Shown here piece by piece: positions 1 through 38,224 of a stretch of DNA of 38,224 nucleotides. Made by a program: the position numbers and the translations under genes. The notes below the pieces were generated by a model. The model saw only the letters and a program-made list of their open reading frames with translations. It was not told the DNA's origin and searched no databases. Numbering within the stretch: the stretch's first letter is position 1; each line of letters starts with the position of its first letter. This DNA comes from a virus, in the IMG/VR virus record IMGVR_UViG_3300042902_000101, positions 1 to 38,224 of that record. One strand, given 5' to 3'.

Positions 1-120
1 GCAGCAGCGGACAAAGCAGCAGCGGACAAAGCAGCAGCGGACAAAGCAGCAGCGGACAAAGCAGCAGCGGACAAAGCAGCAGCGGACAAAGCAGCAGCGG
101 ACAAAGCAGCAGCGGACAAA
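1..120 (+). repeat. Perfect 15-nt tandem repeat GCAGCAGCGGACAAA x8 (same array as 38098-38217)
   Basis: Direct reading: eight identical units with no spacers, in frame inside a CDS. Confidence 0.95.
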
Positions 121-198
121 GCAGCAGAAGCGGACCTTATGGGGCCAGAAGTGCCAGCTAAAAAAGCAGAAGCTAAAAAAGCAGAAAATAAAAAATAA
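1..198 (+). CDS. 3' portion of the junction-spanning (AAADK)n repeat protein gene (5' portion at 37717..38224; nt 1-127 duplicate 38098-38224)
   Basis: Frame 1 is open from nt 1: 8 x GCAGCAGCGGACAAA (AAADK), then AEADLMGPEVPAKKAEAKKAENKK, TAA at 196-198. Same frame and same repeat as the open-ended ORF that starts at ATG 37717. Confidence 0.8.
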   Translation, partial: AAADKAAADKAAADKAAADKAAADKAAADKAAADKAAADKAAEADLMGPEVPAKKAEAKKAENKK

Positions 199-213
199 TA
201 TTTTCATATATAG

Positions 214-247
214 AAAAAACAACGTATTTTTACATACGTTGTTTTTT
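214..247 (+). terminator. Rho-independent terminator after the (AAADK)n gene
   Basis: AAAAAACAACGTAT (214-227) pairs perfectly with ATACGTTGTTTTTT (234-247). 6-nt loop and a T-run, 16 nt after the TAA stop. Confidence 0.85.
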
Positions 248-261
248 TAATATTCTACAAA

Positions 262-1623
262 ATGGACCCAAAGAAAAATTTTACTAAATACGCCATTTCT
301 TTAATCGAATTATTCGATAGAAGCATTTCTATAGATAAGCAAACGAATATCTATAAAAATGACGTCGATAATTTATACCCTAATAGGATAGAAATTGCGG
401 AAAAAAATTCGAAATCGGCTAATAGCTGCGCCAATAAATTGGGGCAATATATTTTCGGTAAGGGATTCAAAAACAAAGACAAAGAAATTAAATCCCGCGC
501 GGGTAAATTAATAGATCTTAACGATTGCTTACAATTAGTGGTCGATTCGGTAAAGACGCACCGTGGCGCTTTTATCCATTTAAACTTCGACGTAGAAGGC
601 GAAGTAAACTATTTCGACGTCCTAGATTATAAAAAATGTAGGGTTTCCAAAGTAGATTATTTAGGCTATTCGGGTAATATAATATATAAAAACTGGGCGG
701 AAAAATCTTCGATTTTCAGTTTTACAAAAACAAAAAGCAACGAGGCCCAATGGTTTTACCCATTCAATAAGAAGAACGTAACGGCCCAAAGAATAAAAGA
801 CGCCAAAGGTTCCGACAAGACTACGGACCTGGTTAGGAATTACCGCGGGCAAGTATTATTTTTTAATTTAGATAACGCTAACCAATACCCCTATGCGTGG
901 CTTTCGGGCCAAGCTATTTACGACGCCGATTCGGAATTTAGACTAGCTTTATATCGAAACAACTCTATACGAAAAGGGTTCCAAGATAAAACTATGTTTA
1001 TATTAAATGGGTTCGATAAACCAACAAAAGAAAATTTCGATAAAACTAGTAAGGAATGGCTAGGGGCGGAAAACGCCGGTAGTGTTTTCAACTTTTCGAC
1101 GCCGGAGTTTGTAGAAGATCCTACAAAGTTAATAGTCCCGATACAATTAAAATCTTCTTACGATAGTAAAAAATTCGAATTAGACGAAAAAGCCTTCGAA
1201 GACGCTATAGCAAAATGCTATTTAGATATACCAAAAGTTTTAATTAACGACCAAAACGGGGGCGTATTCGGTTCTTCTGGGTCTAGTATTGTGGAAGCGC
1301 AAAAGCTTTATTCTAACGGTACCAAATTTTTAAGGGATAAATTCGAAAATTTATTCTATGATATTTTCGATATTGAAAACGAAATTCTACCTTTGATTGC
1401 CGAAACTTCCATAGATAGTGCGGCCCAAACTAGACTACAAGCGCAAGCTACGTTAAAAGGTTCTGTAGGTGGGGTCGATTCTCTAGTAAAATTAGTAAAA
1501 TCGGTAGCCTTAAAAGAAATATCTAAAGAAAGCGCAATCGAAATTATTAAAGAAATTTACGGGGTTAGCGAAGAATTGGCTATTAAAATGATAGGCGGCG
1601 AAGTAACTACAAAAACAGAATAA
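262..1623 (+). CDS. Putative portal protein
   Basis: 453-aa ORF and the only portal-sized protein in the morphogenesis region. The N-terminal segment PNRIEIAEKNSKSANSCANKLGQYIFGKGF resembles the conserved N-terminal stretch of SPP1-type portals. No diagnostic motif verified. Confidence 0.45.
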   Translation: MDPKKNFTKYAISLIELFDRSISIDKQTNIYKNDVDNLYPNRIEIAEKNSKSANSCANKLGQYIFGKGFKNKDKEIKSRAGKLIDLNDCLQLVVDSVKTHRGAFIHLNFDVEGEVNYFDVLDYKKCRVSKVDYLGYSGNIIYKNWAEKSSIFSFTKTKSNEAQWFYPFNKKNVTAQRIKDAKGSDKTTDLVRNYRGQVLFFNLDNANQYPYAWLSGQAIYDADSEFRLALYRNNSIRKGFQDKTMFILNGFDKPTKENFDKTSKEWLGAENAGSVFNFSTPEFVEDPTKLIVPIQLKSSYDSKKFELDEKAFEDAIAKCYLDIPKVLINDQNGGVFGSSGSSIVEAQKLYSNGTKFLRDKFENLFYDIFDIENEILPLIAETSIDSAAQTRLQAQATLKGSVGGVDSLVKLVKSVALKEISKESAIEIIKEIYGVSEELAIKMIGGEVTTKTE

Positions 1624-1625
1624 AA

Positions 1626-2195
1626 ATGGGGCAATGTAATTTAGAAACTTTAATAATAGATAAGTCGGATTTCGATTGTATCGGCCAGGTCGCTAACCAT
1701 TGCGACTGGGATAAGTTATGTATCTATATTAGGGAACAACAAAACCTTTATTTACTACCAAAAATAGGCTTTTGCCTATTGGATAAAATAGTTAATAATC
1801 TTACCGACCCAATTATAGAAAAATTATTGTGCGGCGGTTCTTTTACCGATTCTTCCGGCCAAGTTTCTTACTTTTTCGGACTTAAAAGAGTACTAGCCCA
1901 CGCAAGCTATGCAGCCTATTTTTTTAGGCACGGCTTCACAGATACCCCGTTCGGAGTAGTCCAGAAATTAAACCAGGATAGTCTACCGGTCCCGATAAAT
2001 GAATTAAGAAGCGTTAAAAACGAACACTATAACAATGCGGAAACGTATTTCGTCCAATTCGAAGCTTTTTTGGCTACTATAAAAGACGAAGCCCTTATAA
2101 AAGATTGTTACGCGGGGATATGTGGAACAAGTACCCAAACAGAAGAAACACAAAGAAGACAATATTCATTTTCTAACATTTCCAAAAATGACTGA
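1626..2195 (+). CDS. Hypothetical structural protein (possible head-tail adaptor)
   Basis: 189-aa ORF starting 2 nt after the portal stop. Cys-rich N-terminus. The call rests only on position after the portal. Confidence 0.55.
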
Positions 2196-2964
2196 TTTTA
2201 AAATAAAAAACGCGACTCTTTTTACGATCGAAAAAGGTATAGAGTCTACCGATTACCCTAGGAATTTCTACGCTCAAAAAGTGGACGGTAATTCTATACA
2301 AATTAAAAGTTTCGAAAATGGTAAATCTTTTATCGTAGACGTTTGGAAACTTCCGAACTTTACCGTAGAAGGCGTAGCCTATACCGACGTCGCACTTTGC
2401 GTAAGTACTATAAATAATATAGTATTCGCTTCGGTGGCTGGACCTACTGGACCGCAAGGGCCTATAGGAAATACTGGACCTACTGGGCCTACTGGACCTA
2501 CTGGACCTACTGGACCTACTGGACCTACTGGACCCCAAGGGCCGGCGGCAAGTACTGACGCTTTTAAAATCGAAAGGTTTACCGCTTTCTTTTCCGCACA
2601 AACTAATTTAACCGGGGCCACCCTGGTAGCGATTCCTTTTTTAACTTATACAATACAAAGAGCCGGTAAAATGAAGGCTAGACTTGTTTGTAATAGGGTG
2701 CAAACGTCTTCCGTGGCCGTAAGATTCGAAATACGTAAAAATAACGGGGTTAACCCAATCCCACTAATGACGCAAGGCGATGTATTGACTTTTGCAAACG
2801 AACAACATTCTTTTTGTTTAGAAACGGGGGACTACCAACAAGACGTAGTACCTGGCGACGTTATTACCGTTTTCGCTAATGGTTCTAACGCGGGAAACGG
2901 GACGCATACAATTAGAAACAAGACTTTTACCGTAGAAGTACTAACAAACACCGCAATACTATAA
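2188..2964 (+). CDS. Collagen-like repeat protein (fibre or decoration candidate)
   Basis: ATG 2188 overlaps the upstream TGA (ATGACTGA). Twelve uninterrupted G-X-Y triplets ([36 protein letters not shown]), followed by a beta-rich C-terminal domain. Confidence 0.8.
2440..2547 (+). repeat. Collagen G-X-Y coding repeat; near-perfect 9-nt units GGACCTACT x6 at 2476-2529
   Basis: Direct reading of the 9-nt periodicity. Confidence 0.9.
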
Positions 2965-2968
2965 TATT

Positions 2969-3478
2969 ATGGAAAATTTAATCGTTAAAAATAGAGTTAT
3001 AGCCGAACAAATAGATAGCGCTATGCTATCTTCTAATTTCGAAACCCTTTACCCCGGCGTAGTAAAAGCTATTGTAAATTCTGGAACCGATTTTATATTT
3101 TATTTGTCTTCAGAACTTACGGAAGCCCAAATAGACGCCGTAGTAGCGAACTATGGCCCGCAAAATTTAATTAAATTAAAAGCGAAGGCCATAAAAGCAA
3201 AATACGAAACCCACAAAAGAAACGGCTGGGAGGCTTACCAAGATTTTAGGGCAAAAATAGTCCTAGATATTGAAGCGGGAACTATAACAATGGAACAAGC
3301 TTTTTTAATCGAACACGACCTTAAAATAGCATACGACCGAATAGCCCAAAATGGCGACTGGAAAACGGCCTATTTTGAACTTTCGCAAGTCTTGCCTTCG
3401 CAACCCTTCGTACAACCTTATTTAGATTTGGCTATGGCTTTTATAGGCCAGTATATCCAAACGAATTACGAATCTTAA
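2969..3478 (+). CDS. Hypothetical protein
   Basis: 169-aa ORF with an ATG start, 4 nt after the upstream stop. No motif recognised. Confidence 0.65.
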   Translation: MENLIVKNRVIAEQIDSAMLSSNFETLYPGVVKAIVNSGTDFIFYLSSELTEAQIDAVVANYGPQNLIKLKAKAIKAKYETHKRNGWEAYQDFRAKIVLDIEAGTITMEQAFLIEHDLKIAYDRIAQNGDWKTAYFELSQVLPSQPFVQPYLDLAMAFIGQYIQTNYES

Positions 3479-3489
3479 AAATTTAAGAT

Positions 3490-4017
3490 ATGATAGAATA
3501 TAGAATAAATAAAACGCTTTTAATTTCGATACTACTTATTTGTAGTATGCCGCTTTTATTTTACGTACTAGACGGCAAGTGGTACCCGAGTATTTCCAGT
3601 ATGGTAGATTCAAAAAACCATGCTATTTTCTACCTTTTTATTTTTTCGGGGTTCTTTTCAATTCTTATTTATGGCATGAAGGACGACTTTAGTATTTTAG
3701 GAAAATACCAAACGCGCAATAAATGGTTTGAATTGATTACGGCCTTTTCCCTTTTGGGGGTGGGTCTTTTCCATTATAAAGAACAACCTATTTTACACTA
3801 TATTAGCGCCGGCTTATTTTTTGCTTCTATTGCTTCGAATATTATTATTTTTTCAAGTACGAAACAAAGAGCGTTAAAAATATTAATTGTTTCGATAATT
3901 CCTATATCTTTGGGCCTAGTTCCCTTTGGATATATTAGCCTTCTATTAGCCGAAGAATTGGGCGTACTTATTTACGCGGCCAGTATATACCTAGAAACTA
4001 AAAAAATTAGTGATTAA
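3490..4017 (+). CDS. Polytopic membrane protein (about 6 TM segments)
   Basis: 175 aa with about six hydrophobic stretches of about 20 aa, for example LLISILLICSMPLLFYVL, IFYLFIFSGFFSILIYG and ILIVSIIPISLGLVPFGYISLLL. Confidence 0.65.
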   Translation: MIEYRINKTLLISILLICSMPLLFYVLDGKWYPSISSMVDSKNHAIFYLFIFSGFFSILIYGMKDDFSILGKYQTRNKWFELITAFSLLGVGLFHYKEQPILHYISAGLFFASIASNIIIFSSTKQRALKILIVSIIPISLGLVPFGYISLLLAEELGVLIYAASIYLETKKISD

Positions 4018-4028
4018 TTAATAACGCC

Positions 4029-4523
4029 ATGCGAAAAATGGAATTTAAGCCCGAGAATTACGAAATACTTTATAAATACGCCAGCGAAATAAAAGCCGTA
4101 ATTTATACAACTTTTGTTTTTTTAAACATAGACGTCGATATAGTAAAAATATTAATGCTTTTAATGCTTTTAGATACTATTTTCGGTATATGGAAGGCGA
4201 TAGTATTATCTAAAAAGGTTAGGTTTAAAATACTTTATTTTGGACTGACAACTAAAACTTTAATTTTACTTATCCCTATGACCTTGGCCCTAGTGGGTAA
4301 AGGTTTAAAAACTTACGATTTTACGCCTTTAGTAGATATTACTTTGAAAATACTAGTAGTTTCGGAAGGCTTTTCCGTATTTACGTCTATGTATGTTATT
4401 AAAACAAAAAAAGAAGTCGAAAATATAGATTTAATATCTATGTTATTATCGGCAATTCGAAAAGGCTTGCTAAATTTGATTAAGGTATGGCTTGGAAAAA
4501 TAGAAAACCCTAAAAACGACTAA
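4029..4523 (+). CDS. Putative holin (phage_holin_4 / toxin-secretion holin-like)
   Basis: Multi-TM protein of 164 aa. LLMLLDTIFGIWKAIVLSKK resembles the D-x-(I/L)-x-G core of that holin family. Sits immediately upstream of the lysin. Confidence 0.6.
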   Translation: MRKMEFKPENYEILYKYASEIKAVIYTTFVFLNIDVDIVKILMLLMLLDTIFGIWKAIVLSKKVRFKILYFGLTTKTLILLIPMTLALVGKGLKTYDFTPLVDITLKILVVSEGFSVFTSMYVIKTKKEVENIDLISMLLSAIRKGLLNLIKVWLGKIENPKND

Positions 4524-4525
4524 AT

Positions 4526-5041
4526 ATGGCTTTTAACTATTTAAAATCGAATGTACCTAAAATAATAAAAGAAGCCTATAAATTAATGGGCGTTTCTGAA
4601 ATAGTAGGTTCGAAACATAACCCCGAGATTTTGGCCTGGGCCGATAAATTAAGCCTTAAAAACGTATATACTTCGGACGAGATACCGTGGTGCGGCCTTT
4701 TCGTTGCTTATGTTTGTTTAATGGCAAAAAAAGAAGTAGTTAAAGACCCGTTATGGGCTAGGAACTGGAATAAATTTGGAACTAAAGAAGTTTGCGCTAA
4801 ACTAGGCGATATTCTGGTCTTTTCCCGAGGTTCTGGGGGCCATGTAGGCTTCTACGTAGGCGAAGACCCAAAAGCGTACTTTGTACTAGGGGGAAACCAA
4901 GGCAATACGGTTTCTATTGTAAAGATTTCTAAAAGCCGTTGTATTGGAATACGTAGGCCAGAATGGAAAATAGCCGAACCTAGAAGCGTTAGGCAAATAT
5001 TTTTAGACGTAAAAGGTAACTTATCAACTAACGAGGCGTAA
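4526..5041 (+). CDS. Endolysin, TIGR02594-family (CHAP/NlpC-P60-like) peptidoglycan peptidase
   Basis: Motifs GSKHNPEILAWA, IPWCGLFVAY (catalytic Cys), GGHVGFYVG (His) and GGNQGNTVSI. Confidence 0.8.
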   Translation: MAFNYLKSNVPKIIKEAYKLMGVSEIVGSKHNPEILAWADKLSLKNVYTSDEIPWCGLFVAYVCLMAKKEVVKDPLWARNWNKFGTKEVCAKLGDILVFSRGSGGHVGFYVGEDPKAYFVLGGNQGNTVSIVKISKSRCIGIRRPEWKIAEPRSVRQIFLDVKGNLSTNEA

Positions 5042-5043
5042 AC

Positions 5044-5196
5044 ATGAAAAAAATAATAACTATTGTATCTTTTCAAATTGGCGTAAATATTATAGGACTT
5101 CCAATCTTCTGGGACCACGATATTTCTAAAGCTTTCACTAGTAAATCTAATTATATACATAAAAGCAATGATAACTTTAAACGTAATTTTAAATAA
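5044..5196 (+). CDS. Small single-TM protein (lysis accessory candidate); below the ORF-track size cutoff
   Basis: ATG 5044 lies 2 nt after the lysin stop. 50 aa: MKKIITIVSFQIGVNIIGLPIFWDHDISKAFTSKSNYIHKSNDNFKRNFK. Hydrophobic N-terminus and basic C-terminus. Fills an otherwise empty gap. Confidence 0.4.
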   Translation: MKKIITIVSFQIGVNIIGLPIFWDHDISKAFTSKSNYIHKSNDNFKRNFK

Positions 5197-5788
5197 CCTT
5201 AAGACGATAGGTATAGCTATACTTATTATTTTAGTAGTTTGGTTTTATAAGGACTACCAGCACCAAAAAATAGAGAATATAAGGCAAACGGAAAACAATA
5301 GGCAACTTCGTATTTCGGATAGTGTTAGGTTCACTTCGCAAAATTTGAATACTGAAGAAATAAAAGAGTATTTAGATTACGAAAATAAGGACCTAAAAGC
5401 CAAGCTAGAAAAAGATAGGGTAAAACTTAATAGAATAGAATCTATAGTTTCAACTAATTACAAGTATTCCGACAATTCCGACAAAGAAACGGATCTTATA
5501 AATATACTGAAAGCAATAAAGAACAACGTACCCGGAACCCAAGAAGTAATAGATACTTCTAATTGCATGACTATAAAAGGTAAGGTAAGCTTCGACGGCG
5601 TTAAATTAAAATTAAATATAACCGATAGAGAATTTAAAAATAAATCGGACGGCGTGGCCTACTGGGAACGGAAGCAATGGACGTTTTTAGGTATTAAATC
5701 CAGGCTTTTAGGTAAAAAGCAATTTACCGCCAAGACTTACGACCAATGCGGCGAAAGCCAGATTTTAAAAATAGAAAAAAAGAAATAA
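5168..5788 (+). CDS. N-terminally membrane-anchored coiled-coil protein (spanin-like candidate)
   Basis: TM segment LKTIGIAILIILVVWFY, then a charged helical region. Last gene of the lysis cluster, followed by a terminator. Confidence 0.6.
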   Translation: MITLNVILNNLKTIGIAILIILVVWFYKDYQHQKIENIRQTENNRQLRISDSVRFTSQNLNTEEIKEYLDYENKDLKAKLEKDRVKLNRIESIVSTNYKYSDNSDKETDLINILKAIKNNVPGTQEVIDTSNCMTIKGKVSFDGVKLKLNITDREFKNKSDGVAYWERKQWTFLGIKSRLLGKKQFTAKTYDQCGESQILKIEKKK

Positions 5789-5789
5789 T

Positions 5790-5816
5790 AAAAAGCCCTT
5801 CAAGTAAGGGCTTTTT
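5790..5816 (+). terminator. Rho-independent terminator closing the late/lysis operon
   Basis: AAAAAGCCCTT (5790-5800) pairs with AAGGGCTTTTT (5806-5816). 5-nt loop and a T-run, 1 nt after the stop. Confidence 0.9.
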
Positions 5817-5820
5817 CTAT

Positions 5821-6110
5821 TTAGGTAAACAAAATAAACTAAAATAAACAATAGTTGTTTACGCCCCTATCCCGTACCGGTTAGGTCCTGGAAGACTTTA
5901 TAAACAAATAAACAATAATAATATAAAACTTTTAAATTAATATAAATCACATAGATATAGTAATATAATAACTACTATATACGTTTCGGTTAAAATGTTT
6001 GTTTTTATTGTTTCTTTGTTTATCCTGGCGAAACTTGTACTTAACTTACTGATTTGCAACGAATTGAATAAGAAACAATAAAATACAAACTTTTGTTTCT
6101 TGTTTCTATT
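5821..6110. promoter_or_regulatory. Non-coding iteron element A: forward (G)TAAACAA(T) copies, AT-rich core, then reverse TTGTTT(A/C) copies. Paralogue of 22607-22975.
   Basis: Forward copies start at 5825, 5845, 5901, 5909 and 6072. Reverse copies start at 5855, 6007, 6016, 6093 and 6100. Palindrome TAAACAAtagTTGTTTAC at 5845-5862. No ORF. Confidence 0.75.
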
Positions 6111-6136
6111 AAAAAATATTTTTAAAAATAATTAAG

Positions 6137-6180
6137 AAAAAGTTTTTATATATCAAAATTAGTATTACTTTTACGGTATC
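6137..6180 (+). promoter_or_regulatory. Conserved promoter P1 (AAAAAGTTT...TATATCAAAA..AGTATTACtTTTACGGTATC)
   Basis: -7-like box TACTTTTA at 6166-6173. An upstream AGTTTT block lies about 20 nt away. The same architecture recurs at 8336, 15194, 16267 and 18674. Confidence 0.55.
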
Positions 6181-6250
6181 GAATAAGGGGATAGCCTAGT
6201 AAATAAAAATAATTTATAATTTTTATTAAAAAATAGTTTCTTATAAGATT

Positions 6251-6258
6251 TAATTTTG
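6251..6258 (+). promoter_or_regulatory. Bacteroidota-type -7 box TAATTTTG upstream of the first early gene
   Basis: Exact TAnnTTTG match, 27 nt before ATG 6286. Confidence 0.45.
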
Positions 6259-6285
6259 TAATTTAGCAAAAAATATTTTAAAACT

Positions 6286-6702
6286 ATGCAAACAATAAAT
6301 TTAAAAAAGATTATCGAGGCCCAAAATTTAGACGTTAAAGATGTGGCCGAGCATCTATTCCCTGGGAATAAATACCCAAAATTAGCACTAGACCGAGTAC
6401 TTACCCGAAAAGCGTTCCTAGATTCTAACCAGGTTAGTAGGCTTTCGATGTTAACGGGAATACCTATCGAATTATTGTATTCTGGTGGCGACTGGGCTAC
6501 GAAATGTTCGGATAGTACTATAACTTTTTCGTCTGGCGATTTTGTGGCCGAACTTAATACCGATAGTTGGGTTACTAAAATTTACCATAAAGATACTATT
6601 TTCCACGAAGGACTAGTACATGGTAGGAATATCGCCTTAAGTATTTACCTTGAAGAATTAACAAATTTAATAATTAAATATAATAAAAATGAAGCAAATT
6701 AA
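6286..6702 (+). CDS. Putative XRE-like helix-turn-helix DNA-binding protein
   Basis: The N-terminal 70 aa (LDVKDVAEHLF...LDSNQVSRLSMLTGIPIELLY) has the spacing of an XRE/Cro-type HTH. First gene after iteron element A. Confidence 0.45.
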   Translation: MQTINLKKIIEAQNLDVKDVAEHLFPGNKYPKLALDRVLTRKAFLDSNQVSRLSMLTGIPIELLYSGGDWATKCSDSTITFSSGDFVAELNTDSWVTKIYHKDTIFHEGLVHGRNIALSIYLEELTNLIIKYNKNEAN

Positions 6703-7132
6703 AATCAAATTGGAGGTTAACCCCTCAAACGCAAACCATGTCGAAGCCTTAAACGTATTTTTAAAAGCTTTAAACGGCGAAAAAGTAGAAGAAGCTACGG
6801 AAGTAAAAACTACTAAAGAGCCAGCCAAAAAAGCTAATAAAAAGACTACCAAGAAGGTAGAAGAAATCGAAGTAGTAGACGCCGAAGTAGTTACACCGGA
6901 AGAAGAAGCTATAAAAGAAACGCCGGAAGCACCAGCTAAAAAAGAAACAACTAAAGCCGCGGCCGAAGAAGTTACTATTAAGATAGAAGAAGTAAGGACC
7001 GCTTTATCTAAAAAGGTAGGGGACCACCGAGATTCTATAAAAAGCAAACTAACGGAACTAGGCGCTAACAATGTTACGTCTTTGGATTCGAAGCACTACC
7101 AAGTATTTTTAGACTTCCTTAACGAATTATAA
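6689..7132 (+). CDS. Hypothetical protein with an acidic/lysine-rich low-complexity linker
   Basis: 147 aa with a central KKANKKTTKKVEEIEVVDAEVVTPEEEAIKETPEAPAKKE. Both termini share a VFL(K/D)xLN motif. Confidence 0.6.
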   Translation: MKQIKIKLEVNPSNANHVEALNVFLKALNGEKVEEATEVKTTKEPAKKANKKTTKKVEEIEVVDAEVVTPEEEAIKETPEAPAKKETTKAAAEEVTIKIEEVRTALSKKVGDHRDSIKSKLTELGANNVTSLDSKHYQVFLDFLNEL

Positions 7133-8331
7133 TGGTAAAAGAAGTAATAGATCATAGCGTGCGAAAGCACGCTTTGCTATCGGCTTCCGGTGCTTCCAAG
7201 TGGATAAACTGCACCCCAAGCCCTAGACTAGAAGAAAACTTTACGGAAAAAGATTCGCCTTACGCTGAAGAAGGGACTTTGGCCCATGAGTTCGCCGAAA
7301 TTAACCTTAAATTACAATTGAAATTATTAACTAAAAAGGAGTACAAAGAAATTGCGGCCCCATTTTTAGAAAATAGATTCTATAGTAGTGAAATGGAAGA
7401 AGAAGTACAAAAACACGTAGACTACGTACGCCAGCAATTCGCCGAGGCAAAAAGAAAAACAAAAGACGCTAAACTTTTAATCGAAGAAAAAGTAGATTTA
7501 ACTTTCTTAATAGAAGACGGTTTCGGTACGTGCGACGATATAATAATCGCCGACGGGGTTCTGGAAGTTATCGACCTAAAATACGGTAAAGGCGTTAGAG
7601 TTTCGGCCGAAAATAATACGCAATTAAAACTATATGGGCTTGGGGCTTTGCGTGCCTTCGAATTAATGTACGATATACATACCGTAAAATTAACGATAGT
7701 ACAACCACGTTTAGACGCTATTTCTTCTTGGGATATATCGGCTTCGGAACTAAACACCTGGGGCGAAGAAGTGGTAAAACCTAAAGCGCTGGAAGCGTTC
7801 GCCGGCGAAGGCGAACAAACGCCAGGGAGTTGGTGCCGTTTTTGTAAAGCGAAAGCCCGATGCAAAGCCCTAGCTACTCAAAGTATGGAAGTCGCGAAAC
7901 ATGAATTTTCGGACCCTAAACTTTTAACCGACGCGGAAATTATAGACGTTTACGAAAAATCGTCCCAGATTATAGACTGGCTAAACGGAATATCTTCTTA
8001 TATTCTATCGGAAGCTTTAAAAGATAAGAAGTGGCCCGGCTATAAATTAGTAGAAGGTCGAAGCAATAGGGTAATAGTAAACCCGGAAAAGGTCGAAGAA
8101 GTGCTAGAAGCTAACCTTTTCGAAAAAGACCAATTTACGAACTCAAAACTAAAAGGCCTTGGGGATCTTGAAAAATTAATCGGTAAATCTAAATTTAATT
8201 TATTGATAGGGGAATTTATAGAAAAACCACCAGGGAAACCCACCCTAGTAGAAGAATCGGATAAAAGGCCGGCCTTCGGAATTAGCCAAGCGAAAGCAGA
8301 TTTTGGCGACGATGAAAATAATTTTAAATAA
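7132..8331 (+). CDS. Cas4/RecB-like PD-(D/E)XK nuclease (DUF2800-type)
   Basis: GTCDDIIIADGVLEVIDLKYGKG (D...D-x-K core). Cys at WINC plus CRFCKAKARC gives a four-Cys Fe-S pattern like Cas4. Sits next to a DUF2815 SSB and PolA. Confidence 0.75.
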   Translation: MVKEVIDHSVRKHALLSASGASKWINCTPSPRLEENFTEKDSPYAEEGTLAHEFAEINLKLQLKLLTKKEYKEIAAPFLENRFYSSEMEEEVQKHVDYVRQQFAEAKRKTKDAKLLIEEKVDLTFLIEDGFGTCDDIIIADGVLEVIDLKYGKGVRVSAENNTQLKLYGLGALRAFELMYDIHTVKLTIVQPRLDAISSWDISASELNTWGEEVVKPKALEAFAGEGEQTPGSWCRFCKAKARCKALATQSMEVAKHEFSDPKLLTDAEIIDVYEKSSQIIDWLNGISSYILSEALKDKKWPGYKLVEGRSNRVIVNPEKVEEVLEANLFEKDQFTNSKLKGLGDLEKLIGKSKFNLLIGEFIEKPPGKPTLVEESDKRPAFGISQAKADFGDDENNFK

Positions 8332-8335
8332 AAAT

Positions 8336-8380
8336 TAAAAAAAAGTTTCATTATATCAAAAAAAGTATTACATTTACAAA
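8336..8380 (+). promoter_or_regulatory. Conserved promoter P2 (AAAAAGTTTCATTATATCAAAAAAAGTATTACATTTACAAAATAA)
   Basis: -7-like box TACATTTA at 8369-8376. Near-identical in layout to P1. Lies upstream of the SSB gene. Confidence 0.55.
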
Positions 8381-8421
8381 ATAATAATAACAATAGTATT
8401 AATAATTAAAAATTCAAAATT

Positions 8422-8952
8422 ATGTCTACAAAAGTAATTACCGGTAAAGTTAGATTTTCTTACGCTCACGTTTTCGAACCAGCAGCAATGGCAGAAGGCC
8501 AAGACAAAAAGTATAGTGTTTCTTTGATTATCCCTAAAAGCGATAAGAAAACTATCGAAAAGATTAAAGCGGCTATTGCCCAGGCTTTAGAAGAAGGAAA
8601 AGCGAAATTTGGGGGTACTATCCCAAAAAACTACAAAAATCCACTTCGCGACGGGGACGAAGAACGCGAAGACGACGAAAATTATATAGGTTGCATGTTC
8701 GTAAATGCGAATAGTACAAATAAGCCGGGCCTAATTGATATTAACCTAGACCCAATACTAGACAAAGAAGACTTTTATTCTGGTTGTTACGGTAGGGCTT
8801 CGGTAAATTTCTACGCTTTTAGTGTTTCTGGAAATAAAGGTATCGCTTGCGGACTTAACAATTTACAAAAAATGGAAGACGGCGAACGCTTAAGCGGCGG
8901 CGGTTCTTCGGCGGAATCGGATTTCGGCGACGATAGCGAAGATTTAGGATAA
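8422..8952 (+). CDS. Single-stranded DNA-binding protein (DUF2815-type)
   Basis: The N-terminus KVITGKVRFSYAHVFEP is typical of DUF2815. Gly-rich linker and an acidic tail SDFGDDSEDLG. Confidence 0.75.
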   Translation: MSTKVITGKVRFSYAHVFEPAAMAEGQDKKYSVSLIIPKSDKKTIEKIKAAIAQALEEGKAKFGGTIPKNYKNPLRDGDEEREDDENYIGCMFVNANSTNKPGLIDINLDPILDKEDFYSGCYGRASVNFYAFSVSGNKGIACGLNNLQKMEDGERLSGGGSSAESDFGDDSEDLG

Positions 8953-8973
8953 AATTTTTAACCTAAATATTAA

Positions 8974-9002
8974 ATAGATTTTACTATATTTGTAAAATCT
9001 AT
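8974..9002 (+). promoter_or_regulatory. Promoter with a -7 box TATATTTG (8985-8992) held inside a 10-bp inverted repeat
   Basis: ATAGATTTTA (8974-8983) pairs with TAAAATCTAT (8993-9002). The box ends 12 nt before the tRNA-like element. Confidence 0.5.
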
Positions 9003-9004
9003 TA

Positions 9005-9078
9005 CGGCGGGGAAGTGCTTTGGTAAGCACACTAGCGTATAACGCTAGGGGTTTAAGGTTCGATTCCCGACCCGCCAC
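9005..9078 (+). tRNA. tRNA-like element with non-canonical features; anticodon-position triplet AUA
   Basis: D arm GTGC-TTTGGTAA-GCAC (9015-9030). Anticodon arm CTAGC-GTATAAC-GCTAG (9032-9048). GGTTCGATTCC T-loop signature (9057-9067). Acceptor GGCGGG/CCCGCC. However, the T stem pairs only 3/5 and the acceptor-to-D-arm or acceptor-to-T-arm spacing is off by 1 nt in either register. Confidence 0.45.
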
Positions 9079-9085
9079 AAAATCT

Positions 9086-9123
9086 TAAACCATTCTTTAT
9101 AGTAGCTTTTAGAGAATGGTTTA
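9086..9123 (+). terminator. Hairpin terminator after the tRNA-like element
   Basis: TAAACCATTCT (9086-9096) pairs with AGAATGGTTTA (9113-9123). 11-bp perfect stem, but no long T-run. Confidence 0.55.
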
Positions 9124-9164
9124 TATAAAAGATTGATTTTTAAAAACAAGCAAAAACGCAAAAC

Positions 9165-11129
9165 ATGGCTTTTAAAAAATTGCATATTGATATAGAAACA
9201 TATAGTTCTATAGATATAATGGCTTCGGGCGCATATAAATATATGGAGTCTGTAGATTTTGAAGTTTTAATGGTGGCATACGCCTTCGATAACGAACCCG
9301 TTAAAATTATAGACCTAGCCCAAAACGAAAAACTTCCTTCATACTTTCTGGAAGCTTTACAAGATCCCGATATTATTAAAAAGGCGCACAATGCGAACTT
9401 TGAACGCCAGGCTTTTAAAAAGCTAGGTTTCGATATACCTACAGAATTTTGGGAATGTACGGCAATAAAAGCGGCCTATTGTGGTTTGCCTTTATCTTTG
9501 GACCAGGTTTCTAAAGCTATGAATTTAGAAGAAAAAGGAAAATCTTCGACGGGTAAAGCCCTTATACGTTTCTTTTCATGCCCCCAAAAACCAACAAAGA
9601 AAAACGGTTTCAGTTTCCGAAATTTTCCCGAAAACGATTTGGAAAAATGGGCCGAATTTAAAGATTATTGCATGCAAGACGTCGAGGCGGAACGCGAAAT
9701 TTCTAGGCGTTTGGAAATATACACAATCCCAAACTTTGAAAAAGTAAACTATATACTAGACCAAAAAATAAACGATAAGGGGATAAAAATAGACGTTAAT
9801 ATGGCGACTAACGCCGTACAAATGGATTCTATTTTTACGAACAAGTTATTAACTAGGGCCAAAGAATTAACAAATTTAGAAAACCCAAAAAGTCCGGCCC
9901 AGCTAAAGGAATGGTTGTCTTCCAAAATGCAAAAAGAGATAAAAACACTTGCGAAGGAAAATTTAAACGATTTAATCTTAGAAGCTGAAGCCGGGCCTAT
10001 TTTGGAGGTTCTAAAATTACGTAAGAAGTTAGCGAAATCTTCTACTAAAAAATATACCGCTATGCTTAATTGCGTTTGCGAAGACGTAAGGGCGCACGGT
10101 CTTTTTCAGTTCTACGGCGCAAGTAGGACGGGGCGCTGGGCCGGTCGACTTATCCAATTGCAGAACTTGCCGCAAAACCATATTACTTTATTGCAAGACG
10201 CCAGGGATTTAATAACTTCTAACGATTACGATCTGGCTACTATGATGTACGACGATATTTCTTCGCTACTATCGCAATTAATTAGGACCGCTTTCGTAGC
10301 TAAAGAAAACCATACTTTCGCGGTTGCCGATTTTAGCGCAATCGAAGCCCGCGTAATTGCATGGCTAGCCGACGAAAAATGGCGCCTAGAAGTTTTTAAT
10401 TCCCACGGTAAAATATACGAGGCTTCGGCGTCTATGATGTTTAACGTACCTATCGAACAAATTACCAAAGGGTCCGATTTAAGGGACAAAGGGAAAATTG
10501 CGGAATTAGCCCTCGGGTACCAGGGCGCACTTGGGGCCTTAAAACAAATGGGCGGCGAAAAAATGGGCCTATCCGATATAGAAATGGCTACAATCGTAAA
10601 AAAATGGCGAAAAGCGAACCCCGCAATAGTTGGACTTTGGAAGGAAATAGAAGATTGCGCTAATAGGGCAATCAAAACCAAAAAAGTAGTAGTTTCAAAG
10701 CATAAAAACCTAGAATTTGATTCCGACGGGGACGTTTTAACTATAAAGCTACCTTCTGGTAGAAAATTATTCTACCAAAAACCTTCTTTTTCTATAAATA
10801 AGTGGGGTAAAGAGTCTATAAAATATAAGGGTATGAGTCAAACGACCCGCCAATGGGTTTACGTAGATACCTACGGCGGTAAATTGGTAGAAAATATAAT
10901 TCAAGCGATCGCTAGGGATTTACTGGCCTATTCCATGCAAAGAATAGACGTCGAAGGGTTCGATATAGTTATGCACGTACACGACGAAGCCGTTTGCGAA
11001 ATACCAAAAAGGCACGCAAACGCTAAACTTGAATTTATGTGCGAAATAATGGGCGAACCCGTACCCTGGGCGCCAGGTTTACCCCTTACGGCCGACGGCT
11101 ATATTACTGACTTTTACAAAAAAGATTAA
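9165..11129 (+). CDS. Family A DNA polymerase with 3'-5' proofreading exonuclease
   Basis: Exo motifs HIDIETYS, HNANFE and YCMQDVEAE. Pol motif A is DFSAIEARVIAW, motif B is RDKGKIAELALGYQG, motif C is VMHVHDEAV. Confidence 0.92.
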   Translation: MAFKKLHIDIETYSSIDIMASGAYKYMESVDFEVLMVAYAFDNEPVKIIDLAQNEKLPSYFLEALQDPDIIKKAHNANFERQAFKKLGFDIPTEFWECTAIKAAYCGLPLSLDQVSKAMNLEEKGKSSTGKALIRFFSCPQKPTKKNGFSFRNFPENDLEKWAEFKDYCMQDVEAEREISRRLEIYTIPNFEKVNYILDQKINDKGIKIDVNMATNAVQMDSIFTNKLLTRAKELTNLENPKSPAQLKEWLSSKMQKEIKTLAKENLNDLILEAEAGPILEVLKLRKKLAKSSTKKYTAMLNCVCEDVRAHGLFQFYGASRTGRWAGRLIQLQNLPQNHITLLQDARDLITSNDYDLATMMYDDISSLLSQLIRTAFVAKENHTFAVADFSAIEARVIAWLADEKWRLEVFNSHGKIYEASASMMFNVPIEQITKGSDLRDKGKIAELALGYQGALGALKQMGGEKMGLSDIEMATIVKKWRKANPAIVGLWKEIEDCANRAIKTKKVVVSKHKNLEFDSDGDVLTIKLPSGRKLFYQKPSFSINKWGKESIKYKGMSQTTRQWVYVDTYGGKLVENIIQAIARDLLAYSMQRIDVEGFDIVMHVHDEAVCEIPKRHANAKLEFMCEIMGEPVPWAPGLPLTADGYITDFYKKD

Positions 11130-11132
11130 TTT

Positions 11133-13523
11133 ATGAAATACGATGGACTATTAAATTTAGCTACTGGCATGAGTGCCAAGACTAAAGTATGGAAAAATAA
11201 GAAGATAACATGGTCGAACCTGGTAGCCAAGTTAAAAGAAGAAAACAAAACAAACGAAACATATAAAGAATTTATAGCGGCTTCGAAGGAAGACCAATCT
11301 AAAATAAAAGACGTAGGCGGCTACGTTGGTGGGTATCTACGCCAGGGGAAAAGAAGCCCTAAAAATGTAGTCCACCGCCAACTAATGACCCTGGATATAG
11401 ATTTCGCGCATACGGCTTTCTGGGACGATTTTTGCATGCAATTTTCTAACGCTGCGGTTATACATGCCACGCATAAACATTGCGAAGCCGACCCAAGGTA
11501 TAGACTTGTAATTCCAATGTCAAGGGAGGCGACGCCGGACGAATACGTAGCAGTTTCGCGACAAATAGCGGGAATTTTAGGGATAGATTTATTTGATAAT
11601 ACTACTTTCGAAACCAATAGATTAATGTTCTGGCCTTCGAATCCTAAAGACGTAGAATACTATTGTAGATTCCAAGACGGGCCGTGGGTCGATGTCGACG
11701 AAGTACTTAATACATATATCGACTGGAAAGATACAAGCCTTTGGCCTACGGCAGAACGCGACCTTAAAAACGTCTTCGATATTTCCAAGAAACAAGAAGA
11801 TCCAGAAGATAAAAAAGGAATCGTTGGGGCATTTTGTAGGACTTTCGGGATTTCGGACGCAATATCTACTTTTTTAAAAGAAGCTTACGTAGAAGCGACC
11901 GAAGGACGATATACTTATACTGGGGGATCTACGGCGGCGGGTTTGATTTTATACGACGATAAATTCGCATATTCACACCACGGGACCGACCCATGCGGGG
12001 GTAAATTGTGTAACGCGTTCGACCTGGTTCGAATCCATTTATTTAGCCATTTAGATTCCGAAGAAGGAAATTCTTCTACAAAATCGAAAAGTTTTGGGGC
12101 AATGGAAGACTTCGCTAGGAAAAACAAAGACGTTAAAAAAACAATCGCCGGCGAACATTTAGCGAGTTCTAAATATGATTTTATCGACCCGGTAGATTCC
12201 GAAGCCGAAGAAATAGAAGCAGCTTCCGAAGAAGATATTAATTGGCTGGTCGACCTAGAAACCGATACGCGAGGGAATTATTTATCTACGGCGATAAATA
12301 TAAATACAATACTAGCCAACGATTCCAGGCTTAAGGGGGTTTTTAAACAAAACGACTTCGACGGGAAAAGGTACGTTTTTACTAGCCTACCGTGGCGAAG
12401 GGTAACTAGGCCGGAACCGGTAAAAAATGTCGACTACTCGGGGGTTCGAAATTATATCGAATCTATTTACGGGATTTCTGGGACTTTAAAAATAGACGAT
12501 TCCCTGGCGCTAGAGTTCGAAAAACAATCTTTTCACCCTATAAAAGAATATTTATCTTCTTTAAAGTGGGACCAGGTAAAAAGGGTCGATTCCCTTCTAG
12601 TGGAATATTTCGGGGCCGACGATAATATTTATACGCACGAAGCTATTAGAAAAATGTTAGTCGCTGCGGTTGCTCGAATATTTAAACCCGGTTGCAAGTT
12701 CGACCTAGTACTTACTTTAATAGGGGATCAAGGAACTAAAAAAAGTAGTTTTATTAAAAAATTAGGTAAAGAATGGTTTTCCGATACTTTTATGACCGTA
12801 CACGGAAAAGAAGCGCTAGAACAAATTCAAGGGGCTTGGCTTATTGAAATGGCGGAACTATCCGGGTTACGAAAAGCCGAAGTAGAATCTATAAAACATT
12901 TTATTTCTAAACAAGAAGACGCTTTTCGACCAGCTTACGCCAGGACTTCCGAAACCTTCCAAAGACAATGCGTATTTTTTGGGACAACTAACAAAAAAGA
13001 CTTTTTAACGGACCCGTCCGGAAATAGAAGATTCATGCCTATAGACGTAAATAAAAACCAAGTAGTTAAAGACGTTTGGCAAGACCTGGACGCCGAAATA
13101 GACCAAATATGGGCCGAGGCGGTCCACTTATTTAAGAAGGGCGAAACCTTATTTTTAAGCGACGAAGCGGAAACGATAGCGAAAGCGGAACAAAGAAACC
13201 ATTGCGAAGTAGACGATCGAAAAGGACTTATCGAAGACTATCTTTACCAGCCTTTACCCGAAAACTGGCCTACTTTAGATATTCACGAAAGACGAATATT
13301 TTTGGAAAACCCAGAAGGAAAAGGAACGAACCAAAAAGACTACGTTTGTATGGCCGAAATATGGTGCGAATGTCTAAATAAGGATAAGGAAAATATGAGC
13401 CGATACAATACGCGCGAAATTAACGATATAATGAAGGGCCTAGAAGACTGGGAGTATAGCAAGTCTACGAAGAATTTCCCCCTATATGGAAAACAGAAAT
13501 ACTACGCTAGAAAACTATATTAA
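11133..13523 (+). CDS. Primase-helicase: VirE_N-like primase domain fused to a VirE (virulence-associated protein E) P-loop domain
   Basis: N-terminal LMTLDIDF...HATHKH...RYRLVIP. C-terminal Walker A LIGDQGTKKSSF and Walker B-like WLIEMAEL. Confidence 0.8.
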   Translation: MKYDGLLNLATGMSAKTKVWKNKKITWSNLVAKLKEENKTNETYKEFIAASKEDQSKIKDVGGYVGGYLRQGKRSPKNVVHRQLMTLDIDFAHTAFWDDFCMQFSNAAVIHATHKHCEADPRYRLVIPMSREATPDEYVAVSRQIAGILGIDLFDNTTFETNRLMFWPSNPKDVEYYCRFQDGPWVDVDEVLNTYIDWKDTSLWPTAERDLKNVFDISKKQEDPEDKKGIVGAFCRTFGISDAISTFLKEAYVEATEGRYTYTGGSTAAGLILYDDKFAYSHHGTDPCGGKLCNAFDLVRIHLFSHLDSEEGNSSTKSKSFGAMEDFARKNKDVKKTIAGEHLASSKYDFIDPVDSEAEEIEAASEEDINWLVDLETDTRGNYLSTAININTILANDSRLKGVFKQNDFDGKRYVFTSLPWRRVTRPEPVKNVDYSGVRNYIESIYGISGTLKIDDSLALEFEKQSFHPIKEYLSSLKWDQVKRVDSLLVEYFGADDNIYTHEAIRKMLVAAVARIFKPGCKFDLVLTLIGDQGTKKSSFIKKLGKEWFSDTFMTVHGKEALEQIQGAWLIEMAELSGLRKAEVESIKHFISKQEDAFRPAYARTSETFQRQCVFFGTTNKKDFLTDPSGNRRFMPIDVNKNQVVKDVWQDLDAEIDQIWAEAVHLFKKGETLFLSDEAETIAKAEQRNHCEVDDRKGLIEDYLYQPLPENWPTLDIHERRIFLENPEGKGTNQKDYVCMAEIWCECLNKDKENMSRYNTREINDIMKGLEDWEYSKSTKNFPLYGKQKYYARKLY

Positions 13524-13525
13524 AA

Positions 13526-13816
13526 ATGGTTATAGAAAGCGAAAAACTAATAGAAAAAAACCTTTGTAGAGAGGTTAAAAAAATAGGCGGCTGGTCGATA
13601 AAGCTACTTTCTACACATTTGACCGGCTTACCCGATAGGCTTTGCTTGTTGCCTGGTGGTCGCCTATTTTTTATAGAATTGAAAACAACAAAAAAGAAAC
13701 CGACAAAAATACAATTGTTAATACATAGAAAATTAACCCGGCTAGGTTTCGACGTCTACGTGGCCGATTCTACGGAAGTTATTCTTAATATACTAAAATG
13801 CTATGAACGAAAATAA
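13526..13816 (+). CDS. VRR-NUC domain nuclease
   Basis: GLPDRLCLLPGGRLFFIELKTTKKKPTKIQ (D...E-x-K...Q signature). 96 aa, a typical size. Confidence 0.85.
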   Translation: MVIESEKLIEKNLCREVKKIGGWSIKLLSTHLTGLPDRLCLLPGGRLFFIELKTTKKKPTKIQLLIHRKLTRLGFDVYVADSTEVILNILKCYERK

Positions 13817-15185
13817 TTTGCACCAATACCAAAAAAGCGCTATAAATCATATAATAGATAACGACCATTGCGGCTTATTTTTAGATATGGGCCTGGGCAA
13901 AACCGTTTCGACCCTTACCGCGGTAAATAAATTAATGTTTGAAGAATTAGATATAGAAAGTATTTTAATAGTCGCACCTAAAAGGGTGGCCGAAAATGTT
14001 TGGACGTCGGAACTGGAAAAGTGGGGCCATTTATCCCACCTTAATATAGTTAAAATAGTAGGTAACGAGAAAAAACGAAAAGAAGCGTTAAGGCAAAAAG
14101 CCGATATTCATATAATTAGCCGCGATAATATAGTTTGGCTTTGCGGCCAGTTCGGGGGTTCGATGCTTCCTTTTGATATGTTAATAATCGACGAAAGCAG
14201 TAGCTTTAAATCGCCAAAATCCAATAGATTTAAAGCCTTAAAACTAGTACAACCTTCTTTTAAAAGGGTCGTTCTACTAACCGGGACACCAGCCCCAAAC
14301 GGCTTAATAGATATTTGGTCCCAAATATATTTATTAGATAGAGGCGAAAGACTAGGTAAAACTATAACGGCGTACCGCGAAGATTATTTTAGACCAGGAA
14401 AAAGGAACGGGGCAATAGTCTACAATTATGATCTGCAGAACGACGGCGAAACGCGAATACATGAAAAAATAAGCGACGTTTGTATGAGTATGAAGGCGAA
14501 GGACTATCTTAATTTACCGGACCGAATAGACAACTATATAGAAATTAACTTTTCCGAAAGTCTACAAAAAAAATATAACGATTTCGAACGGGACCAGGTG
14601 CTAGAAATGTTTTCCGATAGTAGCGAAATTTCGGCGGTAAACGCTGCGGCCCTATCCAATAAACTTCTTCAATTTGCTAACGGTGCGGTCTACGACGACG
14701 AAAAAAACTACCATATAGTCCACGATTTAAAACTGGACGCCCTGGAAGAAATAATAGAAAACGCAAACGGCAAGCCCGTACTAATTGCATACACTTTTAG
14801 GCATGACCTGGAACGAATACTTACTAGATTTAAAAAGTACGGGGTCCAAAGCTTAAAAACGGACCAGGATATAAAGGACTGGAACGCCGGAAAAATTAAA
14901 GTTATGGTTATGCACCCGGCTTCTGGGGGCCACGGCTTAAACTTACAAGCGGGCGGCAATATAATAGTATGGTTTGGGCAAACTTGGTCTTTAGAATTAT
15001 ACATGCAATTTAACGCGCGATTAGATCGCCAAGGGCAAACGGACGCCGTTATTATTAACCACTTAATTTCTAAAACAACGGTAGACGAAGACGTTATTAA
15101 ATCGCTGGCAAATAAAAACTTAAAACAAGAAGGACTTATGGCCGCCGTAAAAGCCCGTTTAGATAAGTATAAAAAATACTTTTAA
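13803..15185 (+). CDS. SNF2-family (SF2) helicase/translocase
   Basis: DMGLGKT (motif I), LIIDESSSFK (motif II), LLTGTPAPNG (motif III), GGHGLNLQ and RLDRQGQ (motifs V/VI). Confidence 0.9.
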   Translation: MNENNLHQYQKSAINHIIDNDHCGLFLDMGLGKTVSTLTAVNKLMFEELDIESILIVAPKRVAENVWTSELEKWGHLSHLNIVKIVGNEKKRKEALRQKADIHIISRDNIVWLCGQFGGSMLPFDMLIIDESSSFKSPKSNRFKALKLVQPSFKRVVLLTGTPAPNGLIDIWSQIYLLDRGERLGKTITAYREDYFRPGKRNGAIVYNYDLQNDGETRIHEKISDVCMSMKAKDYLNLPDRIDNYIEINFSESLQKKYNDFERDQVLEMFSDSSEISAVNAAALSNKLLQFANGAVYDDEKNYHIVHDLKLDALEEIIENANGKPVLIAYTFRHDLERILTRFKKYGVQSLKTDQDIKDWNAGKIKVMVMHPASGGHGLNLQAGGNIIVWFGQTWSLELYMQFNARLDRQGQTDAVIINHLISKTTVDEDVIKSLANKNLKQEGLMAAVKARLDKYKKYF

Positions 15186-15193
15186 GAAATATT

Positions 15194-15235
15194 AAAAAAA
15201 GTTTTTATTTGGTTATTATTTTGTATATTTACAAA
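15194..15235 (+). promoter_or_regulatory. Conserved promoter P3 (AAAAAAAGTTTTTATTTGGTTATTATTTTGTATATTTACAAAATAA)
   Basis: -7-like box TATATTTA at 15224-15231. A TTTG lies about 20 nt upstream. Shares ATTTACAAAATAAT with P2. Confidence 0.5.
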
Positions 15236-15253
15236 ATAATAAATACTAAAAAC

Positions 15254-15673
15254 ATGAATAAGCAAAACCAAATAGACCAACAATATTTAAGAATGGCCCA
15301 AGTCTGGGCCGATTCTTCCTATTGCCAACGAAAAAAAGTCGGTTGTTTAATAGTTAAAAACCAAACTATTATATCGGACGGGTACAACGGGACGCCAAGG
15401 GGTTTCGATAATGTTTGCGAAAGTTCCGAAGACGGCGAAACTTTGTGGCATGTTTTGCACGCCGAGGCGAACGCCCTAACCAAAATAGCCAGGTCTAACC
15501 AAAGCAGCGAAGGGGCTACTTTATATACCACGCTTTCGCCTTGCAAAGATTGCAGTAAATTAATACTTCAGTCGGGAATAACTAGAGTAGTTTATTTAAA
15601 CGATCTATCGGATAGGTCCGGACTAGATTTCCTTTTTGAAGCGGGGATAGATACGATAAAAGGCCATGTTTAA
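15254..15673 (+). CDS. dCMP (deoxycytidylate) deaminase
   Basis: Zinc motifs HAEANAL and PCKDCSKLI. ATG 15254 is preferred over the TTG at 15209, which would lie inside promoter P3. Confidence 0.85.
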   Translation: MNKQNQIDQQYLRMAQVWADSSYCQRKKVGCLIVKNQTIISDGYNGTPRGFDNVCESSEDGETLWHVLHAEANALTKIARSNQSSEGATLYTTLSPCKDCSKLILQSGITRVVYLNDLSDRSGLDFLFEAGIDTIKGHV

Positions 15674-16055
15674 AATAATTCCAAATAAAAAGGACGGACT
15701 TTGTAGGGCGTATAGGTGCAAAAATAACCACCCTAAAAAAGACAAACTTTGCCCGAAACATAGAAAACGCATGCAAAAAGAGTCGGACCCCCTGGCCTAT
15801 ACTTTTAATCTTCTGAAATCGAACGCGAACCGACGAAATAAGGTTTTCGAATTATCTATCGAAGAATTTAAAATCTTTTGCGACGAATCGAACTACCTAG
15901 AATTAAAAGGCAAAAAAGGAAGTTCCGCTTCTATCGACCGCATAGACCCAGAAAAAGGGTATTCCCTGGATAACATACAAATAATGTCCTTATCTAATAA
16001 TTCTAAAAAGATGCACCAGGACAAAACCAACAAGGAAGAAAGCCTTCCTTTTTAG
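15666..16055 (+). CDS. HNH-type endonuclease (small, free-standing)
   Basis: N-terminal Cys/His cluster CRAYRCKNNHPKKDKLCPKH. C-terminal SIDRIDPEKGYSLDNIQIMSLSNNSKK, typical of short phage HNH proteins. Confidence 0.6.
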   Translation: MFKIIPNKKDGLCRAYRCKNNHPKKDKLCPKHRKRMQKESDPLAYTFNLLKSNANRRNKVFELSIEEFKIFCDESNYLELKGKKGSSASIDRIDPEKGYSLDNIQIMSLSNNSKKMHQDKTNKEESLPF

Positions 16056-16072
16056 TAACTAAAATTAACCAC

Positions 16073-16258
16073 ATGAAAACAACCATTTTAAAAATAGTAA
16101 TTATAATACTATTATTAATTGCCGTAATACTTTTTAATTTATGGGCCTTAAAAAATTCGTCCTATTTAGTAAAGACTATAGCCGTATTTATAAACATAAT
16201 TTTGTTTTTATCGACGCCTTTTAATTTGATTTTTAAAGACCGGAAACCTAGAAAATAA
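16073..16258 (+). CDS. Small two-TM membrane protein
   Basis: 61 aa with ILKIVIIILLLIAVILFNLW and IAVFINIILFLSTPFNLIF, and a basic C-terminus. Confidence 0.55.
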   Translation: MKTTILKIVIIILLLIAVILFNLWALKNSSYLVKTIAVFINIILFLSTPFNLIFKDRKPRK

Positions 16259-16266
16259 AGCCTTTT

Positions 16267-16339
16267 AAAAAATAATTTTAAAAAAAGTTAAAAAAAAGTT
16301 TTTTATTCCGGAAGAAGTTGTATCTTTACGGTATCAAAA
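16267..16339 (+). promoter_or_regulatory. Conserved promoter P4; 73-nt near-identical copy of 18674-18746
   Basis: Two mismatches to P5 over 73 nt. -7-like box TATCTTTA at 16321-16328, followed by CGGTATC as in P1. Confidence 0.6.
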
Positions 16340-16350
16340 AACCAAAAAAC

Positions 16351-16593
16351 ATGAAAAAATTAATTTTTAGACTTAAATACGCTTTCGGATTTATAGCGCC
16401 CGAACCGGAAACTTTAGAAGAAGACGTTATAAGAATGGCTTTATATATAAAAAAAAGCTATTCCCCAGAAAATAGGGCGATACTGGTAAATTCAGTAAAA
16501 GAAAAAACTATCCGCTTTATAGAGTTAGAACGCGACGAATATACTAAATATTTAGACGATTGCCGTTCTTCTTTGAGAAGCTTAAAAAACTAG
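16351..16593 (+). CDS. Hypothetical protein
   Basis: ATG 16351 (MKKLIFRL...) is chosen because the track start at 16318 is a TTG inside promoter P4. Confidence 0.6.
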   Translation: MKKLIFRLKYAFGFIAPEPETLEEDVIRMALYIKKSYSPENRAILVNSVKEKTIRFIELERDEYTKYLDDCRSSLRSLKN

Positions 16594-16598
16594 AAACT

Positions 16599-16877
16599 AT
16601 GGAAAATTACGACCACGACGTTATAGGGATAGGGAACCCGGACCACCCAGCGAACGAAAAAGAAGCCGAATATTTCATTTCTGAAGATTTAAAAGAATGT
16701 TTAGGCCACTTTATAGAAACTAAAGAGATCGGGCCATTAGAAGAAGCTATAGAAGTTATAAATTTTAGAATAGCCAAAGCTTCTGAAGAATTACAAGACG
16801 TTATAGTTTCCCTGGAAGCTAGCCCTTTGAAATTCAAACTAATAAATTTAAAAAAGCGACTAAATGGCAAATATTAA
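16599..16877 (+). CDS. Hypothetical acidic protein
   Basis: ATG 16599 (MENYDHD...). The track start at 16560 is a TTG that overlaps the previous gene. Confidence 0.6.
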   Translation: MENYDHDVIGIGNPDHPANEKEAEYFISEDLKECLGHFIETKEIGPLEEAIEVINFRIAKASEELQDVIVSLEASPLKFKLINLKKRLNGKY

Positions 16878-17136
16878 AATATTAGAAATAGACCGCGAAC
16901 CTAAAATTTTAACCCTGGGGCAAAATTACCATTGCACCTGGGCGGCGAAGGGTTGTATTTGGAAATTAACGGGCTTCGTTAATAGTAACCAAGTAGAATT
17001 AACTACGCCAAGGTCTAAAAGGAAAATCTACGCGAAACCTTCAGATCTTCGACTTACTGAAAGTGCGGCCGTAGTAGAAGCTAAAAAAAGAATCGTTAAG
17101 GAACTGGAAAAAACACAACTAAAATTAGCTTTATGA
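16864..17136 (+). CDS. Hypothetical protein
   Basis: 90-aa ORF overlapping both neighbours by a few nt (translational coupling pattern). Confidence 0.6.
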   Translation: MANIKILEIDREPKILTLGQNYHCTWAAKGCIWKLTGFVNSNQVELTTPRSKRKIYAKPSDLRLTESAAVVEAKKRIVKELEKTQLKLAL

Positions 17137-17561
17137 ATCCTTTAATTTACCCAAAAGATATTACCGAACTAAAATTGCATATTGACAAAAGGCTTCTAGT
17201 GGTATTTAATCAATATTTTAAAACGATGCGAAGCCCCTTCGACCCGGTAAACTATTCTTTATTTTTGGAAAAGTTGGATAAAACCCGAAAAGATAACGGG
17301 ATAGATAAGTATTTAAAACTTTCTAGGGTCTTCCGTAAAACTACGAAGGAGTACGAAACGGGTCCTTTAAACGATAGAGGTATTTTGATTAAAAAAAATA
17401 TTTTCCGCACGGGTTGTAAGTCTGGGGCGTATTCGGATAAAAAAGGCTTCGGGTATTGGGCGGATATGCATACTAAAACTAATATAGTGGTAAGCCCTTC
17501 AGATATTTTGGCGGGTGCCAGTCGTAAAGACTTTACGCATATTTTTTGGTATGTCTACTAA
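17133..17561 (+). CDS. Hypothetical protein
   Basis: 142-aa ORF with an ATGA overlap to the upstream gene. Followed by a terminator. Confidence 0.65.
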   Translation: MNPLIYPKDITELKLHIDKRLLVVFNQYFKTMRSPFDPVNYSLFLEKLDKTRKDNGIDKYLKLSRVFRKTTKEYETGPLNDRGILIKKNIFRTGCKSGAYSDKKGFGYWADMHTKTNIVVSPSDILAGASRKDFTHIFWYVY

Positions 17562-17564
17562 TAA

Positions 17565-17591
17565 AAATAACCACTTAAAAAGTGGTTATTT
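17565..17591 (+). terminator. Rho-independent terminator
   Basis: AAATAACCACT (17565-17575) pairs with AGTGGTTATTT (17581-17591). 5-nt loop and a T-run. Confidence 0.85.
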
Positions 17592-17673
17592 TCGAAAGAA
17601 TGAATAAATAAAAATTCAAAGTGCTGCAAAACATGGTACCAAAGATAGTAAATAAAAACTAATAAGTATAGTT

Positions 17674-18054
17674 ATGGACGTAAAAGATTTAAAAAAAGCT
17701 ACGGTTATGGTCGATTTATTGAAAAATACCCTTGCCGAAATTGATACTTTAAAAAATAGCATAGAAGAAACTTTCGACGGCGAAAATAGCGCCTACTTTA
17801 AAATGGACGTTATCGAAGCCCCTAAAGAAGTAAACCCAAACGGGGGTATCGCGTTAGCCGAGGCCCTACAAATAATTAGCGAAAACTTCCATAAAAACTT
17901 ACATAAGATTTCGGAAGGCGTAGCCATACTAGAAGAAATAAAATTTAATAACTCGGATTGCGTTTCTATTTTAACTTTAATGTTAGAACTAAAGAAGAAG
18001 CAAGCCCGAAATTTGCAAGAAGGTTTAAAAGAATTAGGAATCGAAATAAATTAA
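17674..18054 (+). CDS. Hypothetical coiled-coil protein
   Basis: 126-aa ORF, helical and charged in composition. Confidence 0.6.
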   Translation: MDVKDLKKATVMVDLLKNTLAEIDTLKNSIEETFDGENSAYFKMDVIEAPKEVNPNGGIALAEALQIISENFHKNLHKISEGVAILEEIKFNNSDCVSILTLMLELKKKQARNLQEGLKELGIEIN

Positions 18055-18059
18055 TAAAA

Positions 18060-18356
18060 ATGTCAAAAGGAACAAACACCGTAATACTTTTTAAAGGCGA
18101 AAAACATGTAGGGACGCAAAGCGTTTCTATCGACGAAGAAAATTGGGTTTCATTATCCCACAACGGTAGCGAAATAACACTATCAAAAGAAAACGCCGAC
18201 AAACTATTTAAACTTTATACTAGAGTAGTCCAGGACAAAGAAAACCAAATTACACTATTCGAAAAAGGTACTTGCGTTTGTACCGGGCCAATATCCTGGG
18301 CCGTGGGTGGTTTTTGTGTATCTTGCAACCTTAAAAAAAATACGACTAATGAGTAA
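18060..18356 (+). CDS. Hypothetical protein with a C-terminal Cys cluster
   Basis: ATG 18060 (MSKGTNTV...). CVCTGPISWAVGGFCVSC near the C-terminus. The upstream part of the track ORF overlaps the previous gene. Confidence 0.6.
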   Translation: MSKGTNTVILFKGEKHVGTQSVSIDEENWVSLSHNGSEITLSKENADKLFKLYTRVVQDKENQITLFEKGTCVCTGPISWAVGGFCVSCNLKKNTTNE

Positions 18357-18675
18357 ATCGAATACTAACTACGACGAATTAAGCCTCCTTATACTAAAAG
18401 CAGTAGAAGAAGAAACGTATTTCGATAAGGTTAAACTAGTCCCAAAGATTAGAACCGTATTAAAAATGTATAGGATAAACCTAGCTACGGCCAATTATCA
18501 CAAAGTAGAAAACCCGAGTAGATCGGCGGCCAGACTTCGGCAATTAGAACGCGAAGAAGTGAGTAAGCATTTTTGGAAGAAGAAAGCGGAATTTTTAGAC
18601 CCGGAAAACTTGCAAAAGAATTGCCTAGAACTGGACGCTTTGCTGGAAAAGTACGGTTTCGAAATAGGTAGATAA
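18349..18675 (+). CDS. Hypothetical protein
   Basis: ATG 18349 (MSKSNTNYDEL...), overlapping the upstream stop by 8 nt. Confidence 0.6.
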   Translation: MSKSNTNYDELSLLILKAVEEETYFDKVKLVPKIRTVLKMYRINLATANYHKVENPSRSAARLRQLEREEVSKHFWKKKAEFLDPENLQKNCLELDALLEKYGFEIGR

Positions 18676-18746
18676 AAAATAATTTTAAAAAAAATTAAAA
18701 AAAAGTTTTTTATTCCGGAAGAAGTTGTATATTTACGGTATCAAAA
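18674..18746 (+). promoter_or_regulatory. Conserved promoter P5; 73-nt near-identical copy of 16267-16339
   Basis: -7-like box TATATTTA at 18728-18735, followed by CGGTATC. Confidence 0.6.
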
Positions 18747-18769
18747 TAACAATAAATAAATAAGATACC

Positions 18770-18940
18770 ATGGTAGCAATAGAAAACAATAAAAACGTAT
18801 ATATCCAGAATAAAATGATAATCGCGTATTCTTCTAGTACTGATTTTTCGGAATACACAATTTTAGCGACGGGTTTAGATACCGAAAGGAAAACTAAAAA
18901 CGCTATTGCAAAACTAAAAAAATGTGGATCATTAAATTAA
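18770..18940 (+). CDS. Small hypothetical protein (56 aa, below the ORF-track cutoff)
   Basis: ATG 18770 lies 35 nt after the P5 -7 box. MVAIENNKNVYIQNKMIIAYSSSTDFSEYTILATGLDTERKTKNAIAKLKKCGSLN. Fills the gap before 18947. Confidence 0.45.
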   Translation: MVAIENNKNVYIQNKMIIAYSSSTDFSEYTILATGLDTERKTKNAIAKLKKCGSLN

Positions 18941-18946
18941 AAGACC

Positions 18947-19711
18947 ATGTTATCGCAAAACGAAGAATATAAAAGAATCAATAACGTAATATATAAAGGG
19001 GGCGACCCTTTTATAAAACTACAAAGTACATTTATAGACCTAGATTTTTTTAGGCCCGAAGCTATTACTTATATGAATAGTTATTTAAAAATGTACCCGG
19101 ACAAATTCGAAATAATTAAAAGTATGAATAGAATTATTAAAATGTTTTACGACCTGGAAACTACCGGGGTAAATGTTAAAATACATGGGGTCCACCAGAT
19201 TTCGGGCTGCATAGAAATAGACGGCGAAGTAGTCGAAACTTTTAACTTTAAAGTTAGGCCGAACCCTAAAGCGAAAATAGAACCGGAAGCGCTGCAAGTT
19301 GGGGGCGTTACAGAAGACCAAATTATGCAATACGAAGAAATGCGTTCCGTTTACGTTAAAGTCGTGGATATGCTCGCTAAATACGTGGATAGATTTAACC
19401 CAAAAGAAAAAATTTGGCTAGTCGGATTTAATAATAGAAGCTTCGACGATGTATTTTTCCGTAGTTGGTTCGAACAAAATAAAGATTCTTTTTTCGGGGC
19501 CTGGTTTTGGTCCGATTCTTTAGACGTTCTGGTCCTGGCTTCGCAATATTTATTAAATAGACGAACTTCGATGCAAACCTTTAAACTTAAAAGGGTGGCC
19601 CTGGAATTGGGTATTCCCGTAGACGAATCTAAACTACACGACGCGGCCTACGATATACAATTAACCCGCGAAATTTACCGAATAGTTACCGGCATAGAAA
19701 TAGAAATTTAA
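18947..19711 (+). CDS. DnaQ-like DEDDh 3'-5' exonuclease
   Basis: ExoI MFYDLETTG, ExoII GFNNRSFDDVFF, ExoIII HDAAYDIQLT. Confidence 0.85.
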   Translation: MLSQNEEYKRINNVIYKGGDPFIKLQSTFIDLDFFRPEAITYMNSYLKMYPDKFEIIKSMNRIIKMFYDLETTGVNVKIHGVHQISGCIEIDGEVVETFNFKVRPNPKAKIEPEALQVGGVTEDQIMQYEEMRSVYVKVVDMLAKYVDRFNPKEKIWLVGFNNRSFDDVFFRSWFEQNKDSFFGAWFWSDSLDVLVLASQYLLNRRTSMQTFKLKRVALELGIPVDESKLHDAAYDIQLTREIYRIVTGIEIEI

Positions 19712-19724
19712 ATTTAAAAATAAT

Positions 19725-20270
19725 ATGTATACCGGAAAAGAAATTTGTCAAGGGTGTAAAAAAACAGGACAAGAAGAAAGAAGATTTTATAAAAATGATT
19801 TGTGCGAACCTTGTAAAAATGTTCTTCGAAAAGGAAATTCTATTGAATTTGAAAATAATATAGAATACATACAAGTAAAAGATTGGTACAATGGATTTAA
19901 TAGTATTGAGTTCCGTGATAAGTCCCTAGATACTTTAGCAAATCGTTTTTTTGAAAGTCTAAATAATAGATACGCCAAAACTTTAGGTTTCGAAAATACT
20001 AAAAGAAGCCAACCCCACGGTTATGTTTTTTACAATATCCCAAAAGATATTTTTGAACACTTAAATAATTTTTTAAATGAATTAAATATTAATATTTCTG
20101 AAATTAAAAAAATGAAAGAAGATTCTGAAGAATATGCTAGAAACGCTGTAAGAGAAGAAAAAAACAAAATATATAATGAAGGTGTTGAAAAAGGTAGGGA
20201 ACTTTTATTTAGTTTAAATAATGGCTCAATAACAATGGAAGATTTTAATAAACGTATAAATAAATTTTAA
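19725..20270 (+). CDS. Zinc-ribbon protein, function unknown (in the CpG-poor island)
   Basis: N-terminal CQGC...CEPC (two CxxC pairs). Asn/Lys/Glu-rich remainder. Confidence 0.6.
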   Translation: MYTGKEICQGCKKTGQEERRFYKNDLCEPCKNVLRKGNSIEFENNIEYIQVKDWYNGFNSIEFRDKSLDTLANRFFESLNNRYAKTLGFENTKRSQPHGYVFYNIPKDIFEHLNNFLNELNINISEIKKMKEDSEEYARNAVREEKNKIYNEGVEKGRELLFSLNNGSITMEDFNKRINKF

Positions 20271-20274
20271 ATAT

Positions 20275-20460
20275 ATGATACCAATAGCTAAAAATTTACA
20301 AGAGGCTTTAAATCACTTTGAAGATAACAATAGCCCAATATTTTGCCAACAAGGTAAAAAAGCAAGTAAAACTTGTAACAGTTTAGATGAAGCAAAATTG
20401 TTTTATGCTAAAAACGCAAAAAAGATAAGATATAGAGTAACACCCATTAAAACCAAATAA
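20275..20460 (+). CDS. Small hypothetical protein (in the CpG-poor island)
   Basis: 61-aa ORF with the same atypical composition as 19725..20270. Confidence 0.5.
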   Translation: MIPIAKNLQEALNHFEDNNSPIFCQQGKKASKTCNSLDEAKLFYAKNAKKIRYRVTPIKTK

Positions 20461-20461
20461 G

Positions 20462-20773
20462 ATGCAAGGAAAATATTTAATTACTACCGATTCATGGTTC
20501 CACGGACCCGACGGTAAACAATATAGAGCAGTTTGGGGCGAAGTTAAAATTCTATCAGACGAAATACTGGGACTTAAGACTAACGCCCGTAGTTCTAACT
20601 GGTTCGCCCGAATAGGGACCGAAACAAACCACGTAATCGTCGCGGGGTGCCAGATACACTACGCACTAAAAACAGAAAAAGAACCCAATGCCGGACCGGC
20701 CGAAGATTATTCCGTAGACGAGGGAAAAGTGGCCGAATATTTTAGACCCTCGCATATTTATATAGCTAAATAA
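20462..20773 (+). CDS. Hypothetical protein
   Basis: 103-aa ORF starting 1 nt after the upstream stop. Composition returns to the genome norm. Confidence 0.6.
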   Translation: MQGKYLITTDSWFHGPDGKQYRAVWGEVKILSDEILGLKTNARSSNWFARIGTETNHVIVAGCQIHYALKTEKEPNAGPAEDYSVDEGKVAEYFRPSHIYIAK

Positions 20774-20811
20774 AACCCAAGGAATACCGGAAGGCGCCCT
20801 AGTCGACTGGT

Positions 20812-20826
20812 TAAACAATAATATTA
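20812..20826 (+). promoter_or_regulatory. Third copy of the iteron-core 15-mer TAAACAATAATATTA
   Basis: Identical to 22695-22709. One indel relative to 5909-5924. Ends 21 nt upstream of ATG 20848. Confidence 0.5.
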
Positions 20827-20847
20827 ACAAGATTAAAACCAAAGAAA

Positions 20848-21336
20848 ATGAAAAAAATTAGTTTATTTATTGCGCTTTTAAGCGTATGCGCGGCAAATGC
20901 CCAGATTAAAGAAGTACAAAAAGAAGCGGTAACTATCGCGGTACTAGTAGACCCTAAAGTAGTATTAGAAGACGATTCCCGAAACCTGGCTTTCGAATTG
21001 GAATATATTTCCTATAACGTCTACGTAAGGGCAAATATTAAAAGTATGCCAGACTTCGAAACCGGATATTTCGACTGGGGCGGGACTATTGGGACCAACT
21101 TAACCAACGGAAAAGAAACGGTAAGATACTACGGGGGTTTAAAAATAGCTACGGCCATAATAGGGGGCAAACATTACGCATTAACCGGCGGCGAAATCGG
21201 CGTAGACTTCTACAATTGTAATAAAATATTCATGGGCTTAAGGTTTTCTTCTGACTATTTAAGCCACTTTACCCCGGTAGAAGAATCTTCTAGGTATATT
21301 AATAGCGCAAGCTTCCGAATTGGGTATAAATTCTAG
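20848..21336 (+). CDS. Secreted outer-membrane beta-barrel-like protein
   Basis: Signal peptide MKKISLFIALLSVCAANA|Q. Alternating-hydrophobicity strands. Ends with the aromatic OMP-type motif FRIGYKF. Confidence 0.6.
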   Translation: MKKISLFIALLSVCAANAQIKEVQKEAVTIAVLVDPKVVLEDDSRNLAFELEYISYNVYVRANIKSMPDFETGYFDWGGTIGTNLTNGKETVRYYGGLKIATAIIGGKHYALTGGEIGVDFYNCNKIFMGLRFSSDYLSHFTPVEESSRYINSASFRIGYKF

Positions 21337-21340
21337 CGCC

Positions 21341-21739
21341 ATGACAAAAGAAGAAAAAATAATTGAAGCATACGGCGAAAGCTGGGATAAATTGCACCCG
21401 GCCGCTAGAGCGTGCGCCCTAAAAAATAACGGTTGGATAGGTAGTATTATTTCGCACCCACCAATAGACGTAAAACTTACCCTAGTTTTTCAAGGGTTAA
21501 CTTTCAGACCTAAAAGCCTGGAAGGTATCGAAACTAATAACGGTTGGGTAAAAATCTATCGTAAAAATGATTTGCCGCAAATGGATTGCGATTTATTCGT
21601 CCTAGATAAAGAAACCGGTTTACACTTTGGCCGCTGGGAACTTTCGGAAAATGAAAAACAAAACGAAGAAAATAGAACTTTTTGGGTCAAAAATGTAAGC
21701 CACTACAAAATATTAAATATTAAAAAACCCCTATATTAA
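21341..21739 (+). CDS. Hypothetical protein
   Basis: ATG 21341 (MTKEEKII...). The track start at 21320 is a TTG overlapping the OMP gene. Contains NNGW twice. Confidence 0.6.
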   Translation: MTKEEKIIEAYGESWDKLHPAARACALKNNGWIGSIISHPPIDVKLTLVFQGLTFRPKSLEGIETNNGWVKIYRKNDLPQMDCDLFVLDKETGLHFGRWELSENEKQNEENRTFWVKNVSHYKILNIKKPLY

Positions 21740-21742
21740 GGC

Positions 21743-21973
21743 ATGGAAATAAACGGTATAATATACGAAAGACGGGATTTAAAAAAGCCGTCGGGCAAGG
21801 TCCTAGAAGTTATAGCTTTGGCCCAAATGTTTGGCGGCTTAAAAGTAAAAACCCTAAACGTAAATATTATAGAAGAATTTAAACTTATTCAATTAAAAAA
21901 GTCTAAACTATCCCGAGCCGATAGGGATTTTATCGAACGTAAATTTAACAACCATTTTAAAAAAGTAGTATGA
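21743..21973 (+). CDS. Hypothetical protein
   Basis: 76-aa ORF, tightly packed. Confidence 0.55.
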   Translation: MEINGIIYERRDLKKPSGKVLEVIALAQMFGGLKVKTLNVNIIEEFKLIQLKKSKLSRADRDFIERKFNNHFKKVV

Positions 21974-22215
21974 AGAAAATTATATTAATTGTAGGCGACC
22001 AGGGGACTGGAAAAACTACGCTAGCCAATTCTTTTAAAGGTGCCAAAGTTTTGGAAATGTTAGAAGATCATACGTATTCTAAAGAAGAAATAATAGCGAA
22101 GAACGACTTTGTAGTTTTAACGTACCCAGGTACAAATATTTTCCTTAAAAAGAATATAGAAAAAATGGCCGAAGAAAAAAGCGCGAAGTTTTTCTATTGG
22201 AATCTAAACAAGTAA
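21970..22215 (+). CDS. Miniature P-loop protein (81 aa)
   Basis: Walker A IVGDQGTGKTTLA at residues 7-19, with a possible Walker B-like DFVVL. Too short for a standard NTPase. Confidence 0.55.
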   Translation: MKKIILIVGDQGTGKTTLANSFKGAKVLEMLEDHTYSKEEIIAKNDFVVLTYPGTNIFLKKNIEKMAEEKSAKFFYWNLNK

Positions 22216-22225
22216 TAATATAGAT

Positions 22226-22606
22226 ATGAAGGTAGAAAAATTTAAAGCAGCTAGGGCCAAACTTTTGGCAAAAAAGAAGGAACAAGAAACCCAAATAGAT
22301 ATAGAATATACTAAAATTTGCGACGCTTTCGTAGAAGAAAACATAGCCGAAAAATTACATTCGGTTTACGAAATGGTTAAAGGGTCCGGAAGCAAACCTA
22401 AAAACTTCGATAGATTTATAGTCTACACTAGAGATATTAGGTTCCTAGGCCTGGACCCTATCGTTACTTTAGGGGGCTGGTGGCTAAATTCGGAAAACTT
22501 GCCGGAAAAATGGGCGTCGTACGTTGTTTACGGAATTGCTAACAATACGGTTTTTACCCTATCCAGCAACCAGGAAAACAAGAACCACCCAAAAAGCGAA
22601 GATTAA
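22226..22606 (+). CDS. Hypothetical protein
   Basis: 126-aa ORF, the last gene before iteron element B. Confidence 0.6.
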   Translation: MKVEKFKAARAKLLAKKKEQETQIDIEYTKICDAFVEENIAEKLHSVYEMVKGSGSKPKNFDRFIVYTRDIRFLGLDPIVTLGGWWLNSENLPEKWASYVVYGIANNTVFTLSSNQENKNHPKSED

Positions 22607-22975
22607 ATAGTAAACAAAGGTAAACAATAATAAACAATCATTGTTTACGCAAGAAACCCAACGAGGGTAAGGGCTAACAAGGAAGTAAACAAAGTAAACA
22701 ATAATATTATAAAACTTTTTAATTATATAAATATATAGATTTTATATATTTAGGGGGTATATATAATATATACGGGCAAATTAAAGTTTTTGGGTTTTTA
22801 TTGTTTACTTTTACCCTTTTTAGCCCTATTTTGACTTTTAACTTATTGATTTCCAGGCTATTAGTGGGTAAACAATGCCTTTTTTCTTTGTTTACCAGGC
22901 CGTCGTAAATCTTTGAGCCTCAAAGGGTTAGCCGTAAACAATAATTGTTTCTTTTGTTTCTTTGTTGTTTCTTGG
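22607..22975. promoter_or_regulatory. Non-coding iteron element B, paralogue of 5821-6110
   Basis: Forward GTAAACAA copies start at 22610, 22620, 22685, 22694, 22868 and 22934, and TAAACAAT at 22631. Reverse TTGTTT(A/C) copies start at 22641, 22801, 22888, 22945 and 22954. Palindromes at 22631-22648 and 22936-22950. No credible ORF. Confidence 0.75.
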
Positions 22976-22996
22976 TCTTTTTTGGCGTTCTTTTAT

Positions 22997-23004
22997 TATA
23001 TTTG
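22997..23004 (+). promoter_or_regulatory. Bacteroidota-type -7 box TATATTTG upstream of the packaging genes
   Basis: Exact TAnnTTTG match, 27 nt before ATG 23032. Confidence 0.5.
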
Positions 23005-23031
23005 TATTGTATAAATATAAAATAAAAAGTT

Positions 23032-23484
23032 ATGGCTTATTCAGATTTGGAAAAGGACCAAATTTTCGACGATGTTATCGAAGAAATTATAGAAGGGCGT
23101 TCTTTACGAAGCATTTTAAAAGACAAAGGTATGCCTTCGGCGTCCAATTTCTTAAGGTGGCTTTCGTTGGACGAACTAAAACAGAAACAATATGCGCGCG
23201 CGTGCGAGGCTCGGGCCGATTATTTATTCGAACAAACTATCGAAATCGCAAATAATACGGAAGCGGGAACGGAAACGACGGTAGATCATAACGGTATAAA
23301 AATAGTTACTAAAGATATGCTAGGCCACCGAAGACTAAAAATCGACGCGATACATTGGCATATATCGAAAATGAATCCGAAGAAATATGGTAATAAAATC
23401 GACCTTACAACGGACGGCGACAAAATAGAAAACGCCGCGCCAGTTTGGGCCTTTATTAATGCGGAAAAAACAGAAGATAAATAA
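23032..23484 (+). CDS. terS: Terminase small subunit
   Basis: N-terminal HTH-like GRSLRSILKDKGMPSASNFLRWL, then KQYARACEARADYLFEQTIEIAN, a pattern common in phage small terminases. Sits directly upstream of TerL. Confidence 0.7.
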   Translation: MAYSDLEKDQIFDDVIEEIIEGRSLRSILKDKGMPSASNFLRWLSLDELKQKQYARACEARADYLFEQTIEIANNTEAGTETTVDHNGIKIVTKDMLGHRRLKIDAIHWHISKMNPKKYGNKIDLTTDGDKIENAAPVWAFINAEKTEDK

Positions 23485-24852
23485 ATGAATGTTTTAAAAG
23501 AGTACCAGCCACTTTATATCGACGAAAATTTTTACCAAGCCGATTGTTTCGGCGGCCGTGCCGGGGCTAGGTCTTATTCATTAACCCAGCATGCACTATA
23601 TAATCTTCTTTATACCCCTATTTTTCGTAGTTTCTTCATTCGCGAAGTACATTCTACGATATATAGTTCTATGTGGCAAGATTTAAAAGACCGGGTTTCG
23701 GAGTACGAAGAATTGCACGGCGTTTCTTTATCCGGAGTTATTGAAATTTCAGATAATAAGAACGGCGAAAACTACGCAAAGAATAAAAAGACCGGGGCGT
23801 CTATAACGACAAAAGGGTTTAAAATATCGTCGGGCAATCAAACGGCGAATTTAAAGTCTTTAGCCGGGGCCACGCATTTATATATAGATGAGTGCGACGA
23901 AACCAGCGAAGACGCTTTTAGAAAATTGAAGTTGTCCTTCAGAAAAAAGGGGGCGCAAATTAAGATAGTAAGGGCTTTTAACCCGCCATTCGCCGGGCAT
24001 TGGATTTGGAAGGACTACGACCTTACAAAAGTAACGGCGGCAAGTTTGCGAAGTATGGTTTACCAGGCTTCGAACCTAGACCCTAAAATTATAGAAGAAC
24101 AACTAGCTAGAAACAATAAGACGTATTATACGGCGAAAATTAAGCCGGACAAAAAGAATTATATTTGTATTAATACTAATTTCTTGAATAACTACGAAAA
24201 CTTAAACCCGCAACTTTTTGAAGAATTTGATACTATTTTTAAGGACGATTTCCACTACTACTGCATACATATTCTAGGCCTTATACCGAACGAAGAAGGC
24301 GATACGGTTTACAACGATTTTAACCTGGGCGATAATTTTACCGAGAAAACGGCAAGACCTGGCGACGTTTTACATATTGGTATGGATTTTAACATTACCA
24401 AAATGTCGGCCGTCGTTCACATAGTAGAAGAAAAAAATAAATATGCGGTCGAAGAATTTACTAACCTTTTCGATACTTACCAAATGTGCGAAGCTATACG
24501 AAGCCGTTTCCCTGGCTACAAAGTAGTAGTTTATCCCGATGCCAGCGGCCAAAGTAGAAGCACCAGCGGGGCTAGTGATGTCGATATAATTAAAAGTTTT
24601 GGCTTTTCGGTAAGGGCGCCGAAAAAGAATGGTTTTGTAAGGGACCGAATAAATATGGTTAATTCGGCTTTCAGAAATAGAACGTACTTTGTAAATACCT
24701 TTAGATGCCCGGACTATACCCTAGCTTTGCAAAAGCTTAAATTCAAGAACGGCGAACCGGATAAGTCTTCGGGCTTCGATCACGTAGTAGACGCCGGCGG
24801 CTATTTTATAGTAAACCAGCCCCGCGTAATTTCTGGGTCTTCGAACCTATAA
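23485..24852 (+). CDS. terL: Terminase large subunit
   Basis: Walker A-like CFGGRAGARSYS, Walker B HLYIDECDE. C-terminal nuclease acidic residues in HIGMDFN, VVVYPDASG and DHVVDAGGY. Confidence 0.85.
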   Translation: MNVLKEYQPLYIDENFYQADCFGGRAGARSYSLTQHALYNLLYTPIFRSFFIREVHSTIYSSMWQDLKDRVSEYEELHGVSLSGVIEISDNKNGENYAKNKKTGASITTKGFKISSGNQTANLKSLAGATHLYIDECDETSEDAFRKLKLSFRKKGAQIKIVRAFNPPFAGHWIWKDYDLTKVTAASLRSMVYQASNLDPKIIEEQLARNNKTYYTAKIKPDKKNYICINTNFLNNYENLNPQLFEEFDTIFKDDFHYYCIHILGLIPNEEGDTVYNDFNLGDNFTEKTARPGDVLHIGMDFNITKMSAVVHIVEEKNKYAVEEFTNLFDTYQMCEAIRSRFPGYKVVVYPDASGQSRSTSGASDVDIIKSFGFSVRAPKKNGFVRDRINMVNSAFRNRTYFVNTFRCPDYTLALQKLKFKNGEPDKSSGFDHVVDAGGYFIVNQPRVISGSSNL

Positions 24853-24867
24853 TATAAATAAAATTAG

Positions 24868-24875
24868 TATATTTA
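24868..24875 (+). promoter_or_regulatory. -7-like box TATATTTA
   Basis: In the 56-nt gap after terL, 33 nt before ATG 24909. Confidence 0.35.
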
Positions 24876-24908
24876 CCGCAAAGAATAATTAATCTAAAAA
24901 CTAATAAC

Positions 24909-25385
24909 ATGCAAAAAAAGGCAAAGAGTGAAACCAAAGAAGTAAGCAGAACTTTAAACAAAGACGAATCGTACCAAGAAATTTATTCCGGTTTTAGGGA
25001 ATCGGTAGCCCAAAGGCTAGAAGAATTTCTAACGACTGAAGAAGAAAACGGAAAAAGAGTCCCTAACGGCAAAAGGTTAAATTCCGAAAGCAAAAAGCAG
25101 CTTCTTATCCCTTTTTTAGATGAAAAAGGCTTCGACAATTTACAGAAGATAAGCGACGAAGCACTACTTATAAGTTCGAAGTCTTCGAAGCAGCCAAAAG
25201 AGGTTCGCGACGTAATACTTTCACTTTGTACCGCTATAGTTTTACGATACCAATTAAAACTTAACGATGCAAAAAACCAGGAAGACGCAAAAATTAAAGC
25301 TAAAGAAGAAGCCAAACTAAAAAGGGCCGAAAAAGCTAAAGCCAAAAAAGATGCCGAAAAGACCCCAATTCTTAAAAAGGTTTAA
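24909..25385 (+). CDS. Hypothetical Lys/Glu-rich protein
   Basis: 158 aa with the C-terminal tail KAKEEAKLKRAEKAKAKKDAEK. Confidence 0.55.
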   Translation: MQKKAKSETKEVSRTLNKDESYQEIYSGFRESVAQRLEEFLTTEEENGKRVPNGKRLNSESKKQLLIPFLDEKGFDNLQKISDEALLISSKSSKQPKEVRDVILSLCTAIVLRYQLKLNDAKNQEDAKIKAKEEAKLKRAEKAKAKKDAEKTPILKKV

Positions 25386-25959
25386 AAAATTTTTCTCTAG
25401 GAAAAAGAAATTTTTGGTTGCTAATAAAGATATTTCTAAAGACTCTACCGTCGAAGAATTATTTAATAGCGACCAAGATATTTCTTTGCTTATGGAACTT
25501 TTAACCCCTTCAAATATTATCTTCGGCAAAGAAGTAAAGCCTTTTACGAAATTCGAATTTCAAGAAGTACACGATATTTTAAATTTCCAGGAAGAAGGCA
25601 AGGTACTAGAAATAGTGGAAATATTGACAAAAAAAAATTTAAACGAAATTTTATCTATAGATTCGCAAAGTTTCCTTAAATTTGTCAAATGGATAAACGC
25701 CCAGACGAAAATAATTCTTTTGATCTATGGCACGTTACAAAGCGACGAAATGGATTCCGAAGATATGGCTTACCAAAACGCTGGGGCCGATAAATTAAAT
25801 ATCTATAAAGAAAACATGGTTTATTATTCCATAAACAAAAACCCAGCAACCTGGCCGAATATGCGAAAAGTAATTTTCGAAGAAATGTTTACTAAATTAA
25901 TGATAGATAGGGATATGAAGGGGATAAATAAAAAATATATTAAAAGTTTAAAGAAATAA
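25351..25959 (+). CDS. Hypothetical protein (basic N-terminus)
   Basis: 202-aa ORF. ATG 25351 overlaps the upstream gene by 35 nt. Confidence 0.6.
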   Translation: MPKRPQFLKRFKKFFSRKKKFLVANKDISKDSTVEELFNSDQDISLLMELLTPSNIIFGKEVKPFTKFEFQEVHDILNFQEEGKVLEIVEILTKKNLNEILSIDSQSFLKFVKWINAQTKIILLIYGTLQSDEMDSEDMAYQNAGADKLNIYKENMVYYSINKNPATWPNMRKVIFEEMFTKLMIDRDMKGINKKYIKSLKK

Positions 25960-25960
25960 A

Positions 25961-26443
25961 ATGGTCGAAATTTGGAAAAGAATAACCGAACTTTTAAACG
26001 CGTCGAACGACTGCGGGCTTTGCTTTGAATTTATAGGGGCCGGGCGTGCCGACTACTTTAACAATTTCAAACTTCGAACCGGTAAAGAATGTTGCGTATA
26101 TCTTGGACTTCTTAAGTTCGGGGGCCGTTCTGGTTTTACGGACCAAGGCCAGGGATCTATAAAAACATACGATAATTTAACTTTCGAAGTAGTCGTAGGC
26201 TTACCTTCTACTTTAGATATTCAATTCTATAATGAAAACCCGAATATCGACGTAGCCGAGTCTAAATATATTAAATACATACAACCGCTTATAAATTGCC
26301 TTGGCGATTCGTTTGTCCTAGATTGCGTAGAATTTCCAGATATGGAAGTTTCCGAATGGTCGTGGGACGTTTTACTTAATTACCAAGATTTCAATATAGA
26401 CGGTATAAAAATAAAAGGAACTTTTAAAAGATATGTTAACTGA
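25961..26443 (+). CDS. Hypothetical structural protein (neck/connector candidate)
   Basis: 160-aa ORF in the morphogenesis block. The call rests on position only. Confidence 0.55.
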   Translation: MVEIWKRITELLNASNDCGLCFEFIGAGRADYFNNFKLRTGKECCVYLGLLKFGGRSGFTDQGQGSIKTYDNLTFEVVVGLPSTLDIQFYNENPNIDVAESKYIKYIQPLINCLGDSFVLDCVEFPDMEVSEWSWDVLLNYQDFNIDGIKIKGTFKRYVN

Positions 26444-26870
26444 TGCCCAAATAGAAAACGTAGTTTCGGTAGTAGTTCAAAAAGTTCTATTTCCTAAATT
26501 CGATCAGCTAGGTATGAACGCTTCCGGAAATTGGAAGGAAACAACCAGGGCCGAAGGCAATACTATAATAGGGCCAGCTTATACGGAACAACTAGCAAAA
26601 GGAAGGGCGCCAGGTGCGCGGCCCCCGATTTCGCCTATTGAAAAATGGGTCGAAGCCAAACTAGGACTTTCGGGAAAACAAGCCACTTCCGTAGCTTGGG
26701 CGATAAGTATAAACATTGCGAAGAAGGGGACGACCTGGCACCAAAAAGGGGGGACCGATATTCTGGAAGTTTTAGAAAGTAAAGAAGTTTACGACCTTTT
26801 TGTAAAAACCTACGCGTTAGAAGTGAAAGCGATATTATCGGACAACTTTCGAAGAAGTTTAAAAGTATAA
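26433..26870 (+). CDS. HK97 gp10-like neck/tail-completion protein (tentative)
   Basis: GRAPGARPPISPIEKWVEAKLG...VAWAISINIAKKGT resembles the conserved core of the HK97 gp10 family. Confidence 0.5.
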   Translation: MLTDAQIENVVSVVVQKVLFPKFDQLGMNASGNWKETTRAEGNTIIGPAYTEQLAKGRAPGARPPISPIEKWVEAKLGLSGKQATSVAWAISINIAKKGTTWHQKGGTDILEVLESKEVYDLFVKTYALEVKAILSDNFRRSLKV

Positions 26871-26883
26871 AAATATAAAAAAT

Positions 26884-28014
26884 ATGGCTATTTTATTCGA
26901 CGTACCACTAACCCAAAATTTACTACACCTAGTAGGGGTAAACAATATAATTAAATTCTATACCGATAGTCTTCTGGATATTAAAAACGCGGAAATTACA
27001 ATACCGAACAACGGCGACCCGATAGTAAAGACTATATTTCCGGGACCTTCTAATAAATTTTATTATAACTTCAAAGAAATTATATCTATAATTATAAATA
27101 AAGACGGCTTTAAAGACGATATAGATTTTTCGCTAGTTGTGAACGACTGGACGGCGAAGGCTTACCTTTACGAACAAATAGAAATTAAAATTAATTTTGT
27201 AGATACGTCTTTCGAAACGGAAATATTAGATACTAGTTGGGTAAACATGATTTTACAACACTATAACTACAGATTTAACTACTATTCGGAACTTTTAAGG
27301 GGTACGGCTTGGCTTCTGAAGCCAAAGCACCCGGAAAAGAAACACCGTATAAAATACTGGAAGGGGTACCCTTTTAGTTTTGGGTTTTATACCGGCCAAT
27401 TTGCTGGGGGGACTGCAAACGGACAACTTCAAGGGGGCGGCCCTATTCAATATTTTTTTAATTTTCCTACCGTAACGCGTTTAGTAGTTTCGGACGGCTT
27501 AAACGAAAATATAAATTTCCTATATAACGAAAATAGTTATAAAATGGTTATCGGCGGTACGGGGTTTAAATTCAATTTTACGCGTATTGTTAGCGATTGC
27601 TTAAAAAATAATAATATATATATTAAATGGCTAAATTCTTTTGGCGATTTCGACTATTGGCTTTTTAAAAGGGCCGATACTGAAAGGAAAATTAAGGGCC
27701 TCGGCGTAATAGATAACGATTTCGGAAACTTCGAAGGGACTACTTCGCCATTCCAAAATATAGGGGTTAACGGTTCGGATTCTTTGAAAGTCTTTGAAAC
27801 TTTTAGCGAAGACGATATGGTCTATATCGCCGATATGTTTATTAGTCCGAAGATATATTTATTTAGAGGTTTACCGAACCAAGTAAGCACCCAAGACGAT
27901 TGGGTCGAAATTACTCTAGCTTCTGGGGGTAATCAAATAGTTAGTAGGAAATACCAAAATACGCAACTAGAATTAGAATTTAACATGCCGGACCTTATAA
28001 CTAGAAAATTATAG
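26884..28014 (+). CDS. Putative tail-tip/baseplate protein
   Basis: 376-aa beta-rich ORF directly upstream of the large fibre-like protein. No diagnostic motif. Confidence 0.55.
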   Translation: MAILFDVPLTQNLLHLVGVNNIIKFYTDSLLDIKNAEITIPNNGDPIVKTIFPGPSNKFYYNFKEIISIIINKDGFKDDIDFSLVVNDWTAKAYLYEQIEIKINFVDTSFETEILDTSWVNMILQHYNYRFNYYSELLRGTAWLLKPKHPEKKHRIKYWKGYPFSFGFYTGQFAGGTANGQLQGGGPIQYFFNFPTVTRLVVSDGLNENINFLYNENSYKMVIGGTGFKFNFTRIVSDCLKNNNIYIKWLNSFGDFDYWLFKRADTERKIKGLGVIDNDFGNFEGTTSPFQNIGVNGSDSLKVFETFSEDDMVYIADMFISPKIYLFRGLPNQVSTQDDWVEITLASGGNQIVSRKYQNTQLELEFNMPDLITRKL

Positions 28015-28016
28015 AT

Positions 28017-30704
28017 ATGAGTTATATTTTATATATCAATAGCGTACAAATAGACCTAAAAGAAGCTAGGGAAATTTCACTTTCTAAACAAGTGGACGAT
28101 ATAGCCGTACTATCTACTAGACAAACTAATTTTTCTAAACAATTAAAAATAAAAAATACCGCGGCAAACGAAAAGGCCCTAGGCTATTTGGGGGTCGTGG
28201 GTAATTCTTCGAATACGCCATATACTAAAAACGACGCCGATTTACTAGACGCCGAAAGCGGGGAATTTATAATATATAAAGGCTGGGCCGTTATTCTATC
28301 CAGGGACGAAGAATATTATACTATCGCAATTTATGACGGTATGATAGATTTCTATAAAGCGATAGATAACAAGAAAATGAGCGATTTGGACCTAACCGAA
28401 ATAAACCATTTTAGGACTATTACCACTATCCAGGATTCAATACTTAATAATTTACCTTACAAATATATTATTGCAGACTATAACGGCGGCGGTACTATTT
28501 TAAACGAGCCTACAATAAACGCCGACTATCTTATCCCGGCGGTTAGTATTCCGTGGCTTTTTGCAAAGATTTTCGAAACTTACGGCTTTACTTTTTCCGG
28601 CGAATTATTTAACTACGACGATTATAAGGATCTTTGGCTAACTTACCCAAAAGGTACGACGGTAGGACTAGACCAGACCACGCCACTTCTGGACGTTACT
28701 AGTTCTTCGGCCATATATAGTGGGGGCCAAACTTTGGTACCAATAGACTTAAATACCTACCTTTTAACTGCGGGACTTATCCAATACACGGCCCCGAATA
28801 ACTACGAATTTTATATTTGCCCGAGCGAAGGACAAATTCGCGTTTCTTACCATACATATAGGTTCGAAGCTACCTATATTTATAACTCGGGACAAATAGA
28901 ACAAGATACTTTTACTTGCCCTTTGATTGTAGAAAATAGAAATTCGAATACTTTTTATACAATATTATTTAACCAGGAATTATATATACCCGTTCAAGAA
29001 GGGGACGAACTATATTTTTATGCCTCGGCAATTTTTAGACAAAACGCCGGAGGCTACGCCGATTATGTTATCGGGGACGGGAATTTTACGCTAGATCTAT
29101 ACCAGGGCGAAGCGATAGATTTTAAGGAAGCTTTCGATAAATTGTTAATCAAAGATTTTATAAACGAAATTTTGTGGCTTTTTTGCCTAACACCTTTTAA
29201 AAATAGATATACTACGAATATACATTTTCTTACTTTTAACGAACGAGTACTTACCCCAATGGCTAGCGACTGGTCCGAAAAATTTATTCGTTTGAAATCC
29301 GAAAAATATATCTTCGGGGCCTACGGAAAAGAAAATACACTAAAACATAAATATAACGCAAGTAACGCCGATTATAACGACGCTTTTTTCTCTATCGAAA
29401 ACGAAAATTTAAAAGATTTCAAGACGGTAATACAATCTAAATTTTATACGCCGGAATATTTAAAGGAAATAACGGTAGACGATAGGCTGGTTAAGACTTA
29501 TAAATTATGGAATAAAGAAATAAAAGATAATAGCGCCGTAAAATATAAAGCCCTAGATAACCGTTTTTATTTTATAAAATATACCGATACGGTACTAACT
29601 AACCCGGTAACTATTGCTAGTAGTGCTTTGGGTGCTAGTGCGGTATTTAATTCTTTACCTTTAGAACGAAACGACGGGCTAACCTTTAGCGAAATTAAAA
29701 GAAAATGGTATTCTAAACTAGGCTACGTTTTGAATAAAACGAAACTTTTAGAAATACAAGTTTATTTAAACAAAAACGATTTCCAAAATATAGACTTTAC
29801 AGAAAAAATATATTTGGAACAATTAGGCGGGTCTTTTTTATTAAATAAAGTTTCGAATTTTGTACCTAATAAACCTACTACCGTGCAAGTTCTGAAGATA
29901 AACCAAACGGAATTAATAGAAACGGAGTTCGGCCCAGGTGGCGGGACCGGAATAACTACGCTAGTGCATGATATAACGCTGGAAGCCGAAGTACCAACTA
30001 ACTACGATTTTAATATTACTAACGAATTATATATCGGGGTGGTTTTAGGCCCTAACGAAGTTATTTCACAAATAGAGTTCCAAAACTATAACGGGGGCTT
30101 ATTAACAACCTTCGGCGACGATATTATCCAAGGGGCCGGAGTGGTTCAATTTGGGAATGTATTAACTTTACATTCTTTAAATATAGATAATACGTACGAC
30201 TACACGGTTACGCCCAGAATTTTTACATATAATTATCATGTTTATATTTTGAATACTTTAACAAATGTTTTAACTTTGGCTTATAATGTAGTTAAAAATT
30301 TTACTATTAATTATACGGAAGCTTGGGGCCGTTCTTTGTCTTTAAATGTTTCAAACGGTGGGCAAGATACGCAATACCTAAACAACGATTTCGAACTGAA
30401 CGCACCCTTACGACCTAACGAAGTTATTTCGCACATTATACCAATAGATTTCGACCAGGAACCTGGGCCGACTAGTGAATTTTGGGCCGTAAATATTATA
30501 GCCATGCAAATAGGGGTACAAGCTAATTTTGTGGACCAATTAGTTATAGAACCCCACAAAGTAGACGGGACGTATATTCCACCAACTGGGACGCAATACG
30601 GTTTAACAATTTTTTACGAACTTTGGGCGTATAATACTAATACTATGACTTACAGACTTATATACAACTATTGTTCTATTCAAGCAACGCTTACTTATAA
30701 TTAA
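28017..30704 (+). CDS. Putative tail fibre / host-recognition protein
   Basis: 895 aa, Asn/Tyr/Thr-rich and beta-type in composition. C-terminal internal duplication marked by PNEVIS(Q/H)I. Confidence 0.6.
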   Translation: MSYILYINSVQIDLKEAREISLSKQVDDIAVLSTRQTNFSKQLKIKNTAANEKALGYLGVVGNSSNTPYTKNDADLLDAESGEFIIYKGWAVILSRDEEYYTIAIYDGMIDFYKAIDNKKMSDLDLTEINHFRTITTIQDSILNNLPYKYIIADYNGGGTILNEPTINADYLIPAVSIPWLFAKIFETYGFTFSGELFNYDDYKDLWLTYPKGTTVGLDQTTPLLDVTSSSAIYSGGQTLVPIDLNTYLLTAGLIQYTAPNNYEFYICPSEGQIRVSYHTYRFEATYIYNSGQIEQDTFTCPLIVENRNSNTFYTILFNQELYIPVQEGDELYFYASAIFRQNAGGYADYVIGDGNFTLDLYQGEAIDFKEAFDKLLIKDFINEILWLFCLTPFKNRYTTNIHFLTFNERVLTPMASDWSEKFIRLKSEKYIFGAYGKENTLKHKYNASNADYNDAFFSIENENLKDFKTVIQSKFYTPEYLKEITVDDRLVKTYKLWNKEIKDNSAVKYKALDNRFYFIKYTDTVLTNPVTIASSALGASAVFNSLPLERNDGLTFSEIKRKWYSKLGYVLNKTKLLEIQVYLNKNDFQNIDFTEKIYLEQLGGSFLLNKVSNFVPNKPTTVQVLKINQTELIETEFGPGGGTGITTLVHDITLEAEVPTNYDFNITNELYIGVVLGPNEVISQIEFQNYNGGLLTTFGDDIIQGAGVVQFGNVLTLHSLNIDNTYDYTVTPRIFTYNYHVYILNTLTNVLTLAYNVVKNFTINYTEAWGRSLSLNVSNGGQDTQYLNNDFELNAPLRPNEVISHIIPIDFDQEPGPTSEFWAVNIIAMQIGVQANFVDQLVIEPHKVDGTYIPPTGTQYGLTIFYELWAYNTNTMTYRLIYNYCSIQATLTYN

Positions 30705-30710
30705 AAAGAT

Positions 30711-33700
30711 ATGGCAAATACTGAAATTTTAGCGCGTTTCGATATTGACGACTCGGCGATTATTACGAAAATCGCAAACAATAAAAAAGAAATAGGCGAA
30801 CTAAAAGCGGCCAACAAAGATTATATTTCCGAATATACGAAAGGACTAAAGGACGCCCAAAAGGAAATAAAAAACCAGGAAGCGAGCCAAAAGAAATTAA
30901 CGGACGAACTAAAGGCCGGAAATATTACCCAATCGGCTTACAACCAATTAATAGACGATTCAAACGCCCAAATTAAAAAGGCGCAATTCGAAGTCGTGGA
31001 ACTTGCCAAGGCCTACGAAGTAAATTCCCGCGCTATTGCGGTAAACGAAGAAAAAGTAAAAGCTTTATCTACTGAAAATAGGGGGCTTTCTACAAGTTAC
31101 CAGGCGGTTATCTTCGCCCAAAATGGCCTACTTCAAAACTACACTAGCGAAGGCAAAAGCGTACAAGAACTACGCGAAGATAACCTTAAACTAATAAAGA
31201 TTAGGAACCAGCTTGCGACGGCGACCAATGGCGAAAGCGAAGATATTAAGAAACTAAACGCGATAATAGACGAAAATACGGCGACTATCCGGGCCAATGT
31301 TTCCCAGGACGAAAAAAGAATTTTAAATATAGGTAACTATCGCGAAGCGTTCGAAGGCGCTTTGGCTTCCTTTAAAAATGGGGATTTCAAGGGCGGACTG
31401 GATCAATTACGCGAAGCCGGCGCGGGCGTAGGTGCCAGCCTTCAAGGAATGGTAGCCCAGGCTAGGGCCTTTATCGCCACACCTTTAGGGGCTGCAATCG
31501 CTGCAATCGTTGCAATCGGTGCGACTACTAAATTTATATTCGATTTTAACGAAGGTTTAAAAGAATCGAATCTTCTATTACGTAGTTTTGGGGTAAGTTC
31601 CCAAGAAACTTCGAAAGTACGTTCCGAGATAGAAGCCACGGCTAAAACTTTCGATAAATCGTTCGAAGAAATAGCCGAAAAAGCTAATTCGCTTTCGAAA
31701 GCGTACGGTATTTCGATGTCCGAAGCTAATACCGTAATTCGCGAAGGGTTAGCAACCGGAGGCGCACAAAACGAAGAATTTTTGGATTCCTTGGGGGAAT
31801 ATGACGTCTTTTTCCAGAAGGCTGGCTTTTCGGCCCGAGAATTTACCAATATACTAAACGAAGGTAGTACTTTAGGTATTTACGCCGATAAATTGCCCGA
31901 TGCTATTAAGGAATCCGGCCTAGCTTTAGAAGAACAAACTAAAACAACTAGGGACGCTTTAGTAAATGCTTTTGGGGCTTCTTTTACGGACGATATTCTT
32001 AAAAAGGTAAGAACTGGCGAAATAACTACAAAAGACGCCCTATCTTCAATAGCAGCAGAAGCGGAAAAGGCGAACCTTAACCAGCAGCAACTAGCACAAC
32101 TTACCGCCGACGTCTTCAAAGGGGCCGGCGAAGATGCGGGCGGGGCTTTAAATGTTTTAAAGGCTATTTCTGGCGCGGCAAAGACTGAACTAGACGCCGT
32201 GGCGAAATCGCAACTTAATTTAGCAAAAGCTAACGAAGAATATAACAAAGAACAAGCGAGGCTTTTCGAAATCGAAGGTTTCGGGACCACTTGGGCAAAT
32301 ATAAAAACCAAAGCGTTAGAATTTTTTACTTCGGCGCTAAAATATATTGGCGACTTTAGGGACGCTATACAACCTATTATAAATATAGTCGGGGTATTAC
32401 TGGCGAACGCTTGGGCCTATTTGTCCGGCGTAGTTTCTACTTCTTTTAGTGTTATTTTAGGAGGCTTTAAAATACTCGGGAATGTAATTTCTACTTTTGT
32501 AAATGTAGTTACGGCTTTATTTAGCGGGGATTTAAAAGGCGCACTAAACGCGCTAACGCAAGGGTTTTTAAATTTTGGTAACATTATAACGACCACTTTT
32601 GCAAAAATAAAAAATACTATTTTAGGTACCCTTCAAGATATTGTTTCTAACGTGGCCCCTATATTGGAAGTTTTAGGCGTGGACGTCGATAAGCTTACCA
32701 AAAAACTGGAAAACTTCAAAACTAAAATACCGGAATCTAAAGACGTTAATATTTCCGGCTCGGTAGAAGAAACTAAAGTAACTAAAAATGTAACTAAAGA
32801 TTCCTTAAGCCCGGAACAAATAGCAGCTTCTAAAAAATCCCTAGAAGATGCAAGGAAGAAAATAGAAGAAGCTAAAAAAGCGGAACAAGAAGCGCTTAAA
32901 GAACAACTAGAATTAGCAAAAAATTTAGTAGATGAAAAAATAAGGCTTGCCGGTACCGAATTAAATAATTATATTTTAAATAATTCTTCTAAACTGGCAA
33001 ACGAAAAAGTACTATCCCAGGCGTTAATCGAAGAAGAAAAAACCAGGCTTCAAACTATCGCCGATTCGCGAAAAAAAATCCTAGACGACGAACTTAAGGC
33101 GAAACAAAATAATATAAACCAGGAACTAGAAGCCGAGGCTATAAAATCGCAATCTTTATCCGGTACGGCGTTAGAAAATTCTAATTTATATATCGAAACC
33201 AAAAGAAACGAATTGGCCCTTCTTACTTCGGAGTATTACGGTAAAGACTTACAACTTAAGCAAGAAACCGAAGCGGCTAAAAATTCGATAGATAAATTAT
33301 ATAGCGACCAACTAGCGGAACAAAAACAACTTACCCAGGCTTTAGCCTACCAAGAAGAATTAATTACTTTAGAAGCTAAAGGCGCTACCGAGTTCGAAAT
33401 ACGTTCGGCACAATTGGACCAACAATACGAAATGGAGGCCCAAAAGTACCTAGACGATATTTATAATAAGTTTAATTTAAAAATCGAGGCGGACGAAGAA
33501 AATTATACTATCCAGCAAGAACTAGACCTAGTAAAAGAAGAACTAGAAAACCAAATACTAGTAGAAAAAGACGCGAATAAACTAGCGACGTTAAACAATA
33601 ATCTAGCCCAAATAAACCAACTAGAACAAAAGTACGCGAAGAATAAAGAAGAAATAACCAAAGCGTCCGAGGCGGCAAGGTTAAACTCAATTAGTTCTAC

Positions 33701-34295
33701 ACTTGGGACCGTTCAAGGTTTATTTAAAGAAAATACCGCGGCTTTCAAAGTTATAGCGATAGCGCAAGCTACAATAGATACCTACAAAAGTGCGGTATCG
33801 GCATACGCTGCGGGTCTATCTATAGGGGGGCCAGCCGGTCTAGTAGCCGGTCCGGTTGCTGCGGGTGCTGCGGTTGCCGCGGGTCTTTTAAATGTCGCTA
33901 AAATATCCGGGGCCAAATTCCAACGCGGCGGGGTGGCTAGGGGTGCTTCGCATGCCCAGGGCGGAATACCTGGAATAGTGGCGGGGCAAACGCCTATAGA
34001 GTTCGAAGGCGGCGAAGCTATTATAAATAAAAAATCTACGGCAAAATATGCGGGTCTTTTATCCGAAATTAACCAGGACCAAGGGGGCGTAGCTTTTGCC
34101 GCTGGGGGGTTAATTGGGTCTTCGCTTCCTTCAATACAAAACCAAATAACGCAAGGGCTAAATACGGACGTCTTGGCCGAAGTTATAGGTTTGGCCGTAG
34201 AACGAGGTTCGGCAATAGGTACGGCGTCCGGTGCGGCTTCTGGAATAGCAGAACGAACAACAAATATAAATATAGAAAATGGGGCAAGCTTCTAA
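30711..34295 (+). CDS. Tape-measure-like protein
   Basis: 1194 aa with long coiled-coil stretches. There are three Gly/Ala-rich hydrophobic segments (for example FIATPLGAAIAAIVAIGATT and GLSIGGPAGLVAGPVAAGAAVAAGLL). These features are typical of tape-measure proteins. Confidence 0.65.
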   Translation: MANTEILARFDIDDSAIITKIANNKKEIGELKAANKDYISEYTKGLKDAQKEIKNQEASQKKLTDELKAGNITQSAYNQLIDDSNAQIKKAQFEVVELAKAYEVNSRAIAVNEEKVKALSTENRGLSTSYQAVIFAQNGLLQNYTSEGKSVQELREDNLKLIKIRNQLATATNGESEDIKKLNAIIDENTATIRANVSQDEKRILNIGNYREAFEGALASFKNGDFKGGLDQLREAGAGVGASLQGMVAQARAFIATPLGAAIAAIVAIGATTKFIFDFNEGLKESNLLLRSFGVSSQETSKVRSEIEATAKTFDKSFEEIAEKANSLSKAYGISMSEANTVIREGLATGGAQNEEFLDSLGEYDVFFQKAGFSAREFTNILNEGSTLGIYADKLPDAIKESGLALEEQTKTTRDALVNAFGASFTDDILKKVRTGEITTKDALSSIAAEAEKANLNQQQLAQLTADVFKGAGEDAGGALNVLKAISGAAKTELDAVAKSQLNLAKANEEYNKEQARLFEIEGFGTTWANIKTKALEFFTSALKYIGDFRDAIQPIINIVGVLLANAWAYLSGVVSTSFSVILGGFKILGNVISTFVNVVTALFSGDLKGALNALTQGFLNFGNIITTTFAKIKNTILGTLQDIVSNVAPILEVLGVDVDKLTKKLENFKTKIPESKDVNISGSVEETKVTKNVTKDSLSPEQIAASKKSLEDARKKIEEAKKAEQEALKEQLELAKNLVDEKIRLAGTELNNYILNNSSKLANEKVLSQALIEEEKTRLQTIADSRKKILDDELKAKQNNINQELEAEAIKSQSLSGTALENSNLYIETKRNELALLTSEYYGKDLQLKQETEAAKNSIDKLYSDQLAEQKQLTQALAYQEELITLEAKGATEFEIRSAQLDQQYEMEAQKYLDDIYNKFNLKIEADEENYTIQQELDLVKEELENQILVEKDANKLATLNNNLAQINQLEQKYAKNKEEITKASEAARLNSISSTLGTVQGLFKENTAAFKVIAIAQATIDTYKSAVSAYAAGLSIGGPAGLVAGPVAAGAAVAAGLLNVAKISGAKFQRGGVARGASHAQGGIPGIVAGQTPIEFEGGEAIINKKSTAKYAGLLSEINQDQGGVAFAAGGLIGSSLPSIQNQITQGLNTDVLAEVIGLAVERGSAIGTASGAASGIAERTTNINIENGASF

Positions 34296-34572
34296 AAGAA
34301 TAATTTCCGGAATTAAAAATATAGATAAGGTTTCCGAAGGGCTATTTAATTACAAAAACCCTTCGGAAAAAATCGAAGCTTTAGCTACCGAACGGGCTAA
34401 AATTTGCGTATCTTGCCCGAACTATAAAGACGAACCTATCAAACAATTGCAGCTAGACGACGAAATTAAAGTTTTATCTAAAAAAATGTGTACTTTGTGC
34501 GGTTGCGTCTTATCTTTAAAATTAAGGACTAGAATAATATCTACTAACCAATGCCCGCTAAAAAATGACTAA
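34279..34572 (+). CDS. Small Cys-rich (zinc-binding-like) protein
   Basis: 97 aa with CVSC...CTLCGC...C. Overlaps the tape-measure 3' end by 17 nt. Confidence 0.55.
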   Translation: MGQASKRIISGIKNIDKVSEGLFNYKNPSEKIEALATERAKICVSCPNYKDEPIKQLQLDDEIKVLSKKMCTLCGCVLSLKLRTRIISTNQCPLKND

Positions 34573-34837
34573 ATACGACTTTCTAAAAGATAAGCTAGTT
34601 TTATTAAAAGTATTTATTAATATTGGTTTGGTTTCGCCAAACATATATACCAACTTAAAAATAGTTGGTTTTTACCAGGCTTTAGGTGGTAAAAATAAAA
34701 TGTTAAACTACCAGACTACGGCGGACCATTTTAGACTACAACCCCGCCAAATAATGAATATTTTAAAAGAAATGCAAGAAACGGTAGATTTACCGCCAAA
34801 CTCTATTATAGAATCTTTTAAAATATCCCAGATTTAA
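34565..34837 (+). CDS. Hypothetical protein (possible HTH at the C-terminus)
   Basis: 90 aa. TADHFRLQPRQIMNILKEMQ is HTH-like but weak. Confidence 0.5.
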   Translation: MTKYDFLKDKLVLLKVFINIGLVSPNIYTNLKIVGFYQALGGKNKMLNYQTTADHFRLQPRQIMNILKEMQETVDLPPNSIIESFKISQI

Positions 34838-34840
34838 AAA

Positions 34841-34860
34841 TTTGTAATACCTATTACAAA
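34841..34860. promoter_or_regulatory. Inverted repeat TTTGTAATA-cc-TATTACAAA (operator- or terminator-like)
   Basis: 9-bp arms, 3 nt after the stop of 34565..34837 and 21 nt upstream of the next -7 box. Confidence 0.4.
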
Positions 34861-34881
34861 CGAAGTATTTAGGTTTTTATA

Positions 34882-34889
34882 TACTTTTA
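34882..34889 (+). promoter_or_regulatory. -7-like box TACTTTTA upstream of the protease/capsid genes
   Basis: Same box sequence as P1, 23 nt before ATG 34913. Confidence 0.45.
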
Positions 34890-34912
34890 CAAATATTATA
34901 AATATAAAATAA

Positions 34913-35986
34913 ATGTTTGACGTACAAATTTACGGCGAAATAGTCCCTTTTCAAGATTCTTGGATTTTAGAAAATGGCTATTTTAATTTATCGGCTTTAA
35001 ACGAACAACTAGCAAAAGCAGAAGGAAAACCTTTACTTGTAAGAATTAATTCTTACGGCGGCGACGTAGAAGAAGGTTTCGCTATTTATCAAGCCTTAAG
35101 AAGATACGCGACTGAAAACAAAGTCGAAATAACTACGCGATGCGACGGCCGATGCGCTTCTATTGCAACGGTTATTTTCTTGGCTGGGGATAAAAGAATC
35201 GTTAACGAATATATTAGCCCTTTCGTGCATAACGCTTGGACTTATGCCGTAGGCGATGCAAAAGAATTGCAAAGACTTTCTTCGGACCTGGAAGCGGTAA
35301 ATATCCAAATCGCTAACCATTACGCTTCGCATACGAATTTAACCGTAGAAGAAGCTAGGGAACTAATGGACGCGGAAACGGCTATTTCTTCCGAAGAATG
35401 TCTAAATATTAGGTTCGCTACTGAAATCGAAAAAGTAGATAAGCCTAAAGCCCTTTTAAAATTTAAAAACCAAATATCTAACAAAATGAGTAACAAGAAA
35501 AAAGCAAAAAGTATTTTCGCTAAAATTGAAGCTTTACTAGAAGGTAAATCCTTTAAAAACCTAGACGTCTTTACGGAAACGAACGACGTCCTAGATTTTT
35601 ACGAATTAGGCGAAGGGGACGTACCAAAAGTAGGCGACAAAGCGAAGTACAAGGAAGACCCAGCAGAAGGGACCTTCAAACTAGCAGACGCTAAAACGCA
35701 ATACAAATTCGAAGCGGGCGTACTAACTGAAATCGTAGAAGATTCTGGGGACGATGCAGCGGCGAAAGACGCGGAAATAGCAGATCTAAAAGCACAAATA
35801 GAAACTTTAAAAGGTTCTACTTCGGCTTCTGAAAAAGACCAAGAGATTAAAGCCTTAAAGGCGAAAATCCAATCGTTTAAAAATTTAAGTTCTGACTTCA
35901 AAGCAGCACTAGAAAACGACGGTAAATCTTCTGAAAAGAAGAAAAAAGAGAAAAAAGAATTTACTAACTTTAAATTTGTACGATAA
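34913..35986 (+). CDS. ClpP-family (S14) prohead protease fused to a scaffold-like C-terminal domain
   Basis: RINSYGGDVEEGFAIYQALR, GRCASIATVIFLAGDKR (Ser) and PFVHNAW (His). The C-terminal half is a charged coiled coil (AKDAEIADLKAQIETLK). Confidence 0.85.
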   Translation: MFDVQIYGEIVPFQDSWILENGYFNLSALNEQLAKAEGKPLLVRINSYGGDVEEGFAIYQALRRYATENKVEITTRCDGRCASIATVIFLAGDKRIVNEYISPFVHNAWTYAVGDAKELQRLSSDLEAVNIQIANHYASHTNLTVEEARELMDAETAISSEECLNIRFATEIEKVDKPKALLKFKNQISNKMSNKKKAKSIFAKIEALLEGKSFKNLDVFTETNDVLDFYELGEGDVPKVGDKAKYKEDPAEGTFKLADAKTQYKFEAGVLTEIVEDSGDDAAAKDAEIADLKAQIETLKGSTSASEKDQEIKALKAKIQSFKNLSSDFKAALENDGKSSEKKKKEKKEFTNFKFVR

Positions 35987-37086
35987 TGCCAGGATTTAAT
36001 TTCCCAGGTTTAGACGCGGTACTAACTGCGGCTAATACCATTTCGAAAGCAAGAAAAGCCAACATATCAGAAGTAGTTTTCCAAGAAATAATGGAAACTT
36101 CAGACTTCACTAGAGAACATTCGATAGCTACGGGAATCGAAAGTAACGATATGGTGCCAATTATGGAAAAGACCAAGCAATGGGGGTTCTTGAAAAAGAG
36201 CGATACCGCGGCTGGTTGTAATTACAACGAATGTACAATAGGCGATACCGCTTCTAATGTATTTTGGAACCCAACGAAATATGATTGCGAAATCATTATT
36301 TGTATGACTGACCCAGGATTTACAAGAGATTTTAGAGCCTTCTGGAATATCAATTGTGAAAAATACGATAACGATATAGATAACGTATTGATTGCGTATA
36401 TTGTTGATCGTGTTAAAGAACACCACAACGAGTCGTTATGGCGTATAGCTTACTTCGATTTCAAAACGAACGCAACGGCGGGTTACGCTGGAATAGACGG
36501 TCTATTCGTTCAATGGTTAGCAATTGCTACGCCAGCAAATACGGCCCAAAGGGTTGTAATTACAGAAAATGCGGAAACTACTTTCGTAGACCAATTAAAT
36601 TTAGCGGCCGATTCTGGTAAGAATTATTTAAAAGCAATGTACGACAAAATGCTTTTAAACTTTCCCCACATGATGTCGAAAGCTGGTTTAAAATTCGAAC
36701 TTACTCGCGAATTGGCGGTTAATTACTTGCACTGGTTGCAAGAAAACAAAGAAGTTAATTGTTGTTTCAATATGAACCACGACGGTACTACTTCTAGCGG
36801 CTATTCTTTAGTAAATTTGAACTACCTAGGTATTCCAATTATTATTAGGAATGAATGGTCGGATATTATCAAATTTTTGATAAATCCAGGCGATACGGCT
36901 TACGATAAACCACATAGAGGGGTTTTAACGTACGACGGTAATAAATCGGTCGGAACTTGCGACGAAAACCACTTAAAAGGGTTTAAAGTTATTTACGACG
37001 AAGTAACCGAAAAGTTACATATTCGCGCGAAAACTACGGTAGACGTAAAAGTCCCGCTAGAAAAAGATTTCATTTTAGCAATTTAA
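35986..37086 (+). CDS. Major capsid protein (HK97-fold expected)
   Basis: 366-aa ORF that starts in the TAATG overlap with the protease/scaffold gene, the canonical position for the capsid protein. Confidence 0.7.
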   Translation: MPGFNFPGLDAVLTAANTISKARKANISEVVFQEIMETSDFTREHSIATGIESNDMVPIMEKTKQWGFLKKSDTAAGCNYNECTIGDTASNVFWNPTKYDCEIIICMTDPGFTRDFRAFWNINCEKYDNDIDNVLIAYIVDRVKEHHNESLWRIAYFDFKTNATAGYAGIDGLFVQWLAIATPANTAQRVVITENAETTFVDQLNLAADSGKNYLKAMYDKMLLNFPHMMSKAGLKFELTRELAVNYLHWLQENKEVNCCFNMNHDGTTSSGYSLVNLNYLGIPIIIRNEWSDIIKFLINPGDTAYDKPHRGVLTYDGNKSVGTCDENHLKGFKVIYDEVTEKLHIRAKTTVDVKVPLEKDFILAI

Positions 37087-37104
37087 TTTTAATACAGAAA
37101 AGAT

Positions 37105-37707
37105 ATGCCAACTAGTACATGTGGTACAATTATAGATAATTTAGTCTATAATTGTACCGATAAATCGACCGGAGGACTTCAACAAGAAATTAAGCTTGTA
37201 AACTTATCTACTATTAAAGATAATTTAGCGGATTTTACCGTTTCGGATAGTTCAACCCAGCACACAATAACGGCTTTTGCCGGTACTGCGGCGAACTTAA
37301 ACGCGGTTGCAATTGAAGGAATCCCAAACAAGCAGCTTTTAAAAGCTGGCTTTGCTACGACGGAAACCGATTTCGGTACGTTCGTAACTCACAACGTAGA
37401 CTTATGGTCGCAAGCCGTAACCGAAAAGTCTATGCTTTTCCTAAAATCTTTAGTTAACGGCGCCGAAGTTGTCGCTTTTATTAGACAAAAATCGGGCGGA
37501 CCGACTGGCGAAGAAACTTATTGGGTTTATGGTTTTAGCAACGGCTTAAAATTAGGCGATGCGGCTTTTAACTCGGCGGAAAATAGCGGTTCTTTTATTA
37601 TACCGATTATTTCGAAGGAACCAGACCTAGAGCCTACGCTTCCTTATAGATTGTTGTTAACGGACGTTGCGACAACTAAAACTTTCTTCGATGCTTTAAC
37701 CGTCTAA
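37105..37707 (+). CDS. Putative major tail (tube) protein
   Basis: 200-aa beta-rich ORF after the capsid gene. Pattern ...HNVDLW...GAEVVAFIRQKSG...YWVYGFSNGLKLG is reminiscent of siphovirus tube proteins. Tentative. Confidence 0.45.
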   Translation: MPTSTCGTIIDNLVYNCTDKSTGGLQQEIKLVNLSTIKDNLADFTVSDSSTQHTITAFAGTAANLNAVAIEGIPNKQLLKAGFATTETDFGTFVTHNVDLWSQAVTEKSMLFLKSLVNGAEVVAFIRQKSGGPTGEETYWVYGFSNGLKLGDAAFNSAENSGSFIIPIISKEPDLEPTLPYRLLLTDVATTKTFFDALTV

Positions 37708-37716
37708 TCCTAGACC

Positions 37717-38224
37717 ATGACAAAGCACGAATTAGCAAACAAACAAAGCGCCGACGTTAGACACAACGGCGCAATGTTTGATTTGTTCCAAAAATTCCTA
37801 GTAGAAGATTGGGGTTCTGTCCCTTCTGGTTGCTTTGGTTGCGATTTTAATAAACATTTCGACAACTGGGCCAAGCCTTACCGGGAAAAAACCAAAATAA
37901 AAAATAAAAAAATAGAAATTATGGCAAAAGGTTATTTATTAGTAGACGATACGTATAAAACTTTTTTTAAAGGCGAAGTATTAAGCAAAAATAGTTCGGA
38001 CAAAGAATGGGCCGCGTTTGTTAACGACAACAAAGACCAAAAAGAAAGCAGAAAGAAATTATTTAGGCAATTGCCTTTTTCTTTAGATAAAGTTAATGCA
38101 GCAGCGGACAAAGCAGCAGCGGACAAAGCAGCAGCGGACAAAGCAGCAGCGGACAAAGCAGCAGCGGACAAAGCAGCAGCGGACAAAGCAGCAGCGGACA
38201 AAGCAGCAGCGGACAAAGCAGCAG
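37717..38224 (+). CDS. 5' portion of the (AAADK)n repeat protein gene; runs off the window end and continues at nt 1 (unique gene 37717..38097 + 1..198, 192 aa)
   Basis: ATG 37717 (MTKHELANKQ...SGCFGCDFNKHF...LPFSLDKVN), then AAADK x8. No stop before the window end. Absent from the ORF track because it is open-ended. Confidence 0.8.
   Translation, partial: MTKHELANKQSADVRHNGAMFDLFQKFLVEDWGSVPSGCFGCDFNKHFDNWAKPYREKTKIKNKKIEIMAKGYLLVDDTYKTFFKGEVLSKNSSDKEWAAFVNDNKDQKESRKKLFRQLPFSLDKVNAAADKAAADKAAADKAAADKAAADKAAADKAAADKAAADKAA
38098..38224 (+). repeat. 15-nt tandem repeat x8 plus 7 nt; exact duplicate of nt 1-127 (circular-assembly overlap)
   Basis: Base-by-base comparison of the two window ends. 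Confidence 0.95.

What the first reader, a model, noticed from the sequence alone, without database searches (positions are those of the whole stretch)
5821..6110. Iteron element A: about 300 nt of non-coding DNA built from GTAAACAA copies in opposed orientation around an AT-rich core
Seen: the element lies between the late terminator (5790-5816) and the first early promoters and contains no ORF. The left half carries forward (G)TAAACAA(T) copies starting at 5825, 5845, 5901 and 5909, plus the palindrome TAAACAAtagTTGTTTAC (5845-5862). The centre (about 5917-5995) is almost pure A/T. The right half carries the reverse complement TTGTTT(A/C) starting at 6007, 6016, 6093 and 6100. A second copy of the whole architecture lies at 22607-22975. 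Established: arrays of short iterons flanking an AT-rich unwinding region are the hallmark of plasmid and phage replication origins, and of multi-operator regulatory switches. Inference: this is an origin and/or a master regulatory region bound by a phage protein. The HTH protein encoded immediately downstream (6286..6702) is the obvious candidate.
Basis: partly seen in the sequence, partly recalled or inferred. Interest (0 to 1): 0.8.

Follow-up and report, generated by a model that had tools for sequence, protein, structure and literature searches.

The report
Duplicated iteron origin of a flavobacterial phage
This stretch is one of two copies of a probable phage replication origin: short repeats in opposed orientation around the easiest-to-melt DNA in the genome. 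The repeats are most likely read by the phage's own primase-helicase, not by the neighbouring helix-turn-helix protein.

Summary
TAAACAA-type 8-mers are strongly clustered at 5821-6110 (element A) and 22607-22975 (element B). They lie in opposed orientation around an 83-99 nt, 84% A+T spacer. These two spacers are the two least stable 80-bp duplex windows of the 38-kb genome.

The window is a complete circular genome of a Croceibacter phage P2559Y-like siphovirus. The same two-element layout occurs in P2559Y and in about 80 uncultured relatives, always alongside the same replication gene module.

The architecture matches the origins of staphylococcal pathogenicity islands (SaPIs), where a self-loading Rep helicase reads iterons through a C-terminal winged helix. 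The phage primase-helicase (11133-13523) is a close homologue of SaPI Rep1 and has the same predicted C-terminal fold.

Across relatives, iteron sequence co-varies with the wing residues of this domain (window S778, T779, N781). In 36 near-identical helicases, the only residues that separate GGAACAAT genomes from TAAACAAT genomes are these three. The HTH protein (6286-6702) is unchanged across that switch, and unrelated small-terminase families share one iteron.

Verdict: a probable replication origin, as a new two-copy variant of a known kind. No binding or replication experiment exists.

The parts
5790..5816 (+). Terminator hairpin closing the late/lysis operon, directly before element A
   Evidence: 11-bp stem AAAAAGCCCTT/AAGGGCTTTTT
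5826..5862 (.). Left iteron array of A: three direct copies (5826, 5835 with one mismatch, 5845) and one inverted copy (5855). Together they form the palindrome 5845-5862.
   Evidence: the same array with its palindrome is seen in relatives
5863..5900 (.). G+C-richer variable spacer between the outer array and the core
5901..5915 (+). Core left pair: two direct iterons, ATAAACAAATAAACAAT
5916..5998 (.). A+T-rich spacer (83 nt, 84% A+T), the proposed DNA unwinding element
   Evidence: second least stable 80-bp window of the genome
5999..6022 (-). Core right set: three inverted iterons (5999 and 6008 with one mismatch each, 6016 exact)
6041..6058 (.). Second conserved motif, TTAACTTAYTGATTTSCA; palindrome-like in relatives; binder unknown
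6072..6106 (.). Right array of degenerate iterons (AGAAACAA): 6072 forward, 6093 and 6100 reverse
6111..6194 (+). First of five copies of an 84-nt promoter-like unit (early promoter candidate)
   Evidence: family D3
6286..6702 (+). First early gene: XRE/cI-like HTH followed by a beta domain. It is conserved next to element A but does not co-vary with the iterons.
11133..13523 (+). Primase-helicase of the PriRep type, the proposed initiator. The C-terminal winged-helix domain is 13101-13520. The wing SKSTKNFPLYGKQKYY is 13458-13505, with S778, T779 and N781 at 13464-13475.
22607..22975 (.). Element B, the second and richer copy. Its parts are: array with palindrome 22611-22648; core pair 22686-22701; A+T spacer 22702-22800; inverted iteron 22801-22807; second motif 22838-22855; further sites 22869-22971.
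23032..23484 (+). Small terminase subunit (Sf6-like), the first late gene downstream of B. A TAnnTTTG-like box lies at 22997-23004.

Best explanation
Element A (5821-6110) and element B (22607-22975) are the replication origins of this phage. The 8-mer iterons, (G/A)TAAACAA(T), are binding sites for the C-terminal winged-helix domain of the phage's own primase-helicase (gene 11133-13523). This protein is a self-loading SF3 helicase of the SaPI Rep/PriRep type.

Proposed mechanism: helicase hexamers bound to iterons that face each other across the 83-99 nt A+T-rich spacer melt that spacer. They load onto single strands, prime with their N-terminal primase domain, and hand over to the phage family-A DNA polymerase.

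B has about twice as many, and better, iterons than A in the window and in relatives, so B is probably the stronger site and A an auxiliary or second origin.

Shown here: the anatomy; its conservation; homology of the helicase and its C-terminal domain to SaPI Rep1; and co-variation of iteron sequence with wing residues.
Inferred, not shown: actual binding, melting and initiation at these sites, and the ranking of B over A.
For: 1. Architecture. At least two iterons lie on each side of an A+T-rich centre and point in opposite directions. This is the layout PMC9371898 describes for SaPI origins.
2. Stability. The spacers of B and A are the first and second least stable 80-bp windows in the 38 kb.
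3. Helicase homology. Residues 384-723 match SaPI1 Rep1 (PDB 7PDS) at E = 3e-69. The N-terminal 423 aa match a primase family.
4. C-terminal domain. The AF2 model of the last 140 aa (pLDDT 87) has two helices followed by a beta-hairpin wing. Its best fold match is the Rep1 chain of 7PDS (E = 2.5e-6, probability 1.0). In PMC9371898, PriRep5 lacking this domain no longer binds its origin.
5. Conservation. The same two elements occur in Croceibacter phage P2559Y, in L122, and in many of the 80 IMG/VR loci fetched with the helicase. They always accompany this replication module.
6. Co-variation.
   - Elizabethkingia phage TCUEAP1 keeps the architecture at both positions but uses TGTCTCAA, and its wing differs.
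   - Among 36 helicases of 803 aa from loci about 93-95% identical in DNA, the only residues diagnostic of GGAACAAT against TAAACAAT genomes are 785 S>A, 786 T>S and 788 N>R.
   - The single GACACAAT genome differs at 786, 788 and 797, plus positions 18 and 781.
   - Across about 30 lineages, Asn at this wing position goes with TAAAC iterons: the counts are 20/0 against 2/8, Fisher p = 8e-6.
7. Other genes. No other well-sampled gene between A and B has fixed differences of this kind.
8. Wholesale switching. All iteron copies in an element switch together while the sequence between them is kept.
Against: - No experiment. Binding, melting and initiation are inferred.
- The elements are not next to the helicase gene as in SaPIs. 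A ends 5.0 kb upstream of it and B begins 9.1 kb downstream.
- The co-variation rule has exceptions. L179 and L180 lack the Asn but keep TAAAC-like iterons, and L130 mixes TAAAC and GAAAC.
- L145 is a hybrid. Its element A carries GGAACAA iterons although its helicase and element B are of the TAAACAA type.
- The lineages in the Fisher test are not strictly independent.
- The small terminase of GGAACAAT genomes shows two fixed substitutions, E61D and E88G, on a sample of 3 against 5.
- Cumulative GC skew rises monotonically and marks no origin.
- B has only one exact inverted iterons directly right of its spacer.
Confidence: 0.72

Rival explanations
1. The 8-mers are operators of a transcriptional switch bound by the HTH protein 6286-6702. 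This protein would control the early operon (downstream of A) and the late operon (downstream of B).
For: - The protein has an XRE/cI-like HTH in the AF2 model. Fold matches to C.Csp231I and the TP901-1 CI N-terminal domain have probability 1.0 but weak E-values of 0.06-0.3.
- Its gene is the first after element A in the window, in P2559Y and in other relatives.
- Both elements lie directly upstream of the first early and first late genes, next to promoter-like boxes.
Against: - The homologue has zero residues diagnostic of the iteron type between TAAACAAT and GGAACAAT genomes, and its HTH region does not differ between them.
- Its helix-3 variant in the GACACAAT genome L172 is shared with the TAAACAAT genome L179.
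- Bacteroides phage BF486P2 has a nearly identical recognition helix (KYPKLAFDRVL) but no TAAACAA cluster.
- Most sites are asymmetric direct repeats, not dimer-type palindromes.
Confidence: 0.1
2. The elements are packaging (pac) recognition sites bound by the small terminase subunit, whose gene starts just downstream of B.
For: - B lies immediately upstream of the small terminase gene in every genome examined.
- The P2559Y record starts inside B'.
- The small terminase of GGAACAAT genomes carries two fixed substitutions.
Against: - The same TAAACAA iterons occur with unrelated small-terminase families: phrog_1482 (Sf6-like) in the window and phrog_606 in the IMG 3300045988 group, with no detectable similarity between them.
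- TCUEAP1 also has a phrog_606 terminase but uses TGTCTCAA.
- Element A is 17 kb from the terminase gene.
- Contigs that start or end in the elements are explained by assembly breaks at a repeat. For example, the L166 contig runs from A to B.
- The two terminase substitutions are conservative or few, come from a small sample, and sit in a gene tightly linked to B.
Confidence: 0.07
3. The elements encode structured non-coding RNAs, or act as DNA cruciforms or recombination hot spots at module borders, with no dedicated binding protein.
For: - Folding energies are lower than in shuffles: z = -2.3 for A, and -5.9 and -9.1 for the two strands of B.
- The hybrid L145 and the tandem duplication in L027 show recombination at these sites.
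Against: - Low folding energy is seen on both strands, as expected from inverted DNA repeats.
- There is no Rfam match.
- What is conserved across genomes is the 8-mer and its arrangement, not a pairing scheme. Spacers between iterons vary freely.
- The wholesale iteron switches match changes in a DNA-binding wing.
Confidence: 0.04

Closest known systems
SaPI replication origins with self-loading Rep/PriRep helicases (Staphylococcus aureus pathogenicity islands; PMC9371898, PDB 7PDS)
   Same: - The helicase is homologous (E = 3e-69).
- The primase is fused to the helicase, as in PriRep5.
- The C-terminal winged-helix domain has the same predicted fold.
- Short iterons lie on both sides of an A+T-rich centre, with at least two per side in opposed orientation.
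   Different: - SaPI origins lie immediately downstream of rep and occur once per element. Here there are two copies, sometimes three, at the late-to-early and early-to-late gene borders, 5 and 9 kb from the helicase gene.
- Iterons are 8-9 bp rather than 5-6 bp.
- Each element has extra outer arrays ending in a palindrome, plus a second palindromic motif.
- The carrier is a lytic-type siphovirus of Flavobacteriia, not a satellite.
Predicted SaPI5-like origin of Enterococcus phage Abitsa (Efquatrovirus; PMC13517437)
   Same: It is a tailed phage with a PriRep5-like self-loading helicase and a set of iterons around an A+T-rich region, identified by sequence inspection.
   Different: Abitsa has a single origin with seven 10-bp repeats near a genome end. 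No second copy and no protein-iteron co-variation are reported.
Satellite phage P4 ori plus crr, bound by the alpha primase-helicase (own knowledge; no supporting text found)
   Same: Two separated cis sites carry the same octamer iterons, which are read by the C-terminal domain of a multifunctional primase-helicase.
   Different: In P4 both sites are needed and lie 4.5 kb apart. Here it is unknown whether both are needed, the sites are 17 and 21 kb apart on the circle, and each copy has its own A+T-rich spacer.
Bacillus phage SPP1 oriL and oriR (own knowledge)
   Same: Two dispersed origins in one phage genome share repeats bound by one phage initiator and lie next to A+T-rich DNA.
   Different: The SPP1 initiator G38P is a separate origin-binding protein that recruits a DnaB-type helicase through a loader.

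Membership tests
SaPI-type Rep/PriRep origin system | SF3 helicase homologous to SaPI Rep | tested here: met
   Residues 384-723 match 7PDS Rep1 at E = 3e-69. Pfam VapE-like domain at 5.5e-84.
SaPI-type Rep/PriRep origin system | Primase adjacent to or fused with Rep | tested here: met
   The N-terminal 1-423 aa match the DNA primase family phrog_9765 at 3e-125.
SaPI-type Rep/PriRep origin system | C-terminal winged-helix domain | tested here: met
   AF2 model with pLDDT 87: helices 84-91 and 101-113, then a beta hairpin 117-137. Best fold match is 7PDS (E = 2.5e-6). This is a predicted structure only.
SaPI-type Rep/PriRep origin system | Iterons on both sides of an A+T-rich centre, at least two per side, in opposed orientation | tested here: met
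   A has 5901 and 5909 forward, an 83-nt spacer of 84% A+T, and 5999, 6008 and 6016 reverse. B has two forward but only one exact reverse copy next to the spacer.
SaPI-type Rep/PriRep origin system | Origin immediately downstream of the rep ORF | tested here: not met
   The helicase gene is 11133-13523. A ends at 6110 and B starts at 22607.
SaPI-type Rep/PriRep origin system | Rep C-terminal domain binds the iterons specifically | not testable with these tools
   Indirect support only: iterons co-vary with wing residues.
SaPI-type Rep/PriRep origin system | Replication initiates at the element | not testable with these tools
   No coverage or replication data. GC skew is uninformative.
P4-type ori plus crr | Two separated cis sites with the same iterons | tested here: met
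   A and B in the window. Both positions are also seen in P2559Y, L122, TCUEAP1 and many loci.
P4-type ori plus crr | Both sites required in cis for replication | not testable with these tools
   The hybrid L145, with mismatched A iterons, hints that A may be dispensable.
Plasmid or lambda-type iteron origin with a dedicated initiator | Separate initiator gene (Rep_3/RepA, lambda O or DnaA-like) plus a recruited DnaB-type helicase | tested here: not met
   PHROGs scans of 30 proteins covering nearly all of the early region, and a Pfam scan of ten of them, found no such initiator and no DnaB-type helicase or loader. One small early ORF (16073-16258) was not scanned.
CI/Cro-type operator array | Operator sequence tracks the adjacent HTH repressor | tested here: not met
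   The homologue of 6286-6702 has no iteron-type-diagnostic residue across the TAAACAAT to GGAACAAT switch.
pac site of a headful-packaging phage | Site lies in or next to the small terminase gene and is specific to that terminase | tested here: not met
   B is adjacent but A is not. The same iteron occurs with unrelated terminase families. Two fixed terminase substitutions in GGAACAAT genomes leave a small doubt.

The most novel reading that the evidence does not exclude
Origin specificity may be a fast-evolving 'lock and key' in these phages.

Within one population of loci about 93-95% identical in DNA, every iteron in both origins has been rewritten (TAAACAAT to GGAACAAT, or to GACACAAT). 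At the same time two or three wing residues of the helicase changed.

This would mean diversifying selection for orthogonal replicons. Possible drivers are escape from satellites or defective genomes that steal the helicase, or avoiding competition between co-infecting relatives.

A further possibility is that the two origin copies cooperate. They could pair or loop as in P4 ori-crr. Alternatively, helicase loading at B, just upstream of the late operon, could couple replication to late transcription.
Probability: 0.2. Interest if true: 0.75.

Novelty: new variant of a known kind. Interest (0 to 1): 0.5.

Why it matters
- Origins of most environmental phages are unknown. This result gives a sequence rule for locating them in a widespread group of Bacteroidota siphoviruses that carry the DUF2800 nuclease, Enc34-type SSB, family-A polymerase, PriRep helicase and SNF2 helicase module.
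- It names the likely initiator.
- It points to three wing residues (S778, T779, N781) as a natural specificity code that can be tested by swapping them.
- The cultured relative P2559Y and its host make the tests feasible.
- The two-copy layout and the wholesale iteron switches raise testable questions about origin cooperation and about selection for replicon orthogonality.
- Practical point: the repeated elements break metagenome assemblies of these phages.

Tried and rejected
- Megablast of 5000-8000 against GenBank phages found no match.
- Rfam found only the tRNA.
- A profile search of PDB sequences with the HTH protein family found nothing.
- The GTDB genome scan with the helicase returned a single locus, L122.
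- Bacteroides phage BF486P2 has the replication module but no TAAACAA-type element. It has a different TGCCA/TGACA repeat region, which I did not pursue.
- The sigma-70 promoter scan was at chance level (4 found against 4.7 expected) and is not suited to Bacteroidota.
- I suspected concerted evolution of the A and B spacers within a genome. Whole-spacer identity within genomes (0.52-0.75) barely exceeds the between-genome mean of 0.60 for this A+T-rich DNA, so I dropped the claim. Only the left ~45 nt are clearly shared in the window and in P2559Y.
- GC skew gives no origin signal.
- Searches for open-access text on P4 ori/crr found nothing usable.
- I considered attP or another recombination site. 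No integrase-like match appeared among the 30 proteins scanned, which cover the early region, the last late gene and the small terminase; most late genes were not scanned.
- I considered a partition site. The same scans found no ParB, and only a weak (E about 1e-3 to 1e-5) P-loop ATPase-like match in the 81-aa ORF 21970-22215.
- Strict exact-repeat detection missed the window itself, so I replaced it with cluster-based detection.

Full report
**Setting.** The window is a complete, circularly closed phage genome. Bases 1-127 repeat exactly at 38098-38224, and all genes are on the + strand.

- A late/structural block runs from the small terminase gene (23032) round to 5788.
- An early/replication block runs from 6286 to 22606.
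- The early block encodes a DUF2800/PD-(D/E)XK nuclease, an Enc34/gp2.5-type SSB, a family-A polymerase, a 796-aa primase-helicase, a VRR-NUC-like nuclease, an SNF2 helicase and a DnaQ-like exonuclease.
- The closest cultured relative is Croceibacter phage P2559Y, with 68.5% amino-acid identity in the primase-helicase. The host is therefore very probably a marine member of the Flavobacteriaceae.
- Element A lies at the late-to-early border and element B at the early-to-late border.

Copies of (G/A)TAAACAA(T) lie forward at 5826, 5835 (one mismatch), 5845, 5901 and 5909. Reverse copies lie at 5855, 5999, 6008, 6016, 6093 and 6100, and a degenerate forward copy lies at 6072.

- The 7-mer occurs 33 times in the window against 16.2 +/- 3.8 in shuffles. 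Sixteen copies are in A and B.
- GTAAACAA occurs 14 times against 2.2 expected.
- A and B align at 73% identity, with the parts in the same order.
- No ORF above 40 aa lies in 5789-6285. The hairpin at 5790-5816 is real.
- The spacers (5916-5998 and 22702-22800) are 84% A+T.
- The two least stable 80-bp duplex windows of the genome are 22692-22771 and 5899-5978.

**Conservation.** P2559Y has the same two elements with the same motif at the same two gene borders.

- A scan of IMG/VR for the palindrome TAAACAATNNTTGTTTAC returned 118 loci. About 45 of them carry dense clusters.
- Every such locus with recognisable flanks carries this replication module. The cluster sits either upstream of the homologue of 6286-6702 or upstream of the small terminase gene.

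The shared anatomy, in order, is:

1. two or three direct iterons ending in a palindrome;
2. a G+C-richer spacer of 35-45 nt;
3. two direct iterons;
4. an A+T-rich stretch of 80-122 nt;
5. two inverted iterons;
6. a second, palindrome-like motif;
7. further iterons;
8. the promoter region of the next operon.

Elizabethkingia phage TCUEAP1 (helicase 50% identical) keeps the core of this anatomy (two direct iterons, an A+T-rich spacer, two inverted iterons) at both borders. It uses a different 8-mer, TGTCTCAA. That points to a co-evolving protein-DNA pair.

**Which protein reads the iterons.** I fetched 80 further loci with a helicase alignment. Iteron variants among them are G(G)AAACAAT, GAGAAACAAT, GGAACAATG, GACACAATGG and CACACAAT, as well as TAAACGAT and GTAAACAG.

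- The variants track the C-terminal wing of the primase-helicase, SKSTKNFPLYGKQKYY in the window. Asn at window position 781 goes with TAAAC iterons in 20 of 20 lineages. Other residues go with non-TAAAC iterons in 8 of 10 lineages (Fisher p = 8e-6). The lineages are not strictly independent.
- The sharpest test comes from a set of 36 helicases of 803 aa, from loci about 93-95% identical in DNA. The only residues that separate the three GGAACAAT genomes from 31 TAAACAAT genomes are 785 S>A, 786 T>S and 788 N>R.
- The single GACACAAT genome differs at 786 T>N, 788 N>K and 797 Y>C, plus positions 18 and 781. So two independent switches hit the same two wing residues.
- I scanned every ORF between A and B in the same set. 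No other well-sampled gene showed such fixed differences. The exceptions were one hypervariable ORF and a single position elsewhere. The homologue of 6286-6702 showed none.
- Within an element, all iteron copies switch together while the DNA between them stays the same.

**Why the helicase is a plausible reader.**

- Residues 384-723 match SaPI1 Rep1 (PDB 7PDS) at E = 3e-69.
- An AlphaFold model of the last 140 residues, built on 43 sequences (pLDDT 87), shows helices followed by a beta-hairpin wing that carries the co-varying residues.
- Its best structural match is the Rep1 chain of 7PDS (E = 2.5e-6).
- The paper describing that structure (PMC9371898) states that SaPI Reps are self-loading initiator helicases. 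Their C-terminal winged helix recognises iterons placed on both sides of an A+T-rich region, with at least two per side in opposed orientation. PriRep5 lacking the C-terminal domain no longer binds its origin.
- A 2026 paper predicts a similar single origin in Enterococcus phage Abitsa.

**Rivals.**

- *HTH protein 6286-6702.* It has an XRE/cI-like N-terminal domain but fails the co-variation test. Bacteroides phage BF486P2 has an almost identical recognition helix and no TAAACAA cluster. The protein could still bind the second palindromic motif; I could not test that.
- *Small terminase.* This is unlikely. The window's Sf6-like protein (phrog_1482) and the unrelated phrog_606 protein of the IMG 3300045988 group share the TAAACAA iteron. 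Element A is also far from the terminase gene. Two fixed terminase substitutions in GGAACAAT genomes leave a small doubt.
- *RNA or cruciform.* These readings explain neither the conserved 8-mer nor its switches. Low folding energies are seen on both strands, as inverted DNA repeats predict.

**Differences from the known kind, and open points.**

- In SaPIs the origin lies directly after rep and occurs once. Here there are two dispersed copies. One genome has three, because A is tandemly duplicated.
- B carries about twice as many iterons as A in most genomes.
- The hybrid L145 carries mismatched GGAACAA iterons in A only. Together with the iteron counts, this suggests that B is the main origin and A is auxiliary. 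That ranking is an inference.
- Exceptions to the wing rule (L179, L180, L130) show that other residues also contribute to specificity.
- Nothing here demonstrates binding, melting or initiation.

**Verdict.** Element A is one of two copies of a probable replication origin of the SaPI Rep type, in a new two-copy arrangement. The proposed binding protein is not.

Noticed in passing
window 1-127 and 38098-38224: The two ends of the window are exactly identical over 127 nt. This is an assembly overlap of a circular or circularly permuted genome of about 38,097 bp.
   Followed up: partly
window 1-217 and 38038-38224: 15-nt tandem repeats span the circular junction, inside a Lys/Ala/Glu-rich coding region.
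   Followed up: no
window 2438-2572: 9-nt CTGGACCTA repeats encode collagen-like Gly-Pro-Thr triplets in ORF 2122-2964, probably a tail fibre.
   Followed up: no
window 9005-9078: ARAGORN calls this tRNA gene tRNA-Tyr with the unusual anticodon ATA. Its Rfam score (31.5 bits) is only just above threshold.
   Followed up: no
window 6111-6194, 8314-8397, 15169-15252, 16266-16349, 18673-18756: Five copies of an 84-nt promoter-like unit (AAAAAGTTTTT ... TAnnTTTAC GGTATC) lie within the early region. They are probably early or middle promoters of the Bacteroidota type.
   Followed up: partly
window 6041-6058 and 22838-22855; L121 6878, 30318, 30493: A second conserved motif (TTAACTTAYTGATTTSCA; CTAAnnnATTGAnnnTCAATnnnTTAG-like in relatives) lies inside both elements. 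It also occurs in Bacteroides phage BF486P2, which lacks the iterons. Its binder is unknown; the HTH protein 6286-6702 is a candidate.
   Followed up: partly
L145 111-430 and 16915-17444: This is a hybrid genome. Element A carries GGAACAA iterons, while element B and the helicase wing are of the TAAACAA type. This suggests recombination at the elements and some tolerance of a mismatched A.
   Followed up: partly
L027 791-1140 and 1448-1808 (same contig as L037 and L179): Element A is present as a tandem duplication, giving three origin-like copies in one genome.
   Followed up: no
L166 (whole contig); L001 record start: Several metagenomic contigs begin or end inside the elements, and the P2559Y record starts in the centre of B'. 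The near-identical A and B repeats probably break assemblies, so these are not physical genome ends.
   Followed up: partly
window iterons; C-terminal domain 13101-13520: GTAAACAA is also the eukaryotic forkhead/FOXO binding site (own knowledge). The helicase C-terminal model gave weak, non-significant fold hits to forkhead winged helices. I treat this as coincidence.
   Followed up: no
L121 29500-29900: Bacteroides phage BF486P2 has a 1.7-kb intergenic region between divergent operons that is packed with TGCCAnnnTGGCA / TGTCAATATGGCA palindromes. This may be a different origin or operator system.
   Followed up: no

Follow-up and report, generated by a model that had tools for sequence, protein, structure and literature searches.

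The spacer between the genes for a single-stranded DNA-binding protein (SSB) and a family A DNA polymerase (PolA) of this phage holds a tRNA-shaped RNA that, judged from its orthologues, is real and selected, and that very probably does not decode. We put at about even odds (roughly 0.5) the reading that this non-decoding RNA, selected in the SSB–PolA spacer of one clade of Flavobacteriia-type siphophages, is a signal in cis for RNase P and RNase Z. This is the best-supported reading of the element, with a cleavage mechanism that we infer.

The window, by which we mean the whole stretch of 38,224 bases analysed here, is a complete IMG/VR phage genome with terminal repeats and ~36% G+C. All of its genes lie on the + strand, and its closest named relative is Croceibacter phage P2559Y, whose host belongs to the Flavobacteriaceae. 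The replication module and the parts of the element are as follows.

7132–8331, + strand: DUF2800/PD-(D/E)XK nuclease, the first gene listed in the replication module
8422–8952, + strand: Enc34-type ssDNA-binding protein (SSB; Pfam PF10991, E = 4.5e-75), the gene upstream of the element
SSB–PolA spacer, 212 nt: harbours the tRNA-shaped element
8973–9003, + strand: upstream hairpin, 12 bp (−11.7 kcal/mol, z = −5.8), ending 2 nt before the element
9005–9078, + strand: tRNA-shaped RNA element (ARAGORN; Rfam, 31.5 bits; family model R1, 39.7 bits; orthologues L063 and L076)
9006–9011/9071–9076: acceptor, GGCGGG/CCCGCC, 6 bp; a second register extends it to 7 bp, mismatched at C1:A72, and puts one additional base ahead of the D arm
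9015–9030: D arm, GUGC-UUUGGUAA-GCAC, with a perfect stem (9015–9018/9027–9030)
9032–9048: hairpin at the anticodon position, with a perfect 5-bp stem (9032–9036/9044–9048), the loop GUAUAAC and the triplet AUA at 9039–9041
Variable region, 5 nt: GGGUU
9054–9070: degenerate T arm, UAAGG-UUCGAUU-CCCGA, with 3 of 5 stem positions paired
9057–9067: T loop, GGTTCGATTCC
9077: discriminator A
9078–9082, + strand: CAAAA tail after the discriminator
9081–9134 (core 9086–9123), + strand: AT-rich downstream hairpin (−16.8 kcal/mol, z = −5.0) without a U tract, before the PolA start
9165–11129, + strand: family A DNA polymerase (PolA; Pfam PF00476), the gene downstream of the element
After PolA: VapE-type primase-helicase, then SNF2 helicase

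The arm-by-arm anatomy had been proposed in an earlier, sequence-only reading of this DNA, and it was correct, because tRNA calls, direct reading of the arms and folding against shuffled sequences agree. The tRNA searches which that reading had suggested converge on the same element: ARAGORN calls a tRNA-Tyr with anticodon ata at 9005–9078, the sole tRNA that it finds in the whole 38-kb genome, and Rfam RF00005 matches 9006–9077 at a borderline 31.5 bits (gathering score, 29), in an alignment with two non-standard T-stem pairs and one deleted acceptor position. The whole element folds at −33 kcal/mol (z = −4.1 against shuffles). A second T-loop motif in the window, at 12026, lacks an acceptor helix and falls within the primase gene.

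Orthologues in the same slot were found at two related viral loci, L063 and L076, by searches with the 3' half of the element and with its first 15 bases. The PolA of L063 is 63% identical to that of the window. Across the three elements, 58 of 81 columns are invariant, and the invariant set includes the entire acceptor, the D stem and GGTTCGA(T/C)TCCCGACCCGCCAC. In the anticodon stem, two base pairs are exchanged by compensatory changes (A-U to G-C and C-G to A-U); the loops that it closes read GUAUAAC, UUCCAGA and an 8-nt UUUUCAGG. Pairing in the T stem is weak throughout, at 53% of cells in the three elements. Between L063 and L076, whose third codon positions are 12–21% different, there are 0 changes in 37 stem nucleotides and 9 in the other 37 nucleotides. 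A variant from an RNA library (95–99% identical to the window) has two substitutions within the element, both at unpaired positions (9012 and 9031). Together, these comparisons show that selection acts on the fold and on some of its letters but not on the “anticodon,” which argues against decoding and against pseudogene status alike. On this evidence, the arm at the anticodon position is a purely structural hairpin whose loop drifts freely.

The element belongs to a family. An alignment of polymerases retrieved 54 related viral loci, and the order SSB, tRNA-like element, PolA is found in the window and in 15 of them (16 syntenic loci in the same polymerase clade), with an SSB homologue 5' of the element in 15 of 15 related loci tested. 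Within the sub-clade whose PolA is at least 54% identical, the motif GGTTCGAnTCC occurs in nearly every SSB–PolA spacer; in the spacers of more distant loci, where PolA mostly abuts the preceding gene, it was not found. Each element anchored on this motif has a T stem of 5 bp, perfect or nearly so, and a 7-bp acceptor whose sequence differs greatly from case to case, and the family as a whole shares the acceptor, the GGTTCGAnTCC T arm and a D arm whose loop contains GG; an N73-CAAA sequence is common to most members, as the alignment and the flanks show. In an alignment of 18 sequences, the acceptor and T arm pair in 96.7% of cells, compared with 44–54% in slid controls, a value inflated for the acceptor because its 5' strands were placed partly by complementarity; T stems, which were picked without complementarity, pair in 97.8% of cells. 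The covariation score of acceptor plus T arm is 0.908 versus 0.14–0.21 in the slid controls, with both-sided changes at all 7 acceptor pairs and at 3 T-stem pairs, and covariation is confined to these two helices. The conservation and covariation in relatives that the earlier reading had named as a check are thus present, the element being kept and the covariation heavy.

A covariance model of the family, R1, gives 23 matches in 426 kb searched on both strands. All are on the gene strand, all lie in the SSB–PolA spacer save one second copy (L061), and L061, L063, L076 and L019 are outside the training set. In four complete genomes, the match to the tRNA model is unique to this element. The middle of the molecule varies widely. 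The anticodon arm is missing in elements of 56–68 nt (L007, L011a, L013a, L020b and L061), is swapped for long hairpins in elements of 93–125 nt (L006, L009, L010, L004 and L020a) and is disrupted in those of the P2559Y type. Only L057, in the same slot, carries a canonical arm, that of a tRNA-Arg(UCU) scoring 64 bits, and the presence of a canonical tRNA there suggests that the family probably descends from real tRNA genes. Because the middle is variable but the acceptor, D arm and T arm are kept, the conserved core is the acceptor plus the D/T “elbow.” Acceptor and elbow are what RNase P, RNase Z and the CCA-adding enzyme recognize in a tRNA.

The distance from the element to the PolA ATG is 19–39 nt in most of the compact spacers and ~550 nt in P2559Y-type phages, and several relatives have two elements in tandem. 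A metagenome scan for further close relatives gave one distant locus only; a pattern search on the anticodon arm found no relatives, no look-alike turned up among GenBank phages, and the remaining matches to the 3' half of the element are GC-rich chance hits.

Some members are unusual in themselves. The L006 contig has, 8 kb past its first element, a second one (L061:1011–1079; Rfam, 53 bits), which lacks an anticodon arm, bears the same ACAAAA tail and precedes a 92-aa ORF by 30 nt, so the elements are not strictly limited to the polymerase junction. A weak member (L019:2179–2252, 19.7 bits) follows an SSB gene, with a 74-aa ORF intervening before PolA. The 122-nt element at L004:2103–2224 combines an acceptor (G3:U70, A73) and a T arm with three hairpins where the D and anticodon arms would be; it matches tmRNA below threshold, at 23.6 bits, and ~770 nt of non-coding DNA separate it from PolA.

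What remains is to ask what such an RNA could be for. Annotation pipelines would file the window element as “tRNA-Tyr(ATA)” and take it for an adaptation to codon usage, which is probably wrong. The sequence-only reading had already held that this is not an ordinary decoding tRNA, and the relatives bear it out: the orthologous loops carry AUA, CCA or an 8-nt sequence, and family members are often without an anticodon arm. It is this lack of conservation of the “anticodon” that makes the element very probably non-decoding. A working tRNA with anticodon AUA, reading UAU (Tyr), or UAU, UAC and UAA if A34 were deaminated, is accordingly the least probable of the readings considered here. ARAGORN and Rfam do both make a tRNA call, and a 5-bp stem, a 7-nt loop, U33 and A37 are all in place, but the score is the lowest tRNA score of the family (31.5 bits versus 35–64), the T stem is only 3/5 paired, the acceptor has only 6 bp, and the orthologues, on the same scaffold, have CCA or a loop of 8 nt. 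Bacterial tRNA-Tyr has a long variable arm and G34-U35-A36; the element lacks that arm and that G34, having the 5-nt GGGUU and an A at position 34. Further, TAT is not favored over TAC in the window (239 versus 195), no signs of stop-codon recoding were seen, and no phage TadA was found. Folding predicts that G32:C38 and U33:A37 may pair to leave a triloop, which weighs little because such closure is also possible in silico in many real tRNAs. Decay of a tRNA gene to a pseudogene with no present function, which the earlier reading had also entertained, is only slightly less improbable. It would suit the degenerate T stem, the short acceptor, the odd anticodon, the borderline model score and the further degradation of the T region in L063 and L076. 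But decay does not leave stems without a substitution (0/37 between L063 and L076) at 12–21% synonymous divergence, nor does it account for two compensatory changes in the anticodon stem, for scaffold letters kept between phages whose PolA proteins are only 63% identical or for a slot that is filled throughout the clade.

Several other candidates were tried and rejected. A suppressor or recoding tRNA gains nothing from the window, L063 or L076, where read-through of TGA or TAG leaves genes no longer. Supply of a rare codon does not fit the unbiased use of TAT and TAC. Conversion of A34 to inosine by a phage deaminase fails on its candidate, since the product of 15209–15673 fits a ComEB/dCMP deaminase (77.9 bits) and reaches 30.6 bits against a cut-off of 150 for TadA. 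A tRNA on the minus strand, where the reverse complement of the loop would supply UAU, the anticodon for ATA, is taken for a coincidence because the T-loop motif, all genes and the ARAGORN call are on the + strand. An attP site or a copy of a host tRNA is discounted by the covariation of both acceptor strands and by the 21-nt 3' half of the element, which occurs in none of 185,579 bacterial genomes. As observations in their own right, ATA is the most frequent Ile codon of the whole window (410, versus 339 for ATT and 104 for ATC), TAA accounts for 34 of 39 stop codons, and the ComEB-like gene of the dCMP-deaminase family is followed by an endonuclease VII/HNH-like gene at 15666–16055.

It has also been suggested, in the sequence-only reading, that the element is a self-contained unit with its own promoter and terminator. 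This is not supported. The putative −7 box, TATATTTG (8985–8992), sits in the loop and 3' arm of the upstream hairpin; its pattern TAnnTTTG occurs 64 times on the two strands of the window versus 45 expected, which we judge no more than chance, and 18 of 21 related elements have no such box upstream. Moreover, the 2-nt gap between the upstream hairpin and the element offers no space for a separate promoter. The octamer TATATTTG is present again at both orthologous loci, at −41 rather than −21, so a separate promoter, though unsupported, is still conceivable. As to a terminator, neither flanking hairpin of the window element is followed by a U tract, and a terminator scan found nothing on the + strand at the downstream hairpin.

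The upstream hairpin itself is a recurrent companion of the element. A strong hairpin lies 1–6 nt 5' of the element in L006, L009, L014, L057, L001, L012 and L063, the sequences being unrelated, and between L063 and L076 the upstream hairpin is identical, whereas the U tract behind it is not kept. P2559Y-type phages have a comparable hairpin immediately 3' of the element, with a compensatory change in L012; a hairpin in that position is absent in L006, L009, L014 and L057. A marine metatranscriptome variant, read from a low-depth contig with possible errors, differs between 8977 and 9004: 10 nt are inserted in the loop of the upstream hairpin, T8985G alters the putative −7 box and one nucleotide is deleted at 9004.

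The arrangement of these parts suggests how a processing signal in cis could work. The element would be transcribed within the replication operon. Host RNase P would cut at its 5' end, so that the SSB message would end in the hairpin 2 nt upstream, and host RNase Z would cut after the discriminator, freeing a PolA message that would start with the A-rich CAAAA leader. The outcome would be that an abundant SSB message and a scarce polymerase message become uncoupled in fate. We favor this reading because the element occupies a fixed slot between a gene whose product is needed in bulk (SSB) and one whose product is needed at a low level (PolA), because in many members a hairpin ends 1–6 nt before it, one that is unchanged between L063 and L076 even though the U tract is lost, because a short A-rich leader connects it to the PolA start in compact spacers (19–39 nt) and because exactly the features required by RNase P and RNase Z are retained. 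The flanking SSB and PolA genes are on the same strand as the element, and in the one metatranscriptome run with the 95–99% identical variant, which consists of contigs only and possibly contains DNA, a contig spans the SSB gene into the element, although this does not prove a single transcript; the end of that contig at 9066 and the lack of cover over 9067–9188 carry no evidential weight. Some observations weigh against a processing signal. The window and both orthologues have a degenerate version of the T stem, a helix read by RNase P and RNase Z; the tandem elements of several relatives resemble a small tRNA-like array more than punctuation; ~550 nt separate element and PolA in P2559Y-type phages; the acceptor and D-stem sequences are conserved between the window and L063 beyond the need of a mere shape signal; and both orthologues also contain the octamer TATATTTG.

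The degenerate T stem, the tandem elements and the conservation of the scaffold sequence leave real room for a mimic that acts in trans. The RNA would then be stable, processed and CCA-tailed, and would titrate, or simply bind, a host factor, with the variable arm as a module for specificity or an arms race. Candidate factors include a nuclease or toxin of tRNA-directed defense, an enzyme that modifies tRNAs and an aminoacyl-tRNA synthetase. We consider such a mimic unlikely, at perhaps one chance in five. Fast-changing loops on fixed stems (L063 versus L076) and the high diversity of the arm at the anticodon position in the family speak for it, and conservation of acceptor and D-stem sequence suits recognition by a protein; some relatives have tandem pairs of elements, and at least four combine A73 with the alanine identity pair G3:U70, one of which scores as tmRNA-like. 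But loop divergence, at ~24%, is close to the neutral 12–21%, so positive selection is not required, and the single copy per genome, the fixed slot and the adjoining hairpin speak against it. Nor was a gene for tRNA repair or tRNA modification found, the deaminase at 15209–15673 being of the dCMP type, not TadA. A decoy for anticodon nucleases, as proposed by the sequence-only reading, is disfavored because such a decoy should retain the anticodon loop, yet the loop is the least conserved part of the element and is missing in many relatives. In a broader form, and with the same low probability, the family could be an undescribed class of phage tRNA mimics that keep only acceptor and elbow and act as effectors in trans, the interchangeable arm at the anticodon position conferring specificity. 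Its members would engage RNase P and RNase Z, the CCA-adding enzyme and, in some cases, alanyl-tRNA synthetase, and might serve, for example, as sponges for tRNA-directed immunity or as regulators of polymerase synthesis.

Several known systems resemble the element. In plant mitochondria, RNase P and RNase Z produce mRNA ends that fall at the borders of t-elements (Forner et al. 2007, PMC1920247), and mitochondrial tRNA punctuation follows the same principle. Like t-elements, the phage element has a non-canonical cloverleaf with a GGTTCRANYCC T-arm motif, an acceptor helix and no decoding role, and lies between or beside protein-coding genes of the same strand. Unlike them, it belongs to a bacteriophage operon, occupies one fixed SSB–PolA slot instead of dispersed sites and is only predicted to be processed, and the window copy retains the full outline of a cloverleaf. 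In MALAT1, the tRNA-like fold of mascRNA, embedded in a longer transcript, recruits RNase P and RNase Z, and an adjacent 3' structure protects the upstream RNA. By analogy, the phage element would share the use of a tRNA-like fold for end formation and the protection of upstream RNA; mascRNA differs in being eukaryotic and nuclear and in having a triple-helix protector in place of a plain hairpin, and the two are not homologous. The tRNA-like domain of tmRNA also has an acceptor and T arm without a decoding anticodon arm, and the relatives L004 and those of the P2559Y type resemble it in G3:U70 and A73. The window element, in contrast, has C3:G70 and lacks both a tag reading frame and pseudoknots, and no tmRNA was called in the window by ARAGORN. 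With ordinary phage tRNA genes (RF00005), it shares a score above the Rfam gathering score and an ARAGORN call, but it differs from them in an anticodon that varies among orthologues, a defective T stem and acceptor, an isotype mismatch and relatives without an anticodon arm.

If the processing model is true, Bacteroidota phages set the ratio of SSB to polymerase expression by tRNA punctuation, a mechanism known from organelles. Our search of the literature, which covered it in part, found no paper on such elements in phage replication operons. Croceibacter phage P2559Y, which bears a family member that carries no RefSeq annotation, offers a cultivable test system, and the family as a whole provides natural examples of the minimal tRNA features needed by host processing enzymes.

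Two further sequences deserve mention. The 20-nt GGTTCGATTCCCGACCCGCC is also found in an unrelated, GC-rich viral contig (L062:12720–12820), where a GGCGGG...CCCGCC helix surrounds a middle that is not tRNA-like; ARAGORN makes no tRNA call there. The ~550-nt non-coding spacer of P2559Y-type phages (L001:2216–2772, L012:1926–2500 and L016:1935–2500) gives no Rfam match. It consists of long invariant blocks with variable insertions between them, shows a compensatory change in its first hairpin and may be an undescribed structured RNA.

Follow-up and report, generated by a model that had tools for sequence, protein, structure and literature searches.

Paired iteron-bearing elements at the borders of a Bacteroidota phage replication module are putative replication origins

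Analysis of a Bacteroidota phage contig uncovered two collinear non-coding paralogues, both on the plus strand, which we term element A (~5825-6107) and element B (~22610-22972). The contig (the window, 38,224 nucleotides) is circular, because positions 1-127 are identical to 38098-38224. From their sequence, A and B are probably two copies of a replication origin, the reader of whose iterons would be a PrimPol-SF3 helicase (Rep) that the phage itself encodes. The origin reading is well supported because the elements have the architecture of staphylococcal pathogenicity island (SaPI) origins, the phage encodes a homologous winged-helix initiator, iterons and winged helix appear to change together among relatives, and some relatives carry the same architecture next to rep. 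Marine and clinical Bacteroidota phages of this group are widespread but have hardly been studied, and the origin reading, if correct, would give their two largest non-coding regions a candidate function.

Architecture and setting of the two elements

The first-pass annotation had described B as a diverged paralogue of A in the same orientation, and alignment bore this out. The local alignment of A with B scored 110 (z = 23.5), whereas 500 dinucleotide shuffles gave 26.7 ± 3.5 and at most 45. When A was compared to the whole window on either strand, B was by far the best match, and the runner-up scored 42. A candidate third copy (a match at query positions 17613-17736) was rejected, as it was element B itself in query coordinates. 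All five of the collinear blocks described in the first pass were recovered in both elements, namely TAAACAAnnnTTGTTTACGC (5845 and 22631), a TAAACAA doublet with an AT-rich core (5901 and 22686), GTTTTTATTGTTT (6001 and 22794), TTAACTTAYTGATTTSCA (6041 and 22838) and AAACAATAA...TTGTTTC (6073 and 22936), as was the 64-nt spacing between the first two blocks in A and in B.

The unit shared by the two elements is an iteron of 7-9 bp with the consensus GTAAACAAT. Its TAAACAA core occurs 33 times genome-wide (16.2 ± 3.8 expected), and A and B, at 662 nt together, contain 16 of these where 0.30 would be expected (Poisson P = 1.6e-22). There are 11 iteron-like sites in A (6 of them perfect TAAACAA) and 13 in B (10 perfect). 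Both elements share one order. A left array of direct iterons closes with a palindrome, and a spacer then leads to an iteron doublet, which is separated from an inverted doublet by an AT-rich core of ~80-100 nt.

Element A directly follows a terminator-like, GC-rich hairpin with A- and T-run flanks (5790-5816) at the end of the late/lysis operon; this hairpin was the sole informative feature in promoter and terminator scans, and analogous hairpins precede A-type elements in relatives. The left array of A (5825-5862, plus strand) consists of GTAAACAAA at 5825, a degenerate ATAAACT and the palindrome TAAACAATAGTTGTTTAC (5845-5862), and left arrays with such a palindrome are found at ~50 related loci. 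A spacer (5863-5899), conserved in length and free in sequence, places the palindrome 64 nt from the direct doublet ATAAACAAATAAACAATA (5900-5917, plus strand), which forms the left core arm. The core itself (5918-5997, 84% A+T), a putative DNA-unwinding element, is the fourth or fifth most AT-rich 80-nt peak genome-wide, and its right arm is made of the inverted iterons TTGTTTT, TTGTTTC and TTGTTTA (5998-6023, minus strand). Further downstream are a conserved 18-mer, TTAACTTACTGATTTGCA (6041-6058, plus strand), identical at 16 of 18 positions to 22838-22855, and distal iterons (6071-6107), with GAAACAAT on the plus strand and two copies of TTGTTTC on the minus strand. Some relatives have TTGATTT-like motifs in the same relative place as the 18-mer. 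Adjoining A, 5' of the first early gene, is a promoter-like repeat (6111-6194, plus strand; an A-tract, AAAGTTT, ~20 nt, then TAnnTTTAC). It is one of five copies, the others being at 8314, 15169, 16266 and 18673, and we take this family to be a putative Bacteroidota-type promoter. A sigma-70 promoter scan, which does not cover Bacteroidota promoters, gave matches at chance level.

In element B, the left array (22610-22648, plus strand) has three direct copies of GTAAACAAn with 10-nt phasing and the palindrome TAAACAATCATTGTTTAC (22631-22648), and this region is 78% identical to P2559Y 43005-43128. The spacer (22649-22684) again sets palindrome and doublet 64 nt apart, and is followed by the direct doublet GTAAACAAAGTAAACAATA (22685-22703, plus strand) and the core (22704-22793), also a putative DNA-unwinding element (85% A+T over its first 80 nt). 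The right arm (22794-22808, minus strand) has a degenerate GGTTTTTA and then one perfect inverted iteron, ATTGTTTAC; that there is only one counts against the origin model. Beyond it lie the counterpart of the 6041-6058 18-mer, TTAACTTATTGATTTCCA (22838-22855, plus strand), and a convergent pair of distal iterons (22868-22895), GTAAACAAT on the plus strand and TTTGTTTAC on the minus strand. These are followed by a small hairpin, CTTTGAgccTCAAAG (22911-22925), and a distal palindrome, GTAAACAATAATTGTTTC, with TTGTTTC repeats after it (22934-22972). The hairpin and the palindrome at 22936-22950 are the two B-specific features that had been picked out in the first pass, and both are present.

The genes around A and B agree with the initial description of a bracketed 16.8-kb replication module. 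Upstream of A are genes for a holin (4029) and a lysozyme (4526) and one further ORF. Between the elements are genes for a DUF2800 exonuclease, a gp2.5/Enc34-type SSB, a family A DNA polymerase, the PrimPol-helicase, a VRR-NUC-like nuclease, an SNF2 helicase, a dCMP deaminase and others. Directly 3' of B is the first late gene, an Sf6-type small terminase subunit gene, terS (23032-23484, plus strand; PF20901 E=1.2e-31, phrog_1482), followed by terL, which starts at 23485.

The position of B immediately 5' of terS would suit a packaging site, and A and B could accordingly be sites for the first headful cut, resembling pacL and pacR of SPP1, in which repeated boxes flank the cut site on both sides. 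Headful packaging has been reported for the related phage TCUEAP1 (PMC7237756), which fits such a role. However, A has the same architecture 17 kb away from terS, and elements are found after rep, far from terS, in other relatives. In relative L172, the gap between SNF2 and terS is just 70 nt and holds no element. Moreover, some TAAACAA relatives encode, in the terS position, a protein dissimilar to this TerS (BLASTP E=0.62), and TerS was rejected as the iteron reader on the same grounds. We thus regard packaging sites as an extremely unlikely explanation for the elements; a pac site could overlap the distal, B-specific part of B (22868-22975).

Other markers were also considered. A structured RNA was rejected, since the sole Rfam match in the window was a tRNA at 9006-9077, with no structured RNA family at A or B, and spacer sequences are not conserved. 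GC skew rises monotonically and is uninformative as an origin marker because all genes are on one strand. A literature search found no mention of these repeats for P2559Y or TCUEAP1, nor of iterons for flavobacterial phages.

A candidate initiator and its match to the iterons

The proposed iteron reader is the 796-aa product of 11133-13523 (plus strand), a PrimPol fused to a VapE/D5-like SF3 helicase (PF05272 E=5.5e-84; phrog_256). It matches SaPI1 Rep1 (PDB 7PDS) with E=3e-69 (phmmer), and an AlphaFold2 model of a 413-residue construct (pLDDT 89.4) matched 7PDS in Foldseek with E=5e-38 and TM 0.85-0.89 for all six chains over 432-439 columns, along its whole length and with the C-terminal winged helix included. 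This winged helix (residues 737-792; 13341-13508, plus strand) has, in the AlphaFold2 model, a recognition helix, NMSRYNTREINDIMK, and a beta-hairpin wing; in construct numbering, it comprises helices 357-364 and 374-386 and a beta-hairpin at 390-410, with pLDDT ~87-93. The only replicative helicase candidates in the window are this SF3 PriRep and the SNF2 protein, and none of the early proteins scanned (Pfam for all, PHROGs for about half) matched DnaB, a loader or a gp38-like protein.

If the winged helix reads the iterons, the two should vary together. Within a set of 20 TAAACAA phages, no part of the helicase is better conserved than the winged helix, with a mean identity of 75% (81% in the recognition helix) compared to 65-67% for the enzymatic domains. 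Where the iteron differs, it has switched in all copies of a genome together, to GAAACAA in L136 and L142/L143, to TAAACAG in L141 and to GTCTCAA in both elements of TCUEAP1. These switches are accompanied by changes in the protein: relative to its closest TAAACAA kin, L141 carries two substitutions where the recognition helix begins, S>Q and Y>W, and a wing residue that is N in all TAAACAA phages is K or V in the GAAACAA phages. The recognition helix also differs in more distant Reps that go with other iterons. In total, at least eight iteron types are paired with different recognition helices or wings, although these represent few independent events: three independent switches in the close family and five or six distant comparisons that are confounded by divergence. 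Four further metagenomic contigs examined for CTD variants, L171, L178, L179 and L180, are too short or N-masked and yielded no element. A further cluster, 'CTAACAG' in L153, was rejected as an iteron array, being a coding pentapeptide-type repeat.

The same architecture is also found directly after rep in several relatives, including L175 (TGACAACA), L172 (GTATAC), L173 (GTGAACA), Enterococcus phage phiFL4A (GGATAC) and Staphylococcus phage 47. The iteron is different each time in this rep-adjacent position, and the architecture travels with Rep and not with the module borders. In the window, the next gene begins at 13526, 3 nt after the rep stop at 13523, leaving no origin directly 3' of rep; A lies 5 kb upstream of rep and B 9 kb downstream. 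That neither element adjoins rep, unlike in SaPIs and the Firmicutes phages, is an observation against the origin model.

The location of A and B at transcription-unit borders, where operators could also sit, likewise speaks against that model, and the first-pass annotation had suggested that the elements set the temporal switch at both module borders. In this scenario, A and B would be operator arrays at which a phage regulator represses or activates the early promoter beside A and the late promoter beside B. One candidate is the product of the first early gene (6286-6702, plus strand; 138 aa), whose N-terminal half resembles a Cro/XRE-type helix-turn-helix (HTH) by eye. A lies between the terminator-like hairpin and the promoter-like repeat, and B just 5' of terS; the HTH-like gene is kept beside A-type elements, always as the first early gene, and palindromic sites fit dimeric regulators. 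However, in the relatives with a rep-adjacent element the architecture sits inside the replication operon, where no switch would be expected (in L172, L175 and phiFL4A it is mid-operon and far from the early/late border), and the promoter-like repeats of the window are beside A and not within it. In addition, inverted iteron doublets set at a fixed geometry around a ~100-nt AT-rich segment are typical of an origin rather than an operator. The putative regulator also has no Pfam or PHROG match, and TAAACAA phages share only 44-45% identity across its HTH region. Even where the iteron is identical, its putative recognition helix is highly variable (mean identity 45%, minimum 18%, against 75-81% for the helicase winged helix), which makes the HTH-like protein the less likely reader. 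Together, these data make operator arrays improbable. Of the original proposal of duplicated regulatory or origin elements, comparative evidence thus favors the origin half, and the temporal-switch role finds no specific support.

Based on the putative origin function, we propose the following model. The winged helix of Rep would read the iterons of A and B, and Rep oligomers would assemble on the iteron arms, by analogy with SaPI Rep. These oligomers may then melt the AT-rich core and self-load, after which Rep would prime synthesis for the phage's family A polymerase. The sequences show the repeat architecture, how well it is conserved, its concerted change with the winged helix and the kinship of the helicase to a proven initiator. 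Rep binding, melting and initiation at A and B, and the firing of both copies rather than one, are what we infer from these features.

Conservation and possible roles of the two-copy layout

The two-copy bracket layout is present in every relative in which both borders are visible (P2559Y, TCUEAP1, L140, L149, L158 and L166) and in many uncultured contigs, and spans a large group of Bacteroidota phages, with Croceibacter, Elizabethkingia and Bacteroides as hosts of relatives. Bacteroides phage BF486P2, whose two elements are clearly paralogous and whose iteron is not definable, probably shares this layout. When the palindrome alone was used as a query, it retrieved 44 loci, the large majority of which had replication-module genes beside the cluster, and the helicase gene was seen in all 13 loci whose flank reaches that far. 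Of 48 distinct elements, 46 keep palindrome and doublet 62-66 nt apart. This spacing is fixed despite a free spacer sequence, which points to a defined nucleoprotein complex. Equivalent AT-rich cores in relatives measure 85-125 nt, and many relatives have perfect 19-nt inverted arms.

In this phage, P2559Y, L149 and L158, A and B within a genome are more similar to each other than either is to its counterpart in another genome. This homogenization indicates that A and B exchange sequence, and it would also be expected if they were recombination linkers, as the first-pass annotation had proposed, or a passive duplicated boundary, with no dedicated binding protein. Such elements would persist mainly because homologous exchange, between the two copies or between phages at these sites, swaps or excises the replication module. 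Consistent with such reshuffling of modules, terS type does not follow helicase similarity: for example, this terS type is absent from L133, whose helicase is 75% identical, and present in L147, at 63%. However, synteny is continuous across A and B in the closest relatives with visible flanks, where the genes to either side of the element are homologous (A in L131; B in L005/L007), and mosaic junctions also occur elsewhere, for example between terS and terL in L007. The longest identical run that A and B share in the window, ~12-13 nt, is a poor substrate for homologous exchange. Finally, fixed spacing, iteron orientation rules and iteron switches that match protein-domain changes are not expected of passive linkers. 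Linkers without a binding protein are therefore very unlikely, and what stands of this proposal is that A and B exchange sequence and that modules reshuffle, with no junction mapped to the elements.

If A and B are origins, they may form an obligate pair with different jobs, in which one copy fires and the other, coated by Rep, acts as a fork barrier or terminus. We consider this division of labor possible, if on balance unlikely. The barrier might set off concatemer synthesis driven by recombination, a switch of the kind proposed for SPP1 oriR. Alternatively, early replication might be confined to the 16.8-kb arc of the module, amplifying it before the late genes are replicated. As a by-product, Rep-coated elements might insulate early and late transcription units. 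Obligate-pair roles, if true, would account for the retention of the bracket layout from Croceibacter to Elizabethkingia phages, and the concerted evolution of A and B would follow from selection on one protein to read both sites.

Whichever roles the two putative origins have, their conserved position at both borders poses the question of why there are two and why there, which is approachable in the cultured phages P2559Y and TCUEAP1, whose hosts are Croceibacter atlanticus HTCC2559 and Elizabethkingia anophelis. The natural series of iteron and winged-helix variants offers a dataset for a protein-DNA recognition code, and the grammar of doublet, AT-rich core and inverted doublet could be used for origin annotation in metagenomic phages and for replicon design in Bacteroidota.

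Comparison with known replication origins

Lambda ori with O protein and the oriV/Rep systems of theta plasmids resemble A and B in having repeated initiator sites beside an AT-rich unwinding element. They differ in using a separate initiator, host DnaB loading and a single origin that is often inside the initiator gene, and their proteins are not homologous to those described here. Phage P4 is closer in organization. Its alpha protein combines primase, SF3 helicase and origin binding with a C-terminal winged helix, and it recognizes one iteron at both ori and crr, which are several kb apart and both needed in cis. One multifunctional primase-helicase thus reads the same iteron at two loci, as we propose here; however, alpha has a different primase type, spacing and positions differ, and crr is not a complete origin, whereas A and B each have a full core.

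In SPP1, oriL and oriR are both bound by one origin-binding protein, and it has been proposed that a fork stalling at the protein-bound second copy causes theta replication to give way to concatemeric replication (PMC6316719), which provides a ready-made hypothesis for the second copy here. As in SPP1, two similar origin-like sequences (repeats and an AT-rich unwinding element) occur in one genome of 38-44 kb, with headful packaging and all genes on one strand. The copies are ~13-17 kb apart on the circular map, with one outside the replication genes, and the window phage too encodes an exonuclease, an annealing SSB and a junction nuclease. In contrast, the initiators are unrelated: SPP1 recruits the host replisome and relies on gp38, a loader (gp39) and a DnaB-type helicase (gp40). 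Furthermore, oriL is inside gene 38, and oriL and oriR do not enclose the replication module.

The closest likeness is to the origins of Staphylococcus aureus SaPIs, which contain 6-12 iterons and a central AT-rich region with at least two oppositely oriented iterons per side, and which are read by the C-terminal winged helix of Rep (PMC9371898). The proteins share a homologous VapE/D5-like SF3 core, a fold that matches at TM 0.87-0.89 and a winged helix, with a fused primase as in PriRep5 (PMC9371898; 7PDS, 7OLA). With 11 and 13 sites, A and B agree with the SaPI iteron-count grammar, and oppositely pointing sites flank the core in both (a doublet and three sites in A; a doublet, one perfect and one degenerate site in B). 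As in SaPIs, iteron sequence appears to vary between elements along with the C-terminal domain of Rep. Unlike the single SaPI ori directly 3' of rep, there are two copies here at the borders of the replication module. Their iterons are 7-9 bp long rather than 5-6 bp, and they have an extra upstream array that ends in a palindrome at a fixed distance. SaPIs are also satellites, whereas this phage is a Bacteroidota siphovirus of lytic appearance that encodes a family A polymerase of its own. The origin reading would extend the paradigm of a self-loading Rep and its iterons beyond Gram-positive satellites, to lytic-looking phages in a different phylum. The SaPI-type origin grammar is already published, and the putative two-copy, module-bracketing form in Bacteroidota phages is a variant of it.

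Two elements flanking the replication module

The window is a phage contig that closes into a circle, positions 1-127 being identical to 38098-38224, and all its credible genes lie on the + strand. Its late arc runs from terS (23032; Sf6-type, PF20901) through terL (23485), the tape-measure protein (30711), head protease (34913), portal (262), collagen-like tail fibre (2122) and holin (4029) to lysozyme (4526). The early arc (6286-22606) encodes a DUF2800/PD-(D/E)XK exonuclease, an Enc34/gp2.5-type SSB, a family A DNA polymerase, the 796-aa PrimPol-VapE helicase (Rep), a VRR-NUC-like nuclease, a SNF2 helicase, a dCMP deaminase, an RNase T-like exonuclease and numerous small ORFs. Two non-coding elements occupy the gaps between the arcs, A in 5789-6285 and B in 22607-23031.

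Several features elsewhere on this map deserve mention. The terminal overlap (1-217, 38038-38224) falls within an array of 15-nt tandem repeats resembling AAAGCAGAAGCTAAA, so the number of repeats where the contig circularises may be an assembly artefact. In ORF 2122-2964, 9-nt repeats (CTGGACCTA; 2438-2572) code for the collagen-like Gly-Pro-Thr stretch of the tail-fibre-like protein. Between the SSB and DNA polymerase genes lies a tRNA gene (9005-9078), called tRNA-Tyr with an unusual ATA anticodon by ARAGORN and barely above threshold in Rfam (31.5 bits vs 29). An 81-aa ORF at the end of the early module (21970-22215) holds a P-loop (Walker A) fragment alone, with weak matches to many AAA/GTPase families, and could be either a remnant or an NTP-binding protein of very small size.

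The first-pass annotation had described A and B as paralogues in the same orientation that bracket the replication module, which proved correct on all three counts. Every conserved block it listed was present at the position it gave, and both elements have the same 64-nt spacing between the first two blocks. Local alignment of A with B scored 110, vs 26.7 ± 3.5 for 500 dinucleotide shuffles (z = 23.5), and B was the only strong match to A on either strand of the window. The similarity is real and far above chance.

A and B share a common grammar built on the iteron TAAACAA. Each opens with two or three direct GTAAACAAn repeats at ~10-nt phasing, a left array that ends in the palindrome TAAACAATnnTTGTTTAC. 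After a spacer of free sequence come a direct doublet, TAAACAAnnTAAACAATAA, an AT-rich core of 80-90 nt (84-85% A+T), inverted iterons 3' of this core and, beyond them, distal iterons in both orientations. The two cores rank fourth and fifth among the genome's AT-rich peaks. Counting one-mismatch variants, A contains 11 iteron-like sites and B contains 13. TAAACAA occurs 33 times in the window (16 expected), and 16 of these copies fall within the 662 nt of A and B, where 0.3 would be expected (P = 1.6e-22). Both elements also carry, at the same relative position, an 18-mer that is not an iteron (TTAACTTAYTGATTTSCA; 6041-6058 and 22838-22855). TTGATTT/TCAA-like motifs are seen again at this position in some relatives (contigs L122, L032 and L157), and the 18-mer may bind a second factor, possibly from the host.

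A terminator-like hairpin (5790-5816) precedes A, and a promoter-like repeat (6111-6194) follows it. This repeat is one of five, all in the early arc (the others at 8314-8397, 15169-15252, 16266-16349 and 18673-18756), which consist of an A-rich tract, AAAAAGTTT, ~20 nt and TAnnTTTAC, with 94% identity between the copies at 16266 and 18673. Probably they are Bacteroidota-type -33/-7 promoters from which the host polymerase reads the early transcription units.

The two-border layout in related phages

Matches of a 19-kb query to cultured-phage DNA came via B alone, which is 78% identical to the region 5' of terS in Croceibacter phage P2559Y. This phage has the gene order of the window and both elements: the first (23620-23830) follows the lysis genes, and the second, which runs across the record end (42870 to ~200), precedes terS. 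The latter contains a tandem duplication of the unit formed by left array, spacer and doublet (42870-43153), and in contig L038 the complete cluster is repeated in tandem (792-1144 and 1449-1801). The element thus tends to duplicate locally.

A palindrome-only scan of viral contigs, together with terS-seeded and helicase-seeded searches, yielded ~50 loci, each with 8-16 copies of TAAACAA per ~400 nt. Each cluster was in one of two places, 5' of the first-early-gene homologue or where the early module ends, in the latter case often directly before terS. Wherever both borders were visible (the window, P2559Y, L140, L149, L158 and L166), the pair bracketed the replication module. Most of the 44 palindrome-only loci fetched had replication-module genes adjoining the cluster, with the helicase itself visible in 13. 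The geometry was also conserved: palindrome and doublet were 62-66 nt apart in 46 of 48 distinct elements, and in many relatives AT-rich DNA of 85-125 nt lay between core arms that form perfect 19-nt inverted repeats.

The layout extends to the cultured Elizabethkingia phage TCUEAP1, whose helicase is 50% identical to that of the window and whose elements (24880-25215, after the M15 peptidase gene, and 230-375, before terS) both use GTCTCAA. Bacteroides phage BF486P2 likewise has a paralogous non-coding pair before its early and late modules (6771-6963 and 30383-30576), sharing a near-identical stretch, AAAGTTTCTAAGGAAAATAGTGAAAAC; no iteron could be defined from these two segments. A separate cluster of TGCCAT/ATGGCA repeats lies at ~29650-29900 in the same phage.

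The PrimPol-VapE helicase as candidate reader

We infer the functions of A, B and Rep from sequence, structure prediction and comparison. The 796-aa protein (11133-13523) contains a VapE-like SF3 helicase core (PF05272, E=5.5e-84) and matches PDB 7PDS by sequence (E=3e-69), the DNA-bound Rep1 initiator-helicase of staphylococcal pathogenicity island SaPI1 (PMC9371898). An AlphaFold2 model of residues 384-796 (pLDDT 89.4) aligned over essentially full length with all six 7PDS chains (TM 0.85-0.89), and its C-terminal end forms a helix/recognition-helix/beta-hairpin winged helix. SaPI Reps are self-loading helicases that double as initiators, and their C-terminal domain includes a winged helix that reads iterons of five or six nucleotides; their origins hold 6-12 iterons, at least two per side in opposite directions, with an AT-rich region in the centre (PMC9371898). 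The cores of A and B match this description, and among the roles that the first-pass annotation had offered, that of origin elements has the best support.

Tracing distant Rep homologues with other C-terminal domains to their own records revealed the same architecture beside rep. In a Siphonobacter contig (L175), the gap directly 3' of the rep stop holds the grammar built from TGACAACA: an inverted site, three direct repeats, an inverted site, a ~40 nt spacer, a doublet, ~110 nt of AT-rich DNA and inverted repeats. L172, with the same replication module, has GTATAC iterons (doublet, AT-rich core, second doublet) at the rep 3' end and only 70 nt between its SNF2 gene and terS. GTGAACA iterons lie 3' of rep in L173; Enterococcus phage phiFL4A has 12 GGATAC iterons and the same core directly 3' of rep, and Staphylococcus phage 47 resembles it. 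These post-rep elements indicate that the grammar accompanies this Rep family, and their position is that of SaPI origins. In the window's lineage, comparison suggests that the element was relocated to, and duplicated at, both borders of the replication module. The proposal that A and B set a temporal switch at these borders is unsupported, because relatives carry the same element inside the replication operon. In the temperate Firmicutes-type relative L174, ~8 ATTTCA(G) repeats (10900-11010) just 5' of a Terminase_2 terS, distinct from its small post-rep set of ACAACAC iterons, may serve as a pac or regulatory array.

Within the close family, the iteron changes in all copies of the element together: it is GAAACAA in L136 and L142/L143, TAAACAG in L141 and a TACACAA/TAAACAA mix in L004. 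The protein varies alongside. The recognition helix of TCUEAP1 (GTCTCAA) differs, that of L141 starts with S>Q and Y>W changes relative to its nearest TAAACAA-using kin (L147, L149), and a wing residue is N in every TAAACAA phage and K or V in GAAACAA phages. L150 shares the C-terminal domain of L141 and has degenerate arrays in which TAAACAA is mixed with a second motif. Its TAAACAA arrays (3600-4440 and 17650-18590) are thinned, with AGCTGGTTTAC at the iteron positions of other phages, and may be an iteron switch caught midway; a ~130-aa ORF is inserted between its element and terS.

Across 20 TAAACAA phages, no part of the helicase is as well conserved as the winged helix, with a mean identity of 75% (81% in the recognition helix) vs 65-67% in the enzymatic domains. 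The HTH-like first early protein, another possible reader, is 44-45% identical across the same phages and its putative recognition helix is very variable. As for TerS, the protein at the terS position in L140 and L139 is unrelated to that of the window, and their iteron is identical. Together, these comparisons, which comprise few independent events and no formal test, favour the helicase as the reader.

Two copies per genome and known dual origins

Near-identical genomes aside, A in the window, P2559Y, L149 and L158 was most similar to the B of its own genome (scores of 110, 187, 113 and 211, respectively), vs 38-86 between the A elements of these phages. This likeness reaches into the AT-rich core, a segment that selection of the iteron type should leave free. 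The two copies thus evolve in concert, via gene conversion or repeated re-duplication. The suggestion that A and B act as recombination linkers fits concerted evolution and the discordance of terS type with helicase similarity, but gene order is kept across the elements in close relatives with visible flanks, at least one mosaic junction lies away from them, and the longest run identical between A and B in the window is ~12-13 nt.

In Bacillus phage SPP1, oriL and oriR, separated by ~13 kb, are similarly organised and gp38 binds to each of them; fork stalling at gp38-bound oriR is the proposed trigger of concatemeric replication (PMC6316719). Headful packaging of concatemers is reported for TCUEAP1 (PMC7237756) and the window encodes an Sf6-type TerS, which make an SPP1-like division of labour between A and B plausible. 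The element is undescribed in the P2559Y and TCUEAP1 papers and elsewhere in the literature searched.

Origins composed of iterons and AT-rich DNA, with a self-loading SF3 initiator-helicase as their reader, are a known kind. Dual origins also have precedents, in SPP1 oriL/oriR and in the ori/crr of P4. Three features appear new: the origin's conserved relocation to, and duplication at, the two borders of the replication module; a fixed geometry that includes an auxiliary array ending in a palindrome; and a distribution across a large group of Bacteroidota phages.

What the first reader, a model, noticed from the sequence alone, without database searches (positions are those of the whole stretch)
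37717..38224. Perfect 15-nt tandem array encoding an (AAADK)n single-helix spacer, with copy number unresolved by the assembly
Seen: at least eight base-perfect copies of GCAGCAGCGGACAAA lie in frame inside a 192-aa protein. The N-terminal domain carries GCFGC and the tail is a basic AKKAEAKKAENKK. Established: (EAAAK)n is the classic rigid alpha-helical linker, stabilised by i/i+4 salt bridges, and AAADK repeats place K(i) and D(i+4) in the same register. Inference: the repeat forms a stiff helix of about 40 residues, about 6 nm at 1.5 A rise per residue, that acts as a spacer or ruler. Base-perfect units imply recent expansion or contraction by slippage, so the length may vary within the population. 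The 120-nt array is shorter than the 127-nt overlap, so the true copy number could be higher than 8. The gene sits between the -7 box at 34882 and the terminator at 214-247, together with the protease, capsid and tube genes. This suggests an abundant virion protein.
Basis: partly seen in the sequence, partly recalled or inferred. Interest (0 to 1): 0.65.

Follow-up and report, generated by a model that had tools for sequence, protein, structure and literature searches.

The report
Tandem-repeat linker in phage morphogenesis protein
A perfect 15-base repeat coding (AAADK)n really does sit inside a small phage assembly-operon protein and its copy number was collapsed by the assembler, but comparison with relatives shows it is one of many come-and-go repeat insertions in a loosely constrained tail, not a calibrated molecular ruler.

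Summary
Observation confirmed. The window's first and last 127 nt are identical and consist only of GCAGCAGCGGACAAA x8.47. The gene reads in frame across that junction and gives a protein of at least 192 aa. Because the assembly overlap coincides exactly with the array, the true array is very probably longer, at 9 or more units.

The protein belongs to an undescribed family with at least 258 clusters at 50% identity. In TCUEAP1-like Flavobacteriales siphophages the gene always lies between a tail-tube-fold gene and the portal gene. The family has a conserved basic N-domain of about 120 aa with an invariant CxxC and no fold match. This is followed by a tail of 5-171 aa that is acidic proximally and ends in a Lys-rich tip or a HeH motif.

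At least five relatives carry different perfect or near-perfect arrays at the same place: ETEET, DDEPKQ, EKAEA, GAE and AGAGDTGAGD. Some of these cannot form a helix. A near-identical sister contig lacks the array altogether. So neither length nor helicity is conserved, and the segment behaves as a slippage-prone tether rather than a ruler. AlphaFold draws the AAADK segment as one helix, but at pLDDT about 46.

(AAADK)n itself is common. It occurs in at least 119 IMG/VR contigs in unrelated proteins. Virion presence was not tested. Interest is modest.

The parts
37717..38097 (+). Codons 1-127: conserved basic N-domain of the target protein. Invariant residues are R15, P36, C39-x-x-C42, F116, L119 and P120. 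pI is 9.3.
   Evidence: ORF and translation. Family alignments A3 and A4. AF2 pLDDT about 90 over residues 1-120. No Pfam, PHROG or NCBIfam family. No PDB or BFVD fold match.
38098..38224 (+). 15-nt tandem array GCAGCAGCGGACAAA x8 plus GCAGCAG, in frame as (AAADK)8-AA. This is the 3' copy of the assembly overlap.
   Evidence: TRF 100% matches, 8.5 copies. Sequence. Frame.
1..127 (+). The same 127-nt array, as the 5' copy of the assembly overlap. It is one genomic locus with 38098-38224 and is not a second array.
   Evidence: Exact terminal overlap of 127 nt. TRF.
128..198 (+). Remainder of the gene: E-A-D-L-M-G-P-E-V-P-A-K-K-A-E-A-K-K-A-E-N-K-K and a TAA stop. It contains the conserved acidic DLMG motif and the Lys-rich tip.
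   Evidence: Translation across the junction. The same DDLMG/DDLLG-plus-basic ending occurs in L003, L004, P0004 and P0038.
208..253 (+). A/T-flanked hairpin (stem 214-247), a probable intrinsic terminator after the gene.
   Evidence: RNAfold -16.5 kcal/mol, z = -5.4. Not flagged by the G+C-demanding consensus scan.
37105..37707 (+). Upstream neighbour X (200 aa): a tail-tube-fold protein.
   Evidence: AF2 pTM 0.75. The top ~40 Foldseek PDB hits are almost all tail-tube/Hcp-fold proteins, including SPP1, 80alpha and lambda gpV. phrog_21217, unknown function.
35986..37086 (+). Probable major capsid protein (366 aa).
   Evidence: Its position after the protease. tblastn match to the equivalent gene of Elizabethkingia phage TCUEAP1.
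34913..35986 (+). ClpP-type head maturation protease with a long C-terminal extension.
   Evidence: phrog_94 at 9e-49 and Pfam CLP_protease at 1e-18.
262..1623 (+). Portal protein, the downstream neighbour in every relative.
   Evidence: phrog_11226 at 3e-38. Synteny.

Best explanation
The array is a genuine in-frame product of replication slippage. It lies inside the fast-evolving C-terminal tail of a small, conserved, so far undescribed morphogenesis-operon protein of TCUEAP1-like Flavobacteriales siphophages.

The protein has three modules:
1. A basic N-domain of about 120 aa with an invariant CxxC. This is the constrained, presumably partner-docking part.
2. A charged low-complexity linker whose sequence and length are almost free to vary.
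3. A distal tip. In this phage the tip is a conserved acidic DLMG motif followed by a Lys-rich tail. In other members it is a HeH (Rho_N/SAP-like) motif.

Inference: the two alternative tips are the kind of module that binds a polyanion, most simply DNA.

Because the linker is only a tether, in-frame tandem duplications are tolerated there and arise repeatedly. Here they produced an Ala-rich, helix-prone (AAADK)n segment of at least 40 residues, which would span at least 6 nm if fully helical. This segment replaces the amphipathic acidic stretch seen in relatives. It lengthens the tether but is not a length-calibrated ruler.

The assembler (k=127) broke the circular or permuted genome exactly at the array. 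This means the array exceeds 127 nt, so the copy number is 9 or more and unknown.

Shown: the array, the junction, the family architecture, the synteny and the recurrent independent arrays. Inferred: slippage as the mechanism, the tether function, polyanion binding by the tip, and virion or assembly association.
For: Array and junction.

Family size and conserved N-domain: 36 close homologues and 258 representatives at E<=1e-3. The invariant residues include CxxC.

Tail variability: length 5-171 aa, median 44. The proximal part is net acidic in 77% of tails and the last 15 aa are net basic in 70%. Median N-domain pI is 9.4. A HeH-like module occurs in 28 of 156 tails, and a Lys/Arg-rich tip occurs in 84 of the 127 tails without one. 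Pfam Rho_N or SAP was found in 3 of 61 members.

Independent arrays at the same site:
- L003: 15 nt x8.6 at 99%, coding ETEET. Its near-identical sister L004 lacks the array.
- TCUEAP1: 18 nt x4.5 at 100%, coding DDEPKQ.
- L009/P0006: 15 nt x6.8 at 98%, coding EKAEA.
- P0084 (AGAGDTGAGD) and P0002 (GAE).

Strict synteny of TMP, protease, MCP, tube-fold gene, target, portal and DUF6712 holds down to 24% identity.

The tube fold of the neighbour is supported. AF2 models residues 121-168 as one helix.

A second, unrelated IMG/VR contig is also cut exactly at an array that equals its 55-nt overlap. A Logan contig ends inside the GAE array. Both show that such arrays break assemblies.
Against: - No experiment or annotation gives the protein's function, and no fold or profile match exists for the N-domain.
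- Helicity is predicted only at pLDDT about 46.
- No conspecific contig exists in the collections searched, so copy-number polymorphism of this particular array is untested.
- Recurrent expansion at one site could equally mean selection for length variability rather than mere tolerance.
- Only 6 of 167 representative tails carry an exact tandem amino-acid repeat of 3 or more copies, so most members do without repeats.
Confidence: 0.65

Rival explanations
1. (AAADK)n is a stiff single alpha-helix whose length sets a functional distance, as a spacer or ruler, in an abundant virion protein. Copy number tunes that distance.
For: K(i)-D(i+4) spacing and 60% Ala follow from the sequence. AF2 draws a continuous helix over residues 121-168. 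A 62%-identical relative has another Ala-rich 5-aa array, EKAEA/AKAEA, at the same place. The gene sits in the structural operon.
Against: - The tail is 5-171 aa in the family, and about 13 representatives have under 20 aa.
- Homologous positions carry ETEET and Pro-containing DDEPKQ arrays, whose estimated helicity is about 0.
- L004 lacks what L003 has.
- pLDDT is about 46.
- A rough Lifson-Roig estimate gives AAADKx8 about 0.5 against 0.7 for EAAAKx8 at 0 C, and much lower at physiological temperature (parameters recalled from memory).
- Charge density is 40%, far below that of ER/K single-helix domains.
Confidence: 0.12
2. Contingency locus. The tail is exposed on the particle, for example decorating the tube or head. 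Slippage-driven length or sequence variation is itself selected, for instance to vary the reach of a basic, cell-surface-binding tip or to escape recognition.
For: At least five independent arrays with different units occur at one site in one family. The units are base-perfect, implying very recent change. The array has atypical codon usage and G+C. The gene is adjacent to the tube-fold gene.
Against: Most family members have no repeats. No within-population length variants have been observed. Nothing shows surface exposure. (AAADK)n arrays also occur in internal or non-structural proteins such as a scaffolding protein and a methyltransferase-like protein, so such arrays need no special selection.
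Confidence: 0.18
3. Assembly artefact. The array, or the join across it, is not real. This would apply if circularisation through a low-complexity k-mer had fused two unrelated ends.
For: The contig ends lie entirely in a repeat equal to a typical maximal k of 127. This is a classic source of false joins.
Against: - The reading frame is continuous.
- The 3' piece ends with the family's DLMG-plus-Lys-rich C-terminus.
- The gene order target then portal then DUF6712 across the join is the same as in all relatives, where the join is internal to contigs.
- A 127-mer of pure array must exist in the reads.
Confidence: 0.03
4. The protein is a tail assembly chaperone, which is the usual gene after the tube gene. 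Its acidic linker would coat the tape measure.
For: It lies immediately downstream of a tube-fold gene. It is small and has an acidic stretch in the tail.
Against: The N-domain is basic (median pI 9.4) and the whole protein has pI 9.2. The gene is followed by the portal gene, not the tape measure, which lies upstream of the protease. There is no fold or profile match to known chaperones. Other small ORFs upstream of the TMP (24909-26870) are positional candidates for that role.
Confidence: 0.05

Closest known systems
Designed (EAAAK)n helical linkers and Ala-based E/K peptides (PMC6988741; Marqusee-Baldwin type peptides, from my own knowledge)
   Same: A five-residue period, three Ala per unit, and one acidic plus one basic residue giving i/i+4 ion pairs. 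Both are helix-prone.
   Different: Asp replaces Glu and has lower helix propensity. The ion pair runs K(i) to D(i+4) rather than E(i) to K(i+4). This sequence is natural, made by slippage, and of unresolved length. Helicity here is only a low-confidence prediction.
Gene 17 of Elizabethkingia phage TCUEAP1 (MN732896; PMC7237756), a hypothetical protein
   Same: The same family by profile comparison (hhalign 91.5%). The same position between the ~200-aa gene and the portal gene. A perfect tandem array in the same linker.
   Different: About 20% identity. The unit is 18 nt coding DDEPKQ, which contains proline and is not helical. The tip is a HeH motif instead of a Lys-rich tail. No function or proteomics has been reported.
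(AAADK)n / (AAAEK)n arrays in other viral proteins (IMG/VR)
   Same: The identical peptide repeat is found in frame in at least 119 contigs, with up to 24 units. 41 of 144 arrays are DNA-perfect. One unrelated contig has the identical 15-nt unit and is likewise cut at the array.
   Different: The host proteins are unrelated. They include a phrog_206 scaffolding protein, a phrog_21498 methyltransferase-like protein, TMP-like giants and an H4-like histone. This shows the repeat is a generic insert and not specific to this family.
TolA domain II, and the SSB-type 'folded domain, variable linker, short conserved tip' architecture (from my own knowledge, not tested here)
   Same: TolA has long Ala/Lys/Glu/Asp-rich helical repeats, including AAAEKAAADKK-like stretches, that span a distance. 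SSB has a basic folded domain, a linker of highly variable length and composition, and a short acidic-hydrophobic tip. This resembles the N-domain, linker and DDLLG/DLMG arrangement here.
   Different: There is no sequence or fold relationship. The genes here are in a phage structural operon. Many family members end in a basic tip or HeH instead of an acidic tip.

Membership tests
Slippage-generated in-frame tandem repeat (coding mini/microsatellite) | Head-to-tail identical units, with unit length a multiple of 3, inside an ORF | tested here: met
   15 nt x8.47 at 100% identity, in frame.
Slippage-generated in-frame tandem repeat (coding mini/microsatellite) | Copy-number differences between close relatives or within a population | tested here: inconclusive
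   No conspecific contig was found. Indirect support comes from L003 having an array where its sister L004 has none. L013 breaks in a GAE array that L015 resolves at 3.7 copies.
Rigid (EAAAK)n-type helical linker | Oppositely charged residues at i/i+4 on an Ala background | tested here: met
   From the sequence: K(i)-D(i+4). The orientation is reversed relative to EAAAK, and Asp replaces Glu.
Rigid (EAAAK)n-type helical linker | Stable monomeric helix | tested here: inconclusive
   AF2 models a helix over residues 121-168 but at pLDDT about 46. A rough helix-coil estimate gives 0.5 at 0 C, against 0.7 for EAAAK.
ER/K single alpha-helix (SAH) domain | Very high density of E, R and K, well over half of the residues, with repeated i/i+4 pairs | tested here: not met
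   The repeat is 60% Ala, 20% Asp and 20% Lys, with no Glu or Arg.
Molecular ruler (length-determining protein) | Length conserved or co-varying with a structural dimension among relatives | tested here: not met
   Tail length is 5-171 aa within the family, and arrays are present or absent between sister contigs.
Tail assembly chaperone | Acidic protein encoded between the tube and tape-measure genes, often with a -1 frameshift | tested here: not met
   pI is 9.2. The downstream gene is the portal, and the TMP is upstream of the protease. I did not search systematically for a frameshift.
Small terminase | Profile match and adjacency to the large terminase | tested here: not met
   TerS (phrog_1482) is at 23032-23484, next to TerL at 23485-24852. 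The target has no such match.
Pfam HC2 (histone H1-like nucleoprotein) | Score at or above the gathering threshold | tested here: not met
   23.7 bits against a cut-off of 40. The match covers only the A/K-rich repeat.
HeH (Rho_N / SAP) motif proteins | Helix-extended-helix motif detectable by profile | tested here: not met
   The window protein has no hit. 28 of 156 family tails and TCUEAP1 gene 17 do have one.
Virion structural protein | Detected in purified particles | not testable with these tools
   There is only positional evidence: the conserved place in the head/tail operon. The TCUEAP1 paper has no proteomics.

The most novel reading that the evidence does not exclude
The tail of this undescribed, universally syntenic protein is an evolvable, length-tunable tether on the particle of Flavobacteriales siphophages. 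Under this reading, recurrent independent tandem-repeat expansions at one site are selected. They would adjust the reach or exposure of a polyanion-binding tip (Lys-rich or HeH) anchored through a novel CxxC domain near the tube/portal. This would make it a phage contingency locus acting on a structural protein.
Probability: 0.15. Interest if true: 0.55.

Novelty: new member of a known kind. Interest (0 to 1): 0.3.

Why it matters
There are two practical points.

First, the 'circular' contig is closed through a repeat longer than k. The gene length and genome length are therefore lower bounds. Any annotation will miss or truncate this gene, because it is split across the contig ends.

Second, the finding draws attention to an unannotated protein family that is a fixed part of the morphogenesis operon in a poorly studied phage group infecting Chryseobacterium and Elizabethkingia-type hosts. 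The family's tail is a natural example of how freely linkers evolve by slippage.

As biology, an in-frame low-complexity repeat in a linker is ordinary. The helical-ruler idea, which would have been the interesting part, is not borne out by comparison with relatives.

Tried and rejected
- **Family libraries.** Pfam, PHROGs and NCBIfam gave nothing on the protein or its N-domain, apart from a sub-threshold HC2 hit on the repeat.
- **Solved and predicted structures.** PDB sequence search with a family profile found nothing. Foldseek of the AF2 model against PDB and BFVD gave no hit at E<1e-3; the long helix only attracts ribosomal L29.
- **Cultured phages.** tblastn of the N-domain against 50,697 cultured phages found no match. 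TCUEAP1 was reached only through the capsid gene and a profile comparison.
- **Looking for the same phage with another copy number.** The exact 30-nt repeat in IMG/VR hit only an unrelated contig. JGI metagenomes gave one distant locus. GTDB genomes gave none.
- **Functional assignments rejected.** Small terminase. Tail assembly chaperone, because the protein is basic and has the wrong neighbour.
- **Scaffold.** A scaffold role was considered unlikely. The gene lies downstream of the capsid gene, and the protease already carries a long C-terminal extension. I did not test this.
- **Literature.** A search for 'AAADK' returned nothing relevant.
- **'DDLL' tip.** I examined it as a family-wide motif. 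It is present only in the window's clade and a few others, in 7 of 167 tails.

Full report
**1. The observation**

The window begins and ends with the same 127 nt. Tandem Repeats Finder reports each copy as a period-15 array of 8.5 units with 100% matches and the consensus GCAGCAGCGGACAAA. The base before 38098 and the base after 127 both break the period, so the periodic run is exactly 127 nt: eight units plus GCAGCAG.

Removing one copy of the overlap and reading from the ATG at 37717 gives a single ORF of 192 codons ending at window position 198. It has three parts:
- a 127-residue N-terminal part with GCFGC at residues 38-42;
- (AAADK)8;
- AAEADLMGPEVPAKKAEAKKAENKK.

The array is 61% G+C in a 37% G+C genome. 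It uses GCA, the least-used Ala codon in the large ORFs of this genome. It is the only long perfect array in the window. The only other sizeable one is the imperfect 9-nt collagen-like repeat at 2438-2534. One correction applies: the array is as long as the overlap, not shorter than it.

**2. What the overlap says about copy number**

This section is inference from how de Bruijn-graph assemblers work.

A 127-mer made purely of array must exist in the reads, so the array is at least 127 nt. Suppose it were exactly 127 nt. That k-mer would then be unique, and the point at which a circular path is opened would be arbitrary. The chance of opening exactly on the array would be about 1 in 38,000.

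If the array is 127 + 15n nt, its k-mers collapse into a 15-node loop entered and left through the same k-mer. The assembler then stops there, and the contig starts and ends with that k-mer. This is what is seen. The array is very probably 9 units or more, with no upper bound from these data.

Two other cases show the same behaviour. An unrelated IMG/VR contig carrying the same 15-nt unit is cut so that its 55-nt terminal overlap is exactly the array. A Logan contig of a relative ends inside the 9-nt (GAE)n array of the homologous gene, while another contig resolves 3.7 copies.

The join itself is real. The frame is continuous. The 3' piece carries the DLMG-plus-Lys-rich ending found in homologues. 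The portal gene follows, as it does in every relative where the region is internal to a contig.

**3. The genome and the neighbours**

PHROG and Pfam scans identify the following genes:

| Gene | Coordinates |
|---|---|
| TerS | 23032-23484 |
| TerL | 23485-24852 |
| Tape-measure-like protein | 30711-34295 |
| ClpP-type head protease | 34913-35986 |
| Portal | 262-1623 |
| DUF6712 protein | 1626-2195 |
| Collagen-like fibre | 2122-2964 |

A replication module is also present.

The gene after the protease (35986-37086) is the probable capsid protein. Its only match among cultured phages is the equivalent gene of Elizabethkingia phage TCUEAP1. TCUEAP1 is a siphovirus with a 47-nm head and a 172-nm tail, and no virion proteomics has been reported for it (PMC7237756).

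The 200-aa gene just upstream of the target (37105-37707) had no informative profile or PDB sequence match: phrog_21217 is of unknown function and nothing in PDB was significant. An AlphaFold model built from 120 homologues has pTM 0.75. Its top ~40 Foldseek hits in the PDB are almost all tail-tube or Hcp-fold proteins, such as SPP1 gp17.1, 80alpha and lambda gpV. E-values are about 4e-3, probabilities reach 1.0 and TM-scores are about 0.4.

Homologues of that protein occur in Chryseobacterium and Cruoricaptor genomes. This points to Flavobacteriales hosts.

**4. The protein family**

The N-terminal 127 residues found five homologues at first. With a profile they found 36. An exhaustive profile search found 258 representatives of 50%-identity clusters at E<=1e-3. 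In all of them the domain is N-terminal.

Invariant or nearly invariant positions include R15, P36, C39-x-x-C42, F116, L119 and P120. The domain is basic, with a median pI of 9.4. AlphaFold models it at pLDDT about 90 as a helical bundle with a small sheet. It has no Pfam, PHROG or NCBIfam family and no significant PDB or BFVD fold match.

The gene's position is fixed even at 24% identity. The order is tape measure, two small genes, protease, capsid, tube-fold gene, this gene, portal, DUF6712. TCUEAP1 gene 17 is a member by profile-profile comparison (91.5%) and by position.

**5. The tail and its repeats**

Everything after the conserved ...F-x-x-L-P is variable:
- Length ranges from 5 to 171 aa, with a median of 44.
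- The tail is rich in E, K and A and almost devoid of aromatic residues.
- The proximal part is net acidic in 77% of members.
- The last 15 residues are net basic in 70%.

A home-made profile finds a HeH-like module in 28 of 156 tails. Of the remaining 127, 84 end in a Lys/Arg-rich tip, as the window protein does. Pfam recognises Rho_N or SAP in three of 61 members. In the window's own clade a short acidic motif, DDLLG or DDLMG, survives near the end while everything around it changes.

Tandem DNA arrays have arisen at this site several times, each with a different unit:

| Member | Array | Peptide |
|---|---|---|
| L003 | 15 nt x8.6, 99% | ETEET |
| TCUEAP1 | 18 nt x4.5, 100% | DDEPKQ |
| L009/P0006 | 15 nt x6.8, 98% | EKAEA/AKAEA |
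| P0084 | not measured at DNA level | AGAGDTGAGD |
| P0002 | 9 nt, 3.7 copies | GAE |

L004 is nearly identical to L003 across the flanks but has ordinary non-repetitive sequence where L003 has its array. None of the window's nearest relatives (62-69% identity in the N-domain) has AAADK. In the window the array occupies the place of the amphipathic acidic stretch (STDEEK...AEIEEKK) found in relatives.

**6. Is it a stiff helix or a ruler?**

The K(i)-D(i+4) register is correct. AlphaFold draws one helix from residue 121 to 168, but at pLDDT about 46.

I also made a crude Lifson-Roig estimate without side-chain interactions, using propensities recalled from the alanine-peptide literature:

| Repeat | Estimated helicity at 0 C |
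|---|---|
| (AAADK)8 | about 0.5 |
| (EAAAK)8 | about 0.7 |
| ETEET and DDEPKQ arrays | essentially 0 |

The values for the first two fall to much lower levels at physiological temperature.

The window's segment is therefore helix-prone, but stiffness is unproven. The family shows that neither helicity nor length is conserved at this position. That argues against a ruler and for a tether whose exact length matters little.

**7. How common is (AAADK)n?**

These contain 144 arrays of up to 24 units, and 41 of them are DNA-perfect.

The host proteins are unrelated to one another. They include a phrog_206 head scaffolding protein, a phrog_21498 methyltransferase-like protein, tape-measure-like giants, small proteins with a C-terminal array, and a histone-H4-like ORF. 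The repeat is therefore a generic Ala-rich charged insert of viral proteins and not a special feature of this gene.

**8. Most likely mechanism and alternatives**

I conclude that the array is a slippage product tolerated in a weakly constrained linker. The linker connects a conserved basic docking domain to a distal tip. In the family that tip is either Lys-rich or a HeH motif, both typical polyanion or nucleic-acid binders. The binding role is inference. The protein is most likely an assembly or virion component, given its invariant place between the tube-fold and portal genes, but this is unproven.

The alternatives considered were:
- a calibrated helical ruler (about 0.12);
- a selected contingency locus on an exposed protein (about 0.18);
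- a tail assembly chaperone (about 0.05; the protein is basic and next to the wrong neighbour);
- an assembly artefact (about 0.03).

**9. Verdict**

The helical-spacer reading is plausible for this one protein, but the ruler idea is contradicted by comparative data. The repeat type is common. The most useful by-products are the recognition of an unannotated, strictly syntenic protein family and the warning that this 'complete circular' contig is closed through a collapsed repeat.

Noticed in passing
L001 8623-8682 and L002 1-55 (IMGVR_UViG_3300045988_157479): An unrelated 35.9-kb viral contig carries the identical 15-nt unit in frame (AAADK) near the C-terminus of a DNPPF methyltransferase-like ORF. 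Its 55-nt terminal overlap is again exactly the array, so that contig too is closed through a collapsed repeat.
   Followed up: partly
L047 and L107 (IMGVR_UViG_3300042318_001096 and a second contig): A 261-codon stop-to-stop ORF (222 aa from the first Met) has (AAADK)8 in its N-terminal part, followed by a clear histone H4-like histone fold (…[31 protein letters not shown]…GRTLYGFGG). It had no PHROG match.
   Followed up: no
L016-L134 (IMG/VR): In-frame (AAADK) arrays of 3 or more units occur in at least 119 viral contigs, with up to 24 units. They often sit beside AAAEK, AAADA or AAAEQ variants in large tape-measure-like or internal-virion-like proteins. 41 of 144 arrays are DNA-perfect.
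   Followed up: partly
window 23032-37707 and 262-2964: The gene order is unusual for a siphovirus: TerS, TerL, six ORFs, tape measure, two small ORFs, protease, capsid, tube-fold gene, target, portal, DUF6712, collagen-like fibre. The order is conserved in TCUEAP1 and in all related contigs.
   Followed up: partly
window 34279-34572: A 97-aa Cys-rich protein (CxxC…CxxCxC) lies directly after the tape measure. It is conserved in all relatives and has only a weak DUF6171 hit.
   Followed up: no
L013 5240-5268 versus L015 3618-3652: A Logan contig of a close relative ends inside the 9-nt (GAE)n array of the homologous gene, whereas another sample resolves 3.7 copies. This is consistent with a longer array in the first sample.
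   Followed up: partly
window 2438-2534: An imperfect 9-nt array (10.8 copies, 80% matches) codes a collagen-like G-X-Y stretch in the putative tail fibre gene 2122-2964. The listed GTG start overlaps the preceding DUF6712 gene by 74 nt, so the true start is probably later.
   Followed up: no
window 37886-37918: A run of A-tracts (gggaaaaaaaccaaaataaaaaataaaaaaatag) lies inside the target gene. It falls in the poorly conserved, low-pLDDT loop (residues ~57-72) of the N-domain and is a possible slippage-prone site.
   Followed up: no
L057 and L052 (IMG/VR): phrog_27714 proteins (tested for L057; L052 is similar by eye) carry (AAADK)5-7 in a long Pro/Ala-rich linker and end in an acidic-hydrophobic tip (…DSMLDELL, …DSMLDSLMKG). 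The architecture resembles the linker-plus-acidic-tip of SSB-type proteins.
   Followed up: no
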